Positions 1 through 64,000 of a DNA stretch of 64,000 nt are shown here, in pieces (the stretch's first letter is position 1; every line of letters starts with the position of its first letter). Below the pieces are notes generated by a model, which was given only the letters and a program-made list of their open reading frames with translations, did not search any database and had not been told where the DNA came from. The translations under genes were made by a program, and so were the position numbers. Where the stretch lies: assembly GCA_038065255.1 (NCBI GenBank), contig JBBTRI010000010.1, positions 59,762-123,761 on the forward strand. The letters are read 5' to 3'. The DNA is from Patescibacteria group bacterium (GTDB lineage Bacteria > Patescibacteriota > Patescibacteriia > JACQRZ01).

Positions 1-340
1 AGCTTTGAAATAACGGCAAAGTTCGTAAGGGTGCCGCCAATCCATCGATGGTTAATATACGGCATACCACAGCTCTGTGCAGCTGCTTCGATTGCATTCT
101 GTGCTTGTTTCTTGGTACCTACAAATAATACCACACCGCCACGTTTTGCAATATCCTTCACAAACTCAAGGGCTTTGTTAAGGCAATCAAGTGTTTTGTC
201 CAAATCGATCACATGGACTTCATTGCGTATTGCAAAAATATACGGCTCCATTTTGGGATGCCTGCGTGATTTTTTATGCCCAAAATGTACGCCGCTTTTG
301 AGCATATCAACAATTTCCGGTAATACTACCATAGTGTCTC
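1..340 (-). CDS. rpsB: 30S ribosomal protein S2, N-terminal ~113 aa; the gene runs off the left edge of the window
   Basis: Reverse-strand translation from the ATG at 340 gives MVVLPEIVDMLKSGVHFGHKKSRRHPKMEPYIFAIRNEVHVIDLDKT...HRWIGGTLTNF, which matches the conserved S2 N-terminus (GVHFGH, RWxGGxLTN). A strong SD (AAAGGAGA) sits 5 nt upstream. The ORF track misses it because it is truncated at the window edge. Confidence 0.8.
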
Positions 341-477
341 CTTTCGTCTTCTCTTTCCGTATGTATGTCCTCACGCGGAGGATCAAGGAGATGCCGGAAA
401 GATGAGATATTAAAAACTAATATCATGAGTCTACACTACCTTCTAAAAATATGCAAGAGGTATCTTGGAAATAAAAA

Positions 478-521
478 ACCCGCTGACCGTATGGTTTCAA
501 CTCCTCTTACGGTAAACGGGT
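478..521 (-). promoter_or_regulatory. Two-helix hairpin in the rpsB 5' leader with GAGGAG exposed in the loop, followed on the minus strand by a T-run
   Basis: ACCCG/CGGGT and ACCGTA/TACGGT stems. On the minus strand the 16-nt loop reads AGAGGAGUUGAAACCA. The plus-strand A-run at 471-479 becomes a U-tract after the hairpin. It lies ~140 nt upstream of the rpsB start. Confidence 0.3.
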
Positions 522-607
522 AATGATTCTTGTACGCTAAGGTACTAGTCGCTACTGCTATTTTGTCATACTCATCTTAATACAATTAACATTATATCCA
601 TAAGAAA

Positions 608-662
608 AAGCGCGCATTATCCTTGACAAAAGTGCCAAAATGTGCTATAATGCGCGCATTAA
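608..662 (+). promoter_or_regulatory. Consensus sigma70 promoter (TTGACA-17-TGcTATAAT) bracketed by GCGCGCATT(A) repeats, directed at ORF 702
   Basis: -35 TTGACA at 623-628. 17-nt spacer. Extended -10 TGCTATAAT at 643-651. GCGCGCATT at 610-618 and 652-660; the right copy, AATGCGCGCATT, is a perfect 12-nt palindrome. SD AAGG lies 7 nt before the ATG at 702. Confidence 0.55.
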
Positions 663-701
663 ACTATAGTATTTATAAGGAAACTCATCTCTAAAGGTCA
701 T

Positions 702-2168
702 ATGCCGAATCATGATGATGGACTGGAAAAACTTCGCGAGAGATCTGAAACATCACTTATTCCGGAATTAAGAAAAGTGATGCTTCATGCGTCTAAAGAA
801 GCGCGTAAAATTGCCCGAGACATGCGTGATCAAATTGGAAAATTCAATGTCACAAATCCTGCACGAAGGAACCCGGGAGTGGTAGAAACTTTTGTTATTC
901 GGGATAAAAGTGGGACTTCATATCAATTCATTGCGGACTCCAATGGCAGAGATTGGGGTGTTTCCGGCTACAATATCTTACCAGTCCTAAACATACTCCA
1001 TTCGCCACTTCTTACAGAGCAAGAACTGAGCACGGCATGCTCAAAAGCATTTGGGCAAAAAGCGGGACATAACCATTTCTACAAACGTCTGATTGAAATA
1101 CACCCACTTATTGGAGCAGCAACCGTGTTGGCCAGAACCCAGCTTCCAGGCATCCTTGCGAGGCACCCTTCAAGACTAGAATCAAAAGACTATGCCGAAT
1201 TTAATCCTGAAAAATGGTATGAAGTACACCTAACAACTGCTGAGAAAGCTCTTTTTTCAATCAATAAGGTCTTCGCATTACTCAGTGAACGCTGCAATGA
1301 TGAAATTACAAGAAGTTTTCTTCATGATTGTAAACGTGAATGTGAATTACTCATCATGGAGTGCTGCCATTTTTCCTTTCTTCTACTAGAACATTTCTTG
1401 GGTAAACTATCACGCAATCAATGTGTCATTCCATGCGTTGTAAAAGATACTTCTTTAGCCATATCTCCTCAAGAGTATCTCTTGCGCGAAAAAGAAATTT
1501 TACGCTTACGTAGTGCGTACGTAGAATACTACAACCAATCAAGGCTTATCGACGTTTTTCCAATGCCAGATCGACAGAAAGTCATTGAGAACGGAGAAGT
1601 TCGCCTGCCGGTTTTTGCTTCAATCTATGATATTGAGGCATTACTGCAACACTATAGTAATTTATGGGAGCAATTGTCATCTGCACTCCAAAAAAACAAA
1701 TCTTTTCCGTTCAACAAGGGGTATGCAAAAATAGTCAATGCGTGTGAAATCGGCATACAGCATGACTCAGCTCATTCACAAGATCGGCTTTCATTTATCT
1801 TGCCGGGATTTAACATTCGATTTGATAAAGATTCGCGGCATGGGTCAATCACATTGGACGTAGGCGGTATATCTCTTGCGCATGCACTTGCCTGCGCAGA
1901 AGAATATCTCGGAACAGTGCAAGTTGATAAAAAGTTGCCGACAGTATTTAAGGGTGTGTCAGACGAGATCAATCCTCAGATTAAATTGGAAAATAAAATC
2001 GCCCTTGTTGCTTCCATGATGATGGGCTCTTCCCGTGCCGTAGGACTTCGAAAAAAACCCACTATTTCTCACCATTCACGAGAGTTTGTTGCCAAGGACG
2101 AATATTATAACAATTATTCGCATATCTTAGCATGTATCAAGGGGGGTCTTGAACGGCCAGGACAATAA
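702..2168 (+). CDS. Hypothetical protein, 488 aa, cytoplasmic, no recognisable domain; contains a Cys cluster (CNDEITRSFLHDCKRECELLIMECCH)
   Basis: Long ORF with a consensus promoter and SD. No TM segment or signal peptide. No motif I can assign. Confidence 0.6.
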   Translation: MPNHDDGLEKLRERSETSLIPELRKVMLHASKEARKIARDMRDQIGKFNVTNPARRNPGVVETFVIRDKSGTSYQFIADSNGRDWGVSGYNILPVLNILHSPLLTEQELSTACSKAFGQKAGHNHFYKRLIEIHPLIGAATVLARTQLPGILARHPSRLESKDYAEFNPEKWYEVHLTTAEKALFSINKVFALLSERCNDEITRSFLHDCKRECELLIMECCHFSFLLLEHFLGKLSRNQCVIPCVVKDTSLAISPQEYLLREKEILRLRSAYVEYYNQSRLIDVFPMPDRQKVIENGEVRLPVFASIYDIEALLQHYSNLWEQLSSALQKNKSFPFNKGYAKIVNACEIGIQHDSAHSQDRLSFILPGFNIRFDKDSRHGSITLDVGGISLAHALACAEEYLGTVQVDKKLPTVFKGVSDEINPQIKLENKIALVASMMMGSSRAVGLRKKPTISHHSREFVAKDEYYNNYSHILACIKGGLERPGQ

Positions 2169-2237
2169 TCTCCAATCGCCCATCTTGCACCGTTTTGAGA
2201 AGTCTGCTAGTATGCTGATATGAGAATTAATACGACT

Positions 2238-2513
2238 ATGAAACAATCAATACATCCAACCTACTACCCTCAGGCGTCAATCTCGTGCGCATGCGGCAAT
2301 GTTGCAACTATTGGTTCAACCATGCAAACAATTTCAGTAGAACTCTGCAGCAAATGCCATCCTTTCTATACCGGCACCCAGAAACTCGTAGATACAGCAG
2401 GCCGTGTTGAACGCTTTAAACAGCGTTCCCAGAAGAAAGAGACTGTTTCAGCAGTGCGAAAGGGACGAAAAGTCAAGCGCGCACGTTCAGCATCGCAGAA
2501 AAACGAAGCGTAA
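2238..2513 (+). CDS. rpmE: 50S ribosomal protein L31 (Zn-ribbon type) with a ~30-aa Lys/Arg-rich C-terminal extension
   Basis: MKQSIHPTYYP...CACGN...CSKCHPFYTG matches L31, including the CxC...CxxC zinc ribbon. The start was chosen at the internal Met at 2238. Confidence 0.85.
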   Translation: MKQSIHPTYYPQASISCACGNVATIGSTMQTISVELCSKCHPFYTGTQKLVDTAGRVERFKQRSQKKETVSAVRKGRKVKRARSASQKNEA

Positions 2514-2585
2514 CATTTTTGAGCAAAAAGGCATGCATTATTGGTCAGCATGTTTTTTTGTTGCATGTAAATATAGCAAAAGTAT

Positions 2586-3677
2586 ATGGTTACATTAGCT
2601 CAAAACCAACAACTGGAAGAAAAAAAACACTCCCTTGAGCAGCAATTAAGCGATCCGGAATTACTAAAAAATCAGAAGGGATATTTTTCTGCAACCAAAG
2701 AATATCGGGAGGTGCAACGAATGATTGATGCTATCCAAAAATATTCTGAACTCCAAGAGTCTTTAGTTCATGCAAAAAAAATGGCACTCGATGAGACTGA
2801 TACTGAATTGCGGGACCTGGCAGTGCAAGAGCAGCGCCAGATTGAACAGCAGCTTACAGAATATGCTGAAGTGATTGAAGAGTATTTTAATCCGTCGGAT
2901 CCTCTCGATAAAAAGGATATTTTTGTGGAAATTCGAGCTGGTGCAGGAGGCGATGAAGCTGCTCTCTTTGCAGCAAGTCTGTTCCGTATGTATACACTCT
3001 ATTCGGAAAAAATGGGTTGGAAGGTACATTTGGTGAGTGAAAATAGGATTGGAATTGGAGGATTTAAGGAAGTTATTTTTGAAATAGTCGGTGAGAATGT
3101 TTATCGCTTAATGAAATACGAAGCAGGTGTACACCGTGTCCAGCGCGTGCCGGAAACTGAAAAAAGCGGGCGCATTCATACGTCTACTGTCACTATTGCA
3201 GTAATCCCAGAAGCCGAAGAAGTGGATATCACCATTGAACCCAAGGATTTGCGAATTGATACTTTCTGCGCTGGAGGACATGGAGGACAATCAGTGAATA
3301 CGACCTACTCAGCTGTACGAGTAACGCATATTCCCACAGGAATAGCAGTCAGCTGTCAGGATGAAAGATCACAGCTCCAAAACCGTGAGCGAGCAATGAC
3401 TGTCCTTCGAAGCAGACTTCTGGCTGCAGAGCAGGAAAGGCAAGCGTCAGCTCTCTCGCAGCAACGAAAAAAAATGGTTGGCACGGGTGACAGATCAGAA
3501 AAAATACGTACGTATAACTTTCCTCAAAGCAGGATCACCGATCACCGTATCAAGCACAGCTGGCACAACATTTCCGATATCCTCGATGGCAACCTTGACA
3601 GTGTCATGAATACTCTTCGCAAAGCCGACCGCGAGGGGACATTTGGTGAAGATGCCACTGGCACCGATGAGGAATAA
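2586..3677 (+). CDS. prfA: Peptide chain release factor 1
   Basis: GGQ motif ([12 protein letters not shown]). [17 protein letters not shown] is the PxT-type tripeptide region (PET here). 363 aa. Confidence 0.9.
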
Positions 3678-3679
3678 TA

Positions 3680-4837
3680 TTGTCACATATTATTCTAGTG
3701 TTGCACTTTTTCATATCAGTGCTAGTCTTTTTCTATATGAACCAACCAGGTGCACTCCCCTCCCAGGCAATTACAAAACTCATTTCAGATGGGTTTGTAA
3801 AAAACGCGGATGAAAAAAACATCCGCCCTGCTTCACTTGACCTTACGCTTACTTCCGAAGTCTATAGAATTGAACAAGTATTTCTTCCTCGGAAGGGCGA
3901 GGCAGTCCGTGATCTATTGAAACTTGCGCGTCCCACGCTGCATCATCTCAGCCACCCACTGGAAAAAAACGTCACCTATATCGCCCGCATCAAAGAAATC
4001 ATGCATCTTCCTTCCGATGTCCACTGCATCTGCAATCCAAAATCATCAACAGGAAGAATCGACATTCAGACACGCGTTATCGCAGATGGTGTACCGCGCT
4101 ATGATACCATTATGCCCGGTGGCTATTCCGGCGAGCTATGGACACTTATTACGCCAAAGTCATTTCCCGTTCTTCTTCCGCCCGATGAATCCCTCTCGCA
4201 AATCCGTTTTTTTAATGCAGATACGACACTTAGTTATTTAGAACTTAGAGACAGTTATTTTGCGTCTCCCCTCCTGTACGATAGGGATGCGCGGAGCATT
4301 CCATTTAGTGAACTTGCTTCAGATAATGATAGTTCTCTTATTTTGAGTGTTGACCTCGACATGGATACTGTTGGGTGGGAATGCCTTGGTTCCTCACATG
4401 TTCTTGACGTTTCAAAGCGGAATTTCTATCAGCCAACGGATTTCTTCCAGCCACTTAGAAAAATAAATGGGCATATTCGCCTGCGTCAAGGAGCTTTTTA
4501 TATTCTCTATACAAAGGAGCGCGTCCAAGTGAGCCCTACACTAGCATGCGAAATGGTCCCTATGGATGAAAAGTCCGGAGAATTCCGCGCTCACTACGCA
4601 GGGTTTATTGACCCGGGCTGGGGATGGGGCCTAAGCGGTGAAGTGGCGGGCCGACGCCTGGTTCTTGAAGTGCGCCCCTTTGAAGAAATAGTTCTCCGCG
4701 ATGGGCAGCCGATTTCAAAAATTAAATTCTGTCGCATGACTGAGCAGCCCACAGCTGTGTATGATGCAATGGATTCTAATTACACCAAAGAGGCGCAGTC
4801 TCCCCGCCTTTCAAAACATTTTGCCACTCAACAATGA
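3680..4837 (+). CDS. dcd: Long-form two-domain 2'-deoxycytidine 5'-triphosphate deaminase (DCD/dUTPase superfamily)
   Basis: AHYAGFIDPGWGWGLSG matches the dCTP deaminase/dUTPase motif (AHRIDPGWSG). 385 aa, the length of the long DCD family. It sits between prfA and prmC. Confidence 0.55.
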   Translation: MSHIILVLHFFISVLVFFYMNQPGALPSQAITKLISDGFVKNADEKNIRPASLDLTLTSEVYRIEQVFLPRKGEAVRDLLKLARPTLHHLSHPLEKNVTYIARIKEIMHLPSDVHCICNPKSSTGRIDIQTRVIADGVPRYDTIMPGGYSGELWTLITPKSFPVLLPPDESLSQIRFFNADTTLSYLELRDSYFASPLLYDRDARSIPFSELASDNDSSLILSVDLDMDTVGWECLGSSHVLDVSKRNFYQPTDFFQPLRKINGHIRLRQGAFYILYTKERVQVSPTLACEMVPMDEKSGEFRAHYAGFIDPGWGWGLSGEVAGRRLVLEVRPFEEIVLRDGQPISKIKFCRMTEQPTAVYDAMDSNYTKEAQSPRLSKHFATQQ

Positions 4838-5685
4838 CCATTTTTCAAGCACTTGGGGAATCTCAAAAACTCCTCAAAAAGGCTGCCATCTCAACATCTC
4901 AACTTGATAGCGAGGTGCTATTGGCGCATATCCTCAAGGTTGAACGTTCGTATCTTTTTGCCCATAGTGAACAAAGTTTTTCAAAAAAACAGCTACAAGG
5001 TTTTCGAGGGTTCATCAAAAAAAGGGCACAGAGAGTGCCTTGCGCGTATCTTGTTGGATATAAAGAATTTTACGGATCTGCGTTTTTTGTAAACTCATCC
5101 GTACTTATTCCTCGCCCCGATACAGAAGTGCTTGTTGAGTGTGTGAGCCGCTACCTTTTGGAGTATCCTGAAAAAAAGAATATTTTGGATATTGGAACGG
5201 GATCCGGCTGTATTGCAATTACACTTGCACTTCAACATCCTAAACTCAATCTTGTCGGTACTGATATATCATCAAAAGCTCTATCTCTCGCAAGAAAAAA
5301 TGTCAAACATTTTGGTTGTGAAAAGCGTGTTCGCATCCTTAGAGCCAATCTCTATCCCGCTTCGCCAAAACGCTTTGATATCATCGTTTCAAACCCACCC
5401 TATCTTTCTACCAAAGAATACAGTACGGCTCTTAAAAAATACCCTGAATTAAAGTACGAACCACGTGGATCTCTTGTGGCTAAGGATAATGGACGCGCCC
5501 TACTCGACGCCATTATAAAAACATGTGGCAACCATCTCGATAAAAATGGTATTATTTTTCTAGAAATAGGTTCTGTACAAAGACTGTACATCAAAACTGC
5601 AATAAAAAAATACCTACCATCTGCCTCAGTAGTATTTCATAGAGACCTGGCAGGCAGAACACGCGTAGCAGAAATTCGGCTATAG
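4834..5685 (+). CDS. prmC: Release factor glutamine N5-methyltransferase PrmC/HemK
   Basis: LDIGTGSGCIAITLA SAM-binding motif. NPPY substrate motif (VSNPPYLS). Downstream of prfA. Confidence 0.85.
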   Translation: MTIFQALGESQKLLKKAAISTSQLDSEVLLAHILKVERSYLFAHSEQSFSKKQLQGFRGFIKKRAQRVPCAYLVGYKEFYGSAFFVNSSVLIPRPDTEVLVECVSRYLLEYPEKKNILDIGTGSGCIAITLALQHPKLNLVGTDISSKALSLARKNVKHFGCEKRVRILRANLYPASPKRFDIIVSNPPYLSTKEYSTALKKYPELKYEPRGSLVAKDNGRALLDAIIKTCGNHLDKNGIIFLEIGSVQRLYIKTAIKKYLPSASVVFHRDLAGRTRVAEIRL

Positions 5686-6249
5686 ATCTAGCGTATCAAA
5701 CACCTCCAATAATTTCTTTTCAAACTCTTGGAGTGTCGCATTATTATCGATCACAGCATCTGCCAATGGCTTCAATGATTCAATTTGAAGTTCCGGCTCT
5801 TCCTCGTCTTTGAGACGAAACCGCTCTCTATCCATTTCGCTATCGCCCGCCCTCTGATTGCGTGCAATATAGCGCTGATAACGGGCTTCAAAATTAGAAT
5901 CAATATACAATAAATGAAATGAAAACTCTTTTTTTATATCATCAAAATCTGTCAGGCGCCGTGCACCGAATAATGATATACGTGAGGCAGATGATGCGCG
6001 GATTTTCTTTACTACGGCTCTCTGCATGACATCAACGCCAAAGCGGGAACGCAGAAAGCTTGAAAGTTTTGGAATAGTATCCTGAGTTTCCGGAATGCCT
6101 AAAATATTCAATGCTTCATGCAGAGAACTCGAATAATCAATTCGAAGTGCCCCGTACTTCTCTGCAAGCAAGTTTCCAGCCACACCCTTGCCACACGCTT
6201 TACGACCAGTAAATGCGATGATTTTTTTTATTGTAGGTGTATCAGTCAC
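5680..6249 (-). CDS. Dephospho-CoA kinase-like P-loop kinase (CoaE family), paralog 1
   Basis: Walker A IAFTGRKACGKG. C-terminal ADAVIDNNATLQEFEKKL resembles the CoaE hallmark ADxVIDNNG..LEEL. 189 aa. Confidence 0.5.
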   Translation of the reverse strand: MTDTPTIKKIIAFTGRKACGKGVAGNLLAEKYGALRIDYSSSLHEALNILGIPETQDTIPKLSSFLRSRFGVDVMQRAVVKKIRASSASRISLFGARRLTDFDDIKKEFSFHLLYIDSNFEARYQRYIARNQRAGDSEMDRERFRLKDEEEPELQIESLKPLADAVIDNNATLQEFEKKLLEVFDTLDL

Positions 6250-6251
6250 AA

Positions 6252-6851
6252 TTACTTTTTTAAAATCTCCTCAACCGCTGAGCGCGTCTGGATAATCAAT
6301 TCCTCATACGTTCCGCTATTGTCTATAACAATATCCGCATAGGTCTTAAGCTGATCAATCTGCACTTCTGTTTCAGCCTGTCCCCTCTTTTGAAATTCAT
6401 CCCAACTCATTTCCGCATCACCTGCATTTTCGTTACGCACTACATATCGTTGATACCGTATCTGCTCATCGCAATCGACAAAAATAAATGTAAAGTTTGG
6501 AAGTTGACGAAATGTATGAACATCAATCAAGCGCCTCATGCCATCAAACAATGTAATGGGCGCCTTGCTTTCAGTGAGAAGTTTAAGCATTGCATGCGCT
6601 ATTACTTGCTCACCGTATGTTTCACGCAAAAACGTAGATAAATCAGAAAGATTTACGCGTGACTGAGGTATACCGAATATGTCGACAATCGCTCGCAATG
6701 GACCAGAAGAGGCATGCTTTTCTGCATTATATTCTTTAACAAGATACTTCGAAACACTTCCCTTCCCGGAAGCCATTTTTCCTGAAATTCCAATGAGCTG
6801 GTGGGGGTGCCCTCCTAGTTTCATGGCGGTAAAATTACTTAGCTTTTTCAA
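6252..6851 (-). CDS. Dephospho-CoA kinase-like P-loop kinase (CoaE family), paralog 2
   Basis: Walker A IGISGKMASGKGS. RYQRY motif and ADIVIDNSGTYEELIIQ, shared with the neighbouring paralog. 199 aa. Confidence 0.5.
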   Translation of the reverse strand: MKKLSNFTAMKLGGHPHQLIGISGKMASGKGSVSKYLVKEYNAEKHASSGPLRAIVDIFGIPQSRVNLSDLSTFLRETYGEQVIAHAMLKLLTESKAPITLFDGMRRLIDVHTFRQLPNFTFIFVDCDEQIRYQRYVVRNENAGDAEMSWDEFQKRGQAETEVQIDQLKTYADIVIDNSGTYEELIIQTRSAVEEILKK

Positions 6852-7503
6852 CTACTGCCTCGCCTTCTTCTTTCTTAGCCTTGCCTACAACTTCAATCTT
6901 AGAAACATCTGTTGCCTGCTGTTGTTCCATTGCTGCAAGCTCTGCTTCTGAAACTGGCGGCATCACTGACGCAATAATACCATTGCCTTCATTCAAAATT
7001 TCAATGCCTTTGGGTAATTGAATGTCTGCAACGCGCAATACATCTTCAAATGTTGCCAATGGAGAGATATCTACGCGGATTTCTGAAACAAGATCACCCG
7101 GCAAACACTTCACCTCAACTTCATCTATTTGTTTCACAAATATGCCACCGAGCTCTTTGACCGCCCTTGCATCGTTCATAAATACCAAAGGAATATGAAC
7201 TATTAGTTTTTTGTCCATATTAACCTGATAGAAGTCAATGTGCAGGTATTTCCCGCGAATAGGCTCGAGCTGCACTTCATGCACCAACACTTTAATAGGT
7301 GTAGCTGAATCCACTGCCAAATCAAGGAGTGTTGATTCGCCACACGACCGATAGGCTTTTTCAAATGGGATATACTCAACAGCAACAGATTGGTTGCTTC
7401 CTGCACCATAAATTACAGCCGGTATAAGCTTTTGTTTTCGCAATTTTTCTACGGCCTTACCCTGTACAGTTCGCACTGTTGCCTTTAATGCTATTGGTTC
7501 CAT
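6835..7503 (-). CDS. rplY: 50S ribosomal protein L25/general stress protein Ctc
   Basis: N-terminus KATVRTVQGKAVEKLRKQKLIPAVIYGAG is the typical L25. The Ala/Glu/Lys-rich C-terminal tail fits the Ctc form. Confidence 0.8.
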   Translation of the reverse strand: MEPIALKATVRTVQGKAVEKLRKQKLIPAVIYGAGSNQSVAVEYIPFEKAYRSCGESTLLDLAVDSATPIKVLVHEVQLEPIRGKYLHIDFYQVNMDKKLIVHIPLVFMNDARAVKELGGIFVKQIDEVEVKCLPGDLVSEIRVDISPLATFEDVLRVADIQLPKGIEILNEGNGIIASVMPPVSEAELAAMEQQQATDVSKIEVVGKAKKEEGEAVVEKAK

Positions 7504-7595
7504 ATATACAATATAAAATCATCTTATAAACAACGGTACTATAATTACATGGTATTGCACTTCTGTCAAGAAAAGTGTCAAGAAATACTCACATC

Positions 7596-8693
7596 CTATA
7601 CTGAATGAATATGAATGCTTTCAACAAGGCCAATGCCTATAAGGTCGATAACCAATGCGCTGCCGCCATAACTCAAAAAAGGCAACACAATGCCAGTCAA
7701 AGGAATAAGGCCAAGATTTCCTCCAATGTTTATAGCCATATGGGAAAAAAGCAAAAGCGTTACCCCAAGAACACAGTACACGCCGAAATCATCACGCACA
7801 ATGCGCATAAGGCGAACAAGTCTGCTTAGCAGCACAAACCAAAAAAAGAGCAGCAATCCAACACCGATAAATCCAAGCTCCTCTGCGATAACGGAAAAAA
7901 TAAAGTCTGTTTGGCTTTCCGGAAGGAAACGTAGATGGCTTTGTGAACCGAAACCGAGACCTCTGCCAAAAAGCTCACCGGAACCAATGGCTATCTGTGC
8001 TTGCCGAATGTTATAACTTTTTCCTTGGACATCATGGGTTGGCGATAAAAACGTTAACACGCGCTGCCGTTGGTAATCCTTGAGTACAAACATCCATCCA
8101 AGAACAGCTATAAGCGCAATCATAATACACATTGCTATCGTATAACGACGCGGTACTCCACTCATCAAAATCATGCCAAGCCAGATAATAAATAATATTG
8201 CTGCGGAACCCAAATCTGGCTGAAGCAGTACGGCACCAATTGGCAGTAGTGCAAGGCTTCCGCTTATAACAATATGCTTCAATTGCCCAACCTGGCGCGT
8301 GAAGGAAGAAAAATACCTCGCAAGCATAATAATAAGTCCTAATTTTGCCAGTTCAACAGGCTGAAGGGTAAATCCTCCAATAGCAAGCCAACCCTTTGTT
8401 CCGCGTATCGTGCTCCCCAAAAAAAGCACAGCAATGAGAATAAGTAGCGTTGCAATATAAAACGCTAGACTATAGGTTCGCAGCTGCTGATAATGAACGG
8501 TACTCAGTACAAGGAGTGCAACCATACCTATGCCAAATGCCAGTGTCTGATGTTTGAGATAAAAAAAATTATCGCCGCTTATTCCCAGACCCATACTATA
8601 GAGCACAGCAAAACCAAGCCCCATGAGCACAGCCATAGAACAAAAAAGAATGAGGTCACTTTGTCGGAAAAATCCCCACAATACAGCAAGCAT
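7596..8693 (-). CDS. FtsW/RodA/SpoVE-family (SEDS) peptidoglycan polymerase
   Basis: Polytopic membrane protein, 365 aa. Motifs GWLAIGGFTLQPVELAKLGLIIMLARYF and PLTGIVLPFLSYGGSAL. Confidence 0.85.
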   Translation of the reverse strand: MLAVLWGFFRQSDLILFCSMAVLMGLGFAVLYSMGLGISGDNFFYLKHQTLAFGIGMVALLVLSTVHYQQLRTYSLAFYIATLLILIAVLFLGSTIRGTKGWLAIGGFTLQPVELAKLGLIIMLARYFSSFTRQVGQLKHIVISGSLALLPIGAVLLQPDLGSAAILFIIWLGMILMSGVPRRYTIAMCIMIALIAVLGWMFVLKDYQRQRVLTFLSPTHDVQGKSYNIRQAQIAIGSGELFGRGLGFGSQSHLRFLPESQTDFIFSVIAEELGFIGVGLLLFFWFVLLSRLVRLMRIVRDDFGVYCVLGVTLLLFSHMAINIGGNLGLIPLTGIVLPFLSYGGSALVIDLIGIGLVESIHIHSV

Positions 8694-8710
8694 AATTTTC
8701 GAGAGTTCTC

Positions 8711-9565
8711 TTACCGAGTTTTTTTCTTATACGATGCTGGATCAAATATATCTACAAGGGGTTGAATGTCAAATTCATCTGCTGCAACCAGCTGGGTAAA
8801 CCATATAGTTTCAAGAGATGCTTTCTGGCCGGAATCCAAACTATTTATAGATGCCTCACTTATCCCAACAATTGACCCGTTTTGCTTTGCAATAACCCCA
8901 AACCGCACTTCCCAGAAGTCAGAAATAGTTTTATTTGTTGCAGTAAACTTTAGCTTAGAGACAGGTACAAGGCGCGTGACACCACTCTTATCTGACGGTA
9001 TAAAAAGGGTATCTCCGATTGCAATATCACGTTTTTCTGCCATAACTCGCTTCTCTTCGTCAGAAATGAACGACCAGCGCAGATTTCTAAATGAAGCAGT
9101 AAGCGTACCGGCACTTGAAGCAATTCCCATACCAATACCATAGCGTTTTTCACTTGGCAGCAAGAATATGGGAACGGATCGCACTACATTTTCTCCTTGG
9201 AGAAACACAAGATCACCGCGTACATACCAGTTTTCATTCGGATTAATGCAGTATGCATAGGCATTTGCAAGTCCCTCTGCAACTGGTGCCGTTCCCACAG
9301 ATTGAATGATTGGTTCAGCAATAGTCGGCAGCCGGCTTTGCTGCGCAAGGACTTGTTTCACTCCAGAAATATGGGCATCAGTATGCTGAGCTGCCAATAC
9401 GTATATTGAAAGAACAGACCAAAGCGTTCCTAACCAAGTAATACTCGCAAAAACAATAAGCGCAACAACAATGAGTTGCTTTATTTTTTTATAATGCGTT
9501 ACAAACCAATAACTCCTCTGAAGCTCAGCATTGCTTATATCCGGATTGTACTCCTGCATTGCCAT
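8711..9565 (-). CDS. Hypothetical membrane-anchored protein (one N-terminal TM)
   Basis: ORF of 284 aa. Hydrophobic segment LIVVALIVFASITWLGTLWSVLSIYVLAA. No motif recognised. Confidence 0.45.
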   Translation of the reverse strand: MAMQEYNPDISNAELQRSYWFVTHYKKIKQLIVVALIVFASITWLGTLWSVLSIYVLAAQHTDAHISGVKQVLAQQSRLPTIAEPIIQSVGTAPVAEGLANAYAYCINPNENWYVRGDLVFLQGENVVRSVPIFLLPSEKRYGIGMGIASSAGTLTASFRNLRWSFISDEEKRVMAEKRDIAIGDTLFIPSDKSGVTRLVPVSKLKFTATNKTISDFWEVRFGVIAKQNGSIVGISEASINSLDSGQKASLETIWFTQLVAADEFDIQPLVDIFDPASYKKKTR

Positions 9566-9628
9566 ATAGTTGATAGTATATCATATCCTTGACTTTTTTA
9601 CCCTTTTTGCTTATACTATAAGCGCACT

Positions 9629-11689
9629 ATGAAGCATTTTCTTTCACCAATTACGCTTATATTTATCGGCTTTTTTGGATTATACCTGCCTCATGCGTCG
9701 GCGCTTGCACCCGATACTCATTATGTACGCACAGCCAACTATTTTCTCAAAGCTGGCAGAGATATTTATCCTGAAATATACAATGCACTTAGCTCCTATG
9801 ACGTTCTCATTTTGCCCATGGAAGCAGCAGTATATAATAAGGACTTTTTTAACTACGCCCGCTCAAAAAATCCAACCATCACAATCCTTGCTTACGTCCC
9901 TTCTCGCAGTATCAATATCAAAGATATTGACGATGGAGCAGGTATACGAAAAAAGCTCAAGAGTGGCATTCAGAATGAATGGTATCTCAAAGACTCAGCG
10001 GGCTCAATTGTTCGCGCATGGGAATCAACACTGCCGTTAAATGTTACGACGGAATGGAATGTGTATTTGCCGCGATTCGTACATGATACTGTCATGAGCA
10101 CAGGCATGTGGGATGGAATATTGTATGATGAAGTTGATGTAAGTATTTCTTTTTTAAATAATGGCCAGATCGATGCAGATAGCGATGGACATACCGACCA
10201 ATCCGTTTTATTGGATGCTTCTTGGAAGACTGGCATGTCCCAGCTCCTTGTAAATACGCGTGAGCTTTTGGGTAATAACGCACTTATTGTTATCAATGGC
10301 AGCTCGCATCCTGCCTATCAGCAGTATATCAACGGCAGAATGTTTGAAAGCTTCCCTACTCCATGGGAGGGCAACGGTGAATGGCAGGATAGCATGCGCA
10401 GTTATCTTGCACTTTCATCAGCTGCTTTAAGGCCCCCGCTTTTTATTATCAATAGTAATACCGGAAATTCCGGGGAACATACAATATATCAAAAAATCCG
10501 CTTTGGTCTCACCTCGGCACTTATGGGCAATGCATATTTTGGATTTGATTATGGCACGCAAAACCACGGACAGCTCTGGCGATATGATGAATATGACGTC
10601 AACCTCGGAAAACCGTCTACGACTCCCTATGCCATCACTCATTCGATGTCCTCTGAAATGAAGCCTGGGGTATGGCGGAGGGATTTTCAGCAAGGGACAG
10701 TACTTACAAATTCATCATCTCAGCTTGCAAACGTAGATCTTGATGGAGATTTCGAAAAAATTCGTGGACCTCAGGACCCCGAAGTAAATAACGGATCAAT
10801 TGTTTCCAGTATTTCTCTCAGTCCTTCTGACGGTGTTATTCTCTTGCGTCCTCTATCAACAATCAACAATGCACCTTATTACAATGGCTCATTTGCGCGT
10901 GTATTTGATCAGCGCGGAAACGTACGCCGTAATGGTTTTTTTGCGTATGACTCATCCATCCGCGGATCTGTTGTTGTTTACCAGTCTACACTTCAGACGA
11001 GTATTGCGAGTATTCATGCCGAGAAAGGAACATTGCGAATAACTAAATCAGATGGAACAAGTAGTCAGTTCAAACCATTCGGACAAAATTGGAATGGTGA
11101 TCTAAATATTGCTATTGACTCAGCAAACCCCGAAAAACCAATAATCTATGCGAGTAGGGAATATCCGGAAAACGGCACTGTCAAGAAAAAAACAGTGAAA
11201 GGCGAGCCAAGCGGAATTGGAGTATTTGAAACCGACGGTACGCGACGCGCCGTATTATACCCACTTGGTAAAAAGTTTTTTGGATCGTTACGACTAGCGA
11301 TTGGCGATTTGAATAATGACAGCTCAAAGGAATTGGTTGTTTCAACGGGTGCGGGAACAAGCCCCGTTGTGCGTATATTTGACGCTCATGGTAGACTACT
11401 AAGCGGAGGATTTTACGCGTATCAGCCTACCTTTACGGGTGGCGTTTCGGTGGCAGTGGCCCATTTCGACTCAAGTGGCTATGGCACAATAGTTACATCG
11501 CCCGGAAAGGGTGGATCTCCCTTGGTTCGCGTATTCGACGGTAAGGCCCATCCCCTAAATCCGGGGTTTATGGCGTTTTCACCCGCAAACAAAGGAGGTA
11601 TCAGAGTGCTTGCTACAGATGTTAACGGCGATAATAGGGATGAGATCATTGCTACAACAGCAAAGGTTTTTACCTATGCACTGAAATAA
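9629..11689 (+). CDS. Secreted protein: putative glycoside-hydrolase-like (GH114/GHL-type TIM-barrel) N-terminal domain with C-terminal FG-GAP-like repeats
   Basis: Signal peptide MKHFLSPITLIFIGFFGLYLPHASALA. DGILYDEVD resembles the GH114 DGvfLDnvD motif. C-terminal repeats VVSTGAGTSPVVRIFDAHG / IVTSPGKGGSPLVRVFDG are FG-GAP-like. Confidence 0.45.
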   Translation: MKHFLSPITLIFIGFFGLYLPHASALAPDTHYVRTANYFLKAGRDIYPEIYNALSSYDVLILPMEAAVYNKDFFNYARSKNPTITILAYVPSRSINIKDIDDGAGIRKKLKSGIQNEWYLKDSAGSIVRAWESTLPLNVTTEWNVYLPRFVHDTVMSTGMWDGILYDEVDVSISFLNNGQIDADSDGHTDQSVLLDASWKTGMSQLLVNTRELLGNNALIVINGSSHPAYQQYINGRMFESFPTPWEGNGEWQDSMRSYLALSSAALRPPLFIINSNTGNSGEHTIYQKIRFGLTSALMGNAYFGFDYGTQNHGQLWRYDEYDVNLGKPSTTPYAITHSMSSEMKPGVWRRDFQQGTVLTNSSSQLANVDLDGDFEKIRGPQDPEVNNGSIVSSISLSPSDGVILLRPLSTINNAPYYNGSFARVFDQRGNVRRNGFFAYDSSIRGSVVVYQSTLQTSIASIHAEKGTLRITKSDGTSSQFKPFGQNWNGDLNIAIDSANPEKPIIYASREYPENGTVKKKTVKGEPSGIGVFETDGTRRAVLYPLGKKFFGSLRLAIGDLNNDSSKELVVSTGAGTSPVVRIFDAHGRLLSGGFYAYQPTFTGGVSVAVAHFDSSGYGTIVTSPGKGGSPLVRVFDGKAHPLNPGFMAFSPANKGGIRVLATDVNGDNRDEIIATTAKVFTYALK

Positions 11690-11697
11690 TATCACCT

Positions 11698-13617
11698 ATG
11701 TCTAATACCAACGTTGAATTTGACTGCTCCCATGACCCTAGCAATCCGGATCACCTCCTCTGCATTCAAAATAACAAAGCAAATAACCTGAAGCTTCCCG
11801 AAGAGAGCAGGAATGGATCAAGCATACCGGCAATAGAAATTAAAGATGTTTCGATTGATCAAGAAGCAGCTCGAACATTCATTGATATTCTCAAAGATCG
11901 CTACAATACCTATTATCATCCAAATAGAAAGCAATTCCTGATCCATTGGATAGTTGATATTTCACTGGCAGTTCTCACACTGGTATTGATTGCTTTCATT
12001 GCTTATATCCAACTTATCGGACCACTTTTTTCTTCACAGTTAGTACTCAAGTTTACCCAAGATACTCCGACAATCATAAGTGGAGCTGTTGCTAGTTTTA
12101 CATTAACAATAAAAAATACTAACGGCACTTCAATCAGTAATCCGGTGCTTTCAATTAATGTACCGCGCTATTTTACCATTCTTGAACCAGTATCAGATTC
12201 ACCTGCGCAAACTGTTACACTCCCCCTTCCAAACATCATTCGAAAAAATGAAACACTCACCATTCATATCAAAGGCACTATTGCAGGTGAAATCCATGAG
12301 CGGCAAAGCATTACGGCATCAGCAAAAGGAGAGCTTCCTGATGGGTCAGTTAGTGATTCTGTTGCAGAAATTCTTACCTATGAAATTTCTGATAGCGCAC
12401 TCGAAATAGGCACCGATTTCCCTGATCGCATTATCCTTCTCAATACTTTTGAAGGAGGGGTTATCATTACGAATAGGTCTTCTGTTGAAATTCAAGACAT
12501 TGTAGCTTTTATAGATATGCCATCAAGTTTTGTTGGAAAGCCCAATAATGACGCTCAAAAAGAAATACGAATACCTTTAATAGAGCCCCACGAAAGCTAT
12601 CAATTGCCAATCAAGGGTTCAATCAATCGCAGTTCCCAAGACCGCAGTGTCGATATATCGCTTTCTCTTAAGAGAAATGGACAAGCAATTATACAGCGTA
12701 GGTCGGAGTTATTACTCCCCATAGAAAAAAATGACCTTGCTATCGAGCTAGGCTTTCAGAACAAACCGACATCACTTGCTCCAGGCACGCCCTACAATGT
12801 GAATCTCACATGGAAAAACACTTCAAACACAGAACTTTCCAACATACAACTTGGTATTGACCTTGAGGGGTATGGCATAACATCCGACTCACTCATAAGC
12901 GCTACAGCACTACAGCCAACGCCATTTCGCAGGTTGTGGACACGGAATCAAGTATCAAAACTCGACATTCTAAAGCCTGGTGAAGAACATGCGCTTCAAT
13001 TTAATCTCAAACCATCAGATGTTCATAGCATTCGCGATCTTGCCGGTGATTCAAAGCTTGAAATTACTATGAAGCCCTTTGCATCATATTTCAGTAAAAA
13101 TGTTAAGTACACTGTTACGGATACTCCTATCCATATGCCGATTGATACTCAAGCTTCAATAAAGGGATCCATACGCTACTATTCTCCGGAGGGCGATCAG
13201 ATTGGCCGAGGCTCCCTACCGCCACGCAGCGGAAAAACAACGCGGTATGTTTTCTTTATTTCTGCCTCATCGTCTATTCATCCGTTAGAGAACGCCGTAC
13301 TAAAGGCTGTTGTATCCCAGAATACTACCATTGCCACAATACTTCCCACCCTGCATGGAGAAAGTTCTTATGATAAGAAATCTAACACTATTACATGGCA
13401 TATTGGAACGCTCAGTGCAACCCTTGCTCAACCGGAGCGCCAAGTAGGTCTTGCTGTGCAAATTGATTATACGCCTCTCACTGATGCAAGCACGGGGCCA
13501 TCCGGTATCATCAAAGAAATTATTCTTACTGGCACAGATGCGATCACGCATGCACCCATTAGTGTTTCTGCTGATATCAATTCGCTCCCGGTTGATGTAA
13601 AGCGATTGTCAAATTAA
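11698..13617 (+). CDS. Membrane-anchored surface protein with repeated Ig-like (DUF11/CARDB-like) segments
   Basis: 639 aa. TM helix at aa ~85-110. Repeated segments with the pattern 'TLTIKNTNGTSISNPVLSINVP', rich in beta-strands. No catalytic motif. Confidence 0.45.
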   Translation: MSNTNVEFDCSHDPSNPDHLLCIQNNKANNLKLPEESRNGSSIPAIEIKDVSIDQEAARTFIDILKDRYNTYYHPNRKQFLIHWIVDISLAVLTLVLIAFIAYIQLIGPLFSSQLVLKFTQDTPTIISGAVASFTLTIKNTNGTSISNPVLSINVPRYFTILEPVSDSPAQTVTLPLPNIIRKNETLTIHIKGTIAGEIHERQSITASAKGELPDGSVSDSVAEILTYEISDSALEIGTDFPDRIILLNTFEGGVIITNRSSVEIQDIVAFIDMPSSFVGKPNNDAQKEIRIPLIEPHESYQLPIKGSINRSSQDRSVDISLSLKRNGQAIIQRRSELLLPIEKNDLAIELGFQNKPTSLAPGTPYNVNLTWKNTSNTELSNIQLGIDLEGYGITSDSLISATALQPTPFRRLWTRNQVSKLDILKPGEEHALQFNLKPSDVHSIRDLAGDSKLEITMKPFASYFSKNVKYTVTDTPIHMPIDTQASIKGSIRYYSPEGDQIGRGSLPPRSGKTTRYVFFISASSSIHPLENAVLKAVVSQNTTIATILPTLHGESSYDKKSNTITWHIGTLSATLAQPERQVGLAVQIDYTPLTDASTGPSGIIKEIILTGTDAITHAPISVSADINSLPVDVKRLSN

Positions 13618-13634
13618 GATATATGGGGTATAAT
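13606..13634 (+). promoter_or_regulatory. Sigma70-type promoter for gyrB (TTGTCA-17-TATAAT)
   Basis: TTGTCA at 13606-13611, 17-nt spacer, TATAAT at 13629-13634. It lies 36 nt upstream of the gyrB ATG. Confidence 0.5.
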
Positions 13635-13666
13635 TACACCAGCGTTTGATTAACGTTGTATTTTAG

Positions 13667-15697
<2,031 letters not shown>

Positions 15698-15764
15698 TGT
15701 TCTGCTTCATTATTTTCATGAGACTGTGTATACTTTATACTATAACTGTATAATAATTTAGTAT

Positions 15765-16913
15765 ATGGTAAAACACACACTTGCATGGGCACTTCTTGTA
15801 ATGACATCGCTTGGAGCAGTGTATAGCATGTCACATGCAGCTACCCAGGCAGACTCTACATTTGAATCTACGATACAAACACCAATTATTACTCCTCCAC
15901 CGCAAAAGCCTGTTCGAGAAGAAAGCGGTCTTGAGTATTTTAGATTTCGTAATGGCTACCTTGAGTGGAAAATACAGCATATCTATTCGAAATATGATCT
16001 AACGAAAGAAAAATTTGCTATCCGTTGTTATGGAAGAACAAAATATTTAGACTTGAAAAGAAAGGACTTCATAGAAGAAATTAATAATGAGTTTAGCGGA
16101 CTTCTTACTATGACTCCTGAAGATGAAGAAGGATATGCCGAAGGAAGAGCTTCAATAACTCTGCGCCCTACTGAAATGCGGTATAATCTTATCTGCGGAT
16201 GGTTTTCCAAAGAAATTACAGTTACCCCTCGAGATTGGCCAAGTAATATTTATGCTAAGGAATTTAAGACACTTAACGAAATAACAGCTAGCAGCAAAGC
16301 TGCCGGACTGACAGCTAGTTCAGCCAAGGAAAAATCAGCTACAAAAAAATATATTTCTTCGTCGAAAGGAATAGCTGACAAAAATACTGCACGGCTCTCA
16401 GAAAGTATTCAGAAACCAAAGCCTATTCCAGATGAATATGTTGCCATTGCTTCGGCTGGTGGTCGGTTAACAACAAAATTAATCCCTGGCTCAAAAGATG
16501 CCATCATTGCAGCATTCACCCTGACTGCAAAGAAAAAAATGCGCATCAAAGCAATTACATTTAATTATACTCCCTCACTGCCACCATGGAAAAAGGCTCG
16601 GATTACAATTGATGGCAAAGATCCGGACTCTATGGATGCTTCAGGTGGCAAAAATCAGCTTCACTGGTCTGGCTTGGGAGACTATGGTCTTTTTGATACA
16701 GTAATGCCGGGAAAACACCTCATAGAGATAAAAGCTTGCATTAAAAACCCGAAGGGAAAATCTACACCAATTGCATTTAAAGTGACGGGTATTGTTGGAG
16801 TAACGGGTTTGGGAAGTAAAATTAAATTAAAATCTCCTGTACAGCTTCAAACGCATACCGTTCCATACAACAAAGACCGCACAAAAAAGGAAGACGAATA
16901 CCTCTGTCCTTAG
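15765..16913 (+). CDS. Hypothetical secreted protein (signal peptide)
   Basis: N-terminus MVKHTLAWALLVMTSLGAVYSMSHAATQA. 382 aa. Lys-rich with no motif. Confidence 0.45.
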   Translation: MVKHTLAWALLVMTSLGAVYSMSHAATQADSTFESTIQTPIITPPPQKPVREESGLEYFRFRNGYLEWKIQHIYSKYDLTKEKFAIRCYGRTKYLDLKRKDFIEEINNEFSGLLTMTPEDEEGYAEGRASITLRPTEMRYNLICGWFSKEITVTPRDWPSNIYAKEFKTLNEITASSKAAGLTASSAKEKSATKKYISSSKGIADKNTARLSESIQKPKPIPDEYVAIASAGGRLTTKLIPGSKDAIIAAFTLTAKKKMRIKAITFNYTPSLPPWKKARITIDGKDPDSMDASGGKNQLHWSGLGDYGLFDTVMPGKHLIEIKACIKNPKGKSTPIAFKVTGIVGVTGLGSKIKLKSPVQLQTHTVPYNKDRTKKEDEYLCP

Positions 16914-17025
16914 ACACATAGCTCTCTTGACTCCTGCCCTTGACAGTATTGAATCCTATGATATGATGGCTAGTGAAGGCCAGTGGCCTTTTTAAATTAC
17001 GCAAAATCTTATTGCAACCATACGT

Positions 17026-17223
17026 ATGAATGCAGCATTTCAAAAAACAAAACAGTATTTTATAGAATCATACCAGGAGCTCAAGCGCGTTGTCTGGCCT
17101 ACCCGGTCTCAAACAATCAATCACTCGCTAATTGTCATTTTTTTCAGTATCGGTGTCGCAATATTTTTGGGTGCTCTGGATATTGTCTTTAATTTTGGGA
17201 TTCAAAAACTGCTTCTTAAATAA
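17026..17223 (+). CDS. secE: Preprotein translocase subunit SecE
   Basis: 65 aa with a single C-terminal TM. ELKRVVWPTRSQTINHSLIVIFFSIGVAIFLGALD is the typical SecE. It sits immediately upstream of nusG. Confidence 0.75.
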   Translation: MNAAFQKTKQYFIESYQELKRVVWPTRSQTINHSLIVIFFSIGVAIFLGALDIVFNFGIQKLLLK

Positions 17224-17247
17224 CCATATTTCACCAATTATTTCTGT

Positions 17248-17793
17248 ATGCCAAAACAAGTTTCAGATCAATTGCCGCGATGGTATGCAATTCATACCTA
17301 CTCGGGTTACGAAGAAAACGTCGTACGCAACCTCAAACAGCGTATTGAGTCTATGGATATGGAAGAACTCATATTTGACGTTCTTATCCCGACTGAAAAA
17401 AGAATTAAGATTAAGAATGGCAAGCGAAAAGTTATTACAGAAAAAATCTTTCCCGGGTATGTACTCGTTCGCATGATTGTAACAGATGAATCATGGTATG
17501 TTGTACGTAATACGCCAAATGTTACCGGTTTTATTGGAAGTGGCACTACACCAAACCCGATCTCTGACCAGGAAATGGAATATTTGCAAAAACGCATGGG
17601 CCTTGAAGAACCGAAGTACAAAATTGACCTGACTGTATCTACGCCAGTCCGTATCGTTGACGGACCTTTCAAGAATTTTGAGGGTAAAATTACTGAAGTT
17701 GATGAAGAACGAGGCAAAATTAAAGTACTCGTTACTATTTTCGGTCGCGAAACACCAGTTGAGCTTGATTTCTTACAAATAAAGAAGATATAG
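17248..17793 (+). CDS. nusG: Transcription termination/antitermination factor NusG
   Basis: N-terminus WYAIHTYSGYEENV (NGN domain). C-terminal KOW motif (GPFKNFEGKITEVD). Confidence 0.9.
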   Translation: MPKQVSDQLPRWYAIHTYSGYEENVVRNLKQRIESMDMEELIFDVLIPTEKRIKIKNGKRKVITEKIFPGYVLVRMIVTDESWYVVRNTPNVTGFIGSGTTPNPISDQEMEYLQKRMGLEEPKYKIDLTVSTPVRIVDGPFKNFEGKITEVDEERGKIKVLVTIFGRETPVELDFLQIKKI

Positions 17794-17867
17794 ACTAACT
17801 AACTCAGGCGATTAGTGATCGATGCCTCTCGCTCTCATATCGTCATCAAATCATCATACATCTCTCT

Positions 17868-18299
17868 ATGGCTCCTCCAAAAAAAATAAAAGCTCTTATC
17901 AAATTGCAAATTCCGGCAGGCAAAGCAAATCCAGCACCACCAATCGGTCCTGCATTGGGTCAGCATGGCTTGAATATTGCAGAATTTTGCCAAAAATTTA
18001 ATGCAGCAACTCAGAAACTTGGTGATGATATTACCCCCGTTGTTATCACTGTCTATGAAGACCGTACCTATACCTTTATCCTCAAAACGTCCCCTACGGC
18101 AGAGTTGATTAAAAAAGCAGCAGGCATTCCAAAGGGTTCAGGTAAACCGCTTACCGAAAAAGTTGGGTCCATAACAAAAGCGCAAGTAAGGGATATTGCG
18201 GAAAAGAAAATGTGCGATCTCACTGCGAGGACTATTGAAGCTGCAATGAGTATGGTAGAAGGAACAGCTCGCCAAATGGGCGTTGAGATTAAAGTATAA
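17868..18299 (+). CDS. rplK: 50S ribosomal protein L11
   Basis: [35 protein letters not shown] is the canonical L11. Confidence 0.9.
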
Positions 18300-18353
18300 T
18301 GTTTATTCATATCTGTGGGAGGTTAACCAAACCGCTCGTACCACCAAAAATCT

Positions 18354-19043
18354 ATGCGAAAGCAATCAAAAAAGTTTAAATCATGCATCTCTGATATCGA
18401 TCTAGATAAATCATATTCACCCCAAGAGGCTTTTGAGCTTGTTAAGAAATGCTCCTATGAGGAATTTGACGCGAGTGTAGAGGTTCATGTACGCACGGGT
18501 ATTGATCCCCGAAAAAGCGATCAGACAATCCGAGGATCCATCATGCTGCCGAACGGTATTGGCAAAACAAAGCGTGTTGTTGTTTTTGCGGAAGGAGAGA
18601 AAGCTGCAGAAGCTCTAAAAAATGGTGCCGCTCGAGTGGGTGGTGTTGAACTTATCCAGGAAATCAAACAGTCGCAAAAAATCGATTTCGATGTTGCCGT
18701 TGCAACTCCAGACATGATGAAACATTTAGCTCAAGTTGCAAAAATCCTTGGTCCAAAAGGACTAATGCCTTCGCCAAAGAACGAAACAGTCACAACAAAT
18801 ATCACCAAAACACTGGAGGAAATTACAAGAGGTAAAATTAACTTTAAAAATGATGATACGGGCAATGTACACCAAGTCATAGGCAGACGATCATTTGATG
18901 CTGATAAGCTTGCAGAAAATTACCAAGCCTTTATTGACAGTCTTCGTAAGGCAAAACCATCAACGGCAAAAGGAACGTTTATCGTGGCAGTCAGCGTATC
19001 GTCAACCATGGGACCGGGTATCCATATCAATCCCGCTGCTTAA
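18354..19043 (+). CDS. rplA: 50S ribosomal protein L1
   Basis: 229 aa, following rplK. VHVRTGIDPRKSDQTIRGS and KILGPKGLMPSPK are L1 motifs. Confidence 0.9.
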   Translation: MRKQSKKFKSCISDIDLDKSYSPQEAFELVKKCSYEEFDASVEVHVRTGIDPRKSDQTIRGSIMLPNGIGKTKRVVVFAEGEKAAEALKNGAARVGGVELIQEIKQSQKIDFDVAVATPDMMKHLAQVAKILGPKGLMPSPKNETVTTNITKTLEEITRGKINFKNDDTGNVHQVIGRRSFDADKLAENYQAFIDSLRKAKPSTAKGTFIVAVSVSSTMGPGIHINPAA

Positions 19044-19059
19044 CTCTTGAAGGATACAT

Positions 19060-20556
19060 ATGTATCGCACGACGATTGGACTGGAAATACATATTCAGCT
19101 CAACACAAAGTCGAAGATGTTTTGTCGTTGCTCAAATGATGGAGAAAACCAGCCACCGAATACGACTATTTGTTCAGTGTGTCTTGGACATCCGGGTACT
19201 CAGCCTGTCATAAACAGACAGGCCGTTCTCTCATCTGCACGCATGGCTCTTGCCTTGAAGTGCACTATTAATGATGTCAGTAAATTTGATAGAAAGAATT
19301 ATTATTATCCCGATTTGCCAAAAGGATACCAGATTTCCCAATACGATCAACCCATCGGAGTTGCCGGGCATATTACTATTCTCCTACCGGACGAAAACGG
19401 ACGAACAGACATGAGAGTCCGTATCAACAGGCTTCATCTTGAAGAAGATGCGGCAAAACTTCTCCACGCCGCAGAACTTGGCGCAAGTCTTGTTGATTTT
19501 AATCGTTGCTCAACACCTCTCATGGAAGTTGTCACAGAGCCAGACATACGAACACCGCTAGAAGCCAAACTATTTTTACAGGAATTAAGACTTCTTGCCC
19601 GGTATTTGGGCGTTTCCCAAGCAGATATGGAGAAAGGGCATTTGCGCTGCGATGCCAATGTTTCTGTTCAACTTGACGTTGATGGCGTTGAGGTGACTAC
19701 TCCTATTTCAGAAATTAAAAATCTCAACTCATTCAAAGCGGTAGAACATGCGCTTCACTATGAATCTCAACGCCTGTATAATGATTGGATGGATGGCGGA
19801 GAAACTCGTAACCGAACAAATAAGATCACTGTTGGTTGGAATGACGATACGTCAACAACAACCCTTCAACGCGGCAAAGAAGAGGCTCACGATTACCGAT
19901 ATTTTCCAGAACCGGATCTACCTCCTTTGAGATTTACCGACAAACTTAGAGCGGAACTTCTAGCAACCATCCCCGAACTTCCCGCACAACGCCGCATGCG
20001 TTTTTGTGAGGAATACGGCCTTTGTGAGCCCGAATGCAAGATCCTTGTTGAAGATAAGTTCCTTGGAGATTTCTATGAAAAAAGTGCATCAGAGCTTTCT
20101 GAATGGCTTTCAACCAGGCAAAAAAATTCTATAGATGCATACAAACTCCTTGCTGCATGGCTTATCAACAAGCTCTCGGCACGATTATACGACAAAACAC
20201 TATCAATTCAATCTCTCACGCTAACACCTGAGAATTTTGCTGAACTTGTATCACTGATTGCAGAAGGTGCAATCAATAGCTCTGTCGCTCAAATGCTTCT
20301 TGATCGTATTTTAGATTCCAATGAAAGCCCTCGGGTTATCGTACGAGATGAACACCTTGAGCAAGTTACTGACACTGGCCTTATTGAGCAGACAGCACAG
20401 AAAATCATTGAGCAAAACCCGGATGCAGTTGCAAATTATCGCAGCGGAAAAATAACGGTCATTATGTATCTTGTTGGACAGGTCATGCTCGAAATGAAAG
20501 GCAAAGCACAACCTGACCTTATCAAATCAACGCTCGAAAAGCTCCTGATTCGTTAA
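19060..20556 (+). CDS. gatB: Asp-tRNA(Asn)/Glu-tRNA(Gln) amidotransferase subunit B
   Basis: N-terminus TTIGLEIHIQLNTKSKMFCRCSN. 498 aa. The C-terminal GatB/YqeY domain is present. Confidence 0.9.
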   Translation: MYRTTIGLEIHIQLNTKSKMFCRCSNDGENQPPNTTICSVCLGHPGTQPVINRQAVLSSARMALALKCTINDVSKFDRKNYYYPDLPKGYQISQYDQPIGVAGHITILLPDENGRTDMRVRINRLHLEEDAAKLLHAAELGASLVDFNRCSTPLMEVVTEPDIRTPLEAKLFLQELRLLARYLGVSQADMEKGHLRCDANVSVQLDVDGVEVTTPISEIKNLNSFKAVEHALHYESQRLYNDWMDGGETRNRTNKITVGWNDDTSTTTLQRGKEEAHDYRYFPEPDLPPLRFTDKLRAELLATIPELPAQRRMRFCEEYGLCEPECKILVEDKFLGDFYEKSASELSEWLSTRQKNSIDAYKLLAAWLINKLSARLYDKTLSIQSLTLTPENFAELVSLIAEGAINSSVAQMLLDRILDSNESPRVIVRDEHLEQVTDTGLIEQTAQKIIEQNPDAVANYRSGKITVIMYLVGQVMLEMKGKAQPDLIKSTLEKLLIR

Positions 20557-21451
20557 TGTGTTCGCGAATTTCATCTATCGAAGAGCACCAGTGGATATTT
20601 TCCTTACTACGGAACCATATGAGCTGTCTTCGTGCGAAATCATGAATGGCAAATTTAAGTTTTTGAACCATCTCATTTTTTTCTGAAATGCTTCCATTGC
20701 AATTGCAGAGATATCGAGAAATATAGCGATACTCCAAGCCAAGTTGTTCCAGCCACTCATGAGAAATACCTAACGACAACAGCCTCTCAACCTCTTCAAT
20801 CATCCCCTGTTCAAGGCGGCTGTCAACACGTGCATCGATTCTTGCATAGAGTACGTCACGAGGCATCTCAATACCAACTATCATTGACCTATACATATCT
20901 TCTCCCTTGTGTTGGAATTCAGAAAATGGTTTTCCTGTTAAATGAAATACTTCAAGGGCTCTAATAAGCCGGCGTTTGTTATTTTTATCAACTACCTCGA
21001 AGTGTCTTGGATCAACACGTTCAAGCTCTCGACAGAGATCATCAGTACTTCTTCGCTCAAGCATCGCTCGATAATTGATATCCTGATCAACGTTTGGCAG
21101 TTGGTAGTTTTCAATAACCGCATCAAGATAGAGAGCAGATCCTCCAACTAATAGGGGGGTCTTTCTCTTAGTATATATGGCCTCAATTGCAGTGTCAGCA
21201 AGCTCCTTATAATCCGCAACAGTAAAGCGGCTACCAGCTTTGATGACATTCAAAAGATAATGAGGCACTCCACCCATTTCATTTTCAGTAACTTTACCAC
21301 TGCCAATGTCAAGACCTTCGTACACTTGCCGTGAATCAGCAGATACTATTTCACCGTTGTACTCATGTGCAATCTCAACACCCCATGATGATTTTCCGCT
21401 TGCAGTAGGGCCAAGAATAACAATAAGGTGGATATCAGACTTTCGTACCAT
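20522..21451 (-). CDS. miaA: tRNA dimethylallyltransferase
   Basis: P-loop ILGPTASGKSS. ADSRQVYEGLDIGSGKVT matches the MiaA substrate-binding region. Confidence 0.9.
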   Translation of the reverse strand: MVRKSDIHLIVILGPTASGKSSWGVEIAHEYNGEIVSADSRQVYEGLDIGSGKVTENEMGGVPHYLLNVIKAGSRFTVADYKELADTAIEAIYTKRKTPLLVGGSALYLDAVIENYQLPNVDQDINYRAMLERRSTDDLCRELERVDPRHFEVVDKNNKRRLIRALEVFHLTGKPFSEFQHKGEDMYRSMIVGIEMPRDVLYARIDARVDSRLEQGMIEEVERLLSLGISHEWLEQLGLEYRYISRYLCNCNGSISEKNEMVQKLKFAIHDFARRQLIWFRSKENIHWCSSIDEIREHINESGAFRALI

Positions 21452-22793
21452 AGAGTACCCACTCTAACGCCCTGTCAATTTTAACATCGCATAGTGTTCC
21501 CAAAAACTCGTTCTGCCCTTTGAATTGCACTCGTTTCATTTCACGTGAGTTACCACTACACATTCCTTTATCAAACGAGTCAACAAGTACTGAAACAACC
21601 TCGCCGACATAGCGCTGATTTTTTTTGAGGACAATTTCTTCCATTATTTTTTGAAGTTCACACCACCGTTCTTTCTTAACATTCTTGGAAATATCGTCCT
21701 TATACATGCGATGTGCGGCAGTACCCGATCGTACCGAATACATAGCCAAGTATGCAATGTCAAAATCGCAGAACGTATAGAGCTCCACGGTCTGTTGAAA
21801 ATCCTGGTCCGTCTCGCCACAGAATCCTACAATAATATCAGTCCCCAATGCAGTTGTCGGTTTTCTCTTTTTTAATTCTGTAATCCGTTCACAATAGTAC
21901 TCAGCCGTATATGGTCTATTCATTCGCTTCAGAACCGCATTACTGCCTGATTGCACCGGCAGATGCACATAATTCATCTGTTTAGGTAGGCAAAGCGCAT
22001 CAAGAGTATCGTTATCCATATATTGCGGATGGGGTGCTGTAAAATGAATTCGTTCAATTCCTGAACACTCATTCAATTCCCATATCAAAGCAGCGAATCC
22101 ATTCTTTGAATGATCAAAGGGGTTGGATAGTGAAAAATATTCCTTATCGGGTGGATTATAGAGATTCACTGTCTGGCCCAATAATGTAATTTCCTTACAT
22201 CCCTGGTCGGCACGAGATCGAACCTCATCTAAAATATCTCTTAACGGTCGATCTTTTTGCTTACCGCGAGCATAGGGAACCACGCAGTAGGTACAAAATT
22301 TATTGCATCCGTTGCTTATGGGAACAAAAGCCTGGGACAAAGACTGGTACGAAGGTTGGATATCAAGATAATGTTTGTACTCATAGTTAGCAATGCTATT
22401 GGGGTCAATAATATCGCTGCGCAACTCACTTAGTCTTTTTGGTAAAAGAACAATTTCTTCTGTCGGAAAAAAAAGATCAACATACTCAAGACGCTCTCGC
22501 AGAACTCCATCTCGATCTCTACCGGGCATACAACCCGTTACTGCAATAATGACTGAGGGATTTTTTTGTTTCAAAACTTCAAATTGAGCCTGGAGGCCAT
22601 AGATCCTATCTTCTGATTTCTGTCGCACCGAACAGGTATTGTAGATGAGTACGTCGGCACCCTCGCTATCATCAGTTTCTCTCATGCCAATCTTTTCAAG
22701 AAGGCCCTTGATTCTTTCCGAGTCGGATTTATTCATCTGACAACCAAGTGTTGTGAGCTTATACGTTCCCGGCATTGTGCTGTAGTTATTCAT
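21435..22793 (-). CDS. miaB: tRNA-i6A37 methylthiotransferase (radical SAM)
   Basis: N-terminal MTTase domain (YKLTTLGCQMNKSD). Radical-SAM CxxxCxxC (CNKFCTYC). TRAM C-terminus. Overlaps miaA. Confidence 0.9.
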   Translation of the reverse strand: MNNYSTMPGTYKLTTLGCQMNKSDSERIKGLLEKIGMRETDDSEGADVLIYNTCSVRQKSEDRIYGLQAQFEVLKQKNPSVIIAVTGCMPGRDRDGVLRERLEYVDLFFPTEEIVLLPKRLSELRSDIIDPNSIANYEYKHYLDIQPSYQSLSQAFVPISNGCNKFCTYCVVPYARGKQKDRPLRDILDEVRSRADQGCKEITLLGQTVNLYNPPDKEYFSLSNPFDHSKNGFAALIWELNECSGIERIHFTAPHPQYMDNDTLDALCLPKQMNYVHLPVQSGSNAVLKRMNRPYTAEYYCERITELKKRKPTTALGTDIIVGFCGETDQDFQQTVELYTFCDFDIAYLAMYSVRSGTAAHRMYKDDISKNVKKERWCELQKIMEEIVLKKNQRYVGEVVSVLVDSFDKGMCSGNSREMKRVQFKGQNEFLGTLCDVKIDRALEWVLYGTKV

Positions 22794-24612
22794 TGGTCAA
22801 CTCAAGAGACTTTGCTGAAATAAGCCGTTGAGCCATTGCCGTAAACGTTTCATACTTCATTACCAGAGGCTCTTCTCGTCCGCGCACGCGGATTGTGAGC
22901 TCATCAAGATTTTCTTCCTTATCACCAATAACGATCATGTAGGGCATTTTTAACTTTTCTGCAGCTCTAATCTTCTTACCCACCGATTCATTTGAATAAT
23001 CTATCTCACATCGAATACCGCATGCAGCAAGTCCTGTCTGTAGTTTTTTACAAGCATCGTGATGCGAAAGCCCAACAGGTATGCCAACAACCTGTACCGG
23101 AGACAACCAGAGTGGAAATCTGCCCGCAAAATGTTCAATCATAATGCCCAAAAATCTCTCAGTTGATCCAAGAATTGCTCGATGTATGACAATGGGGCGT
23201 TTTTTGGTCCCATCCGAATCAGCATATTCGCATTCAAAACGCTCAGGTAAATTGTAATCAAGCTGTATGGTAGAAAGTTGCCATGATCTACCAAGTGCAT
23301 CCTTAAAGATGAAATCGAGCTTCGGACCATAAAATGCAGCTTCACCTTCACACACTATCGCAGTAAGATTGCGGTCACCGACTACTTTTTTCAATGAACG
23401 CTCAGCAGTATCCCAGTACTCCTCACTTCCAATGTACGTGCTTTTATTGTTTGGATTGCGGACAGAAATACTTACGGTATATTCCTCAAAATCAAAAATG
23501 CGATATATGTCTTGAATCATGTCAAGCATCAGAGAAATCTCCGATTCTATCTGGTCAGCAGCACAAAAAACATGGCAATCATCTTGGGTAAGCGCACGGA
23601 CCCTGGTAAGGCCAGACAACTCTCCGGATTTTTCATAGCGGTAATTTGTTGTTGTGCAGGTATAGCGGACAGGAAGATCGCGATAGCTATGAGGAAGCGT
23701 ATTATAGAGCATCATGAAATGCGGACAATTCATTGGCTTTAGATAGTAATCAGCTTCTTCCAAGTGCATTGGCGGATACATTGCATCATACTTATCGAGA
23801 TGTCCCGAAATCTTATAGAGCTGATCCTTGGTAATATGTGGTATCCATATGGGGAGATAGCCGCGCTTTTCTTGCTCATCAGTAATGAGATTCTCAACAA
23901 ATCTGCGTAACAACGCACCCTTAGGATAAAAGAGCGGTAATCCTGGCCCGATATCATCAATAAGAGTAAATAATTCCAAATCCTTTCCAAGCTTACGATG
24001 ATCTCTCTTGGCAGCTTCTTGAAGAAGTGTTTGATACGCATCTAATTCTTCCTTAGAAGCAAAAGCAAGTCCATATATGCGTGTCAGTTGTGGATTTGCT
24101 TCGTTACCTCTCCAATAGGCGCCAGCAAGCTTATGCAGTGCAAATGCGCCAATATCTTTTGTAGACGCCACGTGGGGGCCTCTGCAAAGGTCAACGAAAT
24201 CTCCTGTGCGATATACAGATACAAGCGTATCACCCTTCGAAGTGGAAAGAGCCTCTTCTTTTTGGTCATCTATCAGAGTACTGCCATATTTCTCTATATC
24301 CTCGATTAATTCAACTTTATAATCCTGTTTTAATGATGTGAATAATTTTTTTGCATCACTCAGTAGCATTTCTTCTCGAACAAACGGGATATCACGTTTT
24401 GCTATCTCTCTCATTTCTTTTTCTATTTTTTTAAAATCATCAGTGCTAATAGGAACGGGACTTTCTATGTCATAGTAAAAGCCATGTTCAACAACGGGCC
24501 CAACGCCAAGCTTGGCACCCTTATAAAGATTCATCAATGCTGCAGCAAGAAGATGCGCCGTAGAATGGCGCATCATCTCAAGAGAATGTGTTTGTGGTGA
24601 TGATATACTCAT
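22786..24612 (-). CDS. thrS: Threonyl-tRNA synthetase
   Basis: HRKLGKDLELFT, class II motifs and the anticodon-binding C-terminus. 608 aa. Confidence 0.9.
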   Translation of the reverse strand: MSISSPQTHSLEMMRHSTAHLLAAALMNLYKGAKLGVGPVVEHGFYYDIESPVPISTDDFKKIEKEMREIAKRDIPFVREEMLLSDAKKLFTSLKQDYKVELIEDIEKYGSTLIDDQKEEALSTSKGDTLVSVYRTGDFVDLCRGPHVASTKDIGAFALHKLAGAYWRGNEANPQLTRIYGLAFASKEELDAYQTLLQEAAKRDHRKLGKDLELFTLIDDIGPGLPLFYPKGALLRRFVENLITDEQEKRGYLPIWIPHITKDQLYKISGHLDKYDAMYPPMHLEEADYYLKPMNCPHFMMLYNTLPHSYRDLPVRYTCTTTNYRYEKSGELSGLTRVRALTQDDCHVFCAADQIESEISLMLDMIQDIYRIFDFEEYTVSISVRNPNNKSTYIGSEEYWDTAERSLKKVVGDRNLTAIVCEGEAAFYGPKLDFIFKDALGRSWQLSTIQLDYNLPERFECEYADSDGTKKRPIVIHRAILGSTERFLGIMIEHFAGRFPLWLSPVQVVGIPVGLSHHDACKKLQTGLAACGIRCEIDYSNESVGKKIRAAEKLKMPYMIVIGDKEENLDELTIRVRGREEPLVMKYETFTAMAQRLISAKSLELTNE

Positions 24613-24614
24613 TG

Positions 24615-25760
24615 CTATTCCTCATTTTGGACAATGATATTAATATGGTCATGCAGTAATGGTGTCCGAGTCACCCAAAAAGGATAGAAACGCACATGAA
24701 TATTACTGATGCCTGGCATATCTTGAAAGTACGATACGACTTGGTTAATCGTCTTGCCAGTCAACGCCCTTTTTTCAAGGGAAAGATATTCCGCACTTTT
24801 CATCTGACCAGACTTCAAGCGAACGGTAAGTATTGCTTTTACGGCCTGCCGATCAATATCTTCAAGACTATACTCTAGGGAATCTATGTCAAGTGGAATA
24901 AGTTGATAACCACTTGGCAATTCCTTTGCTAATACCTGTTCGATATATGTCTTAACAGCATACTGATCAAAAAGCACACCGGTAAGCTGTTCCTTAATAT
25001 TCATTGTAAACGACTCAGCTGTAGCGCCAATGGGCTTATCAACAGACTGAGAAAGAACCTTTGATGATAGGATTGATTTTAATGCCTGTGGTTTAAATGG
25101 TAGTTGGGTCTGCGCCAGTGTTAAAAATTTTTCTTGAAGCGAGGTATCAAGTTCTCCTGCTGCACGATCAATATCATTCTGCGATACTACATACACACGC
25201 TTCACCCCTCCTTCAGCCTGCTCAAAACCCTGACCATAAATGCTGTTTTGCAGCCCGGGCCAAAGCCCCGGTAACGTAAACCGCGCACTACTCAGAGAAC
25301 CGACTTCCCCTTCTTCATCTGCAACAACTGGTATGCGAAAACTCCCCTTTGGCGGTATGGTAGCAAATTCAGTTGTGCGGAAAAGCACACCATCAACTGA
25401 AAGAAGTCGAGTTGTTTTTCGCAATGCTTGTGGTTTTTGGGTTGAATTTATTACGGTAATAAAACCCTGAGACTTCTGAACGAGAGAAGTGGATTCTTTG
25501 GGAGAATAGGTGCCCTGCGCATCCATTTCCTGTGTAATAATCTTACCCTGGAGCACCCCTTGCTCATCATTGGTCACATCTGCAATCCGTACCGTTACCG
25601 TTCTCTCTTGAACTTGCTTCTGCTGTGTAAGAACAATGGTTGCCCAACTGAACGTAATATAAAAAACAGCAGCCACAAGAATAAGAGAAATGACAATAAA
25701 ACTTGTGGCAAGCTTGCTGTAGAATTTAGTCCTAGGTTGTTCTTTATGAGGGAAAAACAT
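24615..25760 (-). CDS. Hypothetical membrane-anchored protein (N-terminal TM, large extracytoplasmic domain)
   Basis: 381 aa. TM FIVISLILVAAVFYITFSWATIVL. No motif. Lies between dnaE and thrS with 9-nt and 2-nt gaps. Confidence 0.45.
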   Translation of the reverse strand: MFFPHKEQPRTKFYSKLATSFIVISLILVAAVFYITFSWATIVLTQQKQVQERTVTVRIADVTNDEQGVLQGKIITQEMDAQGTYSPKESTSLVQKSQGFITVINSTQKPQALRKTTRLLSVDGVLFRTTEFATIPPKGSFRIPVVADEEGEVGSLSSARFTLPGLWPGLQNSIYGQGFEQAEGGVKRVYVVSQNDIDRAAGELDTSLQEKFLTLAQTQLPFKPQALKSILSSKVLSQSVDKPIGATAESFTMNIKEQLTGVLFDQYAVKTYIEQVLAKELPSGYQLIPLDIDSLEYSLEDIDRQAVKAILTVRLKSGQMKSAEYLSLEKRALTGKTINQVVSYFQDMPGISNIHVRFYPFWVTRTPLLHDHINIIVQNEE

Positions 25761-25769
25761 ACATTAGGT

Positions 25770-28700
25770 TTATTGTTTCACTTGGTTTTGAGAAAGTGCT
25801 GCAATCATAGAGTTTGTTACTTCACGAACCTTGCCGCATATGAGCTTACTATCGGAATCCTTACGAGAAAGTCTTCCTTCAACCGCCAAAATAATGTCCT
25901 CTCTCCAAAGCTCTGAAGAATCTTTCAGTATACTAGGAAATACAATGACCTCGATAGTATCAGAGAGGTCTTCAAGAGTTACAAAGAGCATCTGTTCATT
26001 CTTTTTTGTCAAAATCTTTTTCATTGATGCAACAACACCGCAAATGCGCACCTGGGTATTTTCTCGCTGCTGCTTTGCCTGCTGGCACGGAATCACATAA
26101 CGTTGCATGACATCCATTACTCCATGGAGTGGGTGCGCGCTCAAGTACAGGCCAAGAAGTTCCCTTTCCCACGATAGGGGAATTTTTGGATCAAGGGCTT
26201 CTGAAGGTGAAAGTACTAGTGATGCTTTTCGAAACGTATCTCCAAATAAGCTTGCTTGATTCCCCTGGCGTTCATTGTTGAGGCTCTTTGCAAATGAAAG
26301 GAGCTTATCACAATTATACATCAGTTGTCCCCTATCGCCAAATCTGTCAAGGGCACCGCAGCGAATAAGGCTTTCCAGAGATTTTTTATTTAAATCTTTA
26401 TCATTGACTCGCTCAAGAAAATCTTCCAGTGTCGCAAAGGGACCATGTTCTTTGCGTTCAGTAACAATAACTTCCGCAATGTGTTCGCCGACATTTTTAA
26501 TTGCTCTAAGCCCAAAACGAATGGATTCTTGGCTATTGTTTTTGTTTCCAACAACAGTAAACGATGTATAGCTTTCGTTGATATCAGGAAGAAGCACTGG
26601 CATGCCCATTTGCCTGCACTCTTCAATTTCAATTGAAATTCTATCCATATTCTGCTCATCTGCAGTCAGTAATGCAGCCATAAACTCTGCAGGGAAATGA
26701 GCCTTCATATATGCAGTGTAATACGCTATCATGGCATAGCATGCGGCATGAGACCTATTAAAACCATATCCTGCGAATGGCTCAATGAAGTCAAAAACTT
26801 TTTCTGCAAGGTTTTTTGGGACTTCATTTTTTAAGCATCCTGCTACAAATTTTTGTTTTTGCTCTATGAGAAGCTTTGCAATCTTTTTTCCTACTGCTTT
26901 TCGCAAAACATCCGCCTCACCGAGTGTAAACCCCGCCAGGTCTTGTGCTATTTTCATAAGCTGCTCCTGATAGACAGCCACTCCGTATGTTTGCTCAAGA
27001 ATAGGCTTGAGCTTTGGATGAAGATACTCAGGAATTTTTTTGCCATGTTTCCCTGCAATATAATCGGGAATAAGCTCCATGGGTCCGGGACGATAGAGCG
27101 CAACCATTGCAATAACATCTTCGATATGTGTTGGCTTGAGTAGCTTGAGATAGCGTTTCATGCCTGCACTTTCAAGTTGAAACACACCCGTCGTCTTCCC
27201 TTGCTGAAGTAATCGGTAGGTTTTCCGATCATTTAATAGAAGTGTGTCATAATCAATTTTTACTCCTTTCGTATGTTGAACAAGATTTTTTGCATGCTCC
27301 AAAATTGTTAAATTACTCAATCCTAAGAAATCAAACTTCAGCAATCCTAAATCCTCCACGGGATGTAGTGAATACTGCGTAATAACCGTCTTATCATCGG
27401 GTGAGGCATATTGGCATGGCACATACTCCGTAAGCGGCTCAGGCGTAATGACAACGCCGCAGGCATGCACAGATGTATGCCGAGCAACACCCTCGAGCCT
27501 TCGCGCAATTTGTATGATTTCTTTTGCTTGATCGTTTGTAGCGGCAAGTTCGCGTAATTCAGGAACTGCTTGTACGGCTGCATCAAGCATCATGTTTTGT
27601 GGAATTAGTTTTGCCAACTGATCACAAAAGGAATACTGCGCGCCAATAACACGTCCAACATCACGCACCGATACGCGAGCTGCCATTGTTCCAAATGTGA
27701 TAATTTGAGCAACGTGGTCTTTGCCATATTTTTCTTCAATATATCCCAATACTTCATCTCTACGGCTATCTGCAAAATCAAGATCAATATCAGGCATTGA
27801 TACGCGCTCCGGATTGAGGAAGCGCTCAAAAAGTAGATCATACAGTATCGGATCAACATTGGTGATTCTGAGAAGATACGCAACCAAACTCCCGGCAGCA
27901 CTACCACGCCCCGGTCCCACAACAATCCCTTGTTTTTTTGCCCAATTTACAAAGTCCTGAACAATCAAAAAATAGGCTGGGTACCCTGCCTTCAGAATGA
28001 CGGCAAGTTCATACTCAAGACGTTCCCGCTGTATATCTGTTATGGCATCACCAAACCTGCTCTGCATACCATCTTCACACATTTTGCGAAGTTCTTGCTC
28101 TGGAGTCACTCCATCAGGCAATGAATAGGTCGGCAGTACAATTTTTCCAAGAGGTATATCTAGTTCTACCTGATCTGCAATGAGAACAGTATTACTAATT
28201 GCTTCAGGGGTATCCTTAAATGCTTCAATTGTTAGTGAACCGTCGCCGAATGAAAAATCTTCGCCAAGCATACAGAGCCTGTTTTTATCGTTACGGTCTT
28301 TTTTTGTCTGAAGACAGAGGAGTACGTCATGTGCTGTGGCATCCTCGGGAATAAGATAATGTGAATCGGTTGTTGCAATAAGCTTTACGCCCATCTCACG
28401 AGCAAGTGAAATGAGTCCGGCATTCACAGTATGCTGTTCCGGCAAATTTTTGTGGTGTTGGAGCTCAAGAAAAAAATTATCACCAAAGATATCTAAATAG
28501 CGTTGGAGTTCCTCGTGGCCACTCCTTCCACTAAGCACCGCCTGGCCAATCTGGCTATTAATACATGCACTTGTTGCTATGATACCTTCCGAATATTTCT
28601 CCAAAAGTTCAAAATCAACTCGCGGTTTATAATAAAATCCTTCAAGGTGCGATAGTGTGACAAGTTTTAAAAGATTTTTGTAGCCTGCATGGTTTTTTGC

Positions 28701-28973
28701 AAGGAGTATGAGATGAAAACGCTCGTCATCTTCTTTGCCCTGCTTACGGAAACGTCCACGAGATGTGATATATGTCTCAACTCCGATAATAGGCTTAATC
28801 CCTGTTTTTTTGCATGCCTGATAAAATTCAATAGCGCCATAGAGCGATCCATGGTCTGTCAAAGCGAGTGCGCTCATACCAAACTCCTTAGCGCGTGCAA
28901 CAAGTTCGCCTATTCGAGCAAGACCATCGAGAAGACTGTAGTGACTATGGACATGGAGCTGAACAAAATTCAT
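25770..28973 (-). CDS. dnaE: DNA polymerase III alpha subunit
   Basis: PHP domain N-terminus FVQLHVHSHYSLLDGLARIGELV. Polymerase core. 1067 aa. Confidence 0.9.
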   Translation of the reverse strand: MNFVQLHVHSHYSLLDGLARIGELVARAKEFGMSALALTDHGSLYGAIEFYQACKKTGIKPIIGVETYITSRGRFRKQGKEDDERFHLILLAKNHAGYKNLLKLVTLSHLEGFYYKPRVDFELLEKYSEGIIATSACINSQIGQAVLSGRSGHEELQRYLDIFGDNFFLELQHHKNLPEQHTVNAGLISLAREMGVKLIATTDSHYLIPEDATAHDVLLCLQTKKDRNDKNRLCMLGEDFSFGDGSLTIEAFKDTPEAISNTVLIADQVELDIPLGKIVLPTYSLPDGVTPEQELRKMCEDGMQSRFGDAITDIQRERLEYELAVILKAGYPAYFLIVQDFVNWAKKQGIVVGPGRGSAAGSLVAYLLRITNVDPILYDLLFERFLNPERVSMPDIDLDFADSRRDEVLGYIEEKYGKDHVAQIITFGTMAARVSVRDVGRVIGAQYSFCDQLAKLIPQNMMLDAAVQAVPELRELAATNDQAKEIIQIARRLEGVARHTSVHACGVVITPEPLTEYVPCQYASPDDKTVITQYSLHPVEDLGLLKFDFLGLSNLTILEHAKNLVQHTKGVKIDYDTLLLNDRKTYRLLQQGKTTGVFQLESAGMKRYLKLLKPTHIEDVIAMVALYRPGPMELIPDYIAGKHGKKIPEYLHPKLKPILEQTYGVAVYQEQLMKIAQDLAGFTLGEADVLRKAVGKKIAKLLIEQKQKFVAGCLKNEVPKNLAEKVFDFIEPFAGYGFNRSHAACYAMIAYYTAYMKAHFPAEFMAALLTADEQNMDRISIEIEECRQMGMPVLLPDINESYTSFTVVGNKNNSQESIRFGLRAIKNVGEHIAEVIVTERKEHGPFATLEDFLERVNDKDLNKKSLESLIRCGALDRFGDRGQLMYNCDKLLSFAKSLNNERQGNQASLFGDTFRKASLVLSPSEALDPKIPLSWERELLGLYLSAHPLHGVMDVMQRYVIPCQQAKQQRENTQVRICGVVASMKKILTKKNEQMLFVTLEDLSDTIEVIVFPSILKDSSELWREDIILAVEGRLSRKDSDSKLICGKVREVTNSMIAALSQNQVKQ

Positions 28974-28975
28974 AA

Positions 28976-29290
28976 TTATTCATCGGCAGACTCTTTGTTT
29001 TCTAATACTGCCTTCTTTCTCTTAGGCGATTTTTTATATTTTTGGTACATACTACTTGCAGTTTTGATGCCTTGCACAAACAATTGAAACGAGTCGCTGA
29101 TTGTTGAAAAACGATGCATAAATGAATCCCAGCTTTTTGATACTGAGTTACATGAATCTTCAATCGCATCAAGAAGTTGATAGATTCTTTTTAAAATTTG
29201 AATCAAGTAATAAAGCGCCGAGCAAGCAAAACAAGAAACTACTACTACTGAAAATGTGGTAAGAAATGCGAAGAGATCAGCGCTTGTCAT
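28976..29290 (-). CDS. Small hypothetical membrane protein
   Basis: 104 aa, one TM (FAFLTTFSVVVVSCFACSALYYLI). Fits tightly between flanking genes. Confidence 0.35.
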   Translation of the reverse strand: MTSADLFAFLTTFSVVVVSCFACSALYYLIQILKRIYQLLDAIEDSCNSVSKSWDSFMHRFSTISDSFQLFVQGIKTASSMYQKYKKSPKRKKAVLENKESADE

Positions 29291-29329
29291 AGAAGGTATA
29301 AAGCTATGATTAAAAAGAGTATTGATGTT

Positions 29330-30394
29330 TTATAGCCTGCCATCTAGCTCAACAGTATGTTCTTTTCTATCGGAAGTAAGATACGTCAGAGTAATAGCGT
29401 CTTTGACGGTATATTGCGCGATAAGTTCTGATAAGCTTTGGTTTTCATTTATTTCTTCTCCATTAACCTTTGTAATGATATCACCGCTATACAGCGTGGT
29501 GCGCGGTCCTTTTGATAGAAGTTGAATGCCGTTTTTATCTGCAACAATCAATGCTCCCATTTGTGGTTTTTGAGATAGAGCTGGTGTTGCTGCAAGATCA
29601 ATGTAAGAAATATTCAAATCCATGCGTTTAATAGTGCCCGTCCTCAAGAGACGCTCCAAGGAGTCGTGAATATAATAACTTGGAAGGATGTTTGAATCAA
29701 CGAATAGTCCTAGCAGTTGAGCGTCTTCGGTAAAAACAGGAGAACCATTTGGATAATCATTCGACGCGGTAAGATATGCTTTTTCCAGTGTATCAGAATT
29801 TCGAATAAAACTATCTTTGACAGAAGTAGGATACGATCGGCGAATGGTTAAAATACGATCTATGGTTTTACGCGGTATGACAACATAGCTTTGCCGGGCT
29901 TCGAAGGATTGCTCTTTTGAAACAAAATCAGTTGAACCAAAGCCCGTGCCCTCCATCTTAAGAAAATCAACTCCAAGTGCAACATCGGTGATTCTTCGCA
30001 CAATGGGTGCGCTTGATCCGTCGGATCGAACAGCAAAGAGATTCTCATTTGAAGCATTTACCACTTTAGGGCAAGCAATCCAGCCATCGCTAGTGAGAAT
30101 GATACCAAATGACTGAATCATTGAGTTTGTTAATCGCTGTTTTGCTTGCCCAACAGCAATACTCACGACAATCGGATTGGTTCGCTTATAGAGAGATTCA
30201 AGCGTTCCATCGCTTTTTTTTGACACAGGTTGTTCGATAATAAACGAGTGGGGTTGTATATCCTCAAACGATAGAGGTTGGATCGCAAATAACCCCCCCA
30301 CATAACCAGAAAGCAGCGAAACGCCAACAAATAGAATAAATGCAAACAATCGATACGCAAGGGACTGATGAGTAAAGGTCATAATTATCTCCAT
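29330..30394 (-). CDS. Membrane-anchored protein with a C-terminal PDZ domain (possible degenerate HtrA-like)
   Basis: N-terminal TM. C-terminal GALIVADKNGIQLLSKGPRTTLYSGDIITKVNGEEINENQSLSELI has PDZ-like topology. No clear GDSGG catalytic motif. Confidence 0.45.
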   Translation of the reverse strand: MEIIMTFTHQSLAYRLFAFILFVGVSLLSGYVGGLFAIQPLSFEDIQPHSFIIEQPVSKKSDGTLESLYKRTNPIVVSIAVGQAKQRLTNSMIQSFGIILTSDGWIACPKVVNASNENLFAVRSDGSSAPIVRRITDVALGVDFLKMEGTGFGSTDFVSKEQSFEARQSYVVIPRKTIDRILTIRRSYPTSVKDSFIRNSDTLEKAYLTASNDYPNGSPVFTEDAQLLGLFVDSNILPSYYIHDSLERLLRTGTIKRMDLNISYIDLAATPALSQKPQMGALIVADKNGIQLLSKGPRTTLYSGDIITKVNGEEINENQSLSELIAQYTVKDAITLTYLTSDRKEHTVELDGRL

Positions 30395-31149
30395 CTACTT
30401 GTGAGTAGTACTAATAGTAGCATAGCGAGAGTAATTGCGACAGACGAAAGTACGGATCGAACTGTCTGCTCTCGTTTGAGGGTTGAATACCCTATTTGAT
30501 TAATCAGGAAAAAAGGAATTGTAAGAAAAAATGCTTTGGGAATAAAATGAGTTGGAAACCAATGGATTGCAAATGCGCTTTCAACGATAATAAGTGTTTG
30601 GACAGCAGTGAATCTCCAAAACTGCCGAATATCACACTCATGTATCACAAGCTGTTGAACGAAGAAGAGTGCAGTAACTATTGCAAATGGAATAATAAGA
30701 AAAGATAGTTTATACTCAACGTAATAAATGAGTCCAAAAAGCAGAATGGATAGATTAAGAAATGAAATCACATGGAGCACCATGGTAATGTGCCAATAGG
30801 ATCTCACTTGGTACTGCTCCTGCTTATAGAGCAGAAAATAGAGGTTTATCAGGTAGAGCCATTGGAATAGTGCATTACTCGCAATGATAGTATTACGAAG
30901 ATACGATTCTTCAACAATAAACAGTGACGAAGCTGCACTACAATATAACAAGAGTGCCGGAAGAGCATACCATACGATCTTCATCCGTTGAATGTTCTTT
31001 TTAAAAAAAAGTGTAAGTAACGCATCCAAAAGAATTACACCTCCAAAAGCAATCGCAAGATAATGAGATGGAAATGCGAGTCCTATTTTTAATACAAGGG
31101 TTTGGAGGACTGGCAGAAACAAGAGAAGTAGAATTCGCACTGTTTTCAT
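30385..31149 (-). CDS. Hypothetical polytopic membrane protein (~7 TM)
   Basis: 254 aa and highly hydrophobic. Overlaps the neighbouring GT4 gene by 4 nt. Confidence 0.45.
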   Translation of the reverse strand: MKTVRILLLLFLPVLQTLVLKIGLAFPSHYLAIAFGGVILLDALLTLFFKKNIQRMKIVWYALPALLLYCSAASSLFIVEESYLRNTIIASNALFQWLYLINLYFLLYKQEQYQVRSYWHITMVLHVISFLNLSILLFGLIYYVEYKLSFLIIPFAIVTALFFVQQLVIHECDIRQFWRFTAVQTLIIVESAFAIHWFPTHFIPKAFFLTIPFFLINQIGYSTLKREQTVRSVLSSVAITLAMLLLVLLTSRWR

Positions 31150-32261
31150 AGTGAGGTATGGTAGATTTGAGAAGTCTTAAAAGCATTGGTCTTCCACGAA
31201 TACCGACCCAACAATCCCTGTCCACGTGTGATAAGATTATTTCTCAAATGTACGTCAGTATCAAGTTTTTTTAACGCGTCAATCATATCACATGGATTAA
31301 GCGGGTCAATATACAGACAGGCTGTTCCAAGAATTTCTTGAAACACCGGTATGTGGGATACAATAACAGGCGTTCCCAATAGGGCTGCTTCCAGAGGTCC
31401 GAATCCAAATCCCTCTTCGAGAGATGGAAAAAGTGCCGCATGTGCATTGCGGTACAGTATTGCAAGCTGATCATCAGATACATACCCCAAATGCACTATA
31501 CTATCCTCAAGTCCCCTTTTTTTAATTTCTTCAACGACTCGATTTTTAAAATAATCCTCTTGCCCGCATAAGACTAGCTGCATGGGGCTTCCTTCTATTT
31601 TTAGCTTCTCAAAAACCGTAAGAAGATATCCTATATTTTTGTGTGGATAGGCATTCCCCACATTAATACAGTATGGTTTTCGGACACAAGGTGGCAGTGG
31701 TAGCTCCCTACCGCGCTCATTAAGTTGTACGCCTTCGTGAACAACATACAGTCGCTCTTGAGGAATGGTAAGATAGCGCATAATGTCATTTTTTACCGAA
31801 TCTGAAACTGCAATGATGGCTCGCGCACGCCTACAAGCACTACGGAGAACAAAGAGATATGCTGCGTACTTTAATGCATGAATGGATGGATGTCTTGTTG
31901 AAGCAGCACTTTTTGATGATTCAGCGTGTTTTATCATAATCAGATCATGCAGCGTAAGAACGAATTTTTTTGGATAGAATATGGGTACATTAAAATGCGG
32001 AAAATGCATAATATCAACGTTATGCGTCAGAAACACAATAGGTGCAATACATTGTTCCGCAAGAGAATACCACGGGATATCGATGCAAACTTTTTTGAAA
32101 TGCGTATTGGTTGGCATGTATACATTCATCATTTCCTTCCGCAAAAAAATTACATACTCATCATCGGTCTGTAGCTGCTCAAGATGAAGCAAAAGCTGCT
32201 CAATATACCGCCCTATTCCGAGTCCCGCCTTATACAATCGTGCGTCAATTCCTATGCGCAT
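31146..32261 (-). CDS. Glycosyltransferase family 4 (GT-B)
   Basis: C-terminal EGFGFGPLEAALLGTPVIVS matches the GT4/GT1 E-x7-E region. Confidence 0.8.
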   Translation of the reverse strand: MRIGIDARLYKAGLGIGRYIEQLLLHLEQLQTDDEYVIFLRKEMMNVYMPTNTHFKKVCIDIPWYSLAEQCIAPIVFLTHNVDIMHFPHFNVPIFYPKKFVLTLHDLIMIKHAESSKSAASTRHPSIHALKYAAYLFVLRSACRRARAIIAVSDSVKNDIMRYLTIPQERLYVVHEGVQLNERGRELPLPPCVRKPYCINVGNAYPHKNIGYLLTVFEKLKIEGSPMQLVLCGQEDYFKNRVVEEIKKRGLEDSIVHLGYVSDDQLAILYRNAHAALFPSLEEGFGFGPLEAALLGTPVIVSHIPVFQEILGTACLYIDPLNPCDMIDALKKLDTDVHLRNNLITRGQGLLGRYSWKTNAFKTSQIYHTSL

Positions 32262-33373
32262 ATATTTTCAAATACGCGTACTGTTTGCCGTGCCGTCTCA
32301 TCCCATCGATACCGCGCCGCACGATCCTTCCCCTGCTGCATAAGATGCTTCCTTACAGCCTCATTAGTGTAAAGCGTACAGAGTCCTTCCGAAAGATCTG
32401 CAATATTACAGGGATCACACAACCACGCTCCTGAACCGCTGATTTCCGGTATACTCGAATGCGCACCCGCTATAACAGGTACTCCTGCAAGAAAGGCTTC
32501 AAGCGGAGGCAGACCGAAACCTTCGTAGATGCTTGGATATGCGCATACGCGAGCTGAGCAGAGCAAAGCAAATCGACGTTCGCGAGGCATATAGGGGACA
32601 CAGCGAACCCACTGGCTTATCCGGAGCTTCTGTATAGCTACTTGTATCCGTTTCGGTAGAGTGGACACACCCGCAAGTACAAGATAGGCGCTTTGTAGTT
32701 CTTCATTGAGAGTGCGTGCACGGGCAAATGCTTCGATCAATGATTCGATATTTTTTCTGCCTTCTTGCGGACAAAAAGCAAGAATAATCGGAAGTGCTTC
32801 ACAATAACTAGTATGGGATTGAAATTGATCTTCAACGCCAAGATGAACAACGCTCACGTTCTTCGGTGAAATGCGATAAGTCGAGACAATATCTTGTTTG
32901 GTGTGTTCAGAAACAGTAATAATTCCCTTACAGAGCTTTATGAGCCTCTCAGGGTCGAGAGCGCTGTGCCACCACCTACCTTTCAATGACTGTCTGTCCC
33001 GATAATGGATGTAGTTCAAATCATGGATTGTCACAATAACACGTGCGCGTGAAGAAAATGCTGCAAAGTTCATGTTTGGCATAAAAAAAAGGTCTATGCG
33101 TCTGCCGGTATTTTTTTCAAGATACTCATCAAGTTTAGGATAATGTGCAACCATAAGGGAAGTATTAAATAGTTTTGAAGGTATATGCGTATGAACAATC
33201 TGAAGATTCGCGCTCTCACTGAACGGGTGTGCAAACGAAGTACTGGCATTAAAAAATAAAATATAGGAATGCTGTGTGTACTGAGTAAACAACCGGCTCA
33301 AAAGCTGGTAGGTATAGACATCGATACCTCCCCTTGCTCCCTGCAACGATCTGCCGTCAATAGCGATTGTCAT
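32252..33373 (-). CDS. Glycosyltransferase family 4 (GT-B)
   Basis: C-terminal EGFGLPPLEAFLAGVPVIAGAHSSIPE. Confidence 0.8.
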   Translation of the reverse strand: MTIAIDGRSLQGARGGIDVYTYQLLSRLFTQYTQHSYILFFNASTSFAHPFSESANLQIVHTHIPSKLFNTSLMVAHYPKLDEYLEKNTGRRIDLFFMPNMNFAAFSSRARVIVTIHDLNYIHYRDRQSLKGRWWHSALDPERLIKLCKGIITVSEHTKQDIVSTYRISPKNVSVVHLGVEDQFQSHTSYCEALPIILAFCPQEGRKNIESLIEAFARARTLNEELQSAYLVLAGVSTLPKRIQVAIQKLRISQWVRCVPYMPRERRFALLCSARVCAYPSIYEGFGLPPLEAFLAGVPVIAGAHSSIPEISGSGAWLCDPCNIADLSEGLCTLYTNEAVRKHLMQQGKDRAARYRWDETARQTVRVFENICA

Positions 33374-33379
33374 ACTGCA

Positions 33380-34273
33380 TTAATCGTTAAGCGTATAGTA
33401 TAAGCGATTATCAAAACGAACATCAACTTTCTTGAGTTTTGATCGCTTTTTTTTGATTGAAGACGAGAGGAGAGTTGAAGCATTTTTCAGTTGTGCATAT
33501 ACATCCCTGTCAAGCATCATATGAAGCTCCCATCCTTCCTGTGTAACCATAGCAATCGATGGATCACCTCGTGTATAGAGCGTATAGGCACTGTCAATGC
33601 CACTTTTTTTTGCACTATCTCTCAGTACCATAAGCGTCTGAAGAACATCTTGATCAATAACAGAAAGACCCTCATGGGCATCTTGCTGGGTAGCATCAAC
33701 AATAAGGGGTGGTACTACTGGTCGTTTCTGAATATGTTGACCAACGAGTACACTATCTTTCCCATAGTGCTTTCGTAAGAGGTCCAGAGGCAGTGATGCA
33801 ATAGTCGTTTGATCAGTAGGCCCAATAATAGCACCATTACTCCCAATCATCCATACTCCGCCCTTACTATACCAAAGCAATTGAAATTTCTTGCCTTCGA
33901 GTGTAATGCGAATAGTTCGTGGATACGATTTTTGAATATGAAGAGTATCTACAAGAACACTGTTTGAAATTACTGATGAAGCTTTGTCGGTATTGAAAAA
34001 GAAAATATTACGCTGAGAAAAAAATCTAAACGCAGAATCATCAAGCTGGCGATACAAATCAGAACGAAGTTCATTAATATCCAAAGATTCAGGCGCTATA
34101 ATATCAATGGCTTGGATAGAAAAAAGGTTTGAAAAAAATATTCCGTATACAATAAAACCAATCACCGCCAAAATACTTGCAGTAATACTTACAAATCGAG
34201 TTTTTTTAAAAAACATTTGCATCCTGCCATGCCTTTTTCGGCTAAGGCGTTGATGGGCACTAGGTGCTGGCAC
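33380..34273 (-). CDS. FtsQ/DivIB-like cell-division protein (single TM plus POTRA-like region)
   Basis: TM ITASILAVIGFIVYGIFF. Downstream VDTLHIQKSYPRTIRITLEGKKFQLLW fits the FtsQ POTRA pattern (v.v.r..P..l.i.v.ER.p.a.w). Confidence 0.45.
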   Translation of the reverse strand: MPAPSAHQRLSRKRHGRMQMFFKKTRFVSITASILAVIGFIVYGIFFSNLFSIQAIDIIAPESLDINELRSDLYRQLDDSAFRFFSQRNIFFFNTDKASSVISNSVLVDTLHIQKSYPRTIRITLEGKKFQLLWYSKGGVWMIGSNGAIIGPTDQTTIASLPLDLLRKHYGKDSVLVGQHIQKRPVVPPLIVDATQQDAHEGLSVIDQDVLQTLMVLRDSAKKSGIDSAYTLYTRGDPSIAMVTQEGWELHMMLDRDVYAQLKNASTLLSSSIKKKRSKLKKVDVRFDNRLYYTLND

Positions 34274-34709
34274 AAAATGCTTTCTTTATGAGCGATGATT
34301 TATACCTCGTACCGCGGAATGCTCGAGCACGAACTATTGCATGCACGGATATATGCATACGTTCGAGCTGCTCCGAAAGTTTTTTGTTGGTAATATCCTG
34401 ATCATATCCAAGACACACAATCTCGGGACGCACTCGGTCTATTATTTTGCAATGATGAATTTTATCACCAAGTATTGCCTGATCAACACACCCCAAGGAT
34501 CCAACGATCGCAAGTCTTTCTTGTTCATTAAAAATAGGTTTTCTACCCTTTAGCGTTATTACTGTTTTGTCTCGCGCAATAACAACAACAAGTTTTTTTC
34601 CCAGACGTTTTGCCTGTTGCAAATACGAAATGTGCCCGGGGTGGATGATATCAAAGGTGCCGAATGCCATAACAGTGGCATTCTGAGAGTTGTAGTGTGT
34701 GCGCTTCAT
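34260..34709 (-). CDS. Cytidylyltransferase-like nucleotidyltransferase, closest in pattern to archaeal RibL-type FAD synthetase / TagD family
   Basis: HxGH motif AFGTFDIIHPGH. ARDKTVITLKGRKPIFNEQER resembles the RibL 'ARDETV..KGRKPI' region. 149 aa. Confidence 0.55.
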   Translation of the reverse strand: MKRTHYNSQNATVMAFGTFDIIHPGHISYLQQAKRLGKKLVVVIARDKTVITLKGRKPIFNEQERLAIVGSLGCVDQAILGDKIHHCKIIDRVRPEIVCLGYDQDITNKKLSEQLERMHISVHAIVRARAFRGTRYKSSLIKKAFCAST

Positions 34710-36181
34710 TGTGCCTTTGGTCGAAGAGTAGGAAAAAGAATAACTTCTTTCAGGCTTGCTGAATTTGTAAGAAGAGCTGTCAGACGATCTATTCCCATGC
34801 CGAAGCCAGCAGTGGGCGGCATACCATATTCGAGCGCATTCACAAAGTCATAATCAGTGCCATGTGTTTCTTCATCTCCCATCTCACGATTCATTGCTTG
34901 CACCTCAAAACGTTCTCGCTGATCAAGGGGATCATTTAACTCACTGAATGCATTGACTACTTCCATACCGGCAATGATCAGCTGAAATCGCTCCGTAAGA
35001 TTTGGGTTATCGGCTTTCTTCTTCGCTAGAGGAGAAAGTTCTATGGGGTAATCAACGATAAATGTCGGCTGAACAATAGAGCTTCGCACAAAGGATTTAA
35101 AAAGTTCATCAAGTATACTTGCTTTTGTAGGGTATGTTGCACAGTCGATGTTTCGGTCTGACGCTTCACGTCTGAGATCTTCCAGTGAAGTATGTCGATC
35201 AATATCGATATGTGCATAATCCAAAAGCGCATCTCGAAACGAAAGCTTTTCGAATGGCTGTCCAAACACAAGCTTTACATCTTTATAGATACAGGAGTCA
35301 GAATCATGCATAGCTCGAACAACAGAGAGTAGTAATGCTTCAATAAAAGACATGAGAAAATGATAATCCACATACGCGCAATATGCTTCAATCTGGGTAA
35401 ATTCAGGATTATGAGCGTGATCAATGCCTTCATTGCGAAAACAGCGAGCAAATTCATACACACGCTCGTATCCTCCAATAATGAGGCGCTTGAGATACAA
35501 CTCAGGCGCAACCCGAAGATACATATCCATATCCAGAGCATTATGATGGGTAACAAACGGCTTTGCCGCTGCACCCCCTGCAAGTGGCTGCAAGATTGGT
35601 GTTTCTACTTCGAAAAAACCATGCTCTTCAAAATACCGACGAATCGTTCGCATGAGGCAACTTCTTTTTTGGAAAATATCCTTTACGTCCTGATTTGCTA
35701 TAAGATCAAGGTACCTCTGTCGATACCGCGTTTCAATATCGCTCAAACCATGCCATTGCTCAGGCAAGGGAAGCAATGCCTTTGAAATAATGCTTAATGC
35801 CGTTGCATGAATGGTCATTTCTCCTGTTTTTGTCTGAAAGAGCGTGCCTTCAATCTGTACATGATCTCCTATGTCCAGTAAATCTTTTACAATTGCGTAA
35901 CATTTATCCCCAACATCATCTTTTTTTACATACGCCTGTAGGCGATCGGTTTCATCCTGTACAGATATAAATGCTGATCCACCATGCCGCCTTAGATTGC
36001 GAATTCTTCCAACAATATGTATACTCTCGTGTGAACTGGAGAGCTCATCAAAAAAGAGACGTGCCTCGTGGCATGTTTTAGTTCTTTGAACCGTTGACGG
36101 GTAGGGATCCAAACCTAATGTACGAATTGTATGGGCTTTTGCTATGCGTACGCTTCTCTCATCAATGTCACTCATATTCAT
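34706..36181 (-). CDS. lysS: Lysyl-tRNA synthetase (class II)
   Basis: GGYERVYEFARCFRNEGIDHAHNPEFTQIEAY (motif 2). C-terminal GMGIDRL. 491 aa. Confidence 0.9.
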   Translation of the reverse strand: MNMSDIDERSVRIAKAHTIRTLGLDPYPSTVQRTKTCHEARLFFDELSSSHESIHIVGRIRNLRRHGGSAFISVQDETDRLQAYVKKDDVGDKCYAIVKDLLDIGDHVQIEGTLFQTKTGEMTIHATALSIISKALLPLPEQWHGLSDIETRYRQRYLDLIANQDVKDIFQKRSCLMRTIRRYFEEHGFFEVETPILQPLAGGAAAKPFVTHHNALDMDMYLRVAPELYLKRLIIGGYERVYEFARCFRNEGIDHAHNPEFTQIEAYCAYVDYHFLMSFIEALLLSVVRAMHDSDSCIYKDVKLVFGQPFEKLSFRDALLDYAHIDIDRHTSLEDLRREASDRNIDCATYPTKASILDELFKSFVRSSIVQPTFIVDYPIELSPLAKKKADNPNLTERFQLIIAGMEVVNAFSELNDPLDQRERFEVQAMNREMGDEETHGTDYDFVNALEYGMPPTAGFGMGIDRLTALLTNSASLKEVILFPTLRPKAQ

Positions 36182-36300
36182 TAAGAATTCATTATGTATA
36201 CCCTAGAGAATAACCGAAAAAAGCCATACCGTAAAGCCCCTGAATAACCATAAGGTACTCAGGGACAGCTAGAGAGTAGTACGCGTGCCTTATTGTTTTG

Positions 36301-36759
36301 CTATTTGATTTCAATAATGCGGTATTCCATCATTCCCCGAGGAGTACCAACAGCAACGTTATCTCCCTTTTGCTTTTCCAAAAAAGCCCTCCCCATTGGG
36401 GATTCATAGGAAATCTTTGCGAGGCTTGGATTTGTTTCCTCTGTACCGACAATCATATATTCAAAGCGTTTTTTATCGCTTGATTCAACTACTACCGTAG
36501 AACCGATACGTACATGAGAATGATCCTTGGATTGCTCAACAACTGCAATATCTTTCATCAGAGCCTTAAGTGTTCCAATACGAGCAACCAAAAGCCCCTG
36601 TTCTTCTTTTGCAGAAGAATATTCAGAATTTTCTTTTAAGTCTCCGAGTTCGCGAGCTGCAGCAATACGCTCGATGACCTGCTGCATTGCAACGTTCTCT
36701 AAATATTCAATTTCTTCCTTTATTTTTTTTAAACCTTCCTGCGTAACAAAATGTGGCAT
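36301..36759 (-). CDS. greA: Transcription elongation factor GreA
   Basis: N-terminal coiled coil with MPHFVTQEGLKKIKEEIEYLE. C-terminal FKBP-like domain. 152 aa. Confidence 0.9.
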   Translation of the reverse strand: MPHFVTQEGLKKIKEEIEYLENVAMQQVIERIAAARELGDLKENSEYSSAKEEQGLLVARIGTLKALMKDIAVVEQSKDHSHVRIGSTVVVESSDKKRFEYMIVGTEETNPSLAKISYESPMGRAFLEKQKGDNVAVGTPRGMMEYRIIEIK

Positions 36760-36864
36760 AGAACAATTCCCTTTCGTAGATAACTGTATTACGAATATGA
36801 ACGCTAGTATACCTATTTTCTAGCAAGTCGTCAATACCATATTTGTCAACAGTAAAACTAACAA

Positions 36865-38811
36865 TTATTTATTACTTAATTTTTTATATTCCCTAAAATA
36901 CCAATTCAACAAATCACTTGCAACACTCATTGCCGTCCTACTCCCCTCCTCTCCTTCTTCAATAAGAACTGTCAGTACAAGTTCTGGTTTCTCGTAGGGT
37001 GCCCAACCGGTAAACCACGCGTGAGGAGGTTTTGTAGATGACCACTGTGCCGTTCCTGTTTTTCCTGCTGCATCAACCGGCAATGATAGGAGTCTGCGTG
37101 AGCTTCCAGCAAGCACGCCCGCACGCAATCCTTCGCGTACCGTTGCCACAACATCACTCCCAACAATATCTTTTTTATGTATTATCGGTTGAACAGTATC
37201 ATATTCAGTGCTCGATTCTTTTTGTGCAATAGATTGAACGATGTGCGGATGATAACTAACGCCTTTTTGTGCAAAGTACGCAGTATATGCATTCACTTGA
37301 AAGGGCGTAACAAGCACATCTCCCTGCCCTATTGAGATATGGTAGGTATCACCGATATACCACGGCTCATGCCGTACGTCATTTTTCCATTCTGGCGTGG
37401 GCAAAAAACCGCTTCGCTCTTCTTGAAAATCAACATGCGTTTGTTCTCCTATGCCGAATCGCCTGAAATAGTCCACAAGCAAATCCACACCAAGGCCCTT
37501 TTGCCGCTGATACCCACCTCCAATGCTATAAAAATAGGTGTTAACCGATTCTGCTAACGCCTTAATAACATTCGTTTTTCCATGCCCTCCCGCCTTCCAG
37601 TCCGGAAAGAACCATGCTCCATACCGAATGCCGCCGCTACTCAGCACAGTGGTAGCTTTTGTGACAATATGTTCCTGAAGCGCAGCGGCTGCTACAAGCA
37701 TTTTAATCGTTGAACCGGATGGATATTCGCCTCCTGTTCCTCTGTTCAGCAGCGGCCGCTCCTTGTCATCAAGAAGTGATTGGTATTCCTGAGATCTGAT
37801 GCCGTTTGCGAACATATTACTATCATAGGAGGGCAGACTGACATATGCCCGTATCTGGCCGCCGGAAGGATCGGTTGCAATCAGAACTCCCCTTTTCTTA
37901 TTGAACTTCTTAAGCACGGCTCCAAGAATTTCTTCTGCCTTTTTTTGCACCTCCCAATCAAATGTAAGTACAATATTCCTTCCCTGCTTCCCTGGCCGCT
38001 CAGAAAGTATTCCTTTTTCATGTCCAAGCGCATCTACCTCTACCTCCCTCTTTCCCGCAATTCCTCTCAGCGCATCCTCATAGGAAAGTTCTAATCCGAT
38101 TTTGCCAATAGTATCAGTTAGTGTGTACGCATCTTTTACTTCTTGAAGTTCATCGTCACTAATTCTTCCCGTATATCCTATAATATGTGAAATGCTTTTT
38201 TCTGGCGTCATTTCATACAATCTGCGTTCAGATACAACTAGTTCAATACCCGATGCCCCTTGAAGAGATGCTTCGAGCTTGAGTGCTGTTTCATAGGATA
38301 TATGATCTACAATAAGGAATGGCTGATAACGGTCATGCCGAGCTATTTCCTGCTCTATGTTCTGCACCGGTATTCCTAGAGTAGATGAAAGTGTTGCAAA
38401 AAGAGCTGAGCGGACATCAGACTGAGTATCCAGATCAATAGGAGTTAGGGCAACAGCGAAATCGGGTATATTTCGGACAAGTACCCTTCCTTTCAAATCA
38501 AACAATATGCCGCGATGCGCCTGTGTTGTAATAACTCGGGTTTTGTTGCGCTCAGCAAGAAGAGCAAAATCATTCCCTTTGAAAAGCTGAAAGTACGCGC
38601 TTCGTGCAGCAAACAAAAGAATAACAGCAACGAAACATGCGAATAGCAAATTCAGTCGGCGATCAGTAATAGTCCTCCCCATGAACTCTGCCGCATGTGA
38701 TTGCCCTTCAATAAAAGAAGATTCAACCCACTCATACGGATTGCCATACTTTACCGATATCTCCTCCCCCTCATCCAGCTCTGGAATAAACGGCAGCTGT
38801 GATTTTTTCAT
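36865..38811 (-). CDS. mrdA: Penicillin-binding protein 2 (class B transpeptidase)
   Basis: N-terminal TM. SxxK (SGSTIKM), SxN and KTGTA motifs. 648 aa. Confidence 0.85.
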   Translation of the reverse strand: MKKSQLPFIPELDEGEEISVKYGNPYEWVESSFIEGQSHAAEFMGRTITDRRLNLLFACFVAVILLFAARSAYFQLFKGNDFALLAERNKTRVITTQAHRGILFDLKGRVLVRNIPDFAVALTPIDLDTQSDVRSALFATLSSTLGIPVQNIEQEIARHDRYQPFLIVDHISYETALKLEASLQGASGIELVVSERRLYEMTPEKSISHIIGYTGRISDDELQEVKDAYTLTDTIGKIGLELSYEDALRGIAGKREVEVDALGHEKGILSERPGKQGRNIVLTFDWEVQKKAEEILGAVLKKFNKKRGVLIATDPSGGQIRAYVSLPSYDSNMFANGIRSQEYQSLLDDKERPLLNRGTGGEYPSGSTIKMLVAAAALQEHIVTKATTVLSSGGIRYGAWFFPDWKAGGHGKTNVIKALAESVNTYFYSIGGGYQRQKGLGVDLLVDYFRRFGIGEQTHVDFQEERSGFLPTPEWKNDVRHEPWYIGDTYHISIGQGDVLVTPFQVNAYTAYFAQKGVSYHPHIVQSIAQKESSTEYDTVQPIIHKKDIVGSDVVATVREGLRAGVLAGSSRRLLSLPVDAAGKTGTAQWSSTKPPHAWFTGWAPYEKPELVLTVLIEEGEEGSRTAMSVASDLLNWYFREYKKLSNK

Positions 38812-39311
38812 ACACGGTCAATGGTCATACCATAACGTCTCACATAGTGTAGTCTGCCAATGATGACATATCCAATAGATGCAACAGAATAAACGACAAG
38901 CAAACTCAAAACTGATTCGATAGCATCAGTACGCGATGGCACGGCAAAGCCATATGTGGGAATACTATAGCTAATAAGTGCTAATAGTAGTGGTGTGAGG
39001 GAAAGATTGATAATCAATATGCTCCAAGTATTTCCTGTAAACCCTAAAAATGACCGATGGGTAATAATAGTATTGATCAATACAATACCTACTAGGCATT
39101 CAATGCCATAGAGCACCAGATGAAAACCAAAAAGTGGAAAAAATAAATCACGCAGAAAACCACTGATAAGCGCATAGGTGATAGCCTCTTCCTCGGAGAA
39201 AAAAAACACAACAAGCACAAGTCCAATCACAAGTATGTCCACTGTTGGTATGAGTGTAATCTGAAGTGCAAGAAGAATAGCGCTTGCGCCGAGCAGCCAA
39301 AGATACTTCAT
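38808..39311 (-). CDS. Rod-shape-determining protein MreD-like membrane protein
   Basis: 167 aa with ~5 TM. Immediately upstream of PBP2 and overlapping it by 4 nt. Assigned by position and topology only. Confidence 0.4.
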   Translation of the reverse strand: MKYLWLLGASAILLALQITLIPTVDILVIGLVLVVFFFSEEEAITYALISGFLRDLFFPLFGFHLVLYGIECLVGIVLINTIITHRSFLGFTGNTWSILIINLSLTPLLLALISYSIPTYGFAVPSRTDAIESVLSLLVVYSVASIGYVIIGRLHYVRRYGMTIDRV

Positions 39312-39329
39312 GACAATAGAGCTAGTAAA

Positions 39330-39608
39330 TTAACGAAGGTAGCTTGAGAACTTTGAAACCATCATTTTCTTGAGCGCATCAAGACCCTTAGAAAACGCCT
39401 CGCGCCCACTTTTTTCAAGTTGCATCTTATCACCAACAATTGACTGGTCAATTTCTACGCTGAGTACATTTTGATTACCGTCGAGCGTTACTTTGAATGA
39501 GTTATTATTGGATGCGCCTGTCACCTTCTCCTTTGCCAATAGTGCTTGGAGCTGGGTAGCCTGTTTACGCATCTCGTACATGTCTTTCATTTTATCGAGG
39601 ATTGACAT
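39330..39608 (-). CDS. ybaB: Nucleoid-associated protein YbaB/EbfC
   Basis: 92 aa. MKQATQLQALLAKEKVTG...VEIDQSIVGDKMQLEKSGREAFSKGLDALKKMM is the typical YbaB. Confidence 0.85.
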   Translation of the reverse strand: MSILDKMKDMYEMRKQATQLQALLAKEKVTGASNNNSFKVTLDGNQNVLSVEIDQSIVGDKMQLEKSGREAFSKGLDALKKMMVSKFSSYLR

Positions 39609-39620
39609 AGAAAGTGAAAG

Positions 39621-40307
39621 TTATCTATCAAATTGAATGAGGGGACATTTTATATGGTTATGTTTTTTAGCAGTACAGTATGCTCGGCCGTATTCAATAA
39701 GGAGATACGTCAGCTTAAACCATTGCTTGCGAGAAAATAACGCCATCAAGTCCTGCTCTATCTTATTAGGATCCTGATGTTTTGACAAGCCCAGGCGATT
39801 CGCAAGGCGCTTAACATGCGTATCCACTGCAATACCCTCCACAACGGCATAGGCATTACCCAGCACCACGTTTGCCGTCTTGCGAGCAACTCCGGGGATA
39901 GTAAGTATTTCTCTCATCGTTCGTGGAAGTCTGCCATGAAACTTCGTCTTTAGCATGTTTGCTGCTGCAAGAATATTTTTTGTCTTGTTACGATAAAATC
40001 CTGTTGAGAAAATATCCTTTTCAAACTCCTTTGGCTTTGCACCTAGATAATCACCAAGTGTTTTGTATTTCTTAAAGAGCTTAGCCGTCACCTCATTTAC
40101 CTTTTTGTCAGTACATTGTGCAGATAGCATAACAGCAACCAAAAGCTCCCAGTTATTGGAGTACTTCAGTATCATCCCAGCATGAGGAAAGAGTTTTTTA
40201 AGCTTACGAAAGATTTCTTGCGCCTGCTGTTTGTCATGGACAGATGGAAGCATAATCAACACTTGCAGCCTAAAAGTCCTCTTTGCCGGCATCACCATGA
40301 TCAGCAT
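39621..40307 (-). CDS. nth: Endonuclease III (HhH-GPD DNA glycosylase)
   Basis: LVAVMLSAQCTDKKVN. HhH-GPD LTIPGVARKTANVVL...AVDTHVKR. The C-terminal Cys cluster is incomplete (two Cys only). Confidence 0.8.
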   Translation of the reverse strand: MLIMVMPAKRTFRLQVLIMLPSVHDKQQAQEIFRKLKKLFPHAGMILKYSNNWELLVAVMLSAQCTDKKVNEVTAKLFKKYKTLGDYLGAKPKEFEKDIFSTGFYRNKTKNILAAANMLKTKFHGRLPRTMREILTIPGVARKTANVVLGNAYAVVEGIAVDTHVKRLANRLGLSKHQDPNKIEQDLMALFSRKQWFKLTYLLIEYGRAYCTAKKHNHIKCPLIQFDR

Positions 40308-41355
40308 CGATATATTCTCGTACTTTTATGCCTTTTACCCGTGCTTTTTCCCTATTTGTTTGATCAAGGAATATAAGCTGCCCTCCTCTATCAAGGCCTT
40401 CTTTGAACGTTCCCGCAATATCATCAACATACGATTGATTTGCCTGGTATGCCTTTGTGCTAGAAAATGCTTCACGACCCCAACGATTGCACCATTGATA
40501 AAATGCTTCAACAGCACTCATTACCTTGTCTTTTGAAGGCGTCCTACCATCCATTGGCCGTACCATAAGATGTTCAGGAACTTCCCCGGCGCCTTTCTTC
40601 GGTAAGCCGGTTTTTTTAACAAAGTCTAATGCGGGTTGAACATATTTCAACTCTGTATATTTCTGTTTATCACCGCTTTCGATATATGCTCGTTTCCAGC
40701 CTAACTTATTCCAAAATTTTTCAGATGTATACGTACACTCCCCTGCAGCTAATGCAAATTTCTTTCCAAGTTTTTCTGCTTCAGCAGCACAATCCATAAG
40801 TGCCGATATATACGCCTCTCGCGCCAAGCCAGACTGTTTTACTTCTTTATCAGTAACTGCATAGGCTATCATAAGCATTGTTTCCCCTGTCGGATTGCCA
40901 TGTTCATCTTTAAGATCAAGATTGCCGCCTGCAACCGTACATACAACCTTACCCTCGGGATCACGTACGGCAAACACTTTATATTTTACTTGACTTGGAA
41001 CACCAAACTCTACGCCCGATACAGCTTGCCGTAAAATTTCCTCCGGATCTACCTCTTCCTCGCCAAATGTCCGAATAAATAAATCCTGAACTTCAGACAG
41101 AGTAGGGCTTTCTCCTGATTCTACATGCTCGATTTGATACTTCTTGCCTTCAAAATCAAGCGTACATGAAGGTGAATCATTATTTGATCGTGTAAATTTA
41201 CTCATGCCTCGCAACTTCTCAATATCCTTCCATGCGGGTTGATTGCTCTGCGATTCTGCCGTGCATGGCTGACAGAATGAAACAACGGGCACACCATGGG
41301 GACAGCTTCCCTGCCAATCGCGCTGCATGCTGTCTGGAGATGTCTCTATCATAGA
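40270..41355 (-). CDS. GNAT-family acetyltransferase-like protein with an N-terminal Cys motif
   Basis: GNAT-like core (MLMIAYAVTDKEVKQSGLAREAYISALMDCAAEAEKLG). N-terminal CPHG...CQPC. The start was set at the internal Met at 41355 to avoid a 78-nt overlap; the ORF-track start is 41445. Confidence 0.4.
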   Translation of the reverse strand, partial: SMIETSPDSMQRDWQGSCPHGVPVVSFCQPCTAESQSNQPAWKDIEKLRGMSKFTRSNNDSPSCTLDFEGKKYQIEHVESGESPTLSEVQDLFIRTFGEEEVDPEEILRQAVSGVEFGVPSQVKYKVFAVRDPEGKVVCTVAGGNLDLKDEHGNPTGETMLMIAYAVTDKEVKQSGLAREAYISALMDCAAEAEKLGKKFALAAGECTYTSEKFWNKLGWKRAYIESGDKQKYTELKYVQPALDFVKKTGLPKKGAGEVPEHLMVRPMDGRTPSKDKVMSAVEAFYQWCNRWGREAFSSTKAYQANQSYVDDIAGTFKEGLDRGGQLIFLDQTNREKARVKGIKVREYIDADHGDAGKEDF

Positions 41356-41366
41356 GTAACTTATTA

Positions 41367-42530
41367 TTAATGAGTAACTAATTTTTTTGAGTATAGTAAT
41401 TGCTGCGTATGATCCCGCCAAACCCTTGGAATACCCTGCTGGCAATCGAGTCCTTTTACATGAAGGTGTTCATCCTGTCCGTCAGAATAAAAGAGTACAA
41501 TTTCCTTCTTTAGATCACGGGCAAGCCGAGCTACAGCTTTAAGAAGTTTGTCGGTGTCATTATGTTCTCCGTCTCGTATTCCATACCAGTGCACTTCTAA
41601 AATATTTGGATAAATAATACTTCCTGTTGCTAGGACATATCCCGCAGTTTTTCCGTCAGCATCCTGAAGGTGAATACTATGGGGTTGAAAAACACCTTCG
41701 CCTTTGTTCTGAGCTAAAAAAAGATCTAAGCACGTTTCAAACTCATCAAATCTCTCGAGTGAGTAATTCTCCTTTGCGCATGTTAGTATGTCCTGCTTAT
41801 TGTTTTCTTGAACCTCCTCAAGAGGAAGCTGCAATTCACTTCCACTATAATCTGATGTATCGAATGCATATGTTCTAAGATGCCTACCGGGTCCAAAATA
41901 ATCATCAATGTGAAATCCGGATGCATATCCGTGCCGCTCATAGCGCTGTCGCATTTTTTCGTTTGATGGTAAGTCATCAACTTCTGCCAATACATGAGTT
42001 GCTCCTCGTGAACGCGCCATCGCTTCTACCCAATCAATAAGAAAACCGGCAAGTTTTTTCCCTTGCATATCTTTCCGAACCGACGTCCAGCCAATGCGGG
42101 CATTGAGATAGTGTGAATCATCGAGCTTGTCACGAGTTGCAAAACCCCTCCCTCCCTGAATATCAATAGTGTAAATGCCAGTAACGGCAATCACTTCACC
42201 CTTCTCATTGAGAGCAAGATAGTATTCAGGATTAAGAAGTCCCGGAACGCCTAACTGTTCCTGCTCAAAAACAGCTTTAAATGTACTTTGCATTGCATTA
42301 AAATCCGATTCATATTCCCAGGAATTCCTAACTGCCTGCAAAACACCGTCAACATTCTTTCGTGTAAGTGCTATTACAGATAATGGAAAAGGTTTTTCGG
42401 TTTTAAATAATGTCTCTTCTGGACTCTTGTGGTATGCCTGAATTTCGCTTTCAGTTATTTCCCCCCTCGTAAACCGCTCATTGCGTGCTTCGGGAGATTC
42501 ATGGGTGTCATGTCCGCTTGATTGCGCCAT
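41367..42530 (-). CDS. Tandem-GNAT acetyltransferase-like protein
   Basis: Two GNAT-like halves (MQGKKLAGFLIDWVEAMARSRGATHVLAEV and GKTAGYVLATGSIIYPNILEVHWYGI). 387 aa. Confidence 0.4.
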   Translation of the reverse strand: MAQSSGHDTHESPEARNERFTRGEITESEIQAYHKSPEETLFKTEKPFPLSVIALTRKNVDGVLQAVRNSWEYESDFNAMQSTFKAVFEQEQLGVPGLLNPEYYLALNEKGEVIAVTGIYTIDIQGGRGFATRDKLDDSHYLNARIGWTSVRKDMQGKKLAGFLIDWVEAMARSRGATHVLAEVDDLPSNEKMRQRYERHGYASGFHIDDYFGPGRHLRTYAFDTSDYSGSELQLPLEEVQENNKQDILTCAKENYSLERFDEFETCLDLFLAQNKGEGVFQPHSIHLQDADGKTAGYVLATGSIIYPNILEVHWYGIRDGEHNDTDKLLKAVARLARDLKKEIVLFYSDGQDEHLHVKGLDCQQGIPRVWRDHTQQLLYSKKLVTH

Positions 42531-42613
42531 AATACATTTGATTTATAACCAAAACAGTACCACCCCCTTGACAAAACGTCAAAAATGTGCATTATCAAAA
42601 AAACCTGAGAATA

Positions 42614-43096
42614 TCATCTCTTCATCTCTGTTTTTGGAAAAGGCGGATAAAAATCTTTATCGATCGTTCTTGAAAAGCAATACCTTCCGGCCACGTGCTG
42701 CCAAACAGCATTTCGAGAGTCGATACCCTTGGCAGGATACATCATGGGTCTCATGGGCATTGAGGATCCAGAAGTACCCTCTCCTTGCAATGCAAATGTT
42801 GCACACAGATCAAAAGTCAAATCTCCCGTTACGATATATTCATACTGGCGTTCATGTGCCGGATCACTCGGAATACTGACACCTCGAGTTGCATCATAGA
42901 GATCGTCAAGCGATAGAGGTAATTTCTCTTTACTCTGCCAGTAGTTGATAACCTCATATTGAATTTGCTGCAAGTTCCCAAGCCGTATTTCATCAAGCTG
43001 ACGAAGTCGCGCATTGCGAGGAGAGCCGACATACAGAAAGCCTGCAACGACTGCTGCCAGTACGACACCGCAAATTGTGAATATAAAATATTTCAT
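42614..43096 (-). CDS. Hypothetical membrane-anchored protein
   Basis: 160 aa. N-terminal TM FIFTICGVVLAAVVAGFLYV. No prepilin motif. Confidence 0.4.
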   Translation of the reverse strand: MKYFIFTICGVVLAAVVAGFLYVGSPRNARLRQLDEIRLGNLQQIQYEVINYWQSKEKLPLSLDDLYDATRGVSIPSDPAHERQYEYIVTGDLTFDLCATFALQGEGTSGSSMPMRPMMYPAKGIDSRNAVWQHVAGRYCFSRTIDKDFYPPFPKTEMKR

Positions 43097-43101
43097 TGCT
43101 T

Positions 43102-43608
43102 CTATGAGTCGCTATGCACTCTTAAATCCCAGAGATAGTATACAAAGATACTGGCCATCACAAATAAGATAGATAATGCTTTTAACACAAATCGCAATGT
43201 TGTCTCACCGCTCAAAAGATCGTTCACCAATGCAACCAAATCTCCAATGATAATAAGGCTTGCGGCAAACAATGTGAACCAGATAAGCCATTTACGGATG
43301 CCAAGACGCCACTTTTGCGGAGTTTTGGTATTAATACGAAATAGATATGCCATTGCAGCTAAATATACAGGGAAAACAATAATAATCGAGGCAAGGGCAA
43401 AGCGCAATGCTTGTGTGTTTCCGGAATACATCATGGTTGACTTTTCAAAAATTTCAGGCAATGAAATATTAATGATCTGGAAAACAATAGTTAGAAAACT
43501 TGCCGCACTCATGTAAAGCGTAACGATTGCCAAGAGATTTAGGAAAAAATCTTTTGGTGTTGCTCGCTGGATATTGTTTTCATTACTCATAGTTAGACTT
43601 TTTCCCAA
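43102..43608 (-). CDS. Hypothetical integral membrane protein (4 TM)
   Basis: 168 aa with four hydrophobic helices. Overlaps the DHH gene start. Confidence 0.45.
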   Translation of the reverse strand: MGKSLTMSNENNIQRATPKDFFLNLLAIVTLYMSAASFLTIVFQIINISLPEIFEKSTMMYSGNTQALRFALASIIIVFPVYLAAMAYLFRINTKTPQKWRLGIRKWLIWFTLFAASLIIIGDLVALVNDLLSGETTLRFVLKALSILFVMASIFVYYLWDLRVHSDS

Positions 43609-44426
43609 GGAAATGCGCCTTTATATTCATAGCTAAATCCTGCCGCACCCTTGTGCCCCCCACCACCATATTTTTTTGCCAACAAAGATACATCAACACC
43701 TTTTTTGTATGTCCTTAACGATACCTGGAGCTTGCCTTCTCGATAAAACCATGTAATGCCAAAAGGAACTTTTTTTTCGTGGGAAATGACATTGGCACTA
43801 TGCGAATAAAACAGCGGCGTGTTTACTGCATATACGCCATATCCTTCAAATGTTACTTTTTCCGCCCGTTGTACCAAGCGCCCTATCATACTATCTTCAG
43901 CATTCAAAAGCACACTGCCATCGCGCAACATTTCTTTCCGCCCCCTTTTTGTTTCAAGGGATTTTGCAATTGTATCAAATGAGGAAAATGTTTGATCACA
44001 GAACTGCAGCGCAGCTATCAGGCGATGTGTTTCAGAATTATTAAAACGAAAGAGATCATTGTCTTCAATAACATCAAGGAGATATGGGATTTTAGCGTTT
44101 GGATGAAAATACTTCCATGCTATGACACAACCTGAATTATCGGTTGTATAACGAAATTCTGGTACTAAACGAATGGCGTCCACCTGGCTTTCATGATGGT
44201 CCAAAATAATCACTTTTTTATTTGCTGCAATCACCTTTTTCATCACAGGGGTCGGATAGCAAAAATCTATGAAATAGAGGGTTCTTCCTTTAAGCTCTTT
44301 CGGTACGGTCTCTTGGTGTTCAAGACCGATATAGTCAGCTCGTGACCCGAATTTTTTCCACGCGGCATATGCCCCGCCAAATCCATCCAAACACCCTTTG
44401 TGATAGCATACTGCAATTTTTTTCAT
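43593..44426 (-). CDS. DHH/DHHA1 phosphoesterase (NrnA-like nanoRNase/pAp phosphatase)
   Basis: DHH motif (IILDHHESQ). DHHA1 GGGH motif (GGGGHKGAAGF). 277 aa. Confidence 0.75.
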   Translation of the reverse strand: MKKIAVCYHKGCLDGFGGAYAAWKKFGSRADYIGLEHQETVPKELKGRTLYFIDFCYPTPVMKKVIAANKKVIILDHHESQVDAIRLVPEFRYTTDNSGCVIAWKYFHPNAKIPYLLDVIEDNDLFRFNNSETHRLIAALQFCDQTFSSFDTIAKSLETKRGRKEMLRDGSVLLNAEDSMIGRLVQRAEKVTFEGYGVYAVNTPLFYSHSANVISHEKKVPFGITWFYREGKLQVSLRTYKKGVDVSLLAKKYGGGGHKGAAGFSYEYKGAFPWEKV

Positions 44427-44558
44427 AGGAATGCGTTATAGAGATATCAAGATAGTATAGTGTAGTTTGCAGAATCTGTGAATAGTCACACAATATAAAG
44501 CGTCAGAAATTAAAAAACTCGCCCTAGTGGGACGATCTTTTCTGGTAAAAAGTCAACC

Positions 44559-44966
44559 CTAGATCCCAAATACGTTCCAATCAATTGAATAGATTCCTGC
44601 GCCCATAATAAAGATAAGGAATGCGGATGTAAACAGGACCAAATCAAATTCCCATCCATTGTCGCCACTGAATCCCTTTTTCCAAACTTTGATTTTAAAA
44701 TATAATGCACCAAGCATTACAGCCATAATACATAGCGCTGCGATTTTGGTGAACGCGCCAATAAGCATGCCAATGCCGCTGAGAATCTCCACAACCGCAA
44801 GCGTTCTCCAAAGTGCAAGCCATGCAATGCTAAGTTTTGCATTGTGGTGCATTTTCCAGTAATGCAATTTTTGATCGCCATGAAACAAAAATACAGCAGC
44901 CAATGCAATGCGAGCTACGAACAATGCAGTATCTTGTAAATCTGCTAATTGGAAAAGTTCAAACAT
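44559..44966 (-). CDS. DoxX-family membrane protein
   Basis: 135 aa with ~4 TM. ALFVARIALAAVFLFHG is a DoxX-like N-terminus. Confidence 0.6.
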   Translation of the reverse strand: MFELFQLADLQDTALFVARIALAAVFLFHGDQKLHYWKMHHNAKLSIAWLALWRTLAVVEILSGIGMLIGAFTKIAALCIMAVMLGALYFKIKVWKKGFSGDNGWEFDLVLFTSAFLIFIMGAGIYSIDWNVFGI

Positions 44967-44984
44967 AAAGTGAAATATAAAAAG

Positions 44985-45479
44985 TTATCGTTTCTGATTT
45001 TTACGTCCATACAATTCATAGCCGCCAACAACCAGACTTGCGGCAATGAGTACAATGTTTTTGATAACAAACTCCCCTTCAAATGTAAGAAGGAATGGAT
45101 TGCTGCCAAAAAACATCGGAGGATACAACAAAAGAGCAATAAAAATGCCAAGCATTTGAAGCCAAAGCAACAACAATGCAACGCGTAAACCCCGATGAGC
45201 CATTAGTAAAATACCGATAAGACACTCCCATATGCCAAGAACCGCCATAAAAGCGCTCTGAGGCAGAAACCAATACGTTGCTGCAATGATTGGCGCCGCA
45301 GGACTTGCATTCATTACTTTAAGAAGGCCAAACCAGATGAAGACGATTGCAAGCGCATAGCGTAAAAGAGGAATGCCCCACTGATGCATTTCCGTAATAA
45401 ACAGAGAATCAATTTTTTGGAATGTCGGTTTCATTATGGTTAGTATAGCATACTTGACTTTTTCTACTAAACCTGTCAT
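44985..45479 (-). CDS. DoxX-like/DUF417-like membrane protein
   Basis: 164 aa with 4 TM (LLRYALAIVFIWFGLLK). Adjacent to the DoxX gene. Confidence 0.45.
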   Translation of the reverse strand: MTGLVEKVKYAILTIMKPTFQKIDSLFITEMHQWGIPLLRYALAIVFIWFGLLKVMNASPAAPIIAATYWFLPQSAFMAVLGIWECLIGILLMAHRGLRVALLLLWLQMLGIFIALLLYPPMFFGSNPFLLTFEGEFVIKNIVLIAASLVVGGYELYGRKNQKR

Positions 45480-45503
45480 TATTGATCTTACCGTACACTA
45501 ACA

Positions 45504-46142
45504 ATGAGTATTCGATCAGCGCGTACATCAAGACTTCCACTGACTGACGAACGTTTTTTTGAAATACGAGAGAAAGCCACAGAGCTCTTACAGACTTCTT
45601 ATGCGAGTAAACTAGAGGTCTTTCCAAAAGAGATTGATGAAATACCTCCATACATACGCAAGTTCGCATCTGAACTTAGTATACAAGAGGATGAATTTCT
45701 TGCATTCCTCATGCATGCAGGACTCCTCTACGCACTGGAACTTAGGAGGCATTATACAATCGTTGCAATGGATCATTTGGATATTTCTGACGTCCTTAAT
45801 CAAGTTTCTGCGTCATCAGACCATGGAAACATTCTTCTATTCAATTTGGATACAAGCAGCATCAAGGCACTTGTTGATAAGCACGCTTCAGGAGCTGGCA
45901 TTGATGCCTCCATCCTCGCATCTGCTCTCACGGGATTTATCTGCCTTGTCTCTGAACTTCTTATTGAGTTCCATAATAAAAGTGCGATTAATATTACGCT
46001 TGTTGAGCAAACCAAGCCGTCAATAGCACCTTACCTTGATCTGGTAAAGCGACTTCGGAAGTTTTCGGAAAGATTGGGACCATGGATTGATTCCGATGGA
46101 AATGTCTGCTTCAACGTTGGATCACTCATACTTATGATCTAG
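45504..46142 (+). CDS. Hypothetical cytoplasmic protein
   Basis: 212 aa. No motif. Confidence 0.4.
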   Translation: MSIRSARTSRLPLTDERFFEIREKATELLQTSYASKLEVFPKEIDEIPPYIRKFASELSIQEDEFLAFLMHAGLLYALELRRHYTIVAMDHLDISDVLNQVSASSDHGNILLFNLDTSSIKALVDKHASGAGIDASILASALTGFICLVSELLIEFHNKSAINITLVEQTKPSIAPYLDLVKRLRKFSERLGPWIDSDGNVCFNVGSLILMI

Positions 46143-46174
46143 CCCACCGACCCTCTATAAAGGGTCTTTTTTTA

Positions 46175-46966
46175 TTAGCTTTCATTTCGTGCGAATTGTC
46201 CGGTTTCTTGCGCACGCAAAAGAAGATATTTAAAAATCAAAAGAGAGCAAATGAAATAGAGGATATTAAGCATAAGTGCCGGCACTTGCCAATTCAGGGC
46301 AGGATTACCCATCAAAAGCGTTTCTCGTGCACCCTCAAAAACATACGTGATCGGAAAGAGAAATGCAAAACTATGGAACGGTTCGGGGATGATACTCATA
46401 GGATAGTACACCCCACAGAGAGGCTGGAAGATAAAAATAAGCGCCCATCCAAGCGCTTGGACACGAGTTCCAAAACGAAAAACACAACCCAATAGAACAA
46501 GCCCTACAGACCATGAGAAGAGAAGAAGATTAATAAATATCATCACCAGCGCCAAAGGACCCATACTAAACATATTGAATTTAAAAAGAGCTCCGGCGAG
46601 TGGAATAAGAACCAAAAATACACCACCTGAAGTAAGTATCCCTTGTGCCATCTGTGCAAGAAGAAACTCCGTAAGTGAAAGAGGTGATACAAACATATTC
46701 CCTAAGTTACGGGACCAGACATTCCAAAATGCTGATACCGTCATCGAATATTGGCTAATGCGCATAACCTCCCAAAGCATTGCTCCAAGAATTAGGTACT
46801 GTCCTGTCTGAGTCGCAATACTTCCAAGTGTTGCTTGAGATATGTACCCAAACACAACCACACCGATAAATGCAAAAAATGGAATATCCATAATGACCTC
46901 AAGGGATCGCCTGGTAATATGCCACTGCTGTATGAGTACGCCTCTAATTCTTTGGGGTGAAATCAT
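46175..46966 (-). CDS. ABC-2 type transporter permease
   Basis: 263 aa with 6 TM. Overlaps the start of the ATPase gene. ABC-2 topology. Confidence 0.7.
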   Translation of the reverse strand: MISPQRIRGVLIQQWHITRRSLEVIMDIPFFAFIGVVVFGYISQATLGSIATQTGQYLILGAMLWEVMRISQYSMTVSAFWNVWSRNLGNMFVSPLSLTEFLLAQMAQGILTSGGVFLVLIPLAGALFKFNMFSMGPLALVMIFINLLLFSWSVGLVLLGCVFRFGTRVQALGWALIFIFQPLCGVYYPMSIIPEPFHSFAFLFPITYVFEGARETLLMGNPALNWQVPALMLNILYFICSLLIFKYLLLRAQETGQFARNES

Positions 46967-47909
46967 AGGTGCCTCGTGCTATTTGCATAAATACATCATC
47001 GAGTGTAGGTTTTTCGATGGAAATATCTTCAACGGCAATCTGTGCTTTACTTAATTTTGCCAGAATAGCAGGAATTTCTTTTTGTTTAACTTCAGCGCAG
47101 ATGGTATGTGTGAAGGGAAAGGTGACCTGCTTTGAGTATGAGTGCATGAGTGTTTCGATTTTCTTTTTCTCTCCACCGAAGGTGATTTGAAGCCGTGCGT
47201 ATTCTATCTTTTGCGTTAAATTAAGCGGTGTATCATGGGCAGCTATAACACCGTGATCAAGAAAGATCACTTCATCGCAAATGCGCGTGACTTCGGCCAT
47301 GTCATGACTTGTATACAAGATAGAGATTTTCCGTTCGTCTCGCATTCGTTCAATAAGTGAAAGTAATTTATCGGCAATATCCGGGTCGAGTGAAGCAGTT
47401 GGCTCATCAAAGAGAAGAAGTTCAGGATCGTTAAGCAATGCTTTGACAATATTCACTCTTGTTTGTTGACCCTTAGAAAGATCCCAGTATTTCATCTTTA
47501 CGAGATTGGTTATTTCCAAAAGTTCTGTAAGTTCAGCTATTTTACTTCGGGCATTTTTTACACAATATAAATCAGCAAATACCAATAGATTTTCCATAAC
47601 AGATATGCGACCCTGAAGCGTATTGAACGAAGACGCAAAGTTGATGCGCGCCAAGCATGCCTGTTTTGCTTTGCTAAAATCCATGCCAAAATATTCAATG
47701 CGCCCTCCGTTTGACTGGGTAATACCAAGGAGAATCTGAATTGTCGTTGTCTTGCCTGCCCCGTTTGGTCCTAAGAGTCCCACAATACCTCCTTGCGGAA
47801 CGGCAAAAGTAATAGTATCAACGGCTTTATAGGTGCCGTAGATTTTCGTGAGATTGGTTACACTAAGAGCGCTTATACTTTTTGTCATAATAAAAAAATG
47901 ATACCACAA
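46944..47909 (-). CDS. ABC transporter ATP-binding protein
   Basis: Walker A GLLGPNGAGKTTT. Signature LSKGQQTRV. Walker B LLLFDEPT. Confidence 0.85.
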   Translation of the reverse strand: MWYHFFIMTKSISALSVTNLTKIYGTYKAVDTITFAVPQGGIVGLLGPNGAGKTTTIQILLGITQSNGGRIEYFGMDFSKAKQACLARINFASSFNTLQGRISVMENLLVFADLYCVKNARSKIAELTELLEITNLVKMKYWDLSKGQQTRVNIVKALLNDPELLLFDEPTASLDPDIADKLLSLIERMRDERKISILYTSHDMAEVTRICDEVIFLDHGVIAAHDTPLNLTQKIEYARLQITFGGEKKKIETLMHSYSKQVTFPFTHTICAEVKQKEIPAILAKLSKAQIAVEDISIEKPTLDDVFMQIARGTYDFTPKN

Positions 47910-47967
47910 ATGAAAACATACAAAAAGCTAGCATCACTAACGCGACTCTACTTGAGTATTCTATGAT

Positions 47968-48225
47968 CTATTTTTTACTTACGTAATTCCAAAGCAAAGC
48001 AAATAGATAACCGACAACGTATCCCTTTACGAGCGCAATGAGAACAAGGGCAATTGCATACATCAGATTAAATGATGCGATCTGATGATTGGGAACAATC
48101 ATGTGAAGCATGAAGATGAAATCAACAAGTCCCTGTGCCAACCCAAGTGCTACAAGTAGTGACCAAAAAACATGGAGCCCTCCAACAAGAATTCCCAGTG
48201 TAAGTCCTGTTTTTTGTGGATTCAT
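47968..48225 (-). CDS. Small hypothetical membrane protein (2-3 TM)
   Basis: 85 aa, hydrophobic. Confidence 0.35.
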   Translation of the reverse strand: MNPQKTGLTLGILVGGLHVFWSLLVALGLAQGLVDFIFMLHMIVPNHQIASFNLMYAIALVLIALVKGYVVGYLFALLWNYVSKK

Positions 48226-48239
48226 AAAAAAGGTATTGA

Positions 48240-48590
48240 TTATACAGCTTGCGGAAACGGCTCAAGCTTTGTTATGCGGTTTGCGTCTGCCTTTGTTAAG
48301 AGATTTCTCTCTACCATAATCTCGACAAGCGTAAATAATTTGCGGTCTTCGCCTCGCAGAAGCACAACAAGATCCCCTTTAAGTTCCATATTTTGCTTAG
48401 CGATATAATCAATAAGGTCCGAACGAAGCCTTCCAAGATCTTCCTTGGTGGCAAAGGCCTTAAGATCTTCCTTGGTTGCCATGTCCTTAATATCCTCTTT
48501 GGTTGCCATTCTCTGTGAGATATCATCAAAGCATGCCTTCACTATAAGAGCGAGTTCATCAATAGTCATTTGTTGTGGTTGTTGATTCAT
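48240..48590 (-). CDS. Small protein with three tandem 9-aa repeats (ATKED[IL]K..)
   Basis: MATKEDIKD / MATKEDLKA / FATKEDLGR, encoded by three 27-nt tandem DNA units at 48433-48513. Confidence 0.45.
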   Translation of the reverse strand: MNQQPQQMTIDELALIVKACFDDISQRMATKEDIKDMATKEDLKAFATKEDLGRLRSDLIDYIAKQNMELKGDLVVLLRGEDRKLFTLVEIMVERNLLTKADANRITKLEPFPQAV

Positions 48591-48754
48591 AGTTTAATCA
48601 ATTAAGATAACTAAATTTTAGCATGTATTTGCTATCAAACAAATACTGGAGTGCATTTTCCACTTTTCACCACTTATTTTGACAACTGAAGAAATGACAC
48701 TTTTCCTTATGGTTGTATTGTTTTTTATAGATTGAGTGGTATAGTACCCATACT

Positions 48755-49207
48755 ATGCCATTGAAAGCATCACCCTACAGAGCATTTGTGTGGTTTTTTA
48801 CACGGCCCAAACTTCAAGGTACGTCTTGTATTTTGCGATGTGGCAATGAAGTATTGCTTGTTGACTACAAATATGGCAGTGGATGGAATTTTCCAACAGG
48901 GCTCATTCAAATAGAAAACGAAAGTCCACAAGACGCTGCTCACCGTGAGCTCAGAACTGAATTTTCCATTCGGACAAAGATGCTACAATACATCGGATAC
49001 GTCTTTTGTAGATTCCAATGCCGCAGGGATCGTATTTTTTGTTTCGTTGTTGAGTTGAATAGTAAAGACGTGGATATCAACAATAAAGATATTCGAGGAA
49101 TACAATGGGTTTCTATTCCAGAACTCGAGAACATCACAATATCCCCTTTTTCAAAGGAAATTATTGCTCGCTGGTTCAAAAAGCAACGCCAAACTATTAC
49201 CACCTAG
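48755..49207 (+). CDS. NUDIX hydrolase
   Basis: GWNFPTGLIQIENESPQDAAHRELRTEFSI approximates the Nudix box (G..E x7 REx2xE). 150 aa. Confidence 0.55.
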   Translation: MPLKASPYRAFVWFFTRPKLQGTSCILRCGNEVLLVDYKYGSGWNFPTGLIQIENESPQDAAHRELRTEFSIRTKMLQYIGYVFCRFQCRRDRIFCFVVELNSKDVDINNKDIRGIQWVSIPELENITISPFSKEIIARWFKKQRQTITT

Positions 49208-51678
49208 TTCAGTGGAGTTGTTGTTGCACTACTTGAACCTGTTGACGTGGTTGTATTCTGCTGTGCTGGCTGGGTAGTCGAAGTTGAGCTTCCGGTGCCC
49301 GTACTTGTACTTTGCTGCGCAGGTTGAGTAGCTGATGTACTCGTTGTTGTTGCCGGTTTAAGCGTAAAGCGTTGCAAATAAATCGGAAGGCTCGTTACTT
49401 TTCTGGATACACCATATTTAGTTGAGTACTCAAGCGCCCAAACCAATCGCAATTGGTCATCTTCACCGGTAAGCTTTGCTTCCAATAAAACATCTGCATA
49501 AATATTAGCAACAACACTCGCGCCTGGCGCAATAGTATACGAGTTTACTCCAAAACCTATCTGACTGCCTGGAGCAGTAAATGGTGTAACATGGGTGATT
49601 CCAACATGCTTTCCATCAATAAAGTACTTGATATTATTAAATGCCTTACCAAGTCCTTCAGTTCCGTCACTGTCACTTATGGTCGGCTCTTCGATACTGA
49701 CACTTTCACTAAATCCATTTACGATGACGAATGAACCAATGAGCTGCTGTATTTCACCGCGGACAAGTGTAGGGGATCCAACAGCAGCATTCGTCTTTAC
49801 ACTCAAAAAGGCTGCGGGCAATTGGACAGGTGGTTGTGCGTATCCTGCTTTTTGCTCATACCCTGCTTTTTGTTCTGCCTGAGTAATCACCGGCAACTGA
49901 GGTGGTTGAACAACTTCAACGACGACTGATTTGCGCATTGATCGTTCATCATTTTTGCAATCAAAATAATAGGTTGTTGTTTTATCCGGAGCAAAAACAT
50001 CTGAACCGCTCAACTCCTTTGTGCCAGTCCAGCCGCCGGATGCCGTACACATGTTAGCATTCCGTACATCCCAAAATGCCGTTACTGTTTTGCCTAATGC
50101 AATCACTGATTTCTGAGGATAGAAATCGAGCCAAATACTCCCTGTTTTCTTTGCCTTAGCAATGGCAACAGAGACAGATGCCTCTTTGCCGCTTTCATTA
50201 TTTTTGCAGGTAAGCTTATAATCCGTTTCTTCTTGCGGACGTACATACTCAGAACCATCGACGGAACGGTCGCCGCTCCATCCGCCGGACGCACTACACT
50301 GTGTTGCGTTCTTAGTCTTCCATGTCAGGAGAATTGATTCACCCGGTGATTTAAAAGAATAGCGTGAAGGATAGAGCGTCAAACTTACCGGAGCATTATC
50401 TGGTTCAAGTACTTCAACAACAAAGGACTTACGCTTTGAAGTCTCATCATTCTTGCAGTCAAGGTAGTAGGTTGTCGTTTTGTCAGGTGAAAATGTTTCC
50501 GAGCCTTCTAAATCACGAGTTCCCGTCCAACCACCGGATGCCGTGCAGCTTCTTGCATTATGCACATTCCACGTTACGGTTGTCGATTTGCCAGCTTTGA
50601 TATTTGCCCGTGCCGGTTGCATGCTCATGGAAATATCTCCCTTCATTTTCTTTTTTGACAGATTTACCGATACCGAATTTTCAACTCCTGTTTCTGACGT
50701 GCATGTCAGTTTATAACTTGTATCCTCTGTTGGGCGCACATGTTCCGTGCCTTCAACGGGTCTATCTCCACTCCAGCCACCGGATGCAACACAGCTCTTG
50801 GCGCTCTTTGCTTTCCATGTCAGAACAATTGGATCGCCAGGTTTTGCAAAATAGTAGGTGGAGGGATACAGTGAAATACTCAACGGTAATGGTGGTGCTT
50901 CATACTGTTGATAATACGGTGCTTGCATGGTGCCATAGCCAGATTTCATTTCCGGAGGAGGCATATATGGCTGATATGGCACGGGATATGCTTGAATTGG
51001 AATAGGTAAGGGTTGCGATAAATCATACGGAAATGAATAACTGTACCCCGGTTTCATTTCGGTACTAGCTTGATCAACTATAACATTTGCGGAGAGATCT
51101 GCTGTAAATGTACGCTGATCATTCCAGCATCGAAGGAAATACGTGGTCGTAGTATCAGGCGCGATAACTTCACTACCGCTATTTCGCTTCATACCTTCCC
51201 ATGCATCTGGACCATACCCGCGGCACGCTACTGCATCTTTTGCGCGCCATTGTAGCGTAACAGTAGCACCATCAGTAATTTTTGCCTTGTTTGTTTTGAA
51301 TGTAACGCCGGGAACTTTCTTTTTCCCAGGTTTCTTTTTTATCACTTGGACTTTCTGGGTTTGTTCATCGGTACTGAAGCCCTCATCATCAAAGCATTCG
51401 AGGGAATATTCTGTTTTTTTCTTTTTTGGATATACCACCACTGACCCTGATGTCTTTTGCCTACCCGACCATGCACCCGATGCTACACAATAGGTGGCAT
51501 CAGATGCCTCCCATTCCAGTACAACACGCTCGCCTTTTACAATCGTCCGGGGAGTTGCGACAAATACCAAATCCAAATCTTCGTCTTCTTCCGCAAATGA
51601 TGGCGCAGGTGTGCCACTCAAAACTAAGGCAGTAATTGTTAAAAATATAACATGAAAACGCATTAAACGCCTATCCAT
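49204..51678 (-). CDS. Large secreted/cell-surface repeat protein: six tandem ~95-aa two-cysteine domains plus a C-terminal Ser/Thr-rich low-complexity tail
   Basis: Signal peptide MDRRLMRFHVIFLTITALVLSGTPAPSFA. Repeats share W(K/R)AK.A..C.ASGGW(S/T)G....GSE...P...T.Y.L.C. C-terminus TTTSTSATQPAQQSTSTGTGSSTSTTQPAQQNTTTSTGSSSATTTP. The underlying DNA repeats are diverged. Confidence 0.7.
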   Translation of the reverse strand: MDRRLMRFHVIFLTITALVLSGTPAPSFAEEDEDLDLVFVATPRTIVKGERVVLEWEASDATYCVASGAWSGRQKTSGSVVVYPKKKKTEYSLECFDDEGFSTDEQTQKVQVIKKKPGKKKVPGVTFKTNKAKITDGATVTLQWRAKDAVACRGYGPDAWEGMKRNSGSEVIAPDTTTTYFLRCWNDQRTFTADLSANVIVDQASTEMKPGYSYSFPYDLSQPLPIPIQAYPVPYQPYMPPPEMKSGYGTMQAPYYQQYEAPPLPLSISLYPSTYYFAKPGDPIVLTWKAKSAKSCVASGGWSGDRPVEGTEHVRPTEDTSYKLTCTSETGVENSVSVNLSKKKMKGDISMSMQPARANIKAGKSTTVTWNVHNARSCTASGGWTGTRDLEGSETFSPDKTTTYYLDCKNDETSKRKSFVVEVLEPDNAPVSLTLYPSRYSFKSPGESILLTWKTKNATQCSASGGWSGDRSVDGSEYVRPQEETDYKLTCKNNESGKEASVSVAIAKAKKTGSIWLDFYPQKSVIALGKTVTAFWDVRNANMCTASGGWTGTKELSGSDVFAPDKTTTYYFDCKNDERSMRKSVVVEVVQPPQLPVITQAEQKAGYEQKAGYAQPPVQLPAAFLSVKTNAAVGSPTLVRGEIQQLIGSFVIVNGFSESVSIEEPTISDSDGTEGLGKAFNNIKYFIDGKHVGITHVTPFTAPGSQIGFGVNSYTIAPGASVVANIYADVLLEAKLTGEDDQLRLVWALEYSTKYGVSRKVTSLPIYLQRFTLKPATTTSTSATQPAQQSTSTGTGSSTSTTQPAQQNTTTSTGSSSATTTPLN

Positions 51679-51736
51679 AGGATTAATGGATATGAATAAA
51701 TTATTGTCTATAGTATAGGTGTTAAAAAGAGCTCTG

Positions 51737-53665
51737 TCAAAGCCTATAAACAGTTATCGACGGACTTATCAATATTTTTGATCCTCCAAGTCCTTCTACT
51801 TCCCTTTCAATTCCCCTCTGTCGATACCAATATGAATGCACTACCAAATAGAGTGGGCGATCTTGAATGACCTTTTTAAGATTGTGAATGATTTCTTCGT
51901 TTACCTCGCCATACAGAAAATAGTTGCTATAGGGATACAGAGACTCAATGGGTGAAATTGCATAGGTATGCATTTTATCACTCAAAGCATTCTTAAATGT
52001 TTTCTCAAATCCCAGTACTCTCAATCCAACTGCTGCAAAGAGTTGATCGCTTGCCACTACATATTCTCCTCCTTTTTCGATATCCTCTATAAATCGAACT
52101 GCTTCAAAATCATCAGCAGATGCATTCCATCCAGCCCTTGGTTTAAATTCATTGACTTGGGGATACATAAGGTAGAGCGAGAGTGCCGCAGAGATTGATA
52201 GAATACTAATACTTAATACACGAACAATGCCATTATTCAAAATCTGCTTCAAAATCATCGGCAGGGGAAACGAAATAAGCAGTGGGAAAAAGATAGCGGG
52301 GATAATGCGATAGAGGCGCGCTGCAAACTCTCCCTGCTCATTTACTACAATTCCTGGCAGGGTAATATACATCGAGAGGCCAAATGCAGCTATCGCTAGT
52401 CCAATGGCAAGAGAACTGCTCGGAATGTGAAGGTGTGTTTTTTTTGAATATACAATACTGCATACTATACCGATTACGAAGAAAGTGGCTTTTATGAAAT
52501 ATTCATAGTAATTAATAATACTGCTACCAAGTGAGGCCATACCTACTGAGCGCGGAAATGCTAAGATCGATTTTATTTTTTCAAATGCCGAAGAAAGAGT
52601 TCTGGATTCAAAGAGAGTCATGCCATGCATGAAACGATAGATAGCAAATAGAGTTACAAGCGCAACTCCAATACATGCACCGACGCCAAAAAGTAATGCA
52701 ATTCTGTGCCTTTGGACGACTTTCCACGTATGGAGCGAGAGTGCGAGAGTAGAGATCACAAGCGGAACGCCAATAAGGGGGTGAATTGCCATCGCCGCCA
52801 ATGAAATGCACCAAAGAATAATTTTGCTAAACACATGCTGCTGCCAGATCGGGGCAAGAAATATCCACCAAAGCAATAAAATCACTGTGAGATTATGAGG
52901 AACGGTAAATGTAAGCTCTGTAAGTGGATAGAGTGTAAATAAAACTATTGCAATGTGTGCGCGCCGAACAGAACAACCATACCCGCGTACAAGACCAAAA
53001 AAAATAATAAACGGCAAGGTAGCTACTACAAGAATTGGTACAAGAAAACGGTCTATGATATCTATAGGAATTGCTGTAAGAAAACTCAATGCACTGACAA
53101 TGCCATATTGTCCGATATACAGGGGTTGTAGTGGAGTAATTACCCCATGAAGCTTAATATACTCTTCTGCAGTTTGATGAATGAGCGGATCATATCCAAA
53201 ACCATAGGGAAAGGCGATTAACGCAATGCCGTAGATGGTAAAAAAATGCACACTCATTGCTACCCACTGGATCCTGCTTACCACAGATGCTCTTAGAGCA
53301 GTTTGTACTAGACAAAAAAATGAAATAGCAACGCATACAAACATCCACCAGGGTACAAGCGACCATGGTGTTTGGAGTGGCGCATTGGTACGTGCATTCC
53401 ACAGTGCAAACAAAAAAATGCAATCAAAAAGTATGGCACTAGAAGGAAGTAGGTATGCCAATACATGTATCTTCTTGTCAGTAAGGGGCTGTTTTTCTGA
53501 TACAGGAAATGACCGTTGTGCTGCAAAGGCAATCAATATACTGCCAAGGAGTACTACAAAGGAAGATAGTAGAGTTATACCCACGGTAAGATAGGCGATC
53601 GAAGAAAGTATAACAAATACGCTGAAAGCAAAAATACCTATGAGCATTCTGCTATGTATGCCCAT
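51737..53665 (-). CDS. Polytopic membrane protein (~12-13 TM plus a C-terminal soluble domain), GT-C-fold glycosyltransferase-like
   Basis: 642 aa. Many TM helices. Acidic residue in the first extracytoplasmic loop (FPYGFGYDPL). ~150-aa C-terminal non-membrane domain. The architecture resembles the ArnT/PMT class. By inference only. Confidence 0.45.
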   Translation of the reverse strand: MGIHSRMLIGIFAFSVFVILSSIAYLTVGITLLSSFVVLLGSILIAFAAQRSFPVSEKQPLTDKKIHVLAYLLPSSAILFDCIFLFALWNARTNAPLQTPWSLVPWWMFVCVAISFFCLVQTALRASVVSRIQWVAMSVHFFTIYGIALIAFPYGFGYDPLIHQTAEEYIKLHGVITPLQPLYIGQYGIVSALSFLTAIPIDIIDRFLVPILVVATLPFIIFFGLVRGYGCSVRRAHIAIVLFTLYPLTELTFTVPHNLTVILLLWWIFLAPIWQQHVFSKIILWCISLAAMAIHPLIGVPLVISTLALSLHTWKVVQRHRIALLFGVGACIGVALVTLFAIYRFMHGMTLFESRTLSSAFEKIKSILAFPRSVGMASLGSSIINYYEYFIKATFFVIGIVCSIVYSKKTHLHIPSSSLAIGLAIAAFGLSMYITLPGIVVNEQGEFAARLYRIIPAIFFPLLISFPLPMILKQILNNGIVRVLSISILSISAALSLYLMYPQVNEFKPRAGWNASADDFEAVRFIEDIEKGGEYVVASDQLFAAVGLRVLGFEKTFKNALSDKMHTYAISPIESLYPYSNYFLYGEVNEEIIHNLKKVIQDRPLYLVVHSYWYRQRGIEREVEGLGGSKILISPSITVYRL

Positions 53666-53668
53666 GCA

Positions 53669-54466
53669 TCAATTCCTTTCCCGCACACACCATGTACCGA
53701 CCTGACGTCCCTTCATGCCCTCACAATCCTTTCGAGTACGATCGGAATTATAAAGCGGCGTAGAGCATGCATGCGCAAATATACCCTCGACATTATGACA
53801 GGAAAAAGGTTCTTGGCATGGCGTTGTACATTGTACATACCATGGTTCTTCTGGCGTCGTTTGTGGTGCCTGTGGAGAAAGCGATTCTTGCTTTTGTGCA
53901 GCTGGCGCTTGAACAGGTTCTTTTGTGCTCGATTGATCCTCGCTAAGAAGTTCTTTTATGAGCGTAATATTTTCTTTTAACTCCTTTGGTGCCATTGATT
54001 CCTTCTTGCATTTTGTATGAGATTTGTCAACGGAGCTCCCAAGCGGACAGACGCATTTCTTTCCATTCACTTTTGCTCCAAGTGGACAACGGTCATCTGT
54101 TGTATTTCCTATGTTCAGCACAAGCTCCGTGATATCACGTTTTGTGGAAATTGCTTCGCATATATTTTTATCACGATTTGGAACCTCTTTTTTGCATACC
54201 TTCTGACCTATAGAAGCGGCTTCTCGTACAGATTGAGAGGGGTGAGCGGCGCATTTTTCGGCGCATTTTTTCAGTTTAGTGTAATCTTTAATAAAGGGTT
54301 TATTATAACGGCAATTCAATACGCACTGTAATCGAATATGCCCCATAAGCGTCCCTTTATACGTACTAGCCGATCCGGACTTTGCTGCAATTACCGGCAT
54401 ACTTGCAGCGCACAGCAAACCAATAAGTGAGCCCACTAAGACAAAGAAAAATAAAAACCTTTTCAT
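53669..54466 (-). CDS. Cys-rich secreted protein (~17 Cys)
   Basis: Signal peptide MKRFLFFFVLVGSLIGLLCAASMPVIAA (start taken at the internal Met). CxxxC and CxC spacing throughout. A proline/glutamine-rich linker. Confidence 0.45.
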   Translation of the reverse strand: MKRFLFFFVLVGSLIGLLCAASMPVIAAKSGSASTYKGTLMGHIRLQCVLNCRYNKPFIKDYTKLKKCAEKCAAHPSQSVREAASIGQKVCKKEVPNRDKNICEAISTKRDITELVLNIGNTTDDRCPLGAKVNGKKCVCPLGSSVDKSHTKCKKESMAPKELKENITLIKELLSEDQSSTKEPVQAPAAQKQESLSPQAPQTTPEEPWYVQCTTPCQEPFSCHNVEGIFAHACSTPLYNSDRTRKDCEGMKGRQVGTWCVRERN

Positions 54467-54482
54467 ATTTCTATGTACTATC

Positions 54483-55022
54483 TTATTCTTCTGGTTTCCC
54501 ATCCTTTCTTTCGCTTCGGCGTTTTTCAGAAAGTTTCAATCCTATATAACCACTTCGATAGTGTTCGCGCTGAGCTTCGATTCTTAGGGCGAGTACATGA
54601 TAAAACATCGGCTTTTTCGTAATATCTGCCTTTGTCGCATCGTTCATCATTACAGCGACCTGTTCAAATCCATAGGTATTGATAAGCGACCGGTATTCCT
54701 GTTCCTGTCTTTTCTTTCGTGCAGGAGGCACTTGGTCGACGAGTGAATGGAGAAGCTTCATGACTGTGGCGTAGTGATCAATGTCTAGCCCGGCTTTTTT
54801 CAACATCGCCATTTCATATCCTCGGATTTCTTCGGGAGGTGTTTGAGTAATCATTTCTTGCCGCTCTGCCTCAAGCTTGTCCATAATCGCACGCCCTTTG
54901 AGCGAAATCCCTTTTCTCTCGTCAGTTCTAAATAGAGATTCATTTAACGCCGGATCGTCTTGATTTTGATTTGACTGATCTGATTGCCCCTTTCTACCCG
55001 GAAACCCTATTATTTTACCCAT
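54483..55022 (-). CDS. Hypothetical protein
   Basis: 179 aa, charged, no motif. First gene of the 55.0-49.2 kb co-directional cluster. Confidence 0.35.
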   Translation of the reverse strand: MGKIIGFPGRKGQSDQSNQNQDDPALNESLFRTDERKGISLKGRAIMDKLEAERQEMITQTPPEEIRGYEMAMLKKAGLDIDHYATVMKLLHSLVDQVPPARKKRQEQEYRSLINTYGFEQVAVMMNDATKADITKKPMFYHVLALRIEAQREHYRSGYIGLKLSEKRRSERKDGKPEE

Positions 55023-55059
55023 ATATGCGTATTGATTAAATAATTAATGCAATGCACCT

Positions 55060-56436
55060 TTACAAAAATAGTGATGCAATCGTCGCAACACCTGCAAGCG
55101 CCATAAGGATCGTAACAAACCATCCACAAAACTTTGTTATAGGGCCACTCACCCATTTACCCATGATTTTTCTGTTTGAGCTCATAGAAACAATGAGAAC
55201 AAGAACAAGAGGGGCAACCAGTCCATTGGCGACAGCAGAATAAATCAGAGCCTTCATTGGGTTGATGCCTATGAAATTCAAAAGGAAGCCGATTGCCATG
55301 GAGATGATCAGGATTCCATAAAAAGCATGAGCGTTATGAAGTTTATTGTAAAGCCCATTCTTCCATCGAAATGTCTCGGCGACTGCATAGGACGCAGACC
55401 CCGCCAATACCGGCACAGCCAAAAGACCGGTGCTCACGATACCAAGTGTGAAAAGAAGATATGATGCATCACCTGCAAATGGGCGCAGAGCTTCAGCAGC
55501 TTGCGCTGCAGTAGCAATATCATGTATGCCATTGGCATAGAGTGTTCCTGCAGACGCGACGATAATAAAGAACATGATGAGATTTGAAAGAAACATTCCA
55601 GACCACACATCAATACGCATCTTTTTGATATCTTCCACGCTCGCGCCCCGACGCTCCCTTATCGTTGTTTTTCCTTCCAACACTTGCTCCTCAACCTCTT
55701 GTGAAGTCTGCCAGAAAAAAAGATAGGGAGATATTGTTGTGCCTAGGATTGCACAAATGAGAATAATTTGATCTTGTGAAAAAGCAATCGATGGAGTCAG
55801 GGTATGAAACGTGATGGCTTGCCAATCGAGACCTTTAATCATGATTGTCGAAATGATATATGCAACAAGCGTCAGTGCGAGATACTTCAAATATTTGGCA
55901 TAACGCGCATAAGTAGAGAAGATTTGAAGAAAGAGACTCACCAACGCGAAAATAATAATGAGTGCTGCAAAATTCGCTCCGGGAAAAAGAAGCTTCATAG
56001 ATTCTGCCATAGCACCAAGGTCCGCCCCGAGATTAAATGTATTTGCAGCAAAAAGGAGGATAGTGCATATATAGAGTACGGTGCGCGGATAGTGTGTGCG
56101 GATATTTGCCGCAAGACCCTTGCCTGTTACAATCCCAATACGTGCGCACATTTCCTGAACTACTGCCATAAAAGGGAAGGTGAATCCTGCAAGCCAGAGC
56201 AGCTGTGGACCATACTGTGCTCCAGTCTGGGAATAGGTCGCAATACCCGCAGGATCATCGTCGGATGCGCCAGTCGTCAATCCTGGCCCAAGAGTGCGCC
56301 AAAAGCCCCGTGCTTCTTGCATAGGCTTTTTACTTGCAATATCATGAACTACCAACTCGGATAACTCAACAGTTTTTTCGAGTATAATTGCCGGCGCTTC
56401 AATAGTTTTTTTTAAAATCGATTTAGTTTTCGGCAT
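55060..56436 (-). CDS. mntH: NRAMP-family divalent metal (Mn2+/Fe2+) transporter
   Basis: GPGLTTGASDDDPAGIATYSQTGAQYG matches the Nramp DPGN-type first-TM motif. ~11 TM. 458 aa. Confidence 0.75.
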   Translation of the reverse strand: MPKTKSILKKTIEAPAIILEKTVELSELVVHDIASKKPMQEARGFWRTLGPGLTTGASDDDPAGIATYSQTGAQYGPQLLWLAGFTFPFMAVVQEMCARIGIVTGKGLAANIRTHYPRTVLYICTILLFAANTFNLGADLGAMAESMKLLFPGANFAALIIIFALVSLFLQIFSTYARYAKYLKYLALTLVAYIISTIMIKGLDWQAITFHTLTPSIAFSQDQIILICAILGTTISPYLFFWQTSQEVEEQVLEGKTTIRERRGASVEDIKKMRIDVWSGMFLSNLIMFFIIVASAGTLYANGIHDIATAAQAAEALRPFAGDASYLLFTLGIVSTGLLAVPVLAGSASYAVAETFRWKNGLYNKLHNAHAFYGILIISMAIGFLLNFIGINPMKALIYSAVANGLVAPLVLVLIVSMSSNRKIMGKWVSGPITKFCGWFVTILMALAGVATIASLFL

Positions 56437-56486
56437 GGTTCAAATAAATAATTGCTCATGCTTAGTATATCATGAAAAGAATGTAT

Positions 56487-58124
56487 TTACTGTTGCAACT
56501 CCTTTTTCTCATTCAGTGCTTCAAGCGCTACTGTATGAAGTTTGGCTGAAACTTTTTGTTCGCCAAACCGCAAAAGCTCACGAATCTCTGCTGTATTTTC
56601 ACTCTTTGTCTTATCTCCAAGCGCTACAGCAATAATTTGTCCTGATTTTCCTTGGATACTCGTCATCAAGCAATACCCTGCTTCGTGAAGGTATCCTGTT
56701 TTGGATCCTGTCACTGCAAGGTTTGAAGTCACAAGCTGATTGGAATTTTTTAGTACATGTTTTTGCTTGGTATTGATTGTTGAAAATGCATAGCGTTTCA
56801 TAGTGCTTGCTTTTTGAATAATCGGATCACGAAGCGCTACAAGCGCCAGCAATGCATAGTCGTGTGCAGAGCTTACATTATTTGGCGAAAGGCCGGTAGG
56901 TTCATTGAAATGCACAGAAAGAAAACCGCGATCATGAGCAAAGCTGTTCATTTTTTGTATAAACTCGTCGCGGGGCAAGCCACTTACCCGCACCAGAGAT
57001 TCAACAGCATTATTTGCAGATCCGACAAGTGCTGAATACAGGAGATCTTCAACGGTCAACGTATCCCCTTCTTTGAGTTTGAGTGTTGCTGCTTCGTAGG
57101 GGTAGTCAACGAGTTTGTAGGTTACTATTTCATCATCTACATGATATGGTACAACGTCATTGAGGTTTGGATTTGAATCAAGAAATACACGAATGGCAAT
57201 GATCTTTGAAAGACTTGCTATCGGAAGCGGAGTTTCTGCATTTTTTTCATATAATACATTTCCAGTTCCCTCATCCAACACTACGGCAGCTTTTGATGTG
57301 ATGTGCGGATAGGTGACTGCGTCTTCATGTGAAATGCCAAGCGCTTTCCCATCCTGTAGTGCAATGAAAAGCGGTTCAATTCTCACCGGTATAATCCCAG
57401 CTCCGAGAGGAGCGATTTTTTGAAACGCGCTTTTTTCCAAATCCACAACGCGTTCGGGATGGAGCAATCTGTCAGGGCCATAATCATTAATAGTCACATC
57501 AACACGCTTGTCATTTAGGGTATTGTATACGCGTATTTTTGATCCTTTGGGAAAATCGGGCGAAGCCGCAAAGAGTCCTTTTTTGTGAGCATACCAACTC
57601 GCCTTACCTTCAGCGAGCACATCAGGATAGGCAAAGAGAGCGATACGGGCATAGGGCAAATGAATCAGCGATCTTGCAAGTGCGGTATTTGTTAATACTG
57701 TTGTGGGTAAAGCGCGCCATGTTGATTTCGTCTTATCGTAAAAAAAGACTTGCTTAAGACGCGATGTTTCTTCTGTAGCTTTCAATTCAATGATAAATGG
57801 CTTAGTTGCGTCGTAAGCACTCTTATTCAGAAATTCAAAATCATAAATCGGACTGATCCGCTGAAGACCCAGGGGCATTTCCATCTCCGGAATAACAGTA
57901 GCTCGAATAGTTGTTTCACTGGAAAGGATTCCAGGAATAAGAGAAAGTTTCAATCCTTCTTCAAAGGCAGTTACTGTATACCCTTTTGCAATCGTAGCCG
58001 CATCAAGACGGATAGAAAATTCTGCATAATCAGAGGATACTTCGGCATAGCCCAGAGAAACTCCAAAGAAAAGGAAAGCGCAAATACTCAAACTGGCAGA
58101 TAAATACTTCATAATGTAAATCAT
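56487..58124 (-). CDS. Fusion protein: RlpA-like double-psi beta-barrel domain plus D-alanyl-D-alanine carboxypeptidase (S11, PBP5-type)
   Basis: Signal peptide. GKASWYAHKKGLFAASPDFPKGSKIRVYNTLNDKRVDVTINDYGP is an RlpA/DPBB signature. C-terminal AAVVLDEGTGNVLYEKNAETPLPIASLSKI (SxxK), SGN and KTG motifs. Confidence 0.7.
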   Translation of the reverse strand: MIYIMKYLSASLSICAFLFFGVSLGYAEVSSDYAEFSIRLDAATIAKGYTVTAFEEGLKLSLIPGILSSETTIRATVIPEMEMPLGLQRISPIYDFEFLNKSAYDATKPFIIELKATEETSRLKQVFFYDKTKSTWRALPTTVLTNTALARSLIHLPYARIALFAYPDVLAEGKASWYAHKKGLFAASPDFPKGSKIRVYNTLNDKRVDVTINDYGPDRLLHPERVVDLEKSAFQKIAPLGAGIIPVRIEPLFIALQDGKALGISHEDAVTYPHITSKAAVVLDEGTGNVLYEKNAETPLPIASLSKIIAIRVFLDSNPNLNDVVPYHVDDEIVTYKLVDYPYEAATLKLKEGDTLTVEDLLYSALVGSANNAVESLVRVSGLPRDEFIQKMNSFAHDRGFLSVHFNEPTGLSPNNVSSAHDYALLALVALRDPIIQKASTMKRYAFSTINTKQKHVLKNSNQLVTSNLAVTGSKTGYLHEAGYCLMTSIQGKSGQIIAVALGDKTKSENTAEIRELLRFGEQKVSAKLHTVALEALNEKKELQQ

Positions 58125-58291
58125 TGCACTATGATATCATACGACGATCTTTGCGCAAAATAAAAAGTCACCAGACATATCTAGTGACGCGAGATTCTCT
58201 CTATTAGAGTAAGTCCCGCGGACGTTTAGCTTTTACAAACACTTCTTTTGTTTTTCCTGTTTCGAATTTTGGTATGTCTTCCATAATTGTG

Positions 58292-58744
58292 TTAAAACGT
58301 AAATTCTTTGCTTCCGTCCTCGCCATAGAGCTCATCATCCCAATATTTCATATAGCTTGGTTCAATTATCCAAATTGACGAACCGCGCTTATTAGTGTGG
58401 ATCCAATCAAGTGTGATCTTTTCTGCAAATTCAGGAAAGTTTGCGTTATGTAGACGTACACCGACGTCTATTTCTTCCTCATTCTGAGCAAGTCGACACT
58501 GTCCCAAACCCTGAATGGCTTTCCTGTTTTTGTGATTTGATCTGTCAAACCATACGATAGAGAAGGCGATATGGGAATTTTGCTGTATGTGACTACTGTG
58601 TCTCGTATTCTTTCCTGAGACAAAATATAGTTTAAAATTTGCATCAACACCGTAATACACGTTTGCGACCCATGGCTCACCATTTTCACAGGTAGCAATA
58701 ATCACCAATTTTTGTGATTGTAGGAATTCAAGTAGCTTTTTCAT
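58292..58744 (-). CDS. Pyridoxamine 5'-phosphate oxidase-family (FMN-binding split-barrel) protein
   Basis: MKKLLEFLQSQKLVIIATCENGEPWVANVYYGVD is the typical PNPOx-like N-terminus. 150 aa. Confidence 0.65.
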   Translation of the reverse strand: MKKLLEFLQSQKLVIIATCENGEPWVANVYYGVDANFKLYFVSGKNTRHSSHIQQNSHIAFSIVWFDRSNHKNRKAIQGLGQCRLAQNEEEIDVGVRLHNANFPEFAEKITLDWIHTNKRGSSIWIIEPSYMKYWDDELYGEDGSKEFTF

Positions 58745-58847
58745 GTTGATCGTATTACTGATGACTTAATTTTACTTTATTTGCGAGGTAAAGCAAATAA
58801 CTGAAGAAACGTCTACTCTGTATGAAAATACAAAGGTATCCGAATAC

Positions 58848-58876
58848 CAAAAATCTCCTCAGAGAGGAGATTTTTG
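58848..58876 (-). terminator. Bidirectional rho-independent terminator hairpin downstream of tRNA-Gln
   Basis: AAAAATCTCCTC-AGA-GAGGAGATTTTT is a perfect palindrome with an A-tract and a T-tract. It lies 18 nt past the tRNA-Gln 3' end. Confidence 0.5.
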
Positions 58877-58893
58877 CACAAAATACATTTTTC

Positions 58894-58964
58894 CTGCCGG
58901 GGAAGGAATCGAACCCTCATTCACAGGTTCAAAGCCTGCTGTCCTGCCATTAGACGACCCGGCA
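58894..58964 (-). tRNA. tRNA-Gln (anticodon UUG)
   Basis: Hand-folded: acceptor TGCCGGG/CCCGGCA. D-arm GTCT-AATGGCA-GGAC. Anticodon arm GCAGG-CTTTGAA-CCTGT (U33, UUG, A37). T-arm GAGGG-TTCGATT-CCTTC. Discriminator G. No encoded CCA. 71 nt. Confidence 0.85.
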
Positions 58965-59657
58965 ATAATAATTACCAATTGCTCGTATCCAACCCTCAAT
59001 CCTTCTATAGAGATCTGTGCTCTTAGTCACTCTCATGCAAATAAGTCCATAATAACTCTTTCCTATATTATGTCTAGTAGTTTTGATTTTATTTGTTTTA
59101 AAGTATATGTGTGTTAATTTTGAGAGTGGAACCTTCAGTATTCTTGACCAATATCTTGTCACTTTTTTTAGGGAGTAATAGCTTGATTTGTGAATATAAA
59201 TCTCGTAGTTCAATCGATCTTCATTAATCATAAAAACTTCTTTAAGCCAATACTGAAACAGTCTTAACATATGAGGATCTGAATTTGAGAATTTAATTCC
59301 GCACGTTGGACGATATTCTTTTGCCTTAGATCCTTCAGCCCAGTAAAGCATAATTCCCATTAACCATAAATCTTTTTTCGATAGATCTGTTATATCACTC
59401 GCAGCTTCATCAAATATAGCCTGTGTACGTACTATCCTTTCATTTTTTCTTTTTATTCCACCTCTTCGTCCTGCTTCAAGTTTCTTTTGAGTAAGTCTTT
59501 GTTTCTGTGGTTTAGATAAGTGCACTTCTTTAAGCCATAGCGATAATGTAGATTTTGCAACAGGAACGATTTTAACAATATCCCGCAAGGACATTCCTTT
59601 CTTTCTTAAGCGTAGTGCTTGATTTCTTTCTTCGATCTTTAAAATCATAAAAACCAC
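58950..59657 (-). CDS. HTH-domain protein with a LAGLIDADG-like segment; possible homing-endonuclease/transposase-derived ORF
   Basis: N-terminal HTH (NQALRLRKKGMSLRDIVKIVPVAKSTLSLWLKEV) resembles IS630/resolvase-type HTH. LWLMGIMLYWAEGSK loosely resembles a LAGLIDADG block. The region is AT-rich. The stop overlaps the tRNA-Gln 5' end. Confidence 0.4.
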   Translation of the reverse strand: MVFMILKIEERNQALRLRKKGMSLRDIVKIVPVAKSTLSLWLKEVHLSKPQKQRLTQKKLEAGRRGGIKRKNERIVRTQAIFDEAASDITDLSKKDLWLMGIMLYWAEGSKAKEYRPTCGIKFSNSDPHMLRLFQYWLKEVFMINEDRLNYEIYIHKSSYYSLKKVTRYWSRILKVPLSKLTHIYFKTNKIKTTRHNIGKSYYGLICMRVTKSTDLYRRIEGWIRAIGNYYCRVV

Positions 59658-59710
59658 GATACATACCTATAGAATACCTTATCGTGGTTTTGTTGTCAAT
59701 TAACTCAGAA

Positions 59711-60631
59711 TTACACCTTCAGATACCGGCCAATGGCGATAGAGGAACTCATAACACTTAAAATAAATGCTGCCAACAACTCGGTTCCGAAGATCGTGGT
59801 GAAATTGTTACTGAAATAGCCGATGACGTCAAGTGCTTGGCCGTCGAAGAATTTTGAGACATAGGGCTGGGACGCGCCGAGTATTGGATAGAGTATAACA
59901 ATTGTAAGCGCAATGGAAATAACACTATAAAGAAGACTTTCGACAATCAATGGTGCTCGAATAAACCAATTTGTTGCACCGACAAGCTTCATGATGCCTA
60001 TTTCGCGCTTACGTGTATAGATTGTCATGCGTATCGTGTTGAAAATAATCAGAATGACAACAAATGCAAAAAAAGCATTTACGGCTATCCCAGCGCGCAC
60101 AATATTATCTTTTACCGATTTGATCTTTTCTATAAGCGCCTGCCGATCATCCATCGTCTGATTCTCAATAAATGTCGCATACTCATCTGCTTTCAGTACT
60201 TCCTGAATGGCTGCGTAGTTACTCACATCTCCTGCCTGTATGACAAGGTTACCGCTCAGAGGGTTGGTATCAAGTTCCTTGAGCGTATCCTGAATAAGCG
60301 TATTACCCTGTTGAGAAAACTTATTTTTCAACTGATCAAGTGCCTGGTCTTTGGTAACATATGTAACACCAGAAACATTTGGCATTGCCTGGAGTCGCGC
60401 TGCAAGTGCCTGAATATCGCTGTCTTGAGCAGTTGGTTTAAAAAAGATGGTTAAATTTACTCGCGCTTCAATTGCATCAAGGGCTGTATCAAAAAAAACA
60501 TTTGCCAGCAAGAAAAAATTAACAGATAAAAATGCTAACGTCATGACGGTAATCGTCACGGTGGAAAGCCATAGATTCCTCCAAAAATTCTGGAATGCAA
60601 AGCGAATGATACGAATGGGTTTGACAAGCAT
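59711..60631 (-). CDS. ftsX: Cell-division ABC transporter permease FtsX
   Basis: 306 aa. N-terminal TM, large periplasmic loop, three C-terminal TM. Downstream of ftsE. Confidence 0.85.
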   Translation of the reverse strand: MLVKPIRIIRFAFQNFWRNLWLSTVTITVMTLAFLSVNFFLLANVFFDTALDAIEARVNLTIFFKPTAQDSDIQALAARLQAMPNVSGVTYVTKDQALDQLKNKFSQQGNTLIQDTLKELDTNPLSGNLVIQAGDVSNYAAIQEVLKADEYATFIENQTMDDRQALIEKIKSVKDNIVRAGIAVNAFFAFVVILIIFNTIRMTIYTRKREIGIMKLVGATNWFIRAPLIVESLLYSVISIALTIVILYPILGASQPYVSKFFDGQALDVIGYFSNNFTTIFGTELLAAFILSVMSSSIAIGRYLKV

Positions 60632-60634
60632 AGG

Positions 60635-61315
60635 TTAAATGAAATATTTGCCGCCTTCGCGGTCAGAAACAACGCGGCCGTCTTTAATGGATATGACGCG
60701 TTTTTTGAGCATATTTACTACGTCCTTGTTGTGCGTAACAAACACAAGAGTCGTTCCAAGATCATTAATTTTCACAAGCACATCCACAATCCCCCGACTT
60801 GTGAGCGCATCGAGATCGCCAGTTGGCTCATCGGCAATGAGAATATGGGGCCGGTGCACAAGCGCCCGTGCAATGGCAACGCGTTGCTGTTCGCCACCGG
60901 AAAGATGGCGCGGGTATCGACCCTCTTTACCTTCCAATCCAACAATACTAATGACCTGCGGAACAACTGATCGTATAGATGTTCCCGATTCACCACAGAC
61001 TTCAAGAGCAAATGCAATATTTTCGTAAACCGTTTTTTGTTCAAGGAGTTTAAAATCCTGATATACAACACCAATCTGTCTGCGCAATGAGGGAATTTTA
61101 TAGCTTGGAAGCTTTGATACCATAAGTCCATTTACTTCGACTGTGCCAGAGCTCGGACGCTCCTCAGCGGTAATAAGTCGGACGATGGTGCTCTTGCCTG
61201 CTCCGCTCTTTCCAACCAAAAAAACAAATTCGCCTGGTTCAATTCGAAGAGAGAGGTCTTCTAGAACAGTGATATTCGGTTGATAGATTTTAGTAACCGT
61301 CTCAAGGGTAATCAT
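60635..61315 (-). CDS. ftsE: Cell-division ATP-binding protein FtsE
   Basis: Walker [12 protein letters not shown]. Signature [15 protein letters not shown]. Walker [13 protein letters not shown]. 226 aa. Confidence 0.9.
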
Positions 61316-61373
61316 AAAGATAGTATACCCGATGCAAGAAATAGGAGCAATATACCAAAGACAAAATTATATC

Positions 61374-61402
61374 TTGTATCTTTTAACAGGAGTCCCTATA
61401 CT
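61374..61402 (+). promoter_or_regulatory. Candidate promoter for tRNA-Gly (TTGTAT-17-TATACT)
   Basis: TTGTAT at 61374-61379, 17-nt spacer, TATACT at 61397-61402. It lies 16 nt upstream of the tRNA 5' end. Confidence 0.4.
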
Positions 61403-61417
61403 GACAACGTATTATGC

Positions 61418-61488
61418 GCGGGTGTAGTACAATGGCAGTATGTGTGCTTCCCAAGCACAAGACGTGGGTCCGATTCCCATCACCCGCT
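61418..61488 (+). tRNA. tRNA-Gly (anticodon CCC)
   Basis: Hand-folded: acceptor GCGGGTG/CACCCGC. D-arm GTAC-AATGGCA-GTAT. Anticodon arm TGTGC-TTCCCAA-GCACA (U33, CCC, A37). T-arm GTGGG-TCCGATT-CCCAT. Discriminator U. 71 nt. Confidence 0.85.
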
Positions 61489-61528
61489 GTGAAGCAAAAA
61501 CACTCAATCGAAAGATTGGGTGTTTTTG

Positions 61529-63232
61529 TTATGTTCTATCCTTATTCCTACATGCAGCATCAACAAAACCAATAAACAGTGGGTGGGGATTCAAAAAACT
61601 TCCAGTGAATTCCGGATGAAACTGTGTTCCAATAAAAAACGGATGCACATCTTGCGGTAGCTCCATAATCTCCATTAACACTTTATCTTCAGATGTGCCA
61701 GAAAAAAGAATGCCGGCGTTTTCAAATCTGCTGATGTATTGCGGATTGACTTCATAGCGATGGCGATGACGTTCTTTAATGATATGATTCTGCCTCACAC
61801 TCTTATCTATCCACCGGCCCTCTTTGGCACTTGAATATAATCTATAAGCAAGACTTGCTGTTTTGAGATGCGCAAGATACGAACCGAGACGCATAGTACC
61901 GCCATAACGGTTTTGGCGAATAAGAACGGCTTGATCCGGCATAATATCCACAACCGGATAGGGTGTTTTTTTGGATACTTCTGTTGTATGAGCACCTTCG
62001 AGATTCATCTCACTTCGTGCATATTCGATAAGCGCAAGCTGCATGCCATAACAGATTCCAAAATAGGGTATCTTTTCCTTACGAGCATATCGAATGCCGC
62101 ACATAATACCTTCAATACCCCTACTGCCAAATCCTCCCGGTACAAGCACTCCATCATAAGCCTTTAGCTCACTGACTGACGATGGATTTTTTTCGAATTT
62201 TTGCGAATCGATCCACTCTATTTGAATGCCGCATCCCAGCTGATACGATGCATGCTTAAGGGATTCTATGATAGATATGTAGACGTCAGAGAGAACATAA
62301 TCCCCTGTTTTAAAATACTTACCAATCATAGCGATACGGACTTTTTTTTCTGTTTTTTTTGCCCGCTCAACAATCCGCTTCCATCCCGAAAGATCTGATT
62401 GTTTTTGTGATCGCAAGCGCAGGGTTCGTATAAGAATATCTGTCAATCCATCATGATCAAAATTTAAAGGAACTTCATAAATATTTGGAACGTCAGGCGC
62501 TGAGATAATATTCTTATGAGGAATACTGCACATATCCCCAATTTTCATTTTACGCTTATCGTCGAGCGGATAGGAACCGCGCGCAATGATAATATCAGGA
62601 TGCACACCATAAGAATTGAGGGTATGGACCGCATTCTGCGTTGGCTTTGTTTTCATTTCTCCGATTGTTCCGGGTATTGGCAAGTAGCTGACGAGTGCAA
62701 AAAGCACATCATTCGCATGCTTAAGTTTCATAATTCTTGCAGCTTCGATAAAGATAGCATTCTGATATTCGCCCACCGTGCCGCCAATTTCGACAATAGT
62801 CACATCAGCATGCGTAAGTTCCGCGGAAGCATAAATTCGATTGATAATTTCCTGTGAAATATGAAATGTTGGTTCTACGCATGCGCCTCCATACCCAAGA
62901 TTCCGTTCTCGATCAATTACTGTTTTAAAAATCATGCCATTAGTCATGTAATTTTCCAGAGGAATTTCAATATCCAAAAAACGTTCATAATTCCCCATGT
63001 CTTGATCGCACTCAAGACCGGATGAAAGCACAAAGACTTCCCCGTGTTCTATTGGGTTCATAGTACCAGCATCAACATTCAAATACGGATCAATTTTGAT
63101 GGAGCTTACTGCAAGACCTCGCGATTGAAGAATCTTGGCAATTGAAGCAGAAGCGACACCCTTGCCCACTCCCGACATAACACCGCCAATAACAAATATG
63201 AACTTATGGCGTTTCGCTTTTTGCTGAGCCAT
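61529..63232 (-). CDS. pyrG: CTP synthase
   Basis: N-terminus KFIFVIGGVMSGVGKGVASASIAKIL. C-terminal glutamine amidotransferase domain (GICYGMQ). 567 aa. Confidence 0.9.
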   Translation of the reverse strand: MAQQKAKRHKFIFVIGGVMSGVGKGVASASIAKILQSRGLAVSSIKIDPYLNVDAGTMNPIEHGEVFVLSSGLECDQDMGNYERFLDIEIPLENYMTNGMIFKTVIDRERNLGYGGACVEPTFHISQEIINRIYASAELTHADVTIVEIGGTVGEYQNAIFIEAARIMKLKHANDVLFALVSYLPIPGTIGEMKTKPTQNAVHTLNSYGVHPDIIIARGSYPLDDKRKMKIGDMCSIPHKNIISAPDVPNIYEVPLNFDHDGLTDILIRTLRLRSQKQSDLSGWKRIVERAKKTEKKVRIAMIGKYFKTGDYVLSDVYISIIESLKHASYQLGCGIQIEWIDSQKFEKNPSSVSELKAYDGVLVPGGFGSRGIEGIMCGIRYARKEKIPYFGICYGMQLALIEYARSEMNLEGAHTTEVSKKTPYPVVDIMPDQAVLIRQNRYGGTMRLGSYLAHLKTASLAYRLYSSAKEGRWIDKSVRQNHIIKERHRHRYEVNPQYISRFENAGILFSGTSEDKVLMEIMELPQDVHPFFIGTQFHPEFTGSFLNPHPLFIGFVDAACRNKDRT

Positions 63233-63240
63233 AGATTGCT

Positions 63241-63495
63241 TTATGATTGGAATTGTGGAAGGCCTTTTTCTGCAAGAAATGCCACAACAGCATCTGCATC
63301 CGTATCTGCCAGAATATCACCGTCAACATCGAGAGTCGGAGCCTTTTCCTGTCCGGACTTATCTCTCATTTCCTGATAATACTTCTCATTACTTAGTACT
63401 TCTCTCTCTTCAAATGGAACACCTTTTGACTGCAGAAGCTCAAGAACCTCTTCACACCAAGGGCACCCCCGTTTTGTATAGACAATAATGTTCAT
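63241..63495 (-). CDS. Glutaredoxin-like protein (CPWC active site), NrdH/Grx family
   Basis: MNIIVYTKRGCPWCEEVLELLQSKGVPFEEREV. 84 aa. The ORF-track ORF 63241..63807 over-extends across tRNA-Thr, so the start was taken at the internal Met at 63495. Confidence 0.7.
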   Translation of the reverse strand: MNIIVYTKRGCPWCEEVLELLQSKGVPFEEREVLSNEKYYQEMRDKSGQEKAPTLDVDGDILADTDADAVVAFLAEKGLPQFQS

Positions 63496-63578
63496 ATAAC
63501 GTATACTGCAAAAGTTATTAACAGAAACATTGTACAGACAGATTAGCACGACAGGCTCGATCGAGCAAAAAAGTATAT

Positions 63579-63651
63579 GCCAGCGTAGCTCAGTTGGTAG
63601 AGCAATGCTTTCGTAAAGCAGAGGTCGTGGGTTCGAATCCCACCGCTGGCT
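63579..63651 (+). tRNA. tRNA-Thr (anticodon CGU)
   Basis: Hand-folded: acceptor GCCAGCG/CGCTGGC. D-arm GCTC-AGTTGGTA-GAGC. Anticodon arm ATGCT-TTCGTAA-AGCAG (U33, CGU, A37). T-arm GTGGG-TTCGAAT-CCCAC. Discriminator U. 73 nt. Confidence 0.85.
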
Positions 63652-63785
63652 TTGAAAAAGTTTGAAAAGACTGCGAGTAATAGAACTGCTTCTATTGCGT
63701 GTGGGATGAGAAGACCGCAGCGATATTTTGCCAGAAGGCAAAATCGCGAGGGGCGGCCTGCGACCAAGGTGAGCGACGGCGAACC

Positions 63786-63846
63786 GAGAGTTGTAGGCGA
63801 ATCCCACCGCTGGCTTTGAAAAAGTTTGAGAAGACCGCAGCGATGA
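63786..63846 (+). repeat. Direct repeat of the tRNA-Thr 3' end plus ~30 nt of downstream flank (att-like partial tRNA duplication)
   Basis: GAATCCCACCGCTGGCTTTGAAAAAGTTTGA occurs at 63635-63665 and again at 63799-63829. The upstream T-arm portion is degenerate in the second copy (GTAGGCGAATCCC versus GTGGGTTCGAATCCC). GAGAAGACCGCAGCGAT also occurs twice (63707-63723 and 63829-63845). Confidence 0.5.
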
Positions 63847-64000
63847 TTTTCTTAATCACCGAAAAAGTATTTCCACCATTCTACTCGGATGGAACGATCT
63901 GGCGAATTTTGACCGTAAATCAACGAAGGGTTTTTTTCCTCAGAAGGCTCGCTATCTTTTTTAAATGGAGAAGTTTTAGAATTATTTTGCAAAATGACCA

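Follow-up and report, generated by a model that had tools for sequence, protein, structure and literature searches.

A putative OST-like membrane glycosyltransferase encoded beside a secreted Ig-repeat protein in an uncultured Patescibacteria group bacterium

Among glycosyltransferases of the GT-C fold, the STT3/AglB/PglB enzymes (GT66) have N-x-S/T as acceptor motif, and PMT-type protein O-mannosylation is directed at disordered Ser/Thr regions. AftA (GT85), Emb and ArnT have non-protein acceptors; the substrate of AftA, which is found in Actinobacteria, is a lipid-linked galactan, and the enzyme is grouped with other glycan-directed GT-C enzymes, namely ALG9/ALG12, AftB and AftD. The Wzy_C-type O-oligosaccharyltransferases (PglL, PilO, WsaB/WsfB) make Ser/Thr- and Tyr-linked S-layer glycans. 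In the Patescibacteria (CPR), surface proteins mediate an episymbiotic lifestyle and, to our knowledge, the cell envelopes are almost uncharacterised. Tyr-linked glycans are known on bacterial S-layer proteins, including those of Paenibacillus and Thermoanaerobacter (PMC2943079). A search of the literature for CPR GT-C enzymes, OST or PGY glycosylation gave no relevant report.

The window (a stretch of 64,000 nucleotides from an uncultured groundwater bacterium of the Patescibacteria) carries four minus-strand ORFs, all of which were found where an earlier note had placed them (Table 1). They are separated by gaps of 16, 3 and 58 nt and, as that note had also held, none of the four products can be assigned to a family in Pfam or NCBIfam. 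The close co-directional packing extends upstream through genes for an Nramp protein (55060-56436) and for an S11 DD-carboxypeptidase (56487-58124). Spacing alone therefore does not set the operon limits. A promoter-like site ahead of the 824-aa gene agrees with 11/12 consensus positions and was the top score in a 9.8-kb scan, in which promoter-like sites as a class showed no enrichment over shuffles, and is to be read as a consensus match only.

Table 1. Position of the four genes and of predicted features within the window
Feature	Coordinates	Strand	Basis or remark
179-aa protein	54483..55022	(-)	ORF
265-aa secreted 17-Cys protein	53669..54466	(-)	ORF; NCBI start identical
642-aa polytopic membrane protein, OST-like putative glycosyltransferase	51737..53665	(-)	ORF
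Candidate catalytic loop, residues 152-200 of 642-aa protein	53066..53212	(-)	49-residue predicted outer loop
C-terminal soluble alpha/beta domain, residues 503-642 of 642-aa protein	51740..52159	(-)	predicted extracytoplasmic
Promoter-like site TTGACA-17-TATACT	51712..51740	(-)	between 642-aa and 824-aa genes
824-aa secreted protein	49204..51678	(-)	ORF
Disordered Tyr/Pro-rich linker 1, residues 204-262 of 824-aa protein	50893..51069	(-)	pLDDT < 50
KPGY in linker 1	51043-51054	(-)
KSGY in linker 1	50935-50946	(-)
Disordered linker 2, residues 593-624 of 824-aa protein	49807..49902	(-)	pLDDT < 50
KAGYEQKAGY in linker 2	49840-49869	(-)
Disordered Ser/Thr/Gln-rich C-terminal tail, residues 776-824 of 824-aa protein	49207..49353	(-)	pLDDT < 50

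The 642-aa protein had been described as a membrane protein with ~13 TM helices; its polytopic nature was borne out, and the count was not, since the AF2 model (pLDDT 84) suggests ~15. Foldseek searches with this model gave PglB, STT3A, AftA, AglB and ArnT as top matches, all at prob 1.0, and no other match above prob 0.25; every strong match is a glycosyltransferase, and transporter folds were without score. As modelled, the protein is a polytopic protein of GT-C fold that matches solved GT-C enzymes. At the level of sequence, a link of the family to any GT-C family is not apparent. The 642-aa protein gave zero matches in Pfam and NCBIfam, including the GT-C families STT3, PMT, PMT_2, YfhO and GT87; 10 distant family members likewise gave none at E <= 1, and 70 members gave a single weak match only, to DUF6541. 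Nothing significant was found in the PDB by the single sequence, a 14-sequence profile or a 70-sequence profile (best ArnT, E 3.3), and when the family was compared by hhalign with true PMT_2 neighbours from related loci, the probability was 39%, over the C-terminal region only. The family, of which the 642-aa protein is the founding example here, comprises ~1,150 clusters at 50% identity and is without annotation.

Nine columns are invariant among 70 diverse family members of 20-40% identity, and all of these columns map to loops or helix ends that are predicted to face outward. The invariant polar residues are W101, D159, H163, Y183, Y187 and R450, G185 is likewise unchanged, and D205, H295 and E443 are near-invariant; these near-invariant residues, like the invariant polar ones, are situated at the outer face of the membrane. 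An acidic residue had been proposed for the first loop; a conserved acid was indeed found (D159), at a different position, the long outer loop that holds it coming after the fifth helix. This loop, whose outer placement is predicted by the positive-inside rule, carries the motif FPYGFGYD159PLIH163...Y183xG185xY187 and has in the AF2 model two short helices between TM helices (158-173 and 184-197), with D159 at the N-terminus of the first, and may be the counterpart of GT-C EL1. With its invariant Asp, His and Arg, the outer face is compatible with a lipid-phosphate-sugar site. Past the last helix, Y498, Y501, P502 and D519 are conserved, and the soluble C-terminal domain that had been anticipated is present (~140 aa); its predicted core fold is of the AglB/STT3 type, archaeal AglB-like, and its best structural match is the peptide-binding domain of AglB/STT3.

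The PMT/ArnT type (GT39, GT83) to which the protein had been likened does not hold by sequence, and the architecture is nearest to that of STT3/AglB/PglB. A PMT or PMT_2 match in Pfam occurs in 0/70 members, the MIR domain is lacking, and the loop motif is another one, GFGYDPxxH. The protein resembles STT3/AglB/PglB in a conserved Asp at what may be a comparable position, where it would start a juxtamembrane helix within a long outer loop, and in a conserved Glu and Arg ahead of the last helices; furthermore, distant relatives of the protein sit in pgl-like GT4-rich clusters. In contrast to these enzymes, it has neither sequence similarity nor an STT3 match in Pfam, apparently possesses four additional N-terminal helices, and misses the WWDYG, DK and MI motifs (WWD[YW]G is nowhere present, and WW pairs occur only within TM helices). 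In place of the sequon of those enzymes, x-G-Y is the candidate acceptor motif, and proteins encoded next to the enzyme have x-G-Y in common and no N-x-S/T in common. AftA has 7% identity to the protein, and arabinan or galactan genes are not found here. In function, the protein may be analogous to the Wzy_C-type enzymes, which O-glycosylate surface proteins en bloc and are of another fold and family, the protein being without a Wzy_C match. A WaaL-like fold was considered and rejected, as 7tpg_B gave only a Foldseek E of 1.1 and prob 0.06.

The 824-aa protein has the six two-Cys domains reported for it, with 12 Cys in six pairs, 30-32 residues apart, each pair lying within a W-x7-C-x-ASGGW-x-G...C unit. 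The order is signal peptide, Ig1-2, linker, Ig3-6, linker, beta-sandwich domain and Ser/Thr/Gln tail; the six beta domains were modelled at pLDDT ~90 (AF2), and the suspected Ig-like nature of the repeats agrees with Foldseek matches to multi-Ig proteins. The NAT in these repeats belongs to the domain consensus (the homologs used included Proteobacteria-labelled proteins). K[SP]GY follows straight after Ig2 in 5/5 824-like orthologs, the flanking sequence not being kept, and K-x-[GE]-Y occupies the position of linker 2 in 5/5. The tail, with 30 Ser/Thr and 7 Gln among the last 49 residues, is as rich in these residues as had been described and is Ser/Thr-rich in 5/5 824-like proteins. The proposed pairing with the enzyme was recovered, since the gene that follows immediately downstream of the enzyme gene is an 824-like one in L001, L007, L012 and L038, and is restricted to five loci, the window and its four closest related loci. 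The protein is probably an acceptor substrate or a surface protein.

The Ser/Thr tail had been proposed as the acceptor; the feature that accompanies the enzyme in distant relatives is instead x-G-Y in disordered segments of neighbouring proteins. The first 29 non-redundant loci served to fix this hypothesis, and 43 further non-redundant loci were held out. Over all 72 loci, 12/16 ORFs with at least three [PSAT]GY adjoin the enzyme gene, compared with 127/729 other ORFs (Fisher p = 1e-6; odds ratio 14), the independent associations being fewer than the locus count because many PGY partners have a similar Thr/Lys-rich N-terminal anchor. The adjacency was replicated in the 43 hold-out loci (5/7, p = 0.007). 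The x-G-Y neighbours belong to several families without detectable similarity beyond the motif region. One group consists of mini-proteins of 75-130 aa that have a TM anchor, 5-13 PGY repeats and nothing more; their genes overlap or run co-directional with the enzyme gene, and other recognisable function is lacking. One such pair is that of L068, with the enzyme at L068:1257-3320 and the mini-protein at L068:3304-3696. An x-G-Y neighbour is missing in ~1/3 of window-clade loci (e.g. L002, L006, L011, L041). L118 and L119 lie on contigs of too little length to inform the comparison; on that of L119, a Tyr/Pro-rich C-terminus is encoded upstream of the enzyme gene. Ser/Thr-rich segments were rejected as a common neighbour feature, since among adjacent genes only those of the 824-like family and that of one giant protein encode them.

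In a deeper clade (clade B), the enzyme genes lie near GT4, GT2+DUF2304, WecG/TagA, PMT_2, DUF4012 and dTDP-rhamnose genes, which are those of lipid-linked glycan pathways; such genes are missing next to the enzyme in the window's clade. The idea of a self-contained glycosylation system was not sustained, as donor-synthesis genes and a flippase gene are missing from the unit. Neither was that of a conserved four-gene module, since the 17-Cys protein has no homolog and the 179-aa protein occurs elsewhere only in L007. The former does contain 17 Cys, one of them inside the signal peptide; its gene lies immediately upstream of the enzyme gene, and a longer ORF is possible, from 54502. Searches among 5.8 billion clusters returned only the protein itself, and those in 110+ related loci none. 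Unrelated Cys-rich secreted proteins fill the same slot in L004, L034, L042-44, L050 and L054, and a comparison with the Cys-rich PGY proteins found in this slot elsewhere gave no homology. On these searches it is an orphan whose membership in the unit is unsupported by conservation. The 179-aa protein has neither a signal peptide nor a TM segment, and it is tied weakly to the unit by the single homolog that related loci contain (L007:5645-6127, 31% identity), which is encoded two genes upstream of the enzyme homolog.

The 642-aa protein is read tentatively, at slightly less than even confidence, as an OST-like putative membrane glycosyltransferase with a surface-protein acceptor and with x-G-Y as the likeliest recognition element. 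The donor would be a polyprenyl-phosphate-linked sugar or glycan produced elsewhere in the genome; the observations that relate to it are the outer-face R450 and the GT2+DUF2304, WecG/TagA and GT4 neighbours of clade B. Outside the cytoplasmic membrane, the enzyme would move the sugar onto disordered segments of adjacently encoded secreted or membrane-anchored proteins, the acceptor in the window being the 824-aa six-Ig-domain surface protein, whose gene perhaps has a strong promoter of its own. With x-G-Y as the most likely recognition element, in the form K-[PSA]-G-Y in the window and as P-G-Y repeats in relatives, the residue modified would most probably be Tyr, the Ser/Thr tail being the second candidate. 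The 17-Cys and 179-aa genes, not being conserved partners, would stand outside this scheme.

The tail is an alternative candidate acceptor region, and the Tyr/Pro-rich linkers could be purely structural. That the enzyme O-glycosylates the tail in the manner of PMT-type O-mannosylation is nevertheless decidedly improbable, as Ser/Thr-rich segments are not general among the neighbours whereas x-G-Y recurs across families, and the PMT/PMT_2 match and the MIR domain are both missing. It is somewhat unlikely that the acceptor is not a protein (a secondary cell-wall polymer, a lipoglycan or a lipid) and that the surface proteins reflect a general envelope neighbourhood; the resemblance of the C-terminal domain to a peptide-binding domain speaks against this, as does the specificity of the x-G-Y adjacency, overlapping and co-directional mini-genes included. 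A GT-C-like fold in another role, such as a scaffold, a transporter, or a non-glycosyl modification or cross-linking of Tyr-rich peptides, would fit the absence of the sequence motifs of every characterised GT-C family and of adjacent donor genes in the window's clade; this role is very improbable in view of the fold matches to glycosyltransferases alone, the outer-face residues suited to a lipid-phosphate-sugar site, and the glycan clusters around clade B.

A glycosyltransferase acting on surface proteins, as preferred here, would provide a handle on CPR envelope biology in the form of a large unannotated family with a confident GT-C/OST-like fold, a candidate acceptor motif replicated bioinformatically, and, in the anchor-plus-PGY proteins, natural minimal candidate substrates. 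A bolder and unlikely proposal is that this is a new OST-like GT-C family throughout the Patescibacteria phylum, one clade of which is a protein tyrosine O-glycosyltransferase with the sequon (P/S/A)-G-Y, decorating Ig-repeat surface proteins as well as the PGY mini-proteins; the latter would then act as protein-primed glycan carriers and give these ultra-small bacteria an envelope component akin to a proteoglycan or a teichoic acid. Should x-G-Y be a Tyr sequon, no tyrosine glycosyltransferase of GT-C fold would precede the enzyme, which would also be a new glycoengineering tool; should it not be, the family is still a new branch of the GT-C superfamily and a marker of CPR surface glycoproteins.

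A disulfide-formation block that adjoins relatives is missing from the 64 kb, as VKOR, DsbA, DoxX-328 and FMN_red seeds gave zero matches in the window. Genes for a DoxX protein (44559-44966) and a DUF417 protein (44985-45479) are located ~4-5 kb from the 824-aa gene.

The four co-directional minus-strand ORFs that the earlier note had described were confirmed, with intergenic gaps of 16, 3 and 58 nt. Its count of 17 Cys in the Cys-rich protein was also correct, and the four proteins, to which it could assign no family, had no match in Pfam or NCBIfam. The four-gene boundary proved arbitrary; upstream, the co-directional run goes on through Nramp and then a DPBB-containing DD-carboxypeptidase of the S11 family, and a terminator-like hairpin occurs only at 58167-58188. 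An S11-DPBB carboxypeptidase is also present near the enzyme gene in two close relatives (L001:11924-12972 and L007:1-792; L numbers denote related loci bearing homologs of the enzyme). The promoter-like site in the 58-nt gap suggests that the 824-aa surface protein may be expressed separately and strongly. No family match was obtained for the 116-aa repeat protein, and the GT4 gene pair lies 18 kb off, without demonstrable link to the enzyme and the 824-aa protein.

Positions of features in the window and, where prefixed with L, in related loci
Feature	Position	Strand	Remarks
Secreted GHL15-family putative glycosyl hydrolase with FG-GAP repeat	9629-11689	+	
Two overlapping GT4 glycosyltransferase genes	31146-33373	-	beside DUF5656 membrane protein
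DoxX gene	44559-44966		about 4-5 kb from 824-aa gene
DUF417 gene	44985-45479		about 4-5 kb from 824-aa gene
116-aa protein, three tandem (M/F)ATKED(I/L)K repeats	48240-48590	-	just past convergent NUDIX gene
NUDIX hydrolase gene	48755-49207	+	converges on 824-aa gene; 4-nt 3'-end overlap (49204-49207)
824-aa protein	49204-51678	-	ORF
Promoter-like site, TTGACA-17-TATACT	51712-51740	-	near-consensus, sigma-70-like; in 58-nt gap ahead of 824-aa gene
642-aa protein (enzyme)	51737-53665	-	ORF
Cys-rich protein, 265 aa	53669-54466	-	ORF; NCBI AAB400_03205 has identical start
179-aa protein	54483-55022	-	ORF
S11 D-Ala-D-Ala carboxypeptidase fused to DPBB (lytic-transglycosylase-like) domain	56487-58124	-	
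YWY/RYVFPNE domain	L004:6350-6868, L008:9992-10840, L014:5258-6514, L016:8823-9548, L082:5094-5903		
Mini-proteins, 75-130 aa, 5-13 PGY repeats	L013:8947-9174, L068:3304-3696, L111:4718-4975		motif carriers

Related loci were collected by exact look-up (9), from species-representative genomes (28) and from metagenomes (80). By title, 17 of the 28 genome records are Patescibacteria, Uhrbacteria, Falkowbacteria, Kuenenbacteria or Parcubacteria, one is a 'bacterium' and ten are 'uncultured Gammaproteobacteria'; the last are TPA assemblies (L015, L017, L021, L024, L026, L027 and L032-L035), and their titles may be a labelling issue. Only in the closest relatives (L001/L010, L007, L012 and L038) does an 824-like gene follow the enzyme gene directly downstream; enzyme identities there are 35-41% where the contig contains the whole enzyme, and L012, having a partial copy only, is not counted in this range. 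In L002/L003 and L047-L049, a protein with only the first two Ig domains in common is encoded five genes upstream of the enzyme. The 179-aa protein was found again once, in L007, and the 17-Cys protein neither in the related loci searched nor, itself excepted, among 5.8 billion clusters. Hence, the four genes are not co-conserved, and what survives of the proposed self-contained module is the pairing of the enzyme with 824-like proteins, a unit of two genes rather than four.

From residue 7 to residue 642 the enzyme matches, without a single difference, a 636-aa hypothetical protein from a Patescibacteria MAG, for which the NCBI start is six codons downstream. A word-indexed search returned only 14 relatives; when 1.84 billion cluster representatives were searched with a profile, 1,149 clusters matched at E <= 1e-3, 958 of them at E <= 1e-30. 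The family is large, without annotation and mostly from Patescibacteria. It has no Pfam model: none of 10 distant members gave anything at E <= 1, and 70 members gave one stray DUF6541 match. Profile searches of PDB sequences yielded no significant match, and no literature on the family was found.

The AF2 model, for which the alignment of 14 sequences served as input, was confident (pLDDT 84, pTM 0.88). Foldseek matched it to PglB, STT3A, AftA, AglB and ArnT with probability 1.0 (0.97 for apo-form ArnT, 5ezm) at TM-scores of 0.35-0.44, and to nothing else credibly. The predicted structure shows a GT-C fold and, at domain level, an oligosaccharyltransferase-like architecture with an AglB-like C-terminal domain. 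In a 70-sequence alignment (20-40% identity), W101, D159, H163, Y183, G185, Y187, P256, R450 and P502 were invariant, and H295-P296, Y501, D519 and F553 were conserved to at least 90%; for D205 and E443, conservation is at least 96% in the clade of the window's enzyme and 81-83% in the other clade. Judged from the model helices and the positive-inside rule, all these residues lie at the outer face, the invariant Asp, His, Arg and Tyr included. Two short helices lie within a 49-residue predicted outer loop, with D159 at the N-terminal end of the first, a layout which we take to be the EL1 arrangement of GT-C enzymes; this loop comes after the fifth helix, and therefore the first four helices, at the N-terminus, seem to have been added.

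The earlier assignment to GT-C thus held at the level of fold, though not its PMT/ArnT type. Since the WWDYG motif is absent, no HMM matches and hhalign against genuine PMT_2 neighbours reached only 39% probability, the enzyme could not be placed in STT3, PMT or ArnT. It is a new sequence family inside the GT-C fold, closest in architecture to the oligosaccharyltransferases (STT3/AglB/PglB), whose C-terminal domain it resembles in its AglB-like form but whose WWDYG motif it lacks.

UPGMA grouping of 101 enzyme sequences gave two clades with different neighbours, donor-type in one and x-G-Y proteins in the other. The longer clade (about 700-750 aa) is set within glycan clusters, flanked by GT4 (2-3 copies), GT2 with DUF2304, PMT_2, WecG/TagA, DUF4012, radical SAM-SPASM and dTDP-rhamnose genes, which argues that the family acts together with lipid-linked glycans. 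Examples are L009, L015, L017, L019, L027, L032, L035 and L037; these clusters have the look of a CPR locus for a wall polymer or glycoprotein. The shorter clade (about 620-700 aa) includes the window's enzyme and has no glycosyltransferase genes beside the enzyme gene.

P-G-Y repeats were first spotted on reading the neighbour proteins, and the criterion then became an ORF with at least three [PSAT]GY. In the first set (464 ORFs, near-duplicate loci included), all 11 motif ORFs were at most two genes away from the enzyme. The criterion was fixed on this set before the metagenome loci were fetched as a hold-out, in which 12/13 motif ORFs lay within two genes (background 247/601) and 9/13 were adjacent (background 133/601). 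Merging loci whose enzymes share at least 80% identity left 72, where 12 of 16 motif ORFs were adjacent against 127/729 other ORFs (odds ratio 14, Fisher p = 1e-6); the discovery and hold-out sets alone gave 7/9 (p = 4e-5) and 5/7 (p = 0.007), and independent associations are fewer than the loci because many PGY partners have a similar N-terminal anchor. In about a third of the loci of the window's clade, the enzyme has no such neighbour.

Apart from this anchor, the motif carriers have no detectable mutual similarity outside the motif region. They comprise the 824-like Ig proteins, unannotated 'YWY…RYVFPNE' domain proteins (L008, L014, L082), two distinct Cys-rich secreted families (L004/L034; L042-44/L050/L054), a small-domain protein (L056) and three mini-proteins consisting only of a Thr/Lys-rich N-terminus (for example METQTKTSTKTRT), an Ala/Gly-rich TM helix and PGY repeats. 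With L056:2051-2605 included, the mini-proteins span 75-184 aa and 3-13 repeats, and are encoded next to the enzyme gene or no more than two genes from it; their type of anchor recurs in larger partners (L008, L014, L082, L004, L034). The YWY/RYVFPNE domain, of ~150 aa (consensus …YWY..DGKRYVFPNE..Y.SW…GGNVTYRPGS.LIKI.TDP.VY.V..GGVLR…), recurs beside shorter-clade enzyme genes, often joined to PGY repeats, and had no Pfam match in either of the two members scanned (L004, L082). L044 encodes two paralogous Cys-rich secreted PGY proteins (L044:2665-3684 and L044:4998-5780), one from a gene adjoining the enzyme gene and one from a gene four places off; members of their family occur also in L042, L043, L046, L050 and L054, and no similarity between this family and the window's 17-Cys protein could be detected.

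The six tandem two-Cys domains claimed for the 824-aa protein were borne out by 12 Cys that form six pairs at regular spacing and by six all-beta domains in the AF2 model (pLDDT about 90). The suspected Ig-like nature of the ~95-aa repeat agrees with Foldseek matches to generic multi-Ig proteins (e.g. GhpA, complement/CD109 MG domains, DSCAM, SbsB); the repeat is widespread, with 233 matches, some in proteins source-labelled Proteobacteria. The model also has disordered linkers (residues 207-261 and 595-623), a beta-sandwich domain of lower confidence (624-775) and a disordered tail (776-824). Two motifs keep their positions across five orthologs in disordered, otherwise unalignable linkers: K-[SP]-G-Y, which comes straight after Ig2, and K-x-[GE]-Y, ahead of the C-terminal domain.

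We infer that the enzyme would take a sugar from a polyprenyl-phosphate donor and move it onto disordered segments of proteins encoded by neighbour genes, the 824-aa protein being the putative acceptor in the window, x-G-Y the candidate recognition element and Tyr the likely acceptor residue. The earlier note proposed instead glycosylation of the Ser/Thr tail. Ser/Thr make up 30 of the last 49 residues, and the tail is, as that proposal expected, kept in 5/5 full orthologs; however, Ser/Thr-rich windows are not common to the enzyme neighbours, and the candidate signal here, x-G-Y, differs. Alternatively, the enzyme may act on a non-protein acceptor or have a non-glycosyltransferase role.

Paenibacillus and Thermoanaerobacter have S-layer proteins that carry Tyr-linked glycans, and the transferases responsible are of the Wzy_C type (PMC2943079). 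The enzyme studied here, in contrast, has a predicted GT-C fold; if its putative Tyr specificity is true, a GT-C enzyme making Tyr-linked glycans would be new.

Genes for VKOR, DsbA, a DoxX-like protein and FMN reductase flank that of the enzyme in a number of close relatives. A block made up of DsbA, a DoxX-like 8-TM protein, VKOR and FMN reductase is placed immediately upstream of the enzyme gene at L001:1856-2625, L002:5335-7989 and L006:2732-5527 and in L045 and L048; the window has no such block and neither VKOR nor DsbA. This arrangement suggests a joint organisation of disulfide formation and the GT-C enzyme, and it fits a neighbourhood devoted to the maturation of secreted, disulfide-bonded proteins.

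Follow-up and report, generated by a model that had tools for sequence, protein, structure and literature searches.

Genetic organization of the locus

The window, a stretch of 64,000 nucleotides from a Patescibacteria group bacterium (assembly GCA_038065255.1, contig JBBTRI010000010.1), contains on its minus strand, which carries all the features described below, an ORF that runs from ATG to stop at positions 49204..51678 (stop codon included). According to the ORF list and its translation, this gene encodes a modular, presumably secreted protein of 824 aa. As originally predicted, no other non-housekeeping ORF of the window is as large, the longer ORF of 1067 aa being that of DNA polymerase III alpha. 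The annotation publicly available for this contig places the start 5 codons further in, for a product of 819 aa, and an identical gene, reached through its neighbour, is present on contig CAYIQZ010000001.1 of GCA_964365725.1. Exact-sequence look-up retrieved no record of either form, and genome contigs searched with this single repeat protein yielded no confirmed relative. Upstream lies a gene for a 642-aa polytopic membrane protein with a predicted GT-C glycosyltransferase fold (51737..53665), which is the syntenic partner of the repeat gene. A promoter-like site (TTGACA-17-TATACT, 51712..51740) that matches the consensus at 11 of 12 positions lies within and at the border of the 58-nt gap that precedes the ATG, sites of this type being no more numerous in the region than expected by chance.

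From its N- to its C-terminus, the protein would comprise a signal peptide, two Ig-like modules, a Pro/Tyr-rich hinge, four further Ig-like modules, a beta-rich C-terminal domain, and a Ser/Thr-rich tail. The predicted signal peptide (aa 1-29, MDRRLMRFHVIFLTITALVLSGTPAPSFA; 51592..51678) is the only segment with a Kyte-Doolittle value >1.6; this sole hydrophobic stretch is N-terminal, preceded by Arg residues and followed by S-F-A, and as far as can be read from sequence it agrees with the secretion initially proposed. The Ser/Thr-rich tail (aa 776-824; 49207..49353) was recognized by its composition, with 18 Thr and 11 Ser, and all orthologues have similar Ser/Thr- or Pro/Thr-rich tails. Neither an LPXTG motif, a lipobox Cys nor a C-terminal transmembrane segment was found in the protein, which ends in ...SSSATTTPLN and displays no hydrophobic window beyond aa 1-29. 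Any attachment to the cell surface is thus putative, and the protein could be released.

Two linkers were identified by composition and motif content. The first (aa 203-263; 50890..51072) holds 14 Pro, 10 Tyr, and two K-x-G-Y motifs (aa 209 and 245), with K209, G211, and Y212 invariant in an alignment of three orthologues. The second (aa 591-617; 49828..49908) contains a tandem EQKAGY-EQKAGY that coincides with an 18-nt direct repeat at 49834-49869. The related motif [DEN]-x-K-[SPA]-G-Y is conserved in all orthologues, following unit 2 as well as the last unit. The Cys-free C-terminal domain (aa 618-775; 49354..49827) is unclassified and aligns with the C-terminal domains of the P0001, P0007, and L007 proteins. 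No Pfam match was obtained with this domain or with three of its relatives, a word-index homology search returned nothing at E<=0.01, and a PDB profile search retrieved solely an unrelated periplasmic binding protein (E 0.003). Comparison with the profile of the repeat units by hhalign (probability 2%) indicated no relation between the two.

Six two-cysteine units and their predicted fold

The units were delimited by alignments and a unit HMM, and AlphaFold2 was also applied to the third and fourth. Unit 1 (U1; aa 37-113; 51340..51570; Cys64/Cys95) is the positional orthologue of U1 in P0001 (49%) and P0007 (61%), and U2 (aa 122-202; 51073..51315; Cys152/Cys184) carries the variant motif CRGYGPDAWEG. 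Beyond the first linker are U3 (aa 264-340; 50659..50889; Cys296/Cys326) and U4 (aa 346-424; 50407..50643; Cys378/Cys408), followed by U5 (aa 429-506; 50161..50394; Cys461/Cys491) and U6 (aa 512-590; 49909..50145; Cys544/Cys574), which are lineage-specific paralogues of U3 and U4, respectively, with no equivalent in the orthologues.

The six diverged tandem domains recognized by eye in the original prediction are real. Local alignments of unit pairs scored 81-261, as compared with a shuffle maximum of 59 (200 shuffles per pair; z 14-48), for pairwise protein identities of 31-64%, and the unit HMM gave six matches in the protein with E-values from 3e-31 to 2e-37. Each unit has exactly two Cys, and all 12 Cys of the protein fall inside the units in two aligned columns; the columns invariant across the six units are G, W, A, C, G, W, G, G, P, Y, and C. 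The period is ca. 83 aa (start-to-start distances of 249, 249, and 246 nt) with cores of 77-81 aa, which is shorter than the ca. 95 aa first estimated.

The AlphaFold2 model of U3-U4 (pLDDT 97.1) displays seven strands per unit and no helix, with strands at positions 4-9, 21-28, 32-37, 41-43, 46-51, 57-64, and 70-79 and the same pattern recurring in the second unit. Foldseek searches of the PDB with this model returned 29 matches at E<=1e-3, mostly tandem chains of Ig/Fn3/PKD type that included SorCS2, CbhA Fn3, RbmA, SiiE, GhpA, S-layer proteins, and intimin. None of these matches is strong in absolute terms (best E 3e-5, TM 0.3-0.45, 8-14% identity), the low TM-scores being partly explained by a query that held two domains, and together they establish the general fold class alone. 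When the unit profile was searched against PDB sequences, just weak titin matches that crossed domain boundaries were obtained. With its helix-free set of seven strands and its similarity to solved Ig/Fn3/PKD domains, the modelled module is a generic Ig/Fn3/PKD-like beta-sandwich.

DSSP assignments of the model (Cys pairs 33/63 and 115/145) show that in each of the two units the first Cys is the second residue of strand 3, and its partner the last residue but one of strand 6. Were strands C and F to pair in the manner of Fn3/PKD folds, this register would be that of cross-strand neighbours. The placement, in a protein with 12 Cys in two columns and a predicted signal peptide, fits a cross-strand disulfide that probably stiffens the module outside the cell. 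Of the disulfide-stabilised beta-sandwich proposed at the outset, the sandwich in each unit and the conserved Cys pair were thus recovered, the disulfide itself being deduced from their positions.

Origin and stability of the repeat array

Four units are found in the orthologues P0001, P0007, L006, L012, and L013, and two in the more distant L007. Within the window protein, U3 and U5 (64% protein identity) and U4 and U6 (60%) are mutually closer than they are to the orthologous units of relatives (45-53%): U5 shares 45-47% with orthologous U3s, and U6 shares 49-51% with orthologous U4s. Because the orthologues have four units, and the distant relative two, U5-U6 can be regarded as a lineage-specific duplicate of U3-U4, and the six-unit array would have arisen from a four-unit ancestor through a single tandem duplication that copied U3-U4. 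The proposed scenario of tandem amplification followed by divergence is therefore upheld by these data.

At the DNA level, the U3U4 and U5U6 blocks share 63.8% identity (shuffles 55.5 +/- 2.3%), their third codon positions are 34% identical, which is near random, and the same codon is used at 34 of the 96 identical residues. Since synonymous sites are saturated, the duplication of U3-U4 must be ancient, and the array is consequently expected to be genetically stable at present and to be no recombination or phase-variation device. Two pairs of DNA segments had been singled out as homologous at 65-75% identity; their computed values, 62.0% and 66.2%, fall below that estimate and represent a homology at or barely above noise, as shuffled controls (mean 55%) reach maxima of 65-66%.

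These figures bear directly on the suggestion that the internal repeats might serve today as a substrate for homologous recombination, varying copy number or antigenic type. That related lineages carry 2, 4, or 6 units speaks in its favour and implies that units were gained or lost over evolutionary time. However, RecA-dependent exchange requires a perfectly identical stretch of roughly 20-30 bp; the longest exact repeat found anywhere in this gene, a 12-nt, A/T-rich, Lys-coding run, does not lie at homologous positions. Tandem Repeats Finder detected no array in the gene, the best DNA repeat family is 28 nt long with 75-79% identity, and nothing in the gene approaches the tens of exactly repeated bp and >90% identity that characterize recombination or contingency repeat loci. 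Together with the low identity of even the most similar blocks and of their third positions, and with orthologous units that hold their positional identity across lineages, against ongoing homogenisation or shuffling, these observations make such a present-day role highly improbable.

The upstream membrane protein and possible functions

The 642-aa upstream neighbour has no Pfam, NCBIfam, or PDB sequence match, and its GT-C membrane fold is predicted from structural similarity, with a Foldseek E of only about 1e-3 and 7-13% identity to the GT-C enzymes AftA, the AglB/STT3/PglB oligosaccharyltransferases, PMT, and ArnT. Its family has 14 detectable members only, which share the invariant motif GFGYDPxxHQ; the invariant D159 of this motif, a candidate for the catalytic acidic residue that GT-C enzymes carry in an extracytoplasmic loop, follows the fifth predicted helix, on a membrane side that can only be presumed. 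A WWDYG motif, as expected of oligosaccharyltransferases, is not evident in the protein. Of the 12 family loci that were read, 7, from three clades, have the GT-C gene directly before the repeat gene: the window, L001 (where the contig ends inside the upstream gene, whose match covers the C-terminal part only), L012, L013, L002/L003 (a single gene present on two assemblies), and L006. The gap between the two genes is 48-76 nt wherever neither is truncated. In an eighth locus, L007, the two genes belong to one cluster on the same strand. Between the window and L006 this pair alone is conserved, the upstream 277-aa Cys-rich and 179-aa genes not being homologous to those at the same positions in L006. 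Genes for DsbA and VKOR, associated with extracytoplasmic disulfide formation, often occur in the same neighbourhood in relatives.

Overall, the locus likely encodes a Sec-exported protein of Ig-like modules belonging to a widespread family, with six units derived from four by an old duplication and a stable array. It may be pictured as a "beads-on-a-string" protein, extracellular or in the cell envelope of a Patescibacteria (CPR) bacterium, whose modules would most likely form either an adhesive surface or a rigid spacer by which the C-terminal domain is kept at a distance from the cell. A narrower version, in which the modules are inert spacers only and the C-terminal domain is the functional part, as a carbohydrate- or host-binding module, draws on the many homologues in which the same modules are fused to enzymes or binding domains, and on the retention of this type of C-terminal domain, in one to three copies, in every relative. 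It appears unlikely to us, as no family or solved relative could be detected for the C-terminal domain and a binding role is pure conjecture. Nor was any match to a ligand-binding or adhesin family, or any wall or membrane anchor motif, found for the repeat protein, and the role of dominant surface antigen or adhesin first proposed for it would be conjectural as well. Highly expressed Ig-like/PKD proteins in Patescibacteria have been described as candidate host-interaction factors (PMC10936435), which is given here as context only.

Compatible with the preferred reading of an exported spacer or adhesive protein, and extending it, is the possibility that the repeat protein is a dedicated substrate of the upstream GT-C protein. 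A lipid-linked donor would supply the sugar outside the membrane, for attachment to the Ser/Thr tail or at K-x-G-Y, and the repeat protein would function as a glycoprotein component of the envelope. The recurrent adjacency of the two genes, the L007 cluster, the Ser/Thr- or Pro/Thr-rich tails of every orthologue, and the conserved [DEN]-x-K-[SPA]-G-Y motifs all argue for this idea, as does the location of a distant family member (L010) inside a glycosylation gene cluster. Yet adjacency is lost in four more distant members (L008-L011), and the strong promoter-like site between the two genes means that their co-transcription is not required. Moreover, the neighbour matches no Pfam GT family, its Foldseek E-values are only about 1e-3, it has no assigned catalytic residues, and GT-C enzymes also work on lipids and polysaccharides, not proteins. 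On balance, we regard this substrate role as possible but rather doubtful. More speculative still, and improbable in our estimation, is the proposal that the two proteins form a dedicated, undescribed protein-glycosylation pair in Patescibacteria, in which GT-C enzymes of a new family would take sugar from a lipid carrier and attach it to the Ser/Thr tail or to K-x-G-Y, possibly as a Tyr-linked glycan. A literature search for a CPR oligosaccharyltransferase brought up nothing specific. Patescibacteria are regarded as living attached to host cells, and to our knowledge almost nothing is known of their envelope proteins or of any protein glycosylation in these bacteria; the conserved association between an exported protein with a Ser/Thr tail and an unannotated GT-C enzyme offers a concrete, testable entry point.

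A widespread module without a curated model

Tandem Ig-like repeat proteins are commonplace on bacterial surfaces, and the window protein is an ordinary representative of this exported type that matters little in itself. Its two-Cys module is nevertheless part of a very large family, spread over many phyla, that is fused to varied enzymes and binding domains and has no curated model. Profile searches with the unit retrieved 30,823 cluster representatives at E<=1e-3 (16,604 at E<=1e-10), with a typical copy number of 3-12 per protein. In other proteins, the domains fused to the module include apiosidase-like or collagen-binding, PQQ beta-propeller, peptidoglycan-binding, He_PIG, and PKD domains. 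Among 816 family units from 121 proteins, 804 hold exactly two Cys, with W23 and C31 conserved at 100% and W37 and C61 at 99%. N-glycosylation of the units, as hinted by the family consensus W-S-S-T-N-A-T-S-C, was considered and rejected here, the N-x-T sequon being kept by U5 only.

Pfam and NCBIfam searches with the whole repeat protein gave nothing above cut-off, the best Pfam entry being DUF6970 (20.4 bits for a cut-off of 27). In homologues, DUF5979 (PF19407) and K319L-like PKD (PF22352) accumulate weak summed scores over two-Cys modules, as illustrated by DUF5979 in P0010 (52.9 bits, no stretch being significant on its own). Neither matches the window protein at E<=1, and the two-Cys module is therefore without a dedicated curated model. 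Several homologues are named trimeric autotransporter adhesins by JGI, which looks like an automatic mis-assignment; no Pfam domain for a YadA-type C-terminal beta-barrel anchor or coiled-coil stalk was found in the window protein, and the model is all-beta and Ig-like. A literature search for a description of the module found nothing specific. Given that the module counts >30,000 cluster representatives in CPR and Proteobacteria and belongs to no curated family, a Pfam-style model built from the consensus would annotate thousands of 'hypothetical' proteins.

Among known systems, the best structural matches are SiiE, intimin D0-D1, RbmA, MpIBP region II, GhpA, and S-layer proteins, which are likewise exported tandem arrays of seven-strand sandwiches; in tandem Ig/Fn3/PKD-like surface proteins generally, copy number also varies between relatives. 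In contrast to SiiE/intimin/RbmA-type proteins, with which it shares 8-14% identity, the window protein has no Pfam Big, fn3, or PKD domain at cut-off. It also differs from tandem Ig-like surface proteins in being devoid of a beta-barrel, LPXTG motif, or T1SS signal, and in carrying one conserved Cys pair per module in place of Ca2+ sites or isopeptide bonds.

Architecture of the six-unit repeat protein

The repeat gene (49204..51678, minus strand) is an intact ORF with a product of 824 aa, located in a part of the window (45737-59647) that is identical to contig CAYIQZ010000001.1 of assembly GCA_964365725.1, whose annotation places the start five codons downstream (819 aa). The sole hydrophobic segment of this protein, preceded by Arg residues and followed by S-F-A, indicates a putative Sec-type signal peptide at aa 1-29, in support of the predicted secretion, and no LPXTG motif, lipobox or C-terminal transmembrane segment was found. 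The mature region comprises U1 (aa 37-113), U2 (aa 122-202), a Pro/Tyr-rich linker (aa 203-263), U3 (aa 264-340), U4 (aa 346-424), U5 (aa 429-506) and U6 (aa 512-590). These are followed by a short linker (aa 591-617) containing a tandem EQKAGY duplication, a Cys-free domain (aa 618-775) and a Ser/Thr-rich tail (aa 776-824; S or T at 29 of 49 residues). Pfam, homology and PDB profile searches, as well as hhalign against the unit profile, detected no family for aa 618-775. The low-complexity linkers carry K-x-G-Y motifs at aa 209, 245, 604 and 610 (ca. 51040-51054, 50932-50946 and 49837-49869), usually with an acidic residue or Asn before them, which could represent a modification or recognition site.

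All 12 Cys of the protein fall within the units, two in each and in two aligned columns, and 11 columns are invariant across the six units (G, W, A, C, G, W, G, G, P, Y, C). Protein identity between units ranges from 31 to 64%, and since all 15 unit pairs align far above shuffled controls (scores 81-261 against a shuffle maximum of 59; z 14-48), the two-Cys motif described in the original prediction is real. Its period had been put at ca. 95 aa and proved to be ca. 83 aa, with a start-to-start spacing of 249/249/246 nt. Likewise, the DNA identity of 65-75% estimated by eye was too high, the two segment pairs concerned reaching 62.0% and 66.2%, when shuffled global alignments averaged 55% with a maximum of 65-66%. 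As Tandem Repeats Finder also detected no array in the gene, the repeat is clear at the protein level and marginal at the DNA level.

An old duplication within the array

True orthologues, namely P0001, P0007 and genes of three related loci (L006, L012 and L013), have four units arranged as signal peptide, U1, U2, P/Y linker, U3, U4, C-terminal domain(s) and an S/T- or P/T-rich tail, so that the whole architecture, unit number apart, is common to them and the window protein. A more distant relative in locus L007 combines two units with three domains of the Cys-free C-terminal type. A three-way orthologue alignment shows U5-U6 of the window protein (aa 425-590) as a clean insertion, and the unit identity matrix reveals positional orthology for U1-U4. 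Within the window protein, U5 is nearest to U3 (64%, against 45-47% for orthologous U3s) and U6 to U4 (60%, against 49-51% for orthologous U4s). The U3-U4 block was therefore duplicated once, in tandem, in the window lineage.

This duplication is old. Identity between U3-U4 and U5-U6 at codon positions 1, 2 and 3 is 70%, 76% and 34%, respectively, and the same codon is kept at 34 of 96 conserved residues. RecA-dependent recombination needs ca. 20-30 bp of perfect identity, whereas the longest exact repeat anywhere in the gene is 12 nt; the array is thus not a present-day recombination substrate. Of the original interpretation, tandem amplification followed by divergence is borne out, along with secretion, the sandwich and the Cys pair, but the recombination substrate is not.

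The GT-C neighbour and its genomic context

The window is ordinary chromosome and encodes DnaE, GyrB, ThrRS, a LysRS/AsnRS-type synthetase, GatB, CTP synthase, RF-1, PBP2, FtsW/RodA, FtsEX and three tRNAs. A convergent NUDIX hydrolase gene (48755-49207, plus strand) overlaps the 3' end of the repeat gene by 4 nt (49204-49207), leaving no room for an intrinsic terminator. Several window ORFs had no Pfam match: a 116-aa ORF (48240-48590, minus strand) with three consecutive 9-aa ATKED(I/L) repeats (MATKEDIKD, MATKEDLKA, FATKEDLGR) and, at the thresholds used, ORFs of 488 aa (702-2168, plus strand), 391 aa (40270-41445, minus strand) and 639 aa (11698-13617, plus strand), the latter preceded by a putative glycosyl hydrolase of the GHL15 family (9629-11689). 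A 188-aa protein (63241-63807, minus strand) with a C-terminal glutaredoxin domain and a ca. 100-aa N-terminal extension overlaps an opposite-strand tRNA gene call (63579-63651), so its start or reality may need checking.

Upstream of the repeat gene, after a 58-nt gap, a 642-aa polytopic membrane protein is encoded (51737-53665, minus strand). With no Pfam match and only 14 detectable relatives, it represents a new, unannotated family with a predicted GT-C fold. The GT-C gene lies directly upstream of a repeat-protein orthologue in L001 (where it is truncated by the contig end and only its C-terminal part matches), L002/L003, L006, L012 and L013, the adjacency being present, window included, at 7 of 12 loci read for this family, across three clades (32-41% identity). 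In L007, both genes belong to one same-strand cluster, with DsbA, VKOR and FMN reductase between them. More distant GT-C family members lack the repeat gene; their neighbours are DsbA/VKOR in L011 and glycosyltransferase clusters in L009 and L010.

This conserved adjacency, the S/T tails of the repeat proteins, and a [DEN]-x-K-[SPA]-G-Y motif that directly follows both U2 and the last unit in every orthologue (P0001, P0007, L006, L012, L013) mark the repeat protein as a candidate substrate of its GT-C neighbour, a tentative hypothesis in its broad version; that the two form a specific novel system is still more doubtful. A near-consensus sigma-70-type promoter-like site (TTGACA-17-TATACT, 11/12; 51712-51740, minus strand) overlaps the GT-C stop codon, with its end 34 nt upstream of the repeat gene ATG, so co-transcription is not required. 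Real potential for novelty lies only in this pairing with an undescribed GT-C family.

In relatives, genes for VKOR, a DsbA-type thioredoxin and FMN reductase often precede the GT-C-like gene (L006 2215-2625; L007 2335-4989; L011 2192-4987), and such neighbourhoods would fit a dedicated role in the maturation of exported proteins with Cys; the window ORFs that were scanned included neither a VKOR nor a DsbA. A DUF5671-like gene, directly upstream of the GT-C-like gene in L002, L003 and L006, is ca. 8 kb away in the window (43102-43608, minus strand). Here, the upstream position is occupied by a 277-aa protein (53669-54502, minus strand) with an N-terminal hydrophobic segment, ca. 17 Cys and no Pfam match, which is not conserved at this place in L006.

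An abundant module with an Ig-like fold

No Pfam-A or NCBIfam model reached its cut-off with the repeat protein, which had 233 matches among 5.8 billion proteins. Scanning the best 120 with an HMM built on U1-U6 revealed 3-12 module copies each and 816 units in total, 804 of which have exactly two Cys. Their consensus (...TLxWSSTNATSCxASGxWSGxKxxSGS...TYxLTCxGxGG...) is conserved at W23 and C31 (100%), W37 and C61 (99%) and G39 (98%). A search of 1.84 billion cluster representatives with a tandem unit-pair profile matched 30,823 proteins at E<=1e-3, a number that fell to 16,604 at E<=1e-10 and to 4,505 at E<=1e-30; some of these proteins have dozens of copies. By source name, carriers include Saccharibacteria, Gammaproteobacteria and other Pseudomonadota, and partner domains include apiosidase-like, collagen-binding, peptidoglycan-binding, He_PIG, PKD and fn3 domains and PQQ propellers. 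The Pfam families DUF5979, K319L-like_PKD and DUF4249 cover the modules of homologues with weak summed scores only; the module is therefore common, yet without a curated model.

Structure prediction, suggested alongside the original prediction, was performed on U3-U4 with AlphaFold2 from a 47-row alignment of unit pairs, and gave an all-beta model (mean pLDDT 97.1) with seven strands per unit and no helix. Each modelled unit has its first Cys as second residue of strand 3 and its other Cys as penultimate residue of strand 6 (33/63 and 115/145 in model numbering). If the C and F strands pair antiparallel, as they do in Fn3/PKD folds, the two Cys would face each other, and each unit probably contains a cross-strand disulfide. 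The proposed disulfide-stabilised sandwich thus holds for the sandwich and the conserved Cys pair, the bond itself being probable from strand positions. A PDB sequence-profile search with the unit profile returned weak titin matches only. The fold class is established as an Ig-like sandwich, nothing more specific, and the repeat protein is an exported tandem Ig-like repeat protein of a well-known kind, whose module is abundant but has no name. Foldseek searches of the PDB with the U3-U4 model recovered tandem Ig/Fn3/PKD-type proteins (best E 3e-5, identity 8-14%), including the PKD domains of SorCS2 and the Fn3 modules of CbhA, as well as RbmA, SiiE, intimin D0-D1, GhpA and S-layer proteins.
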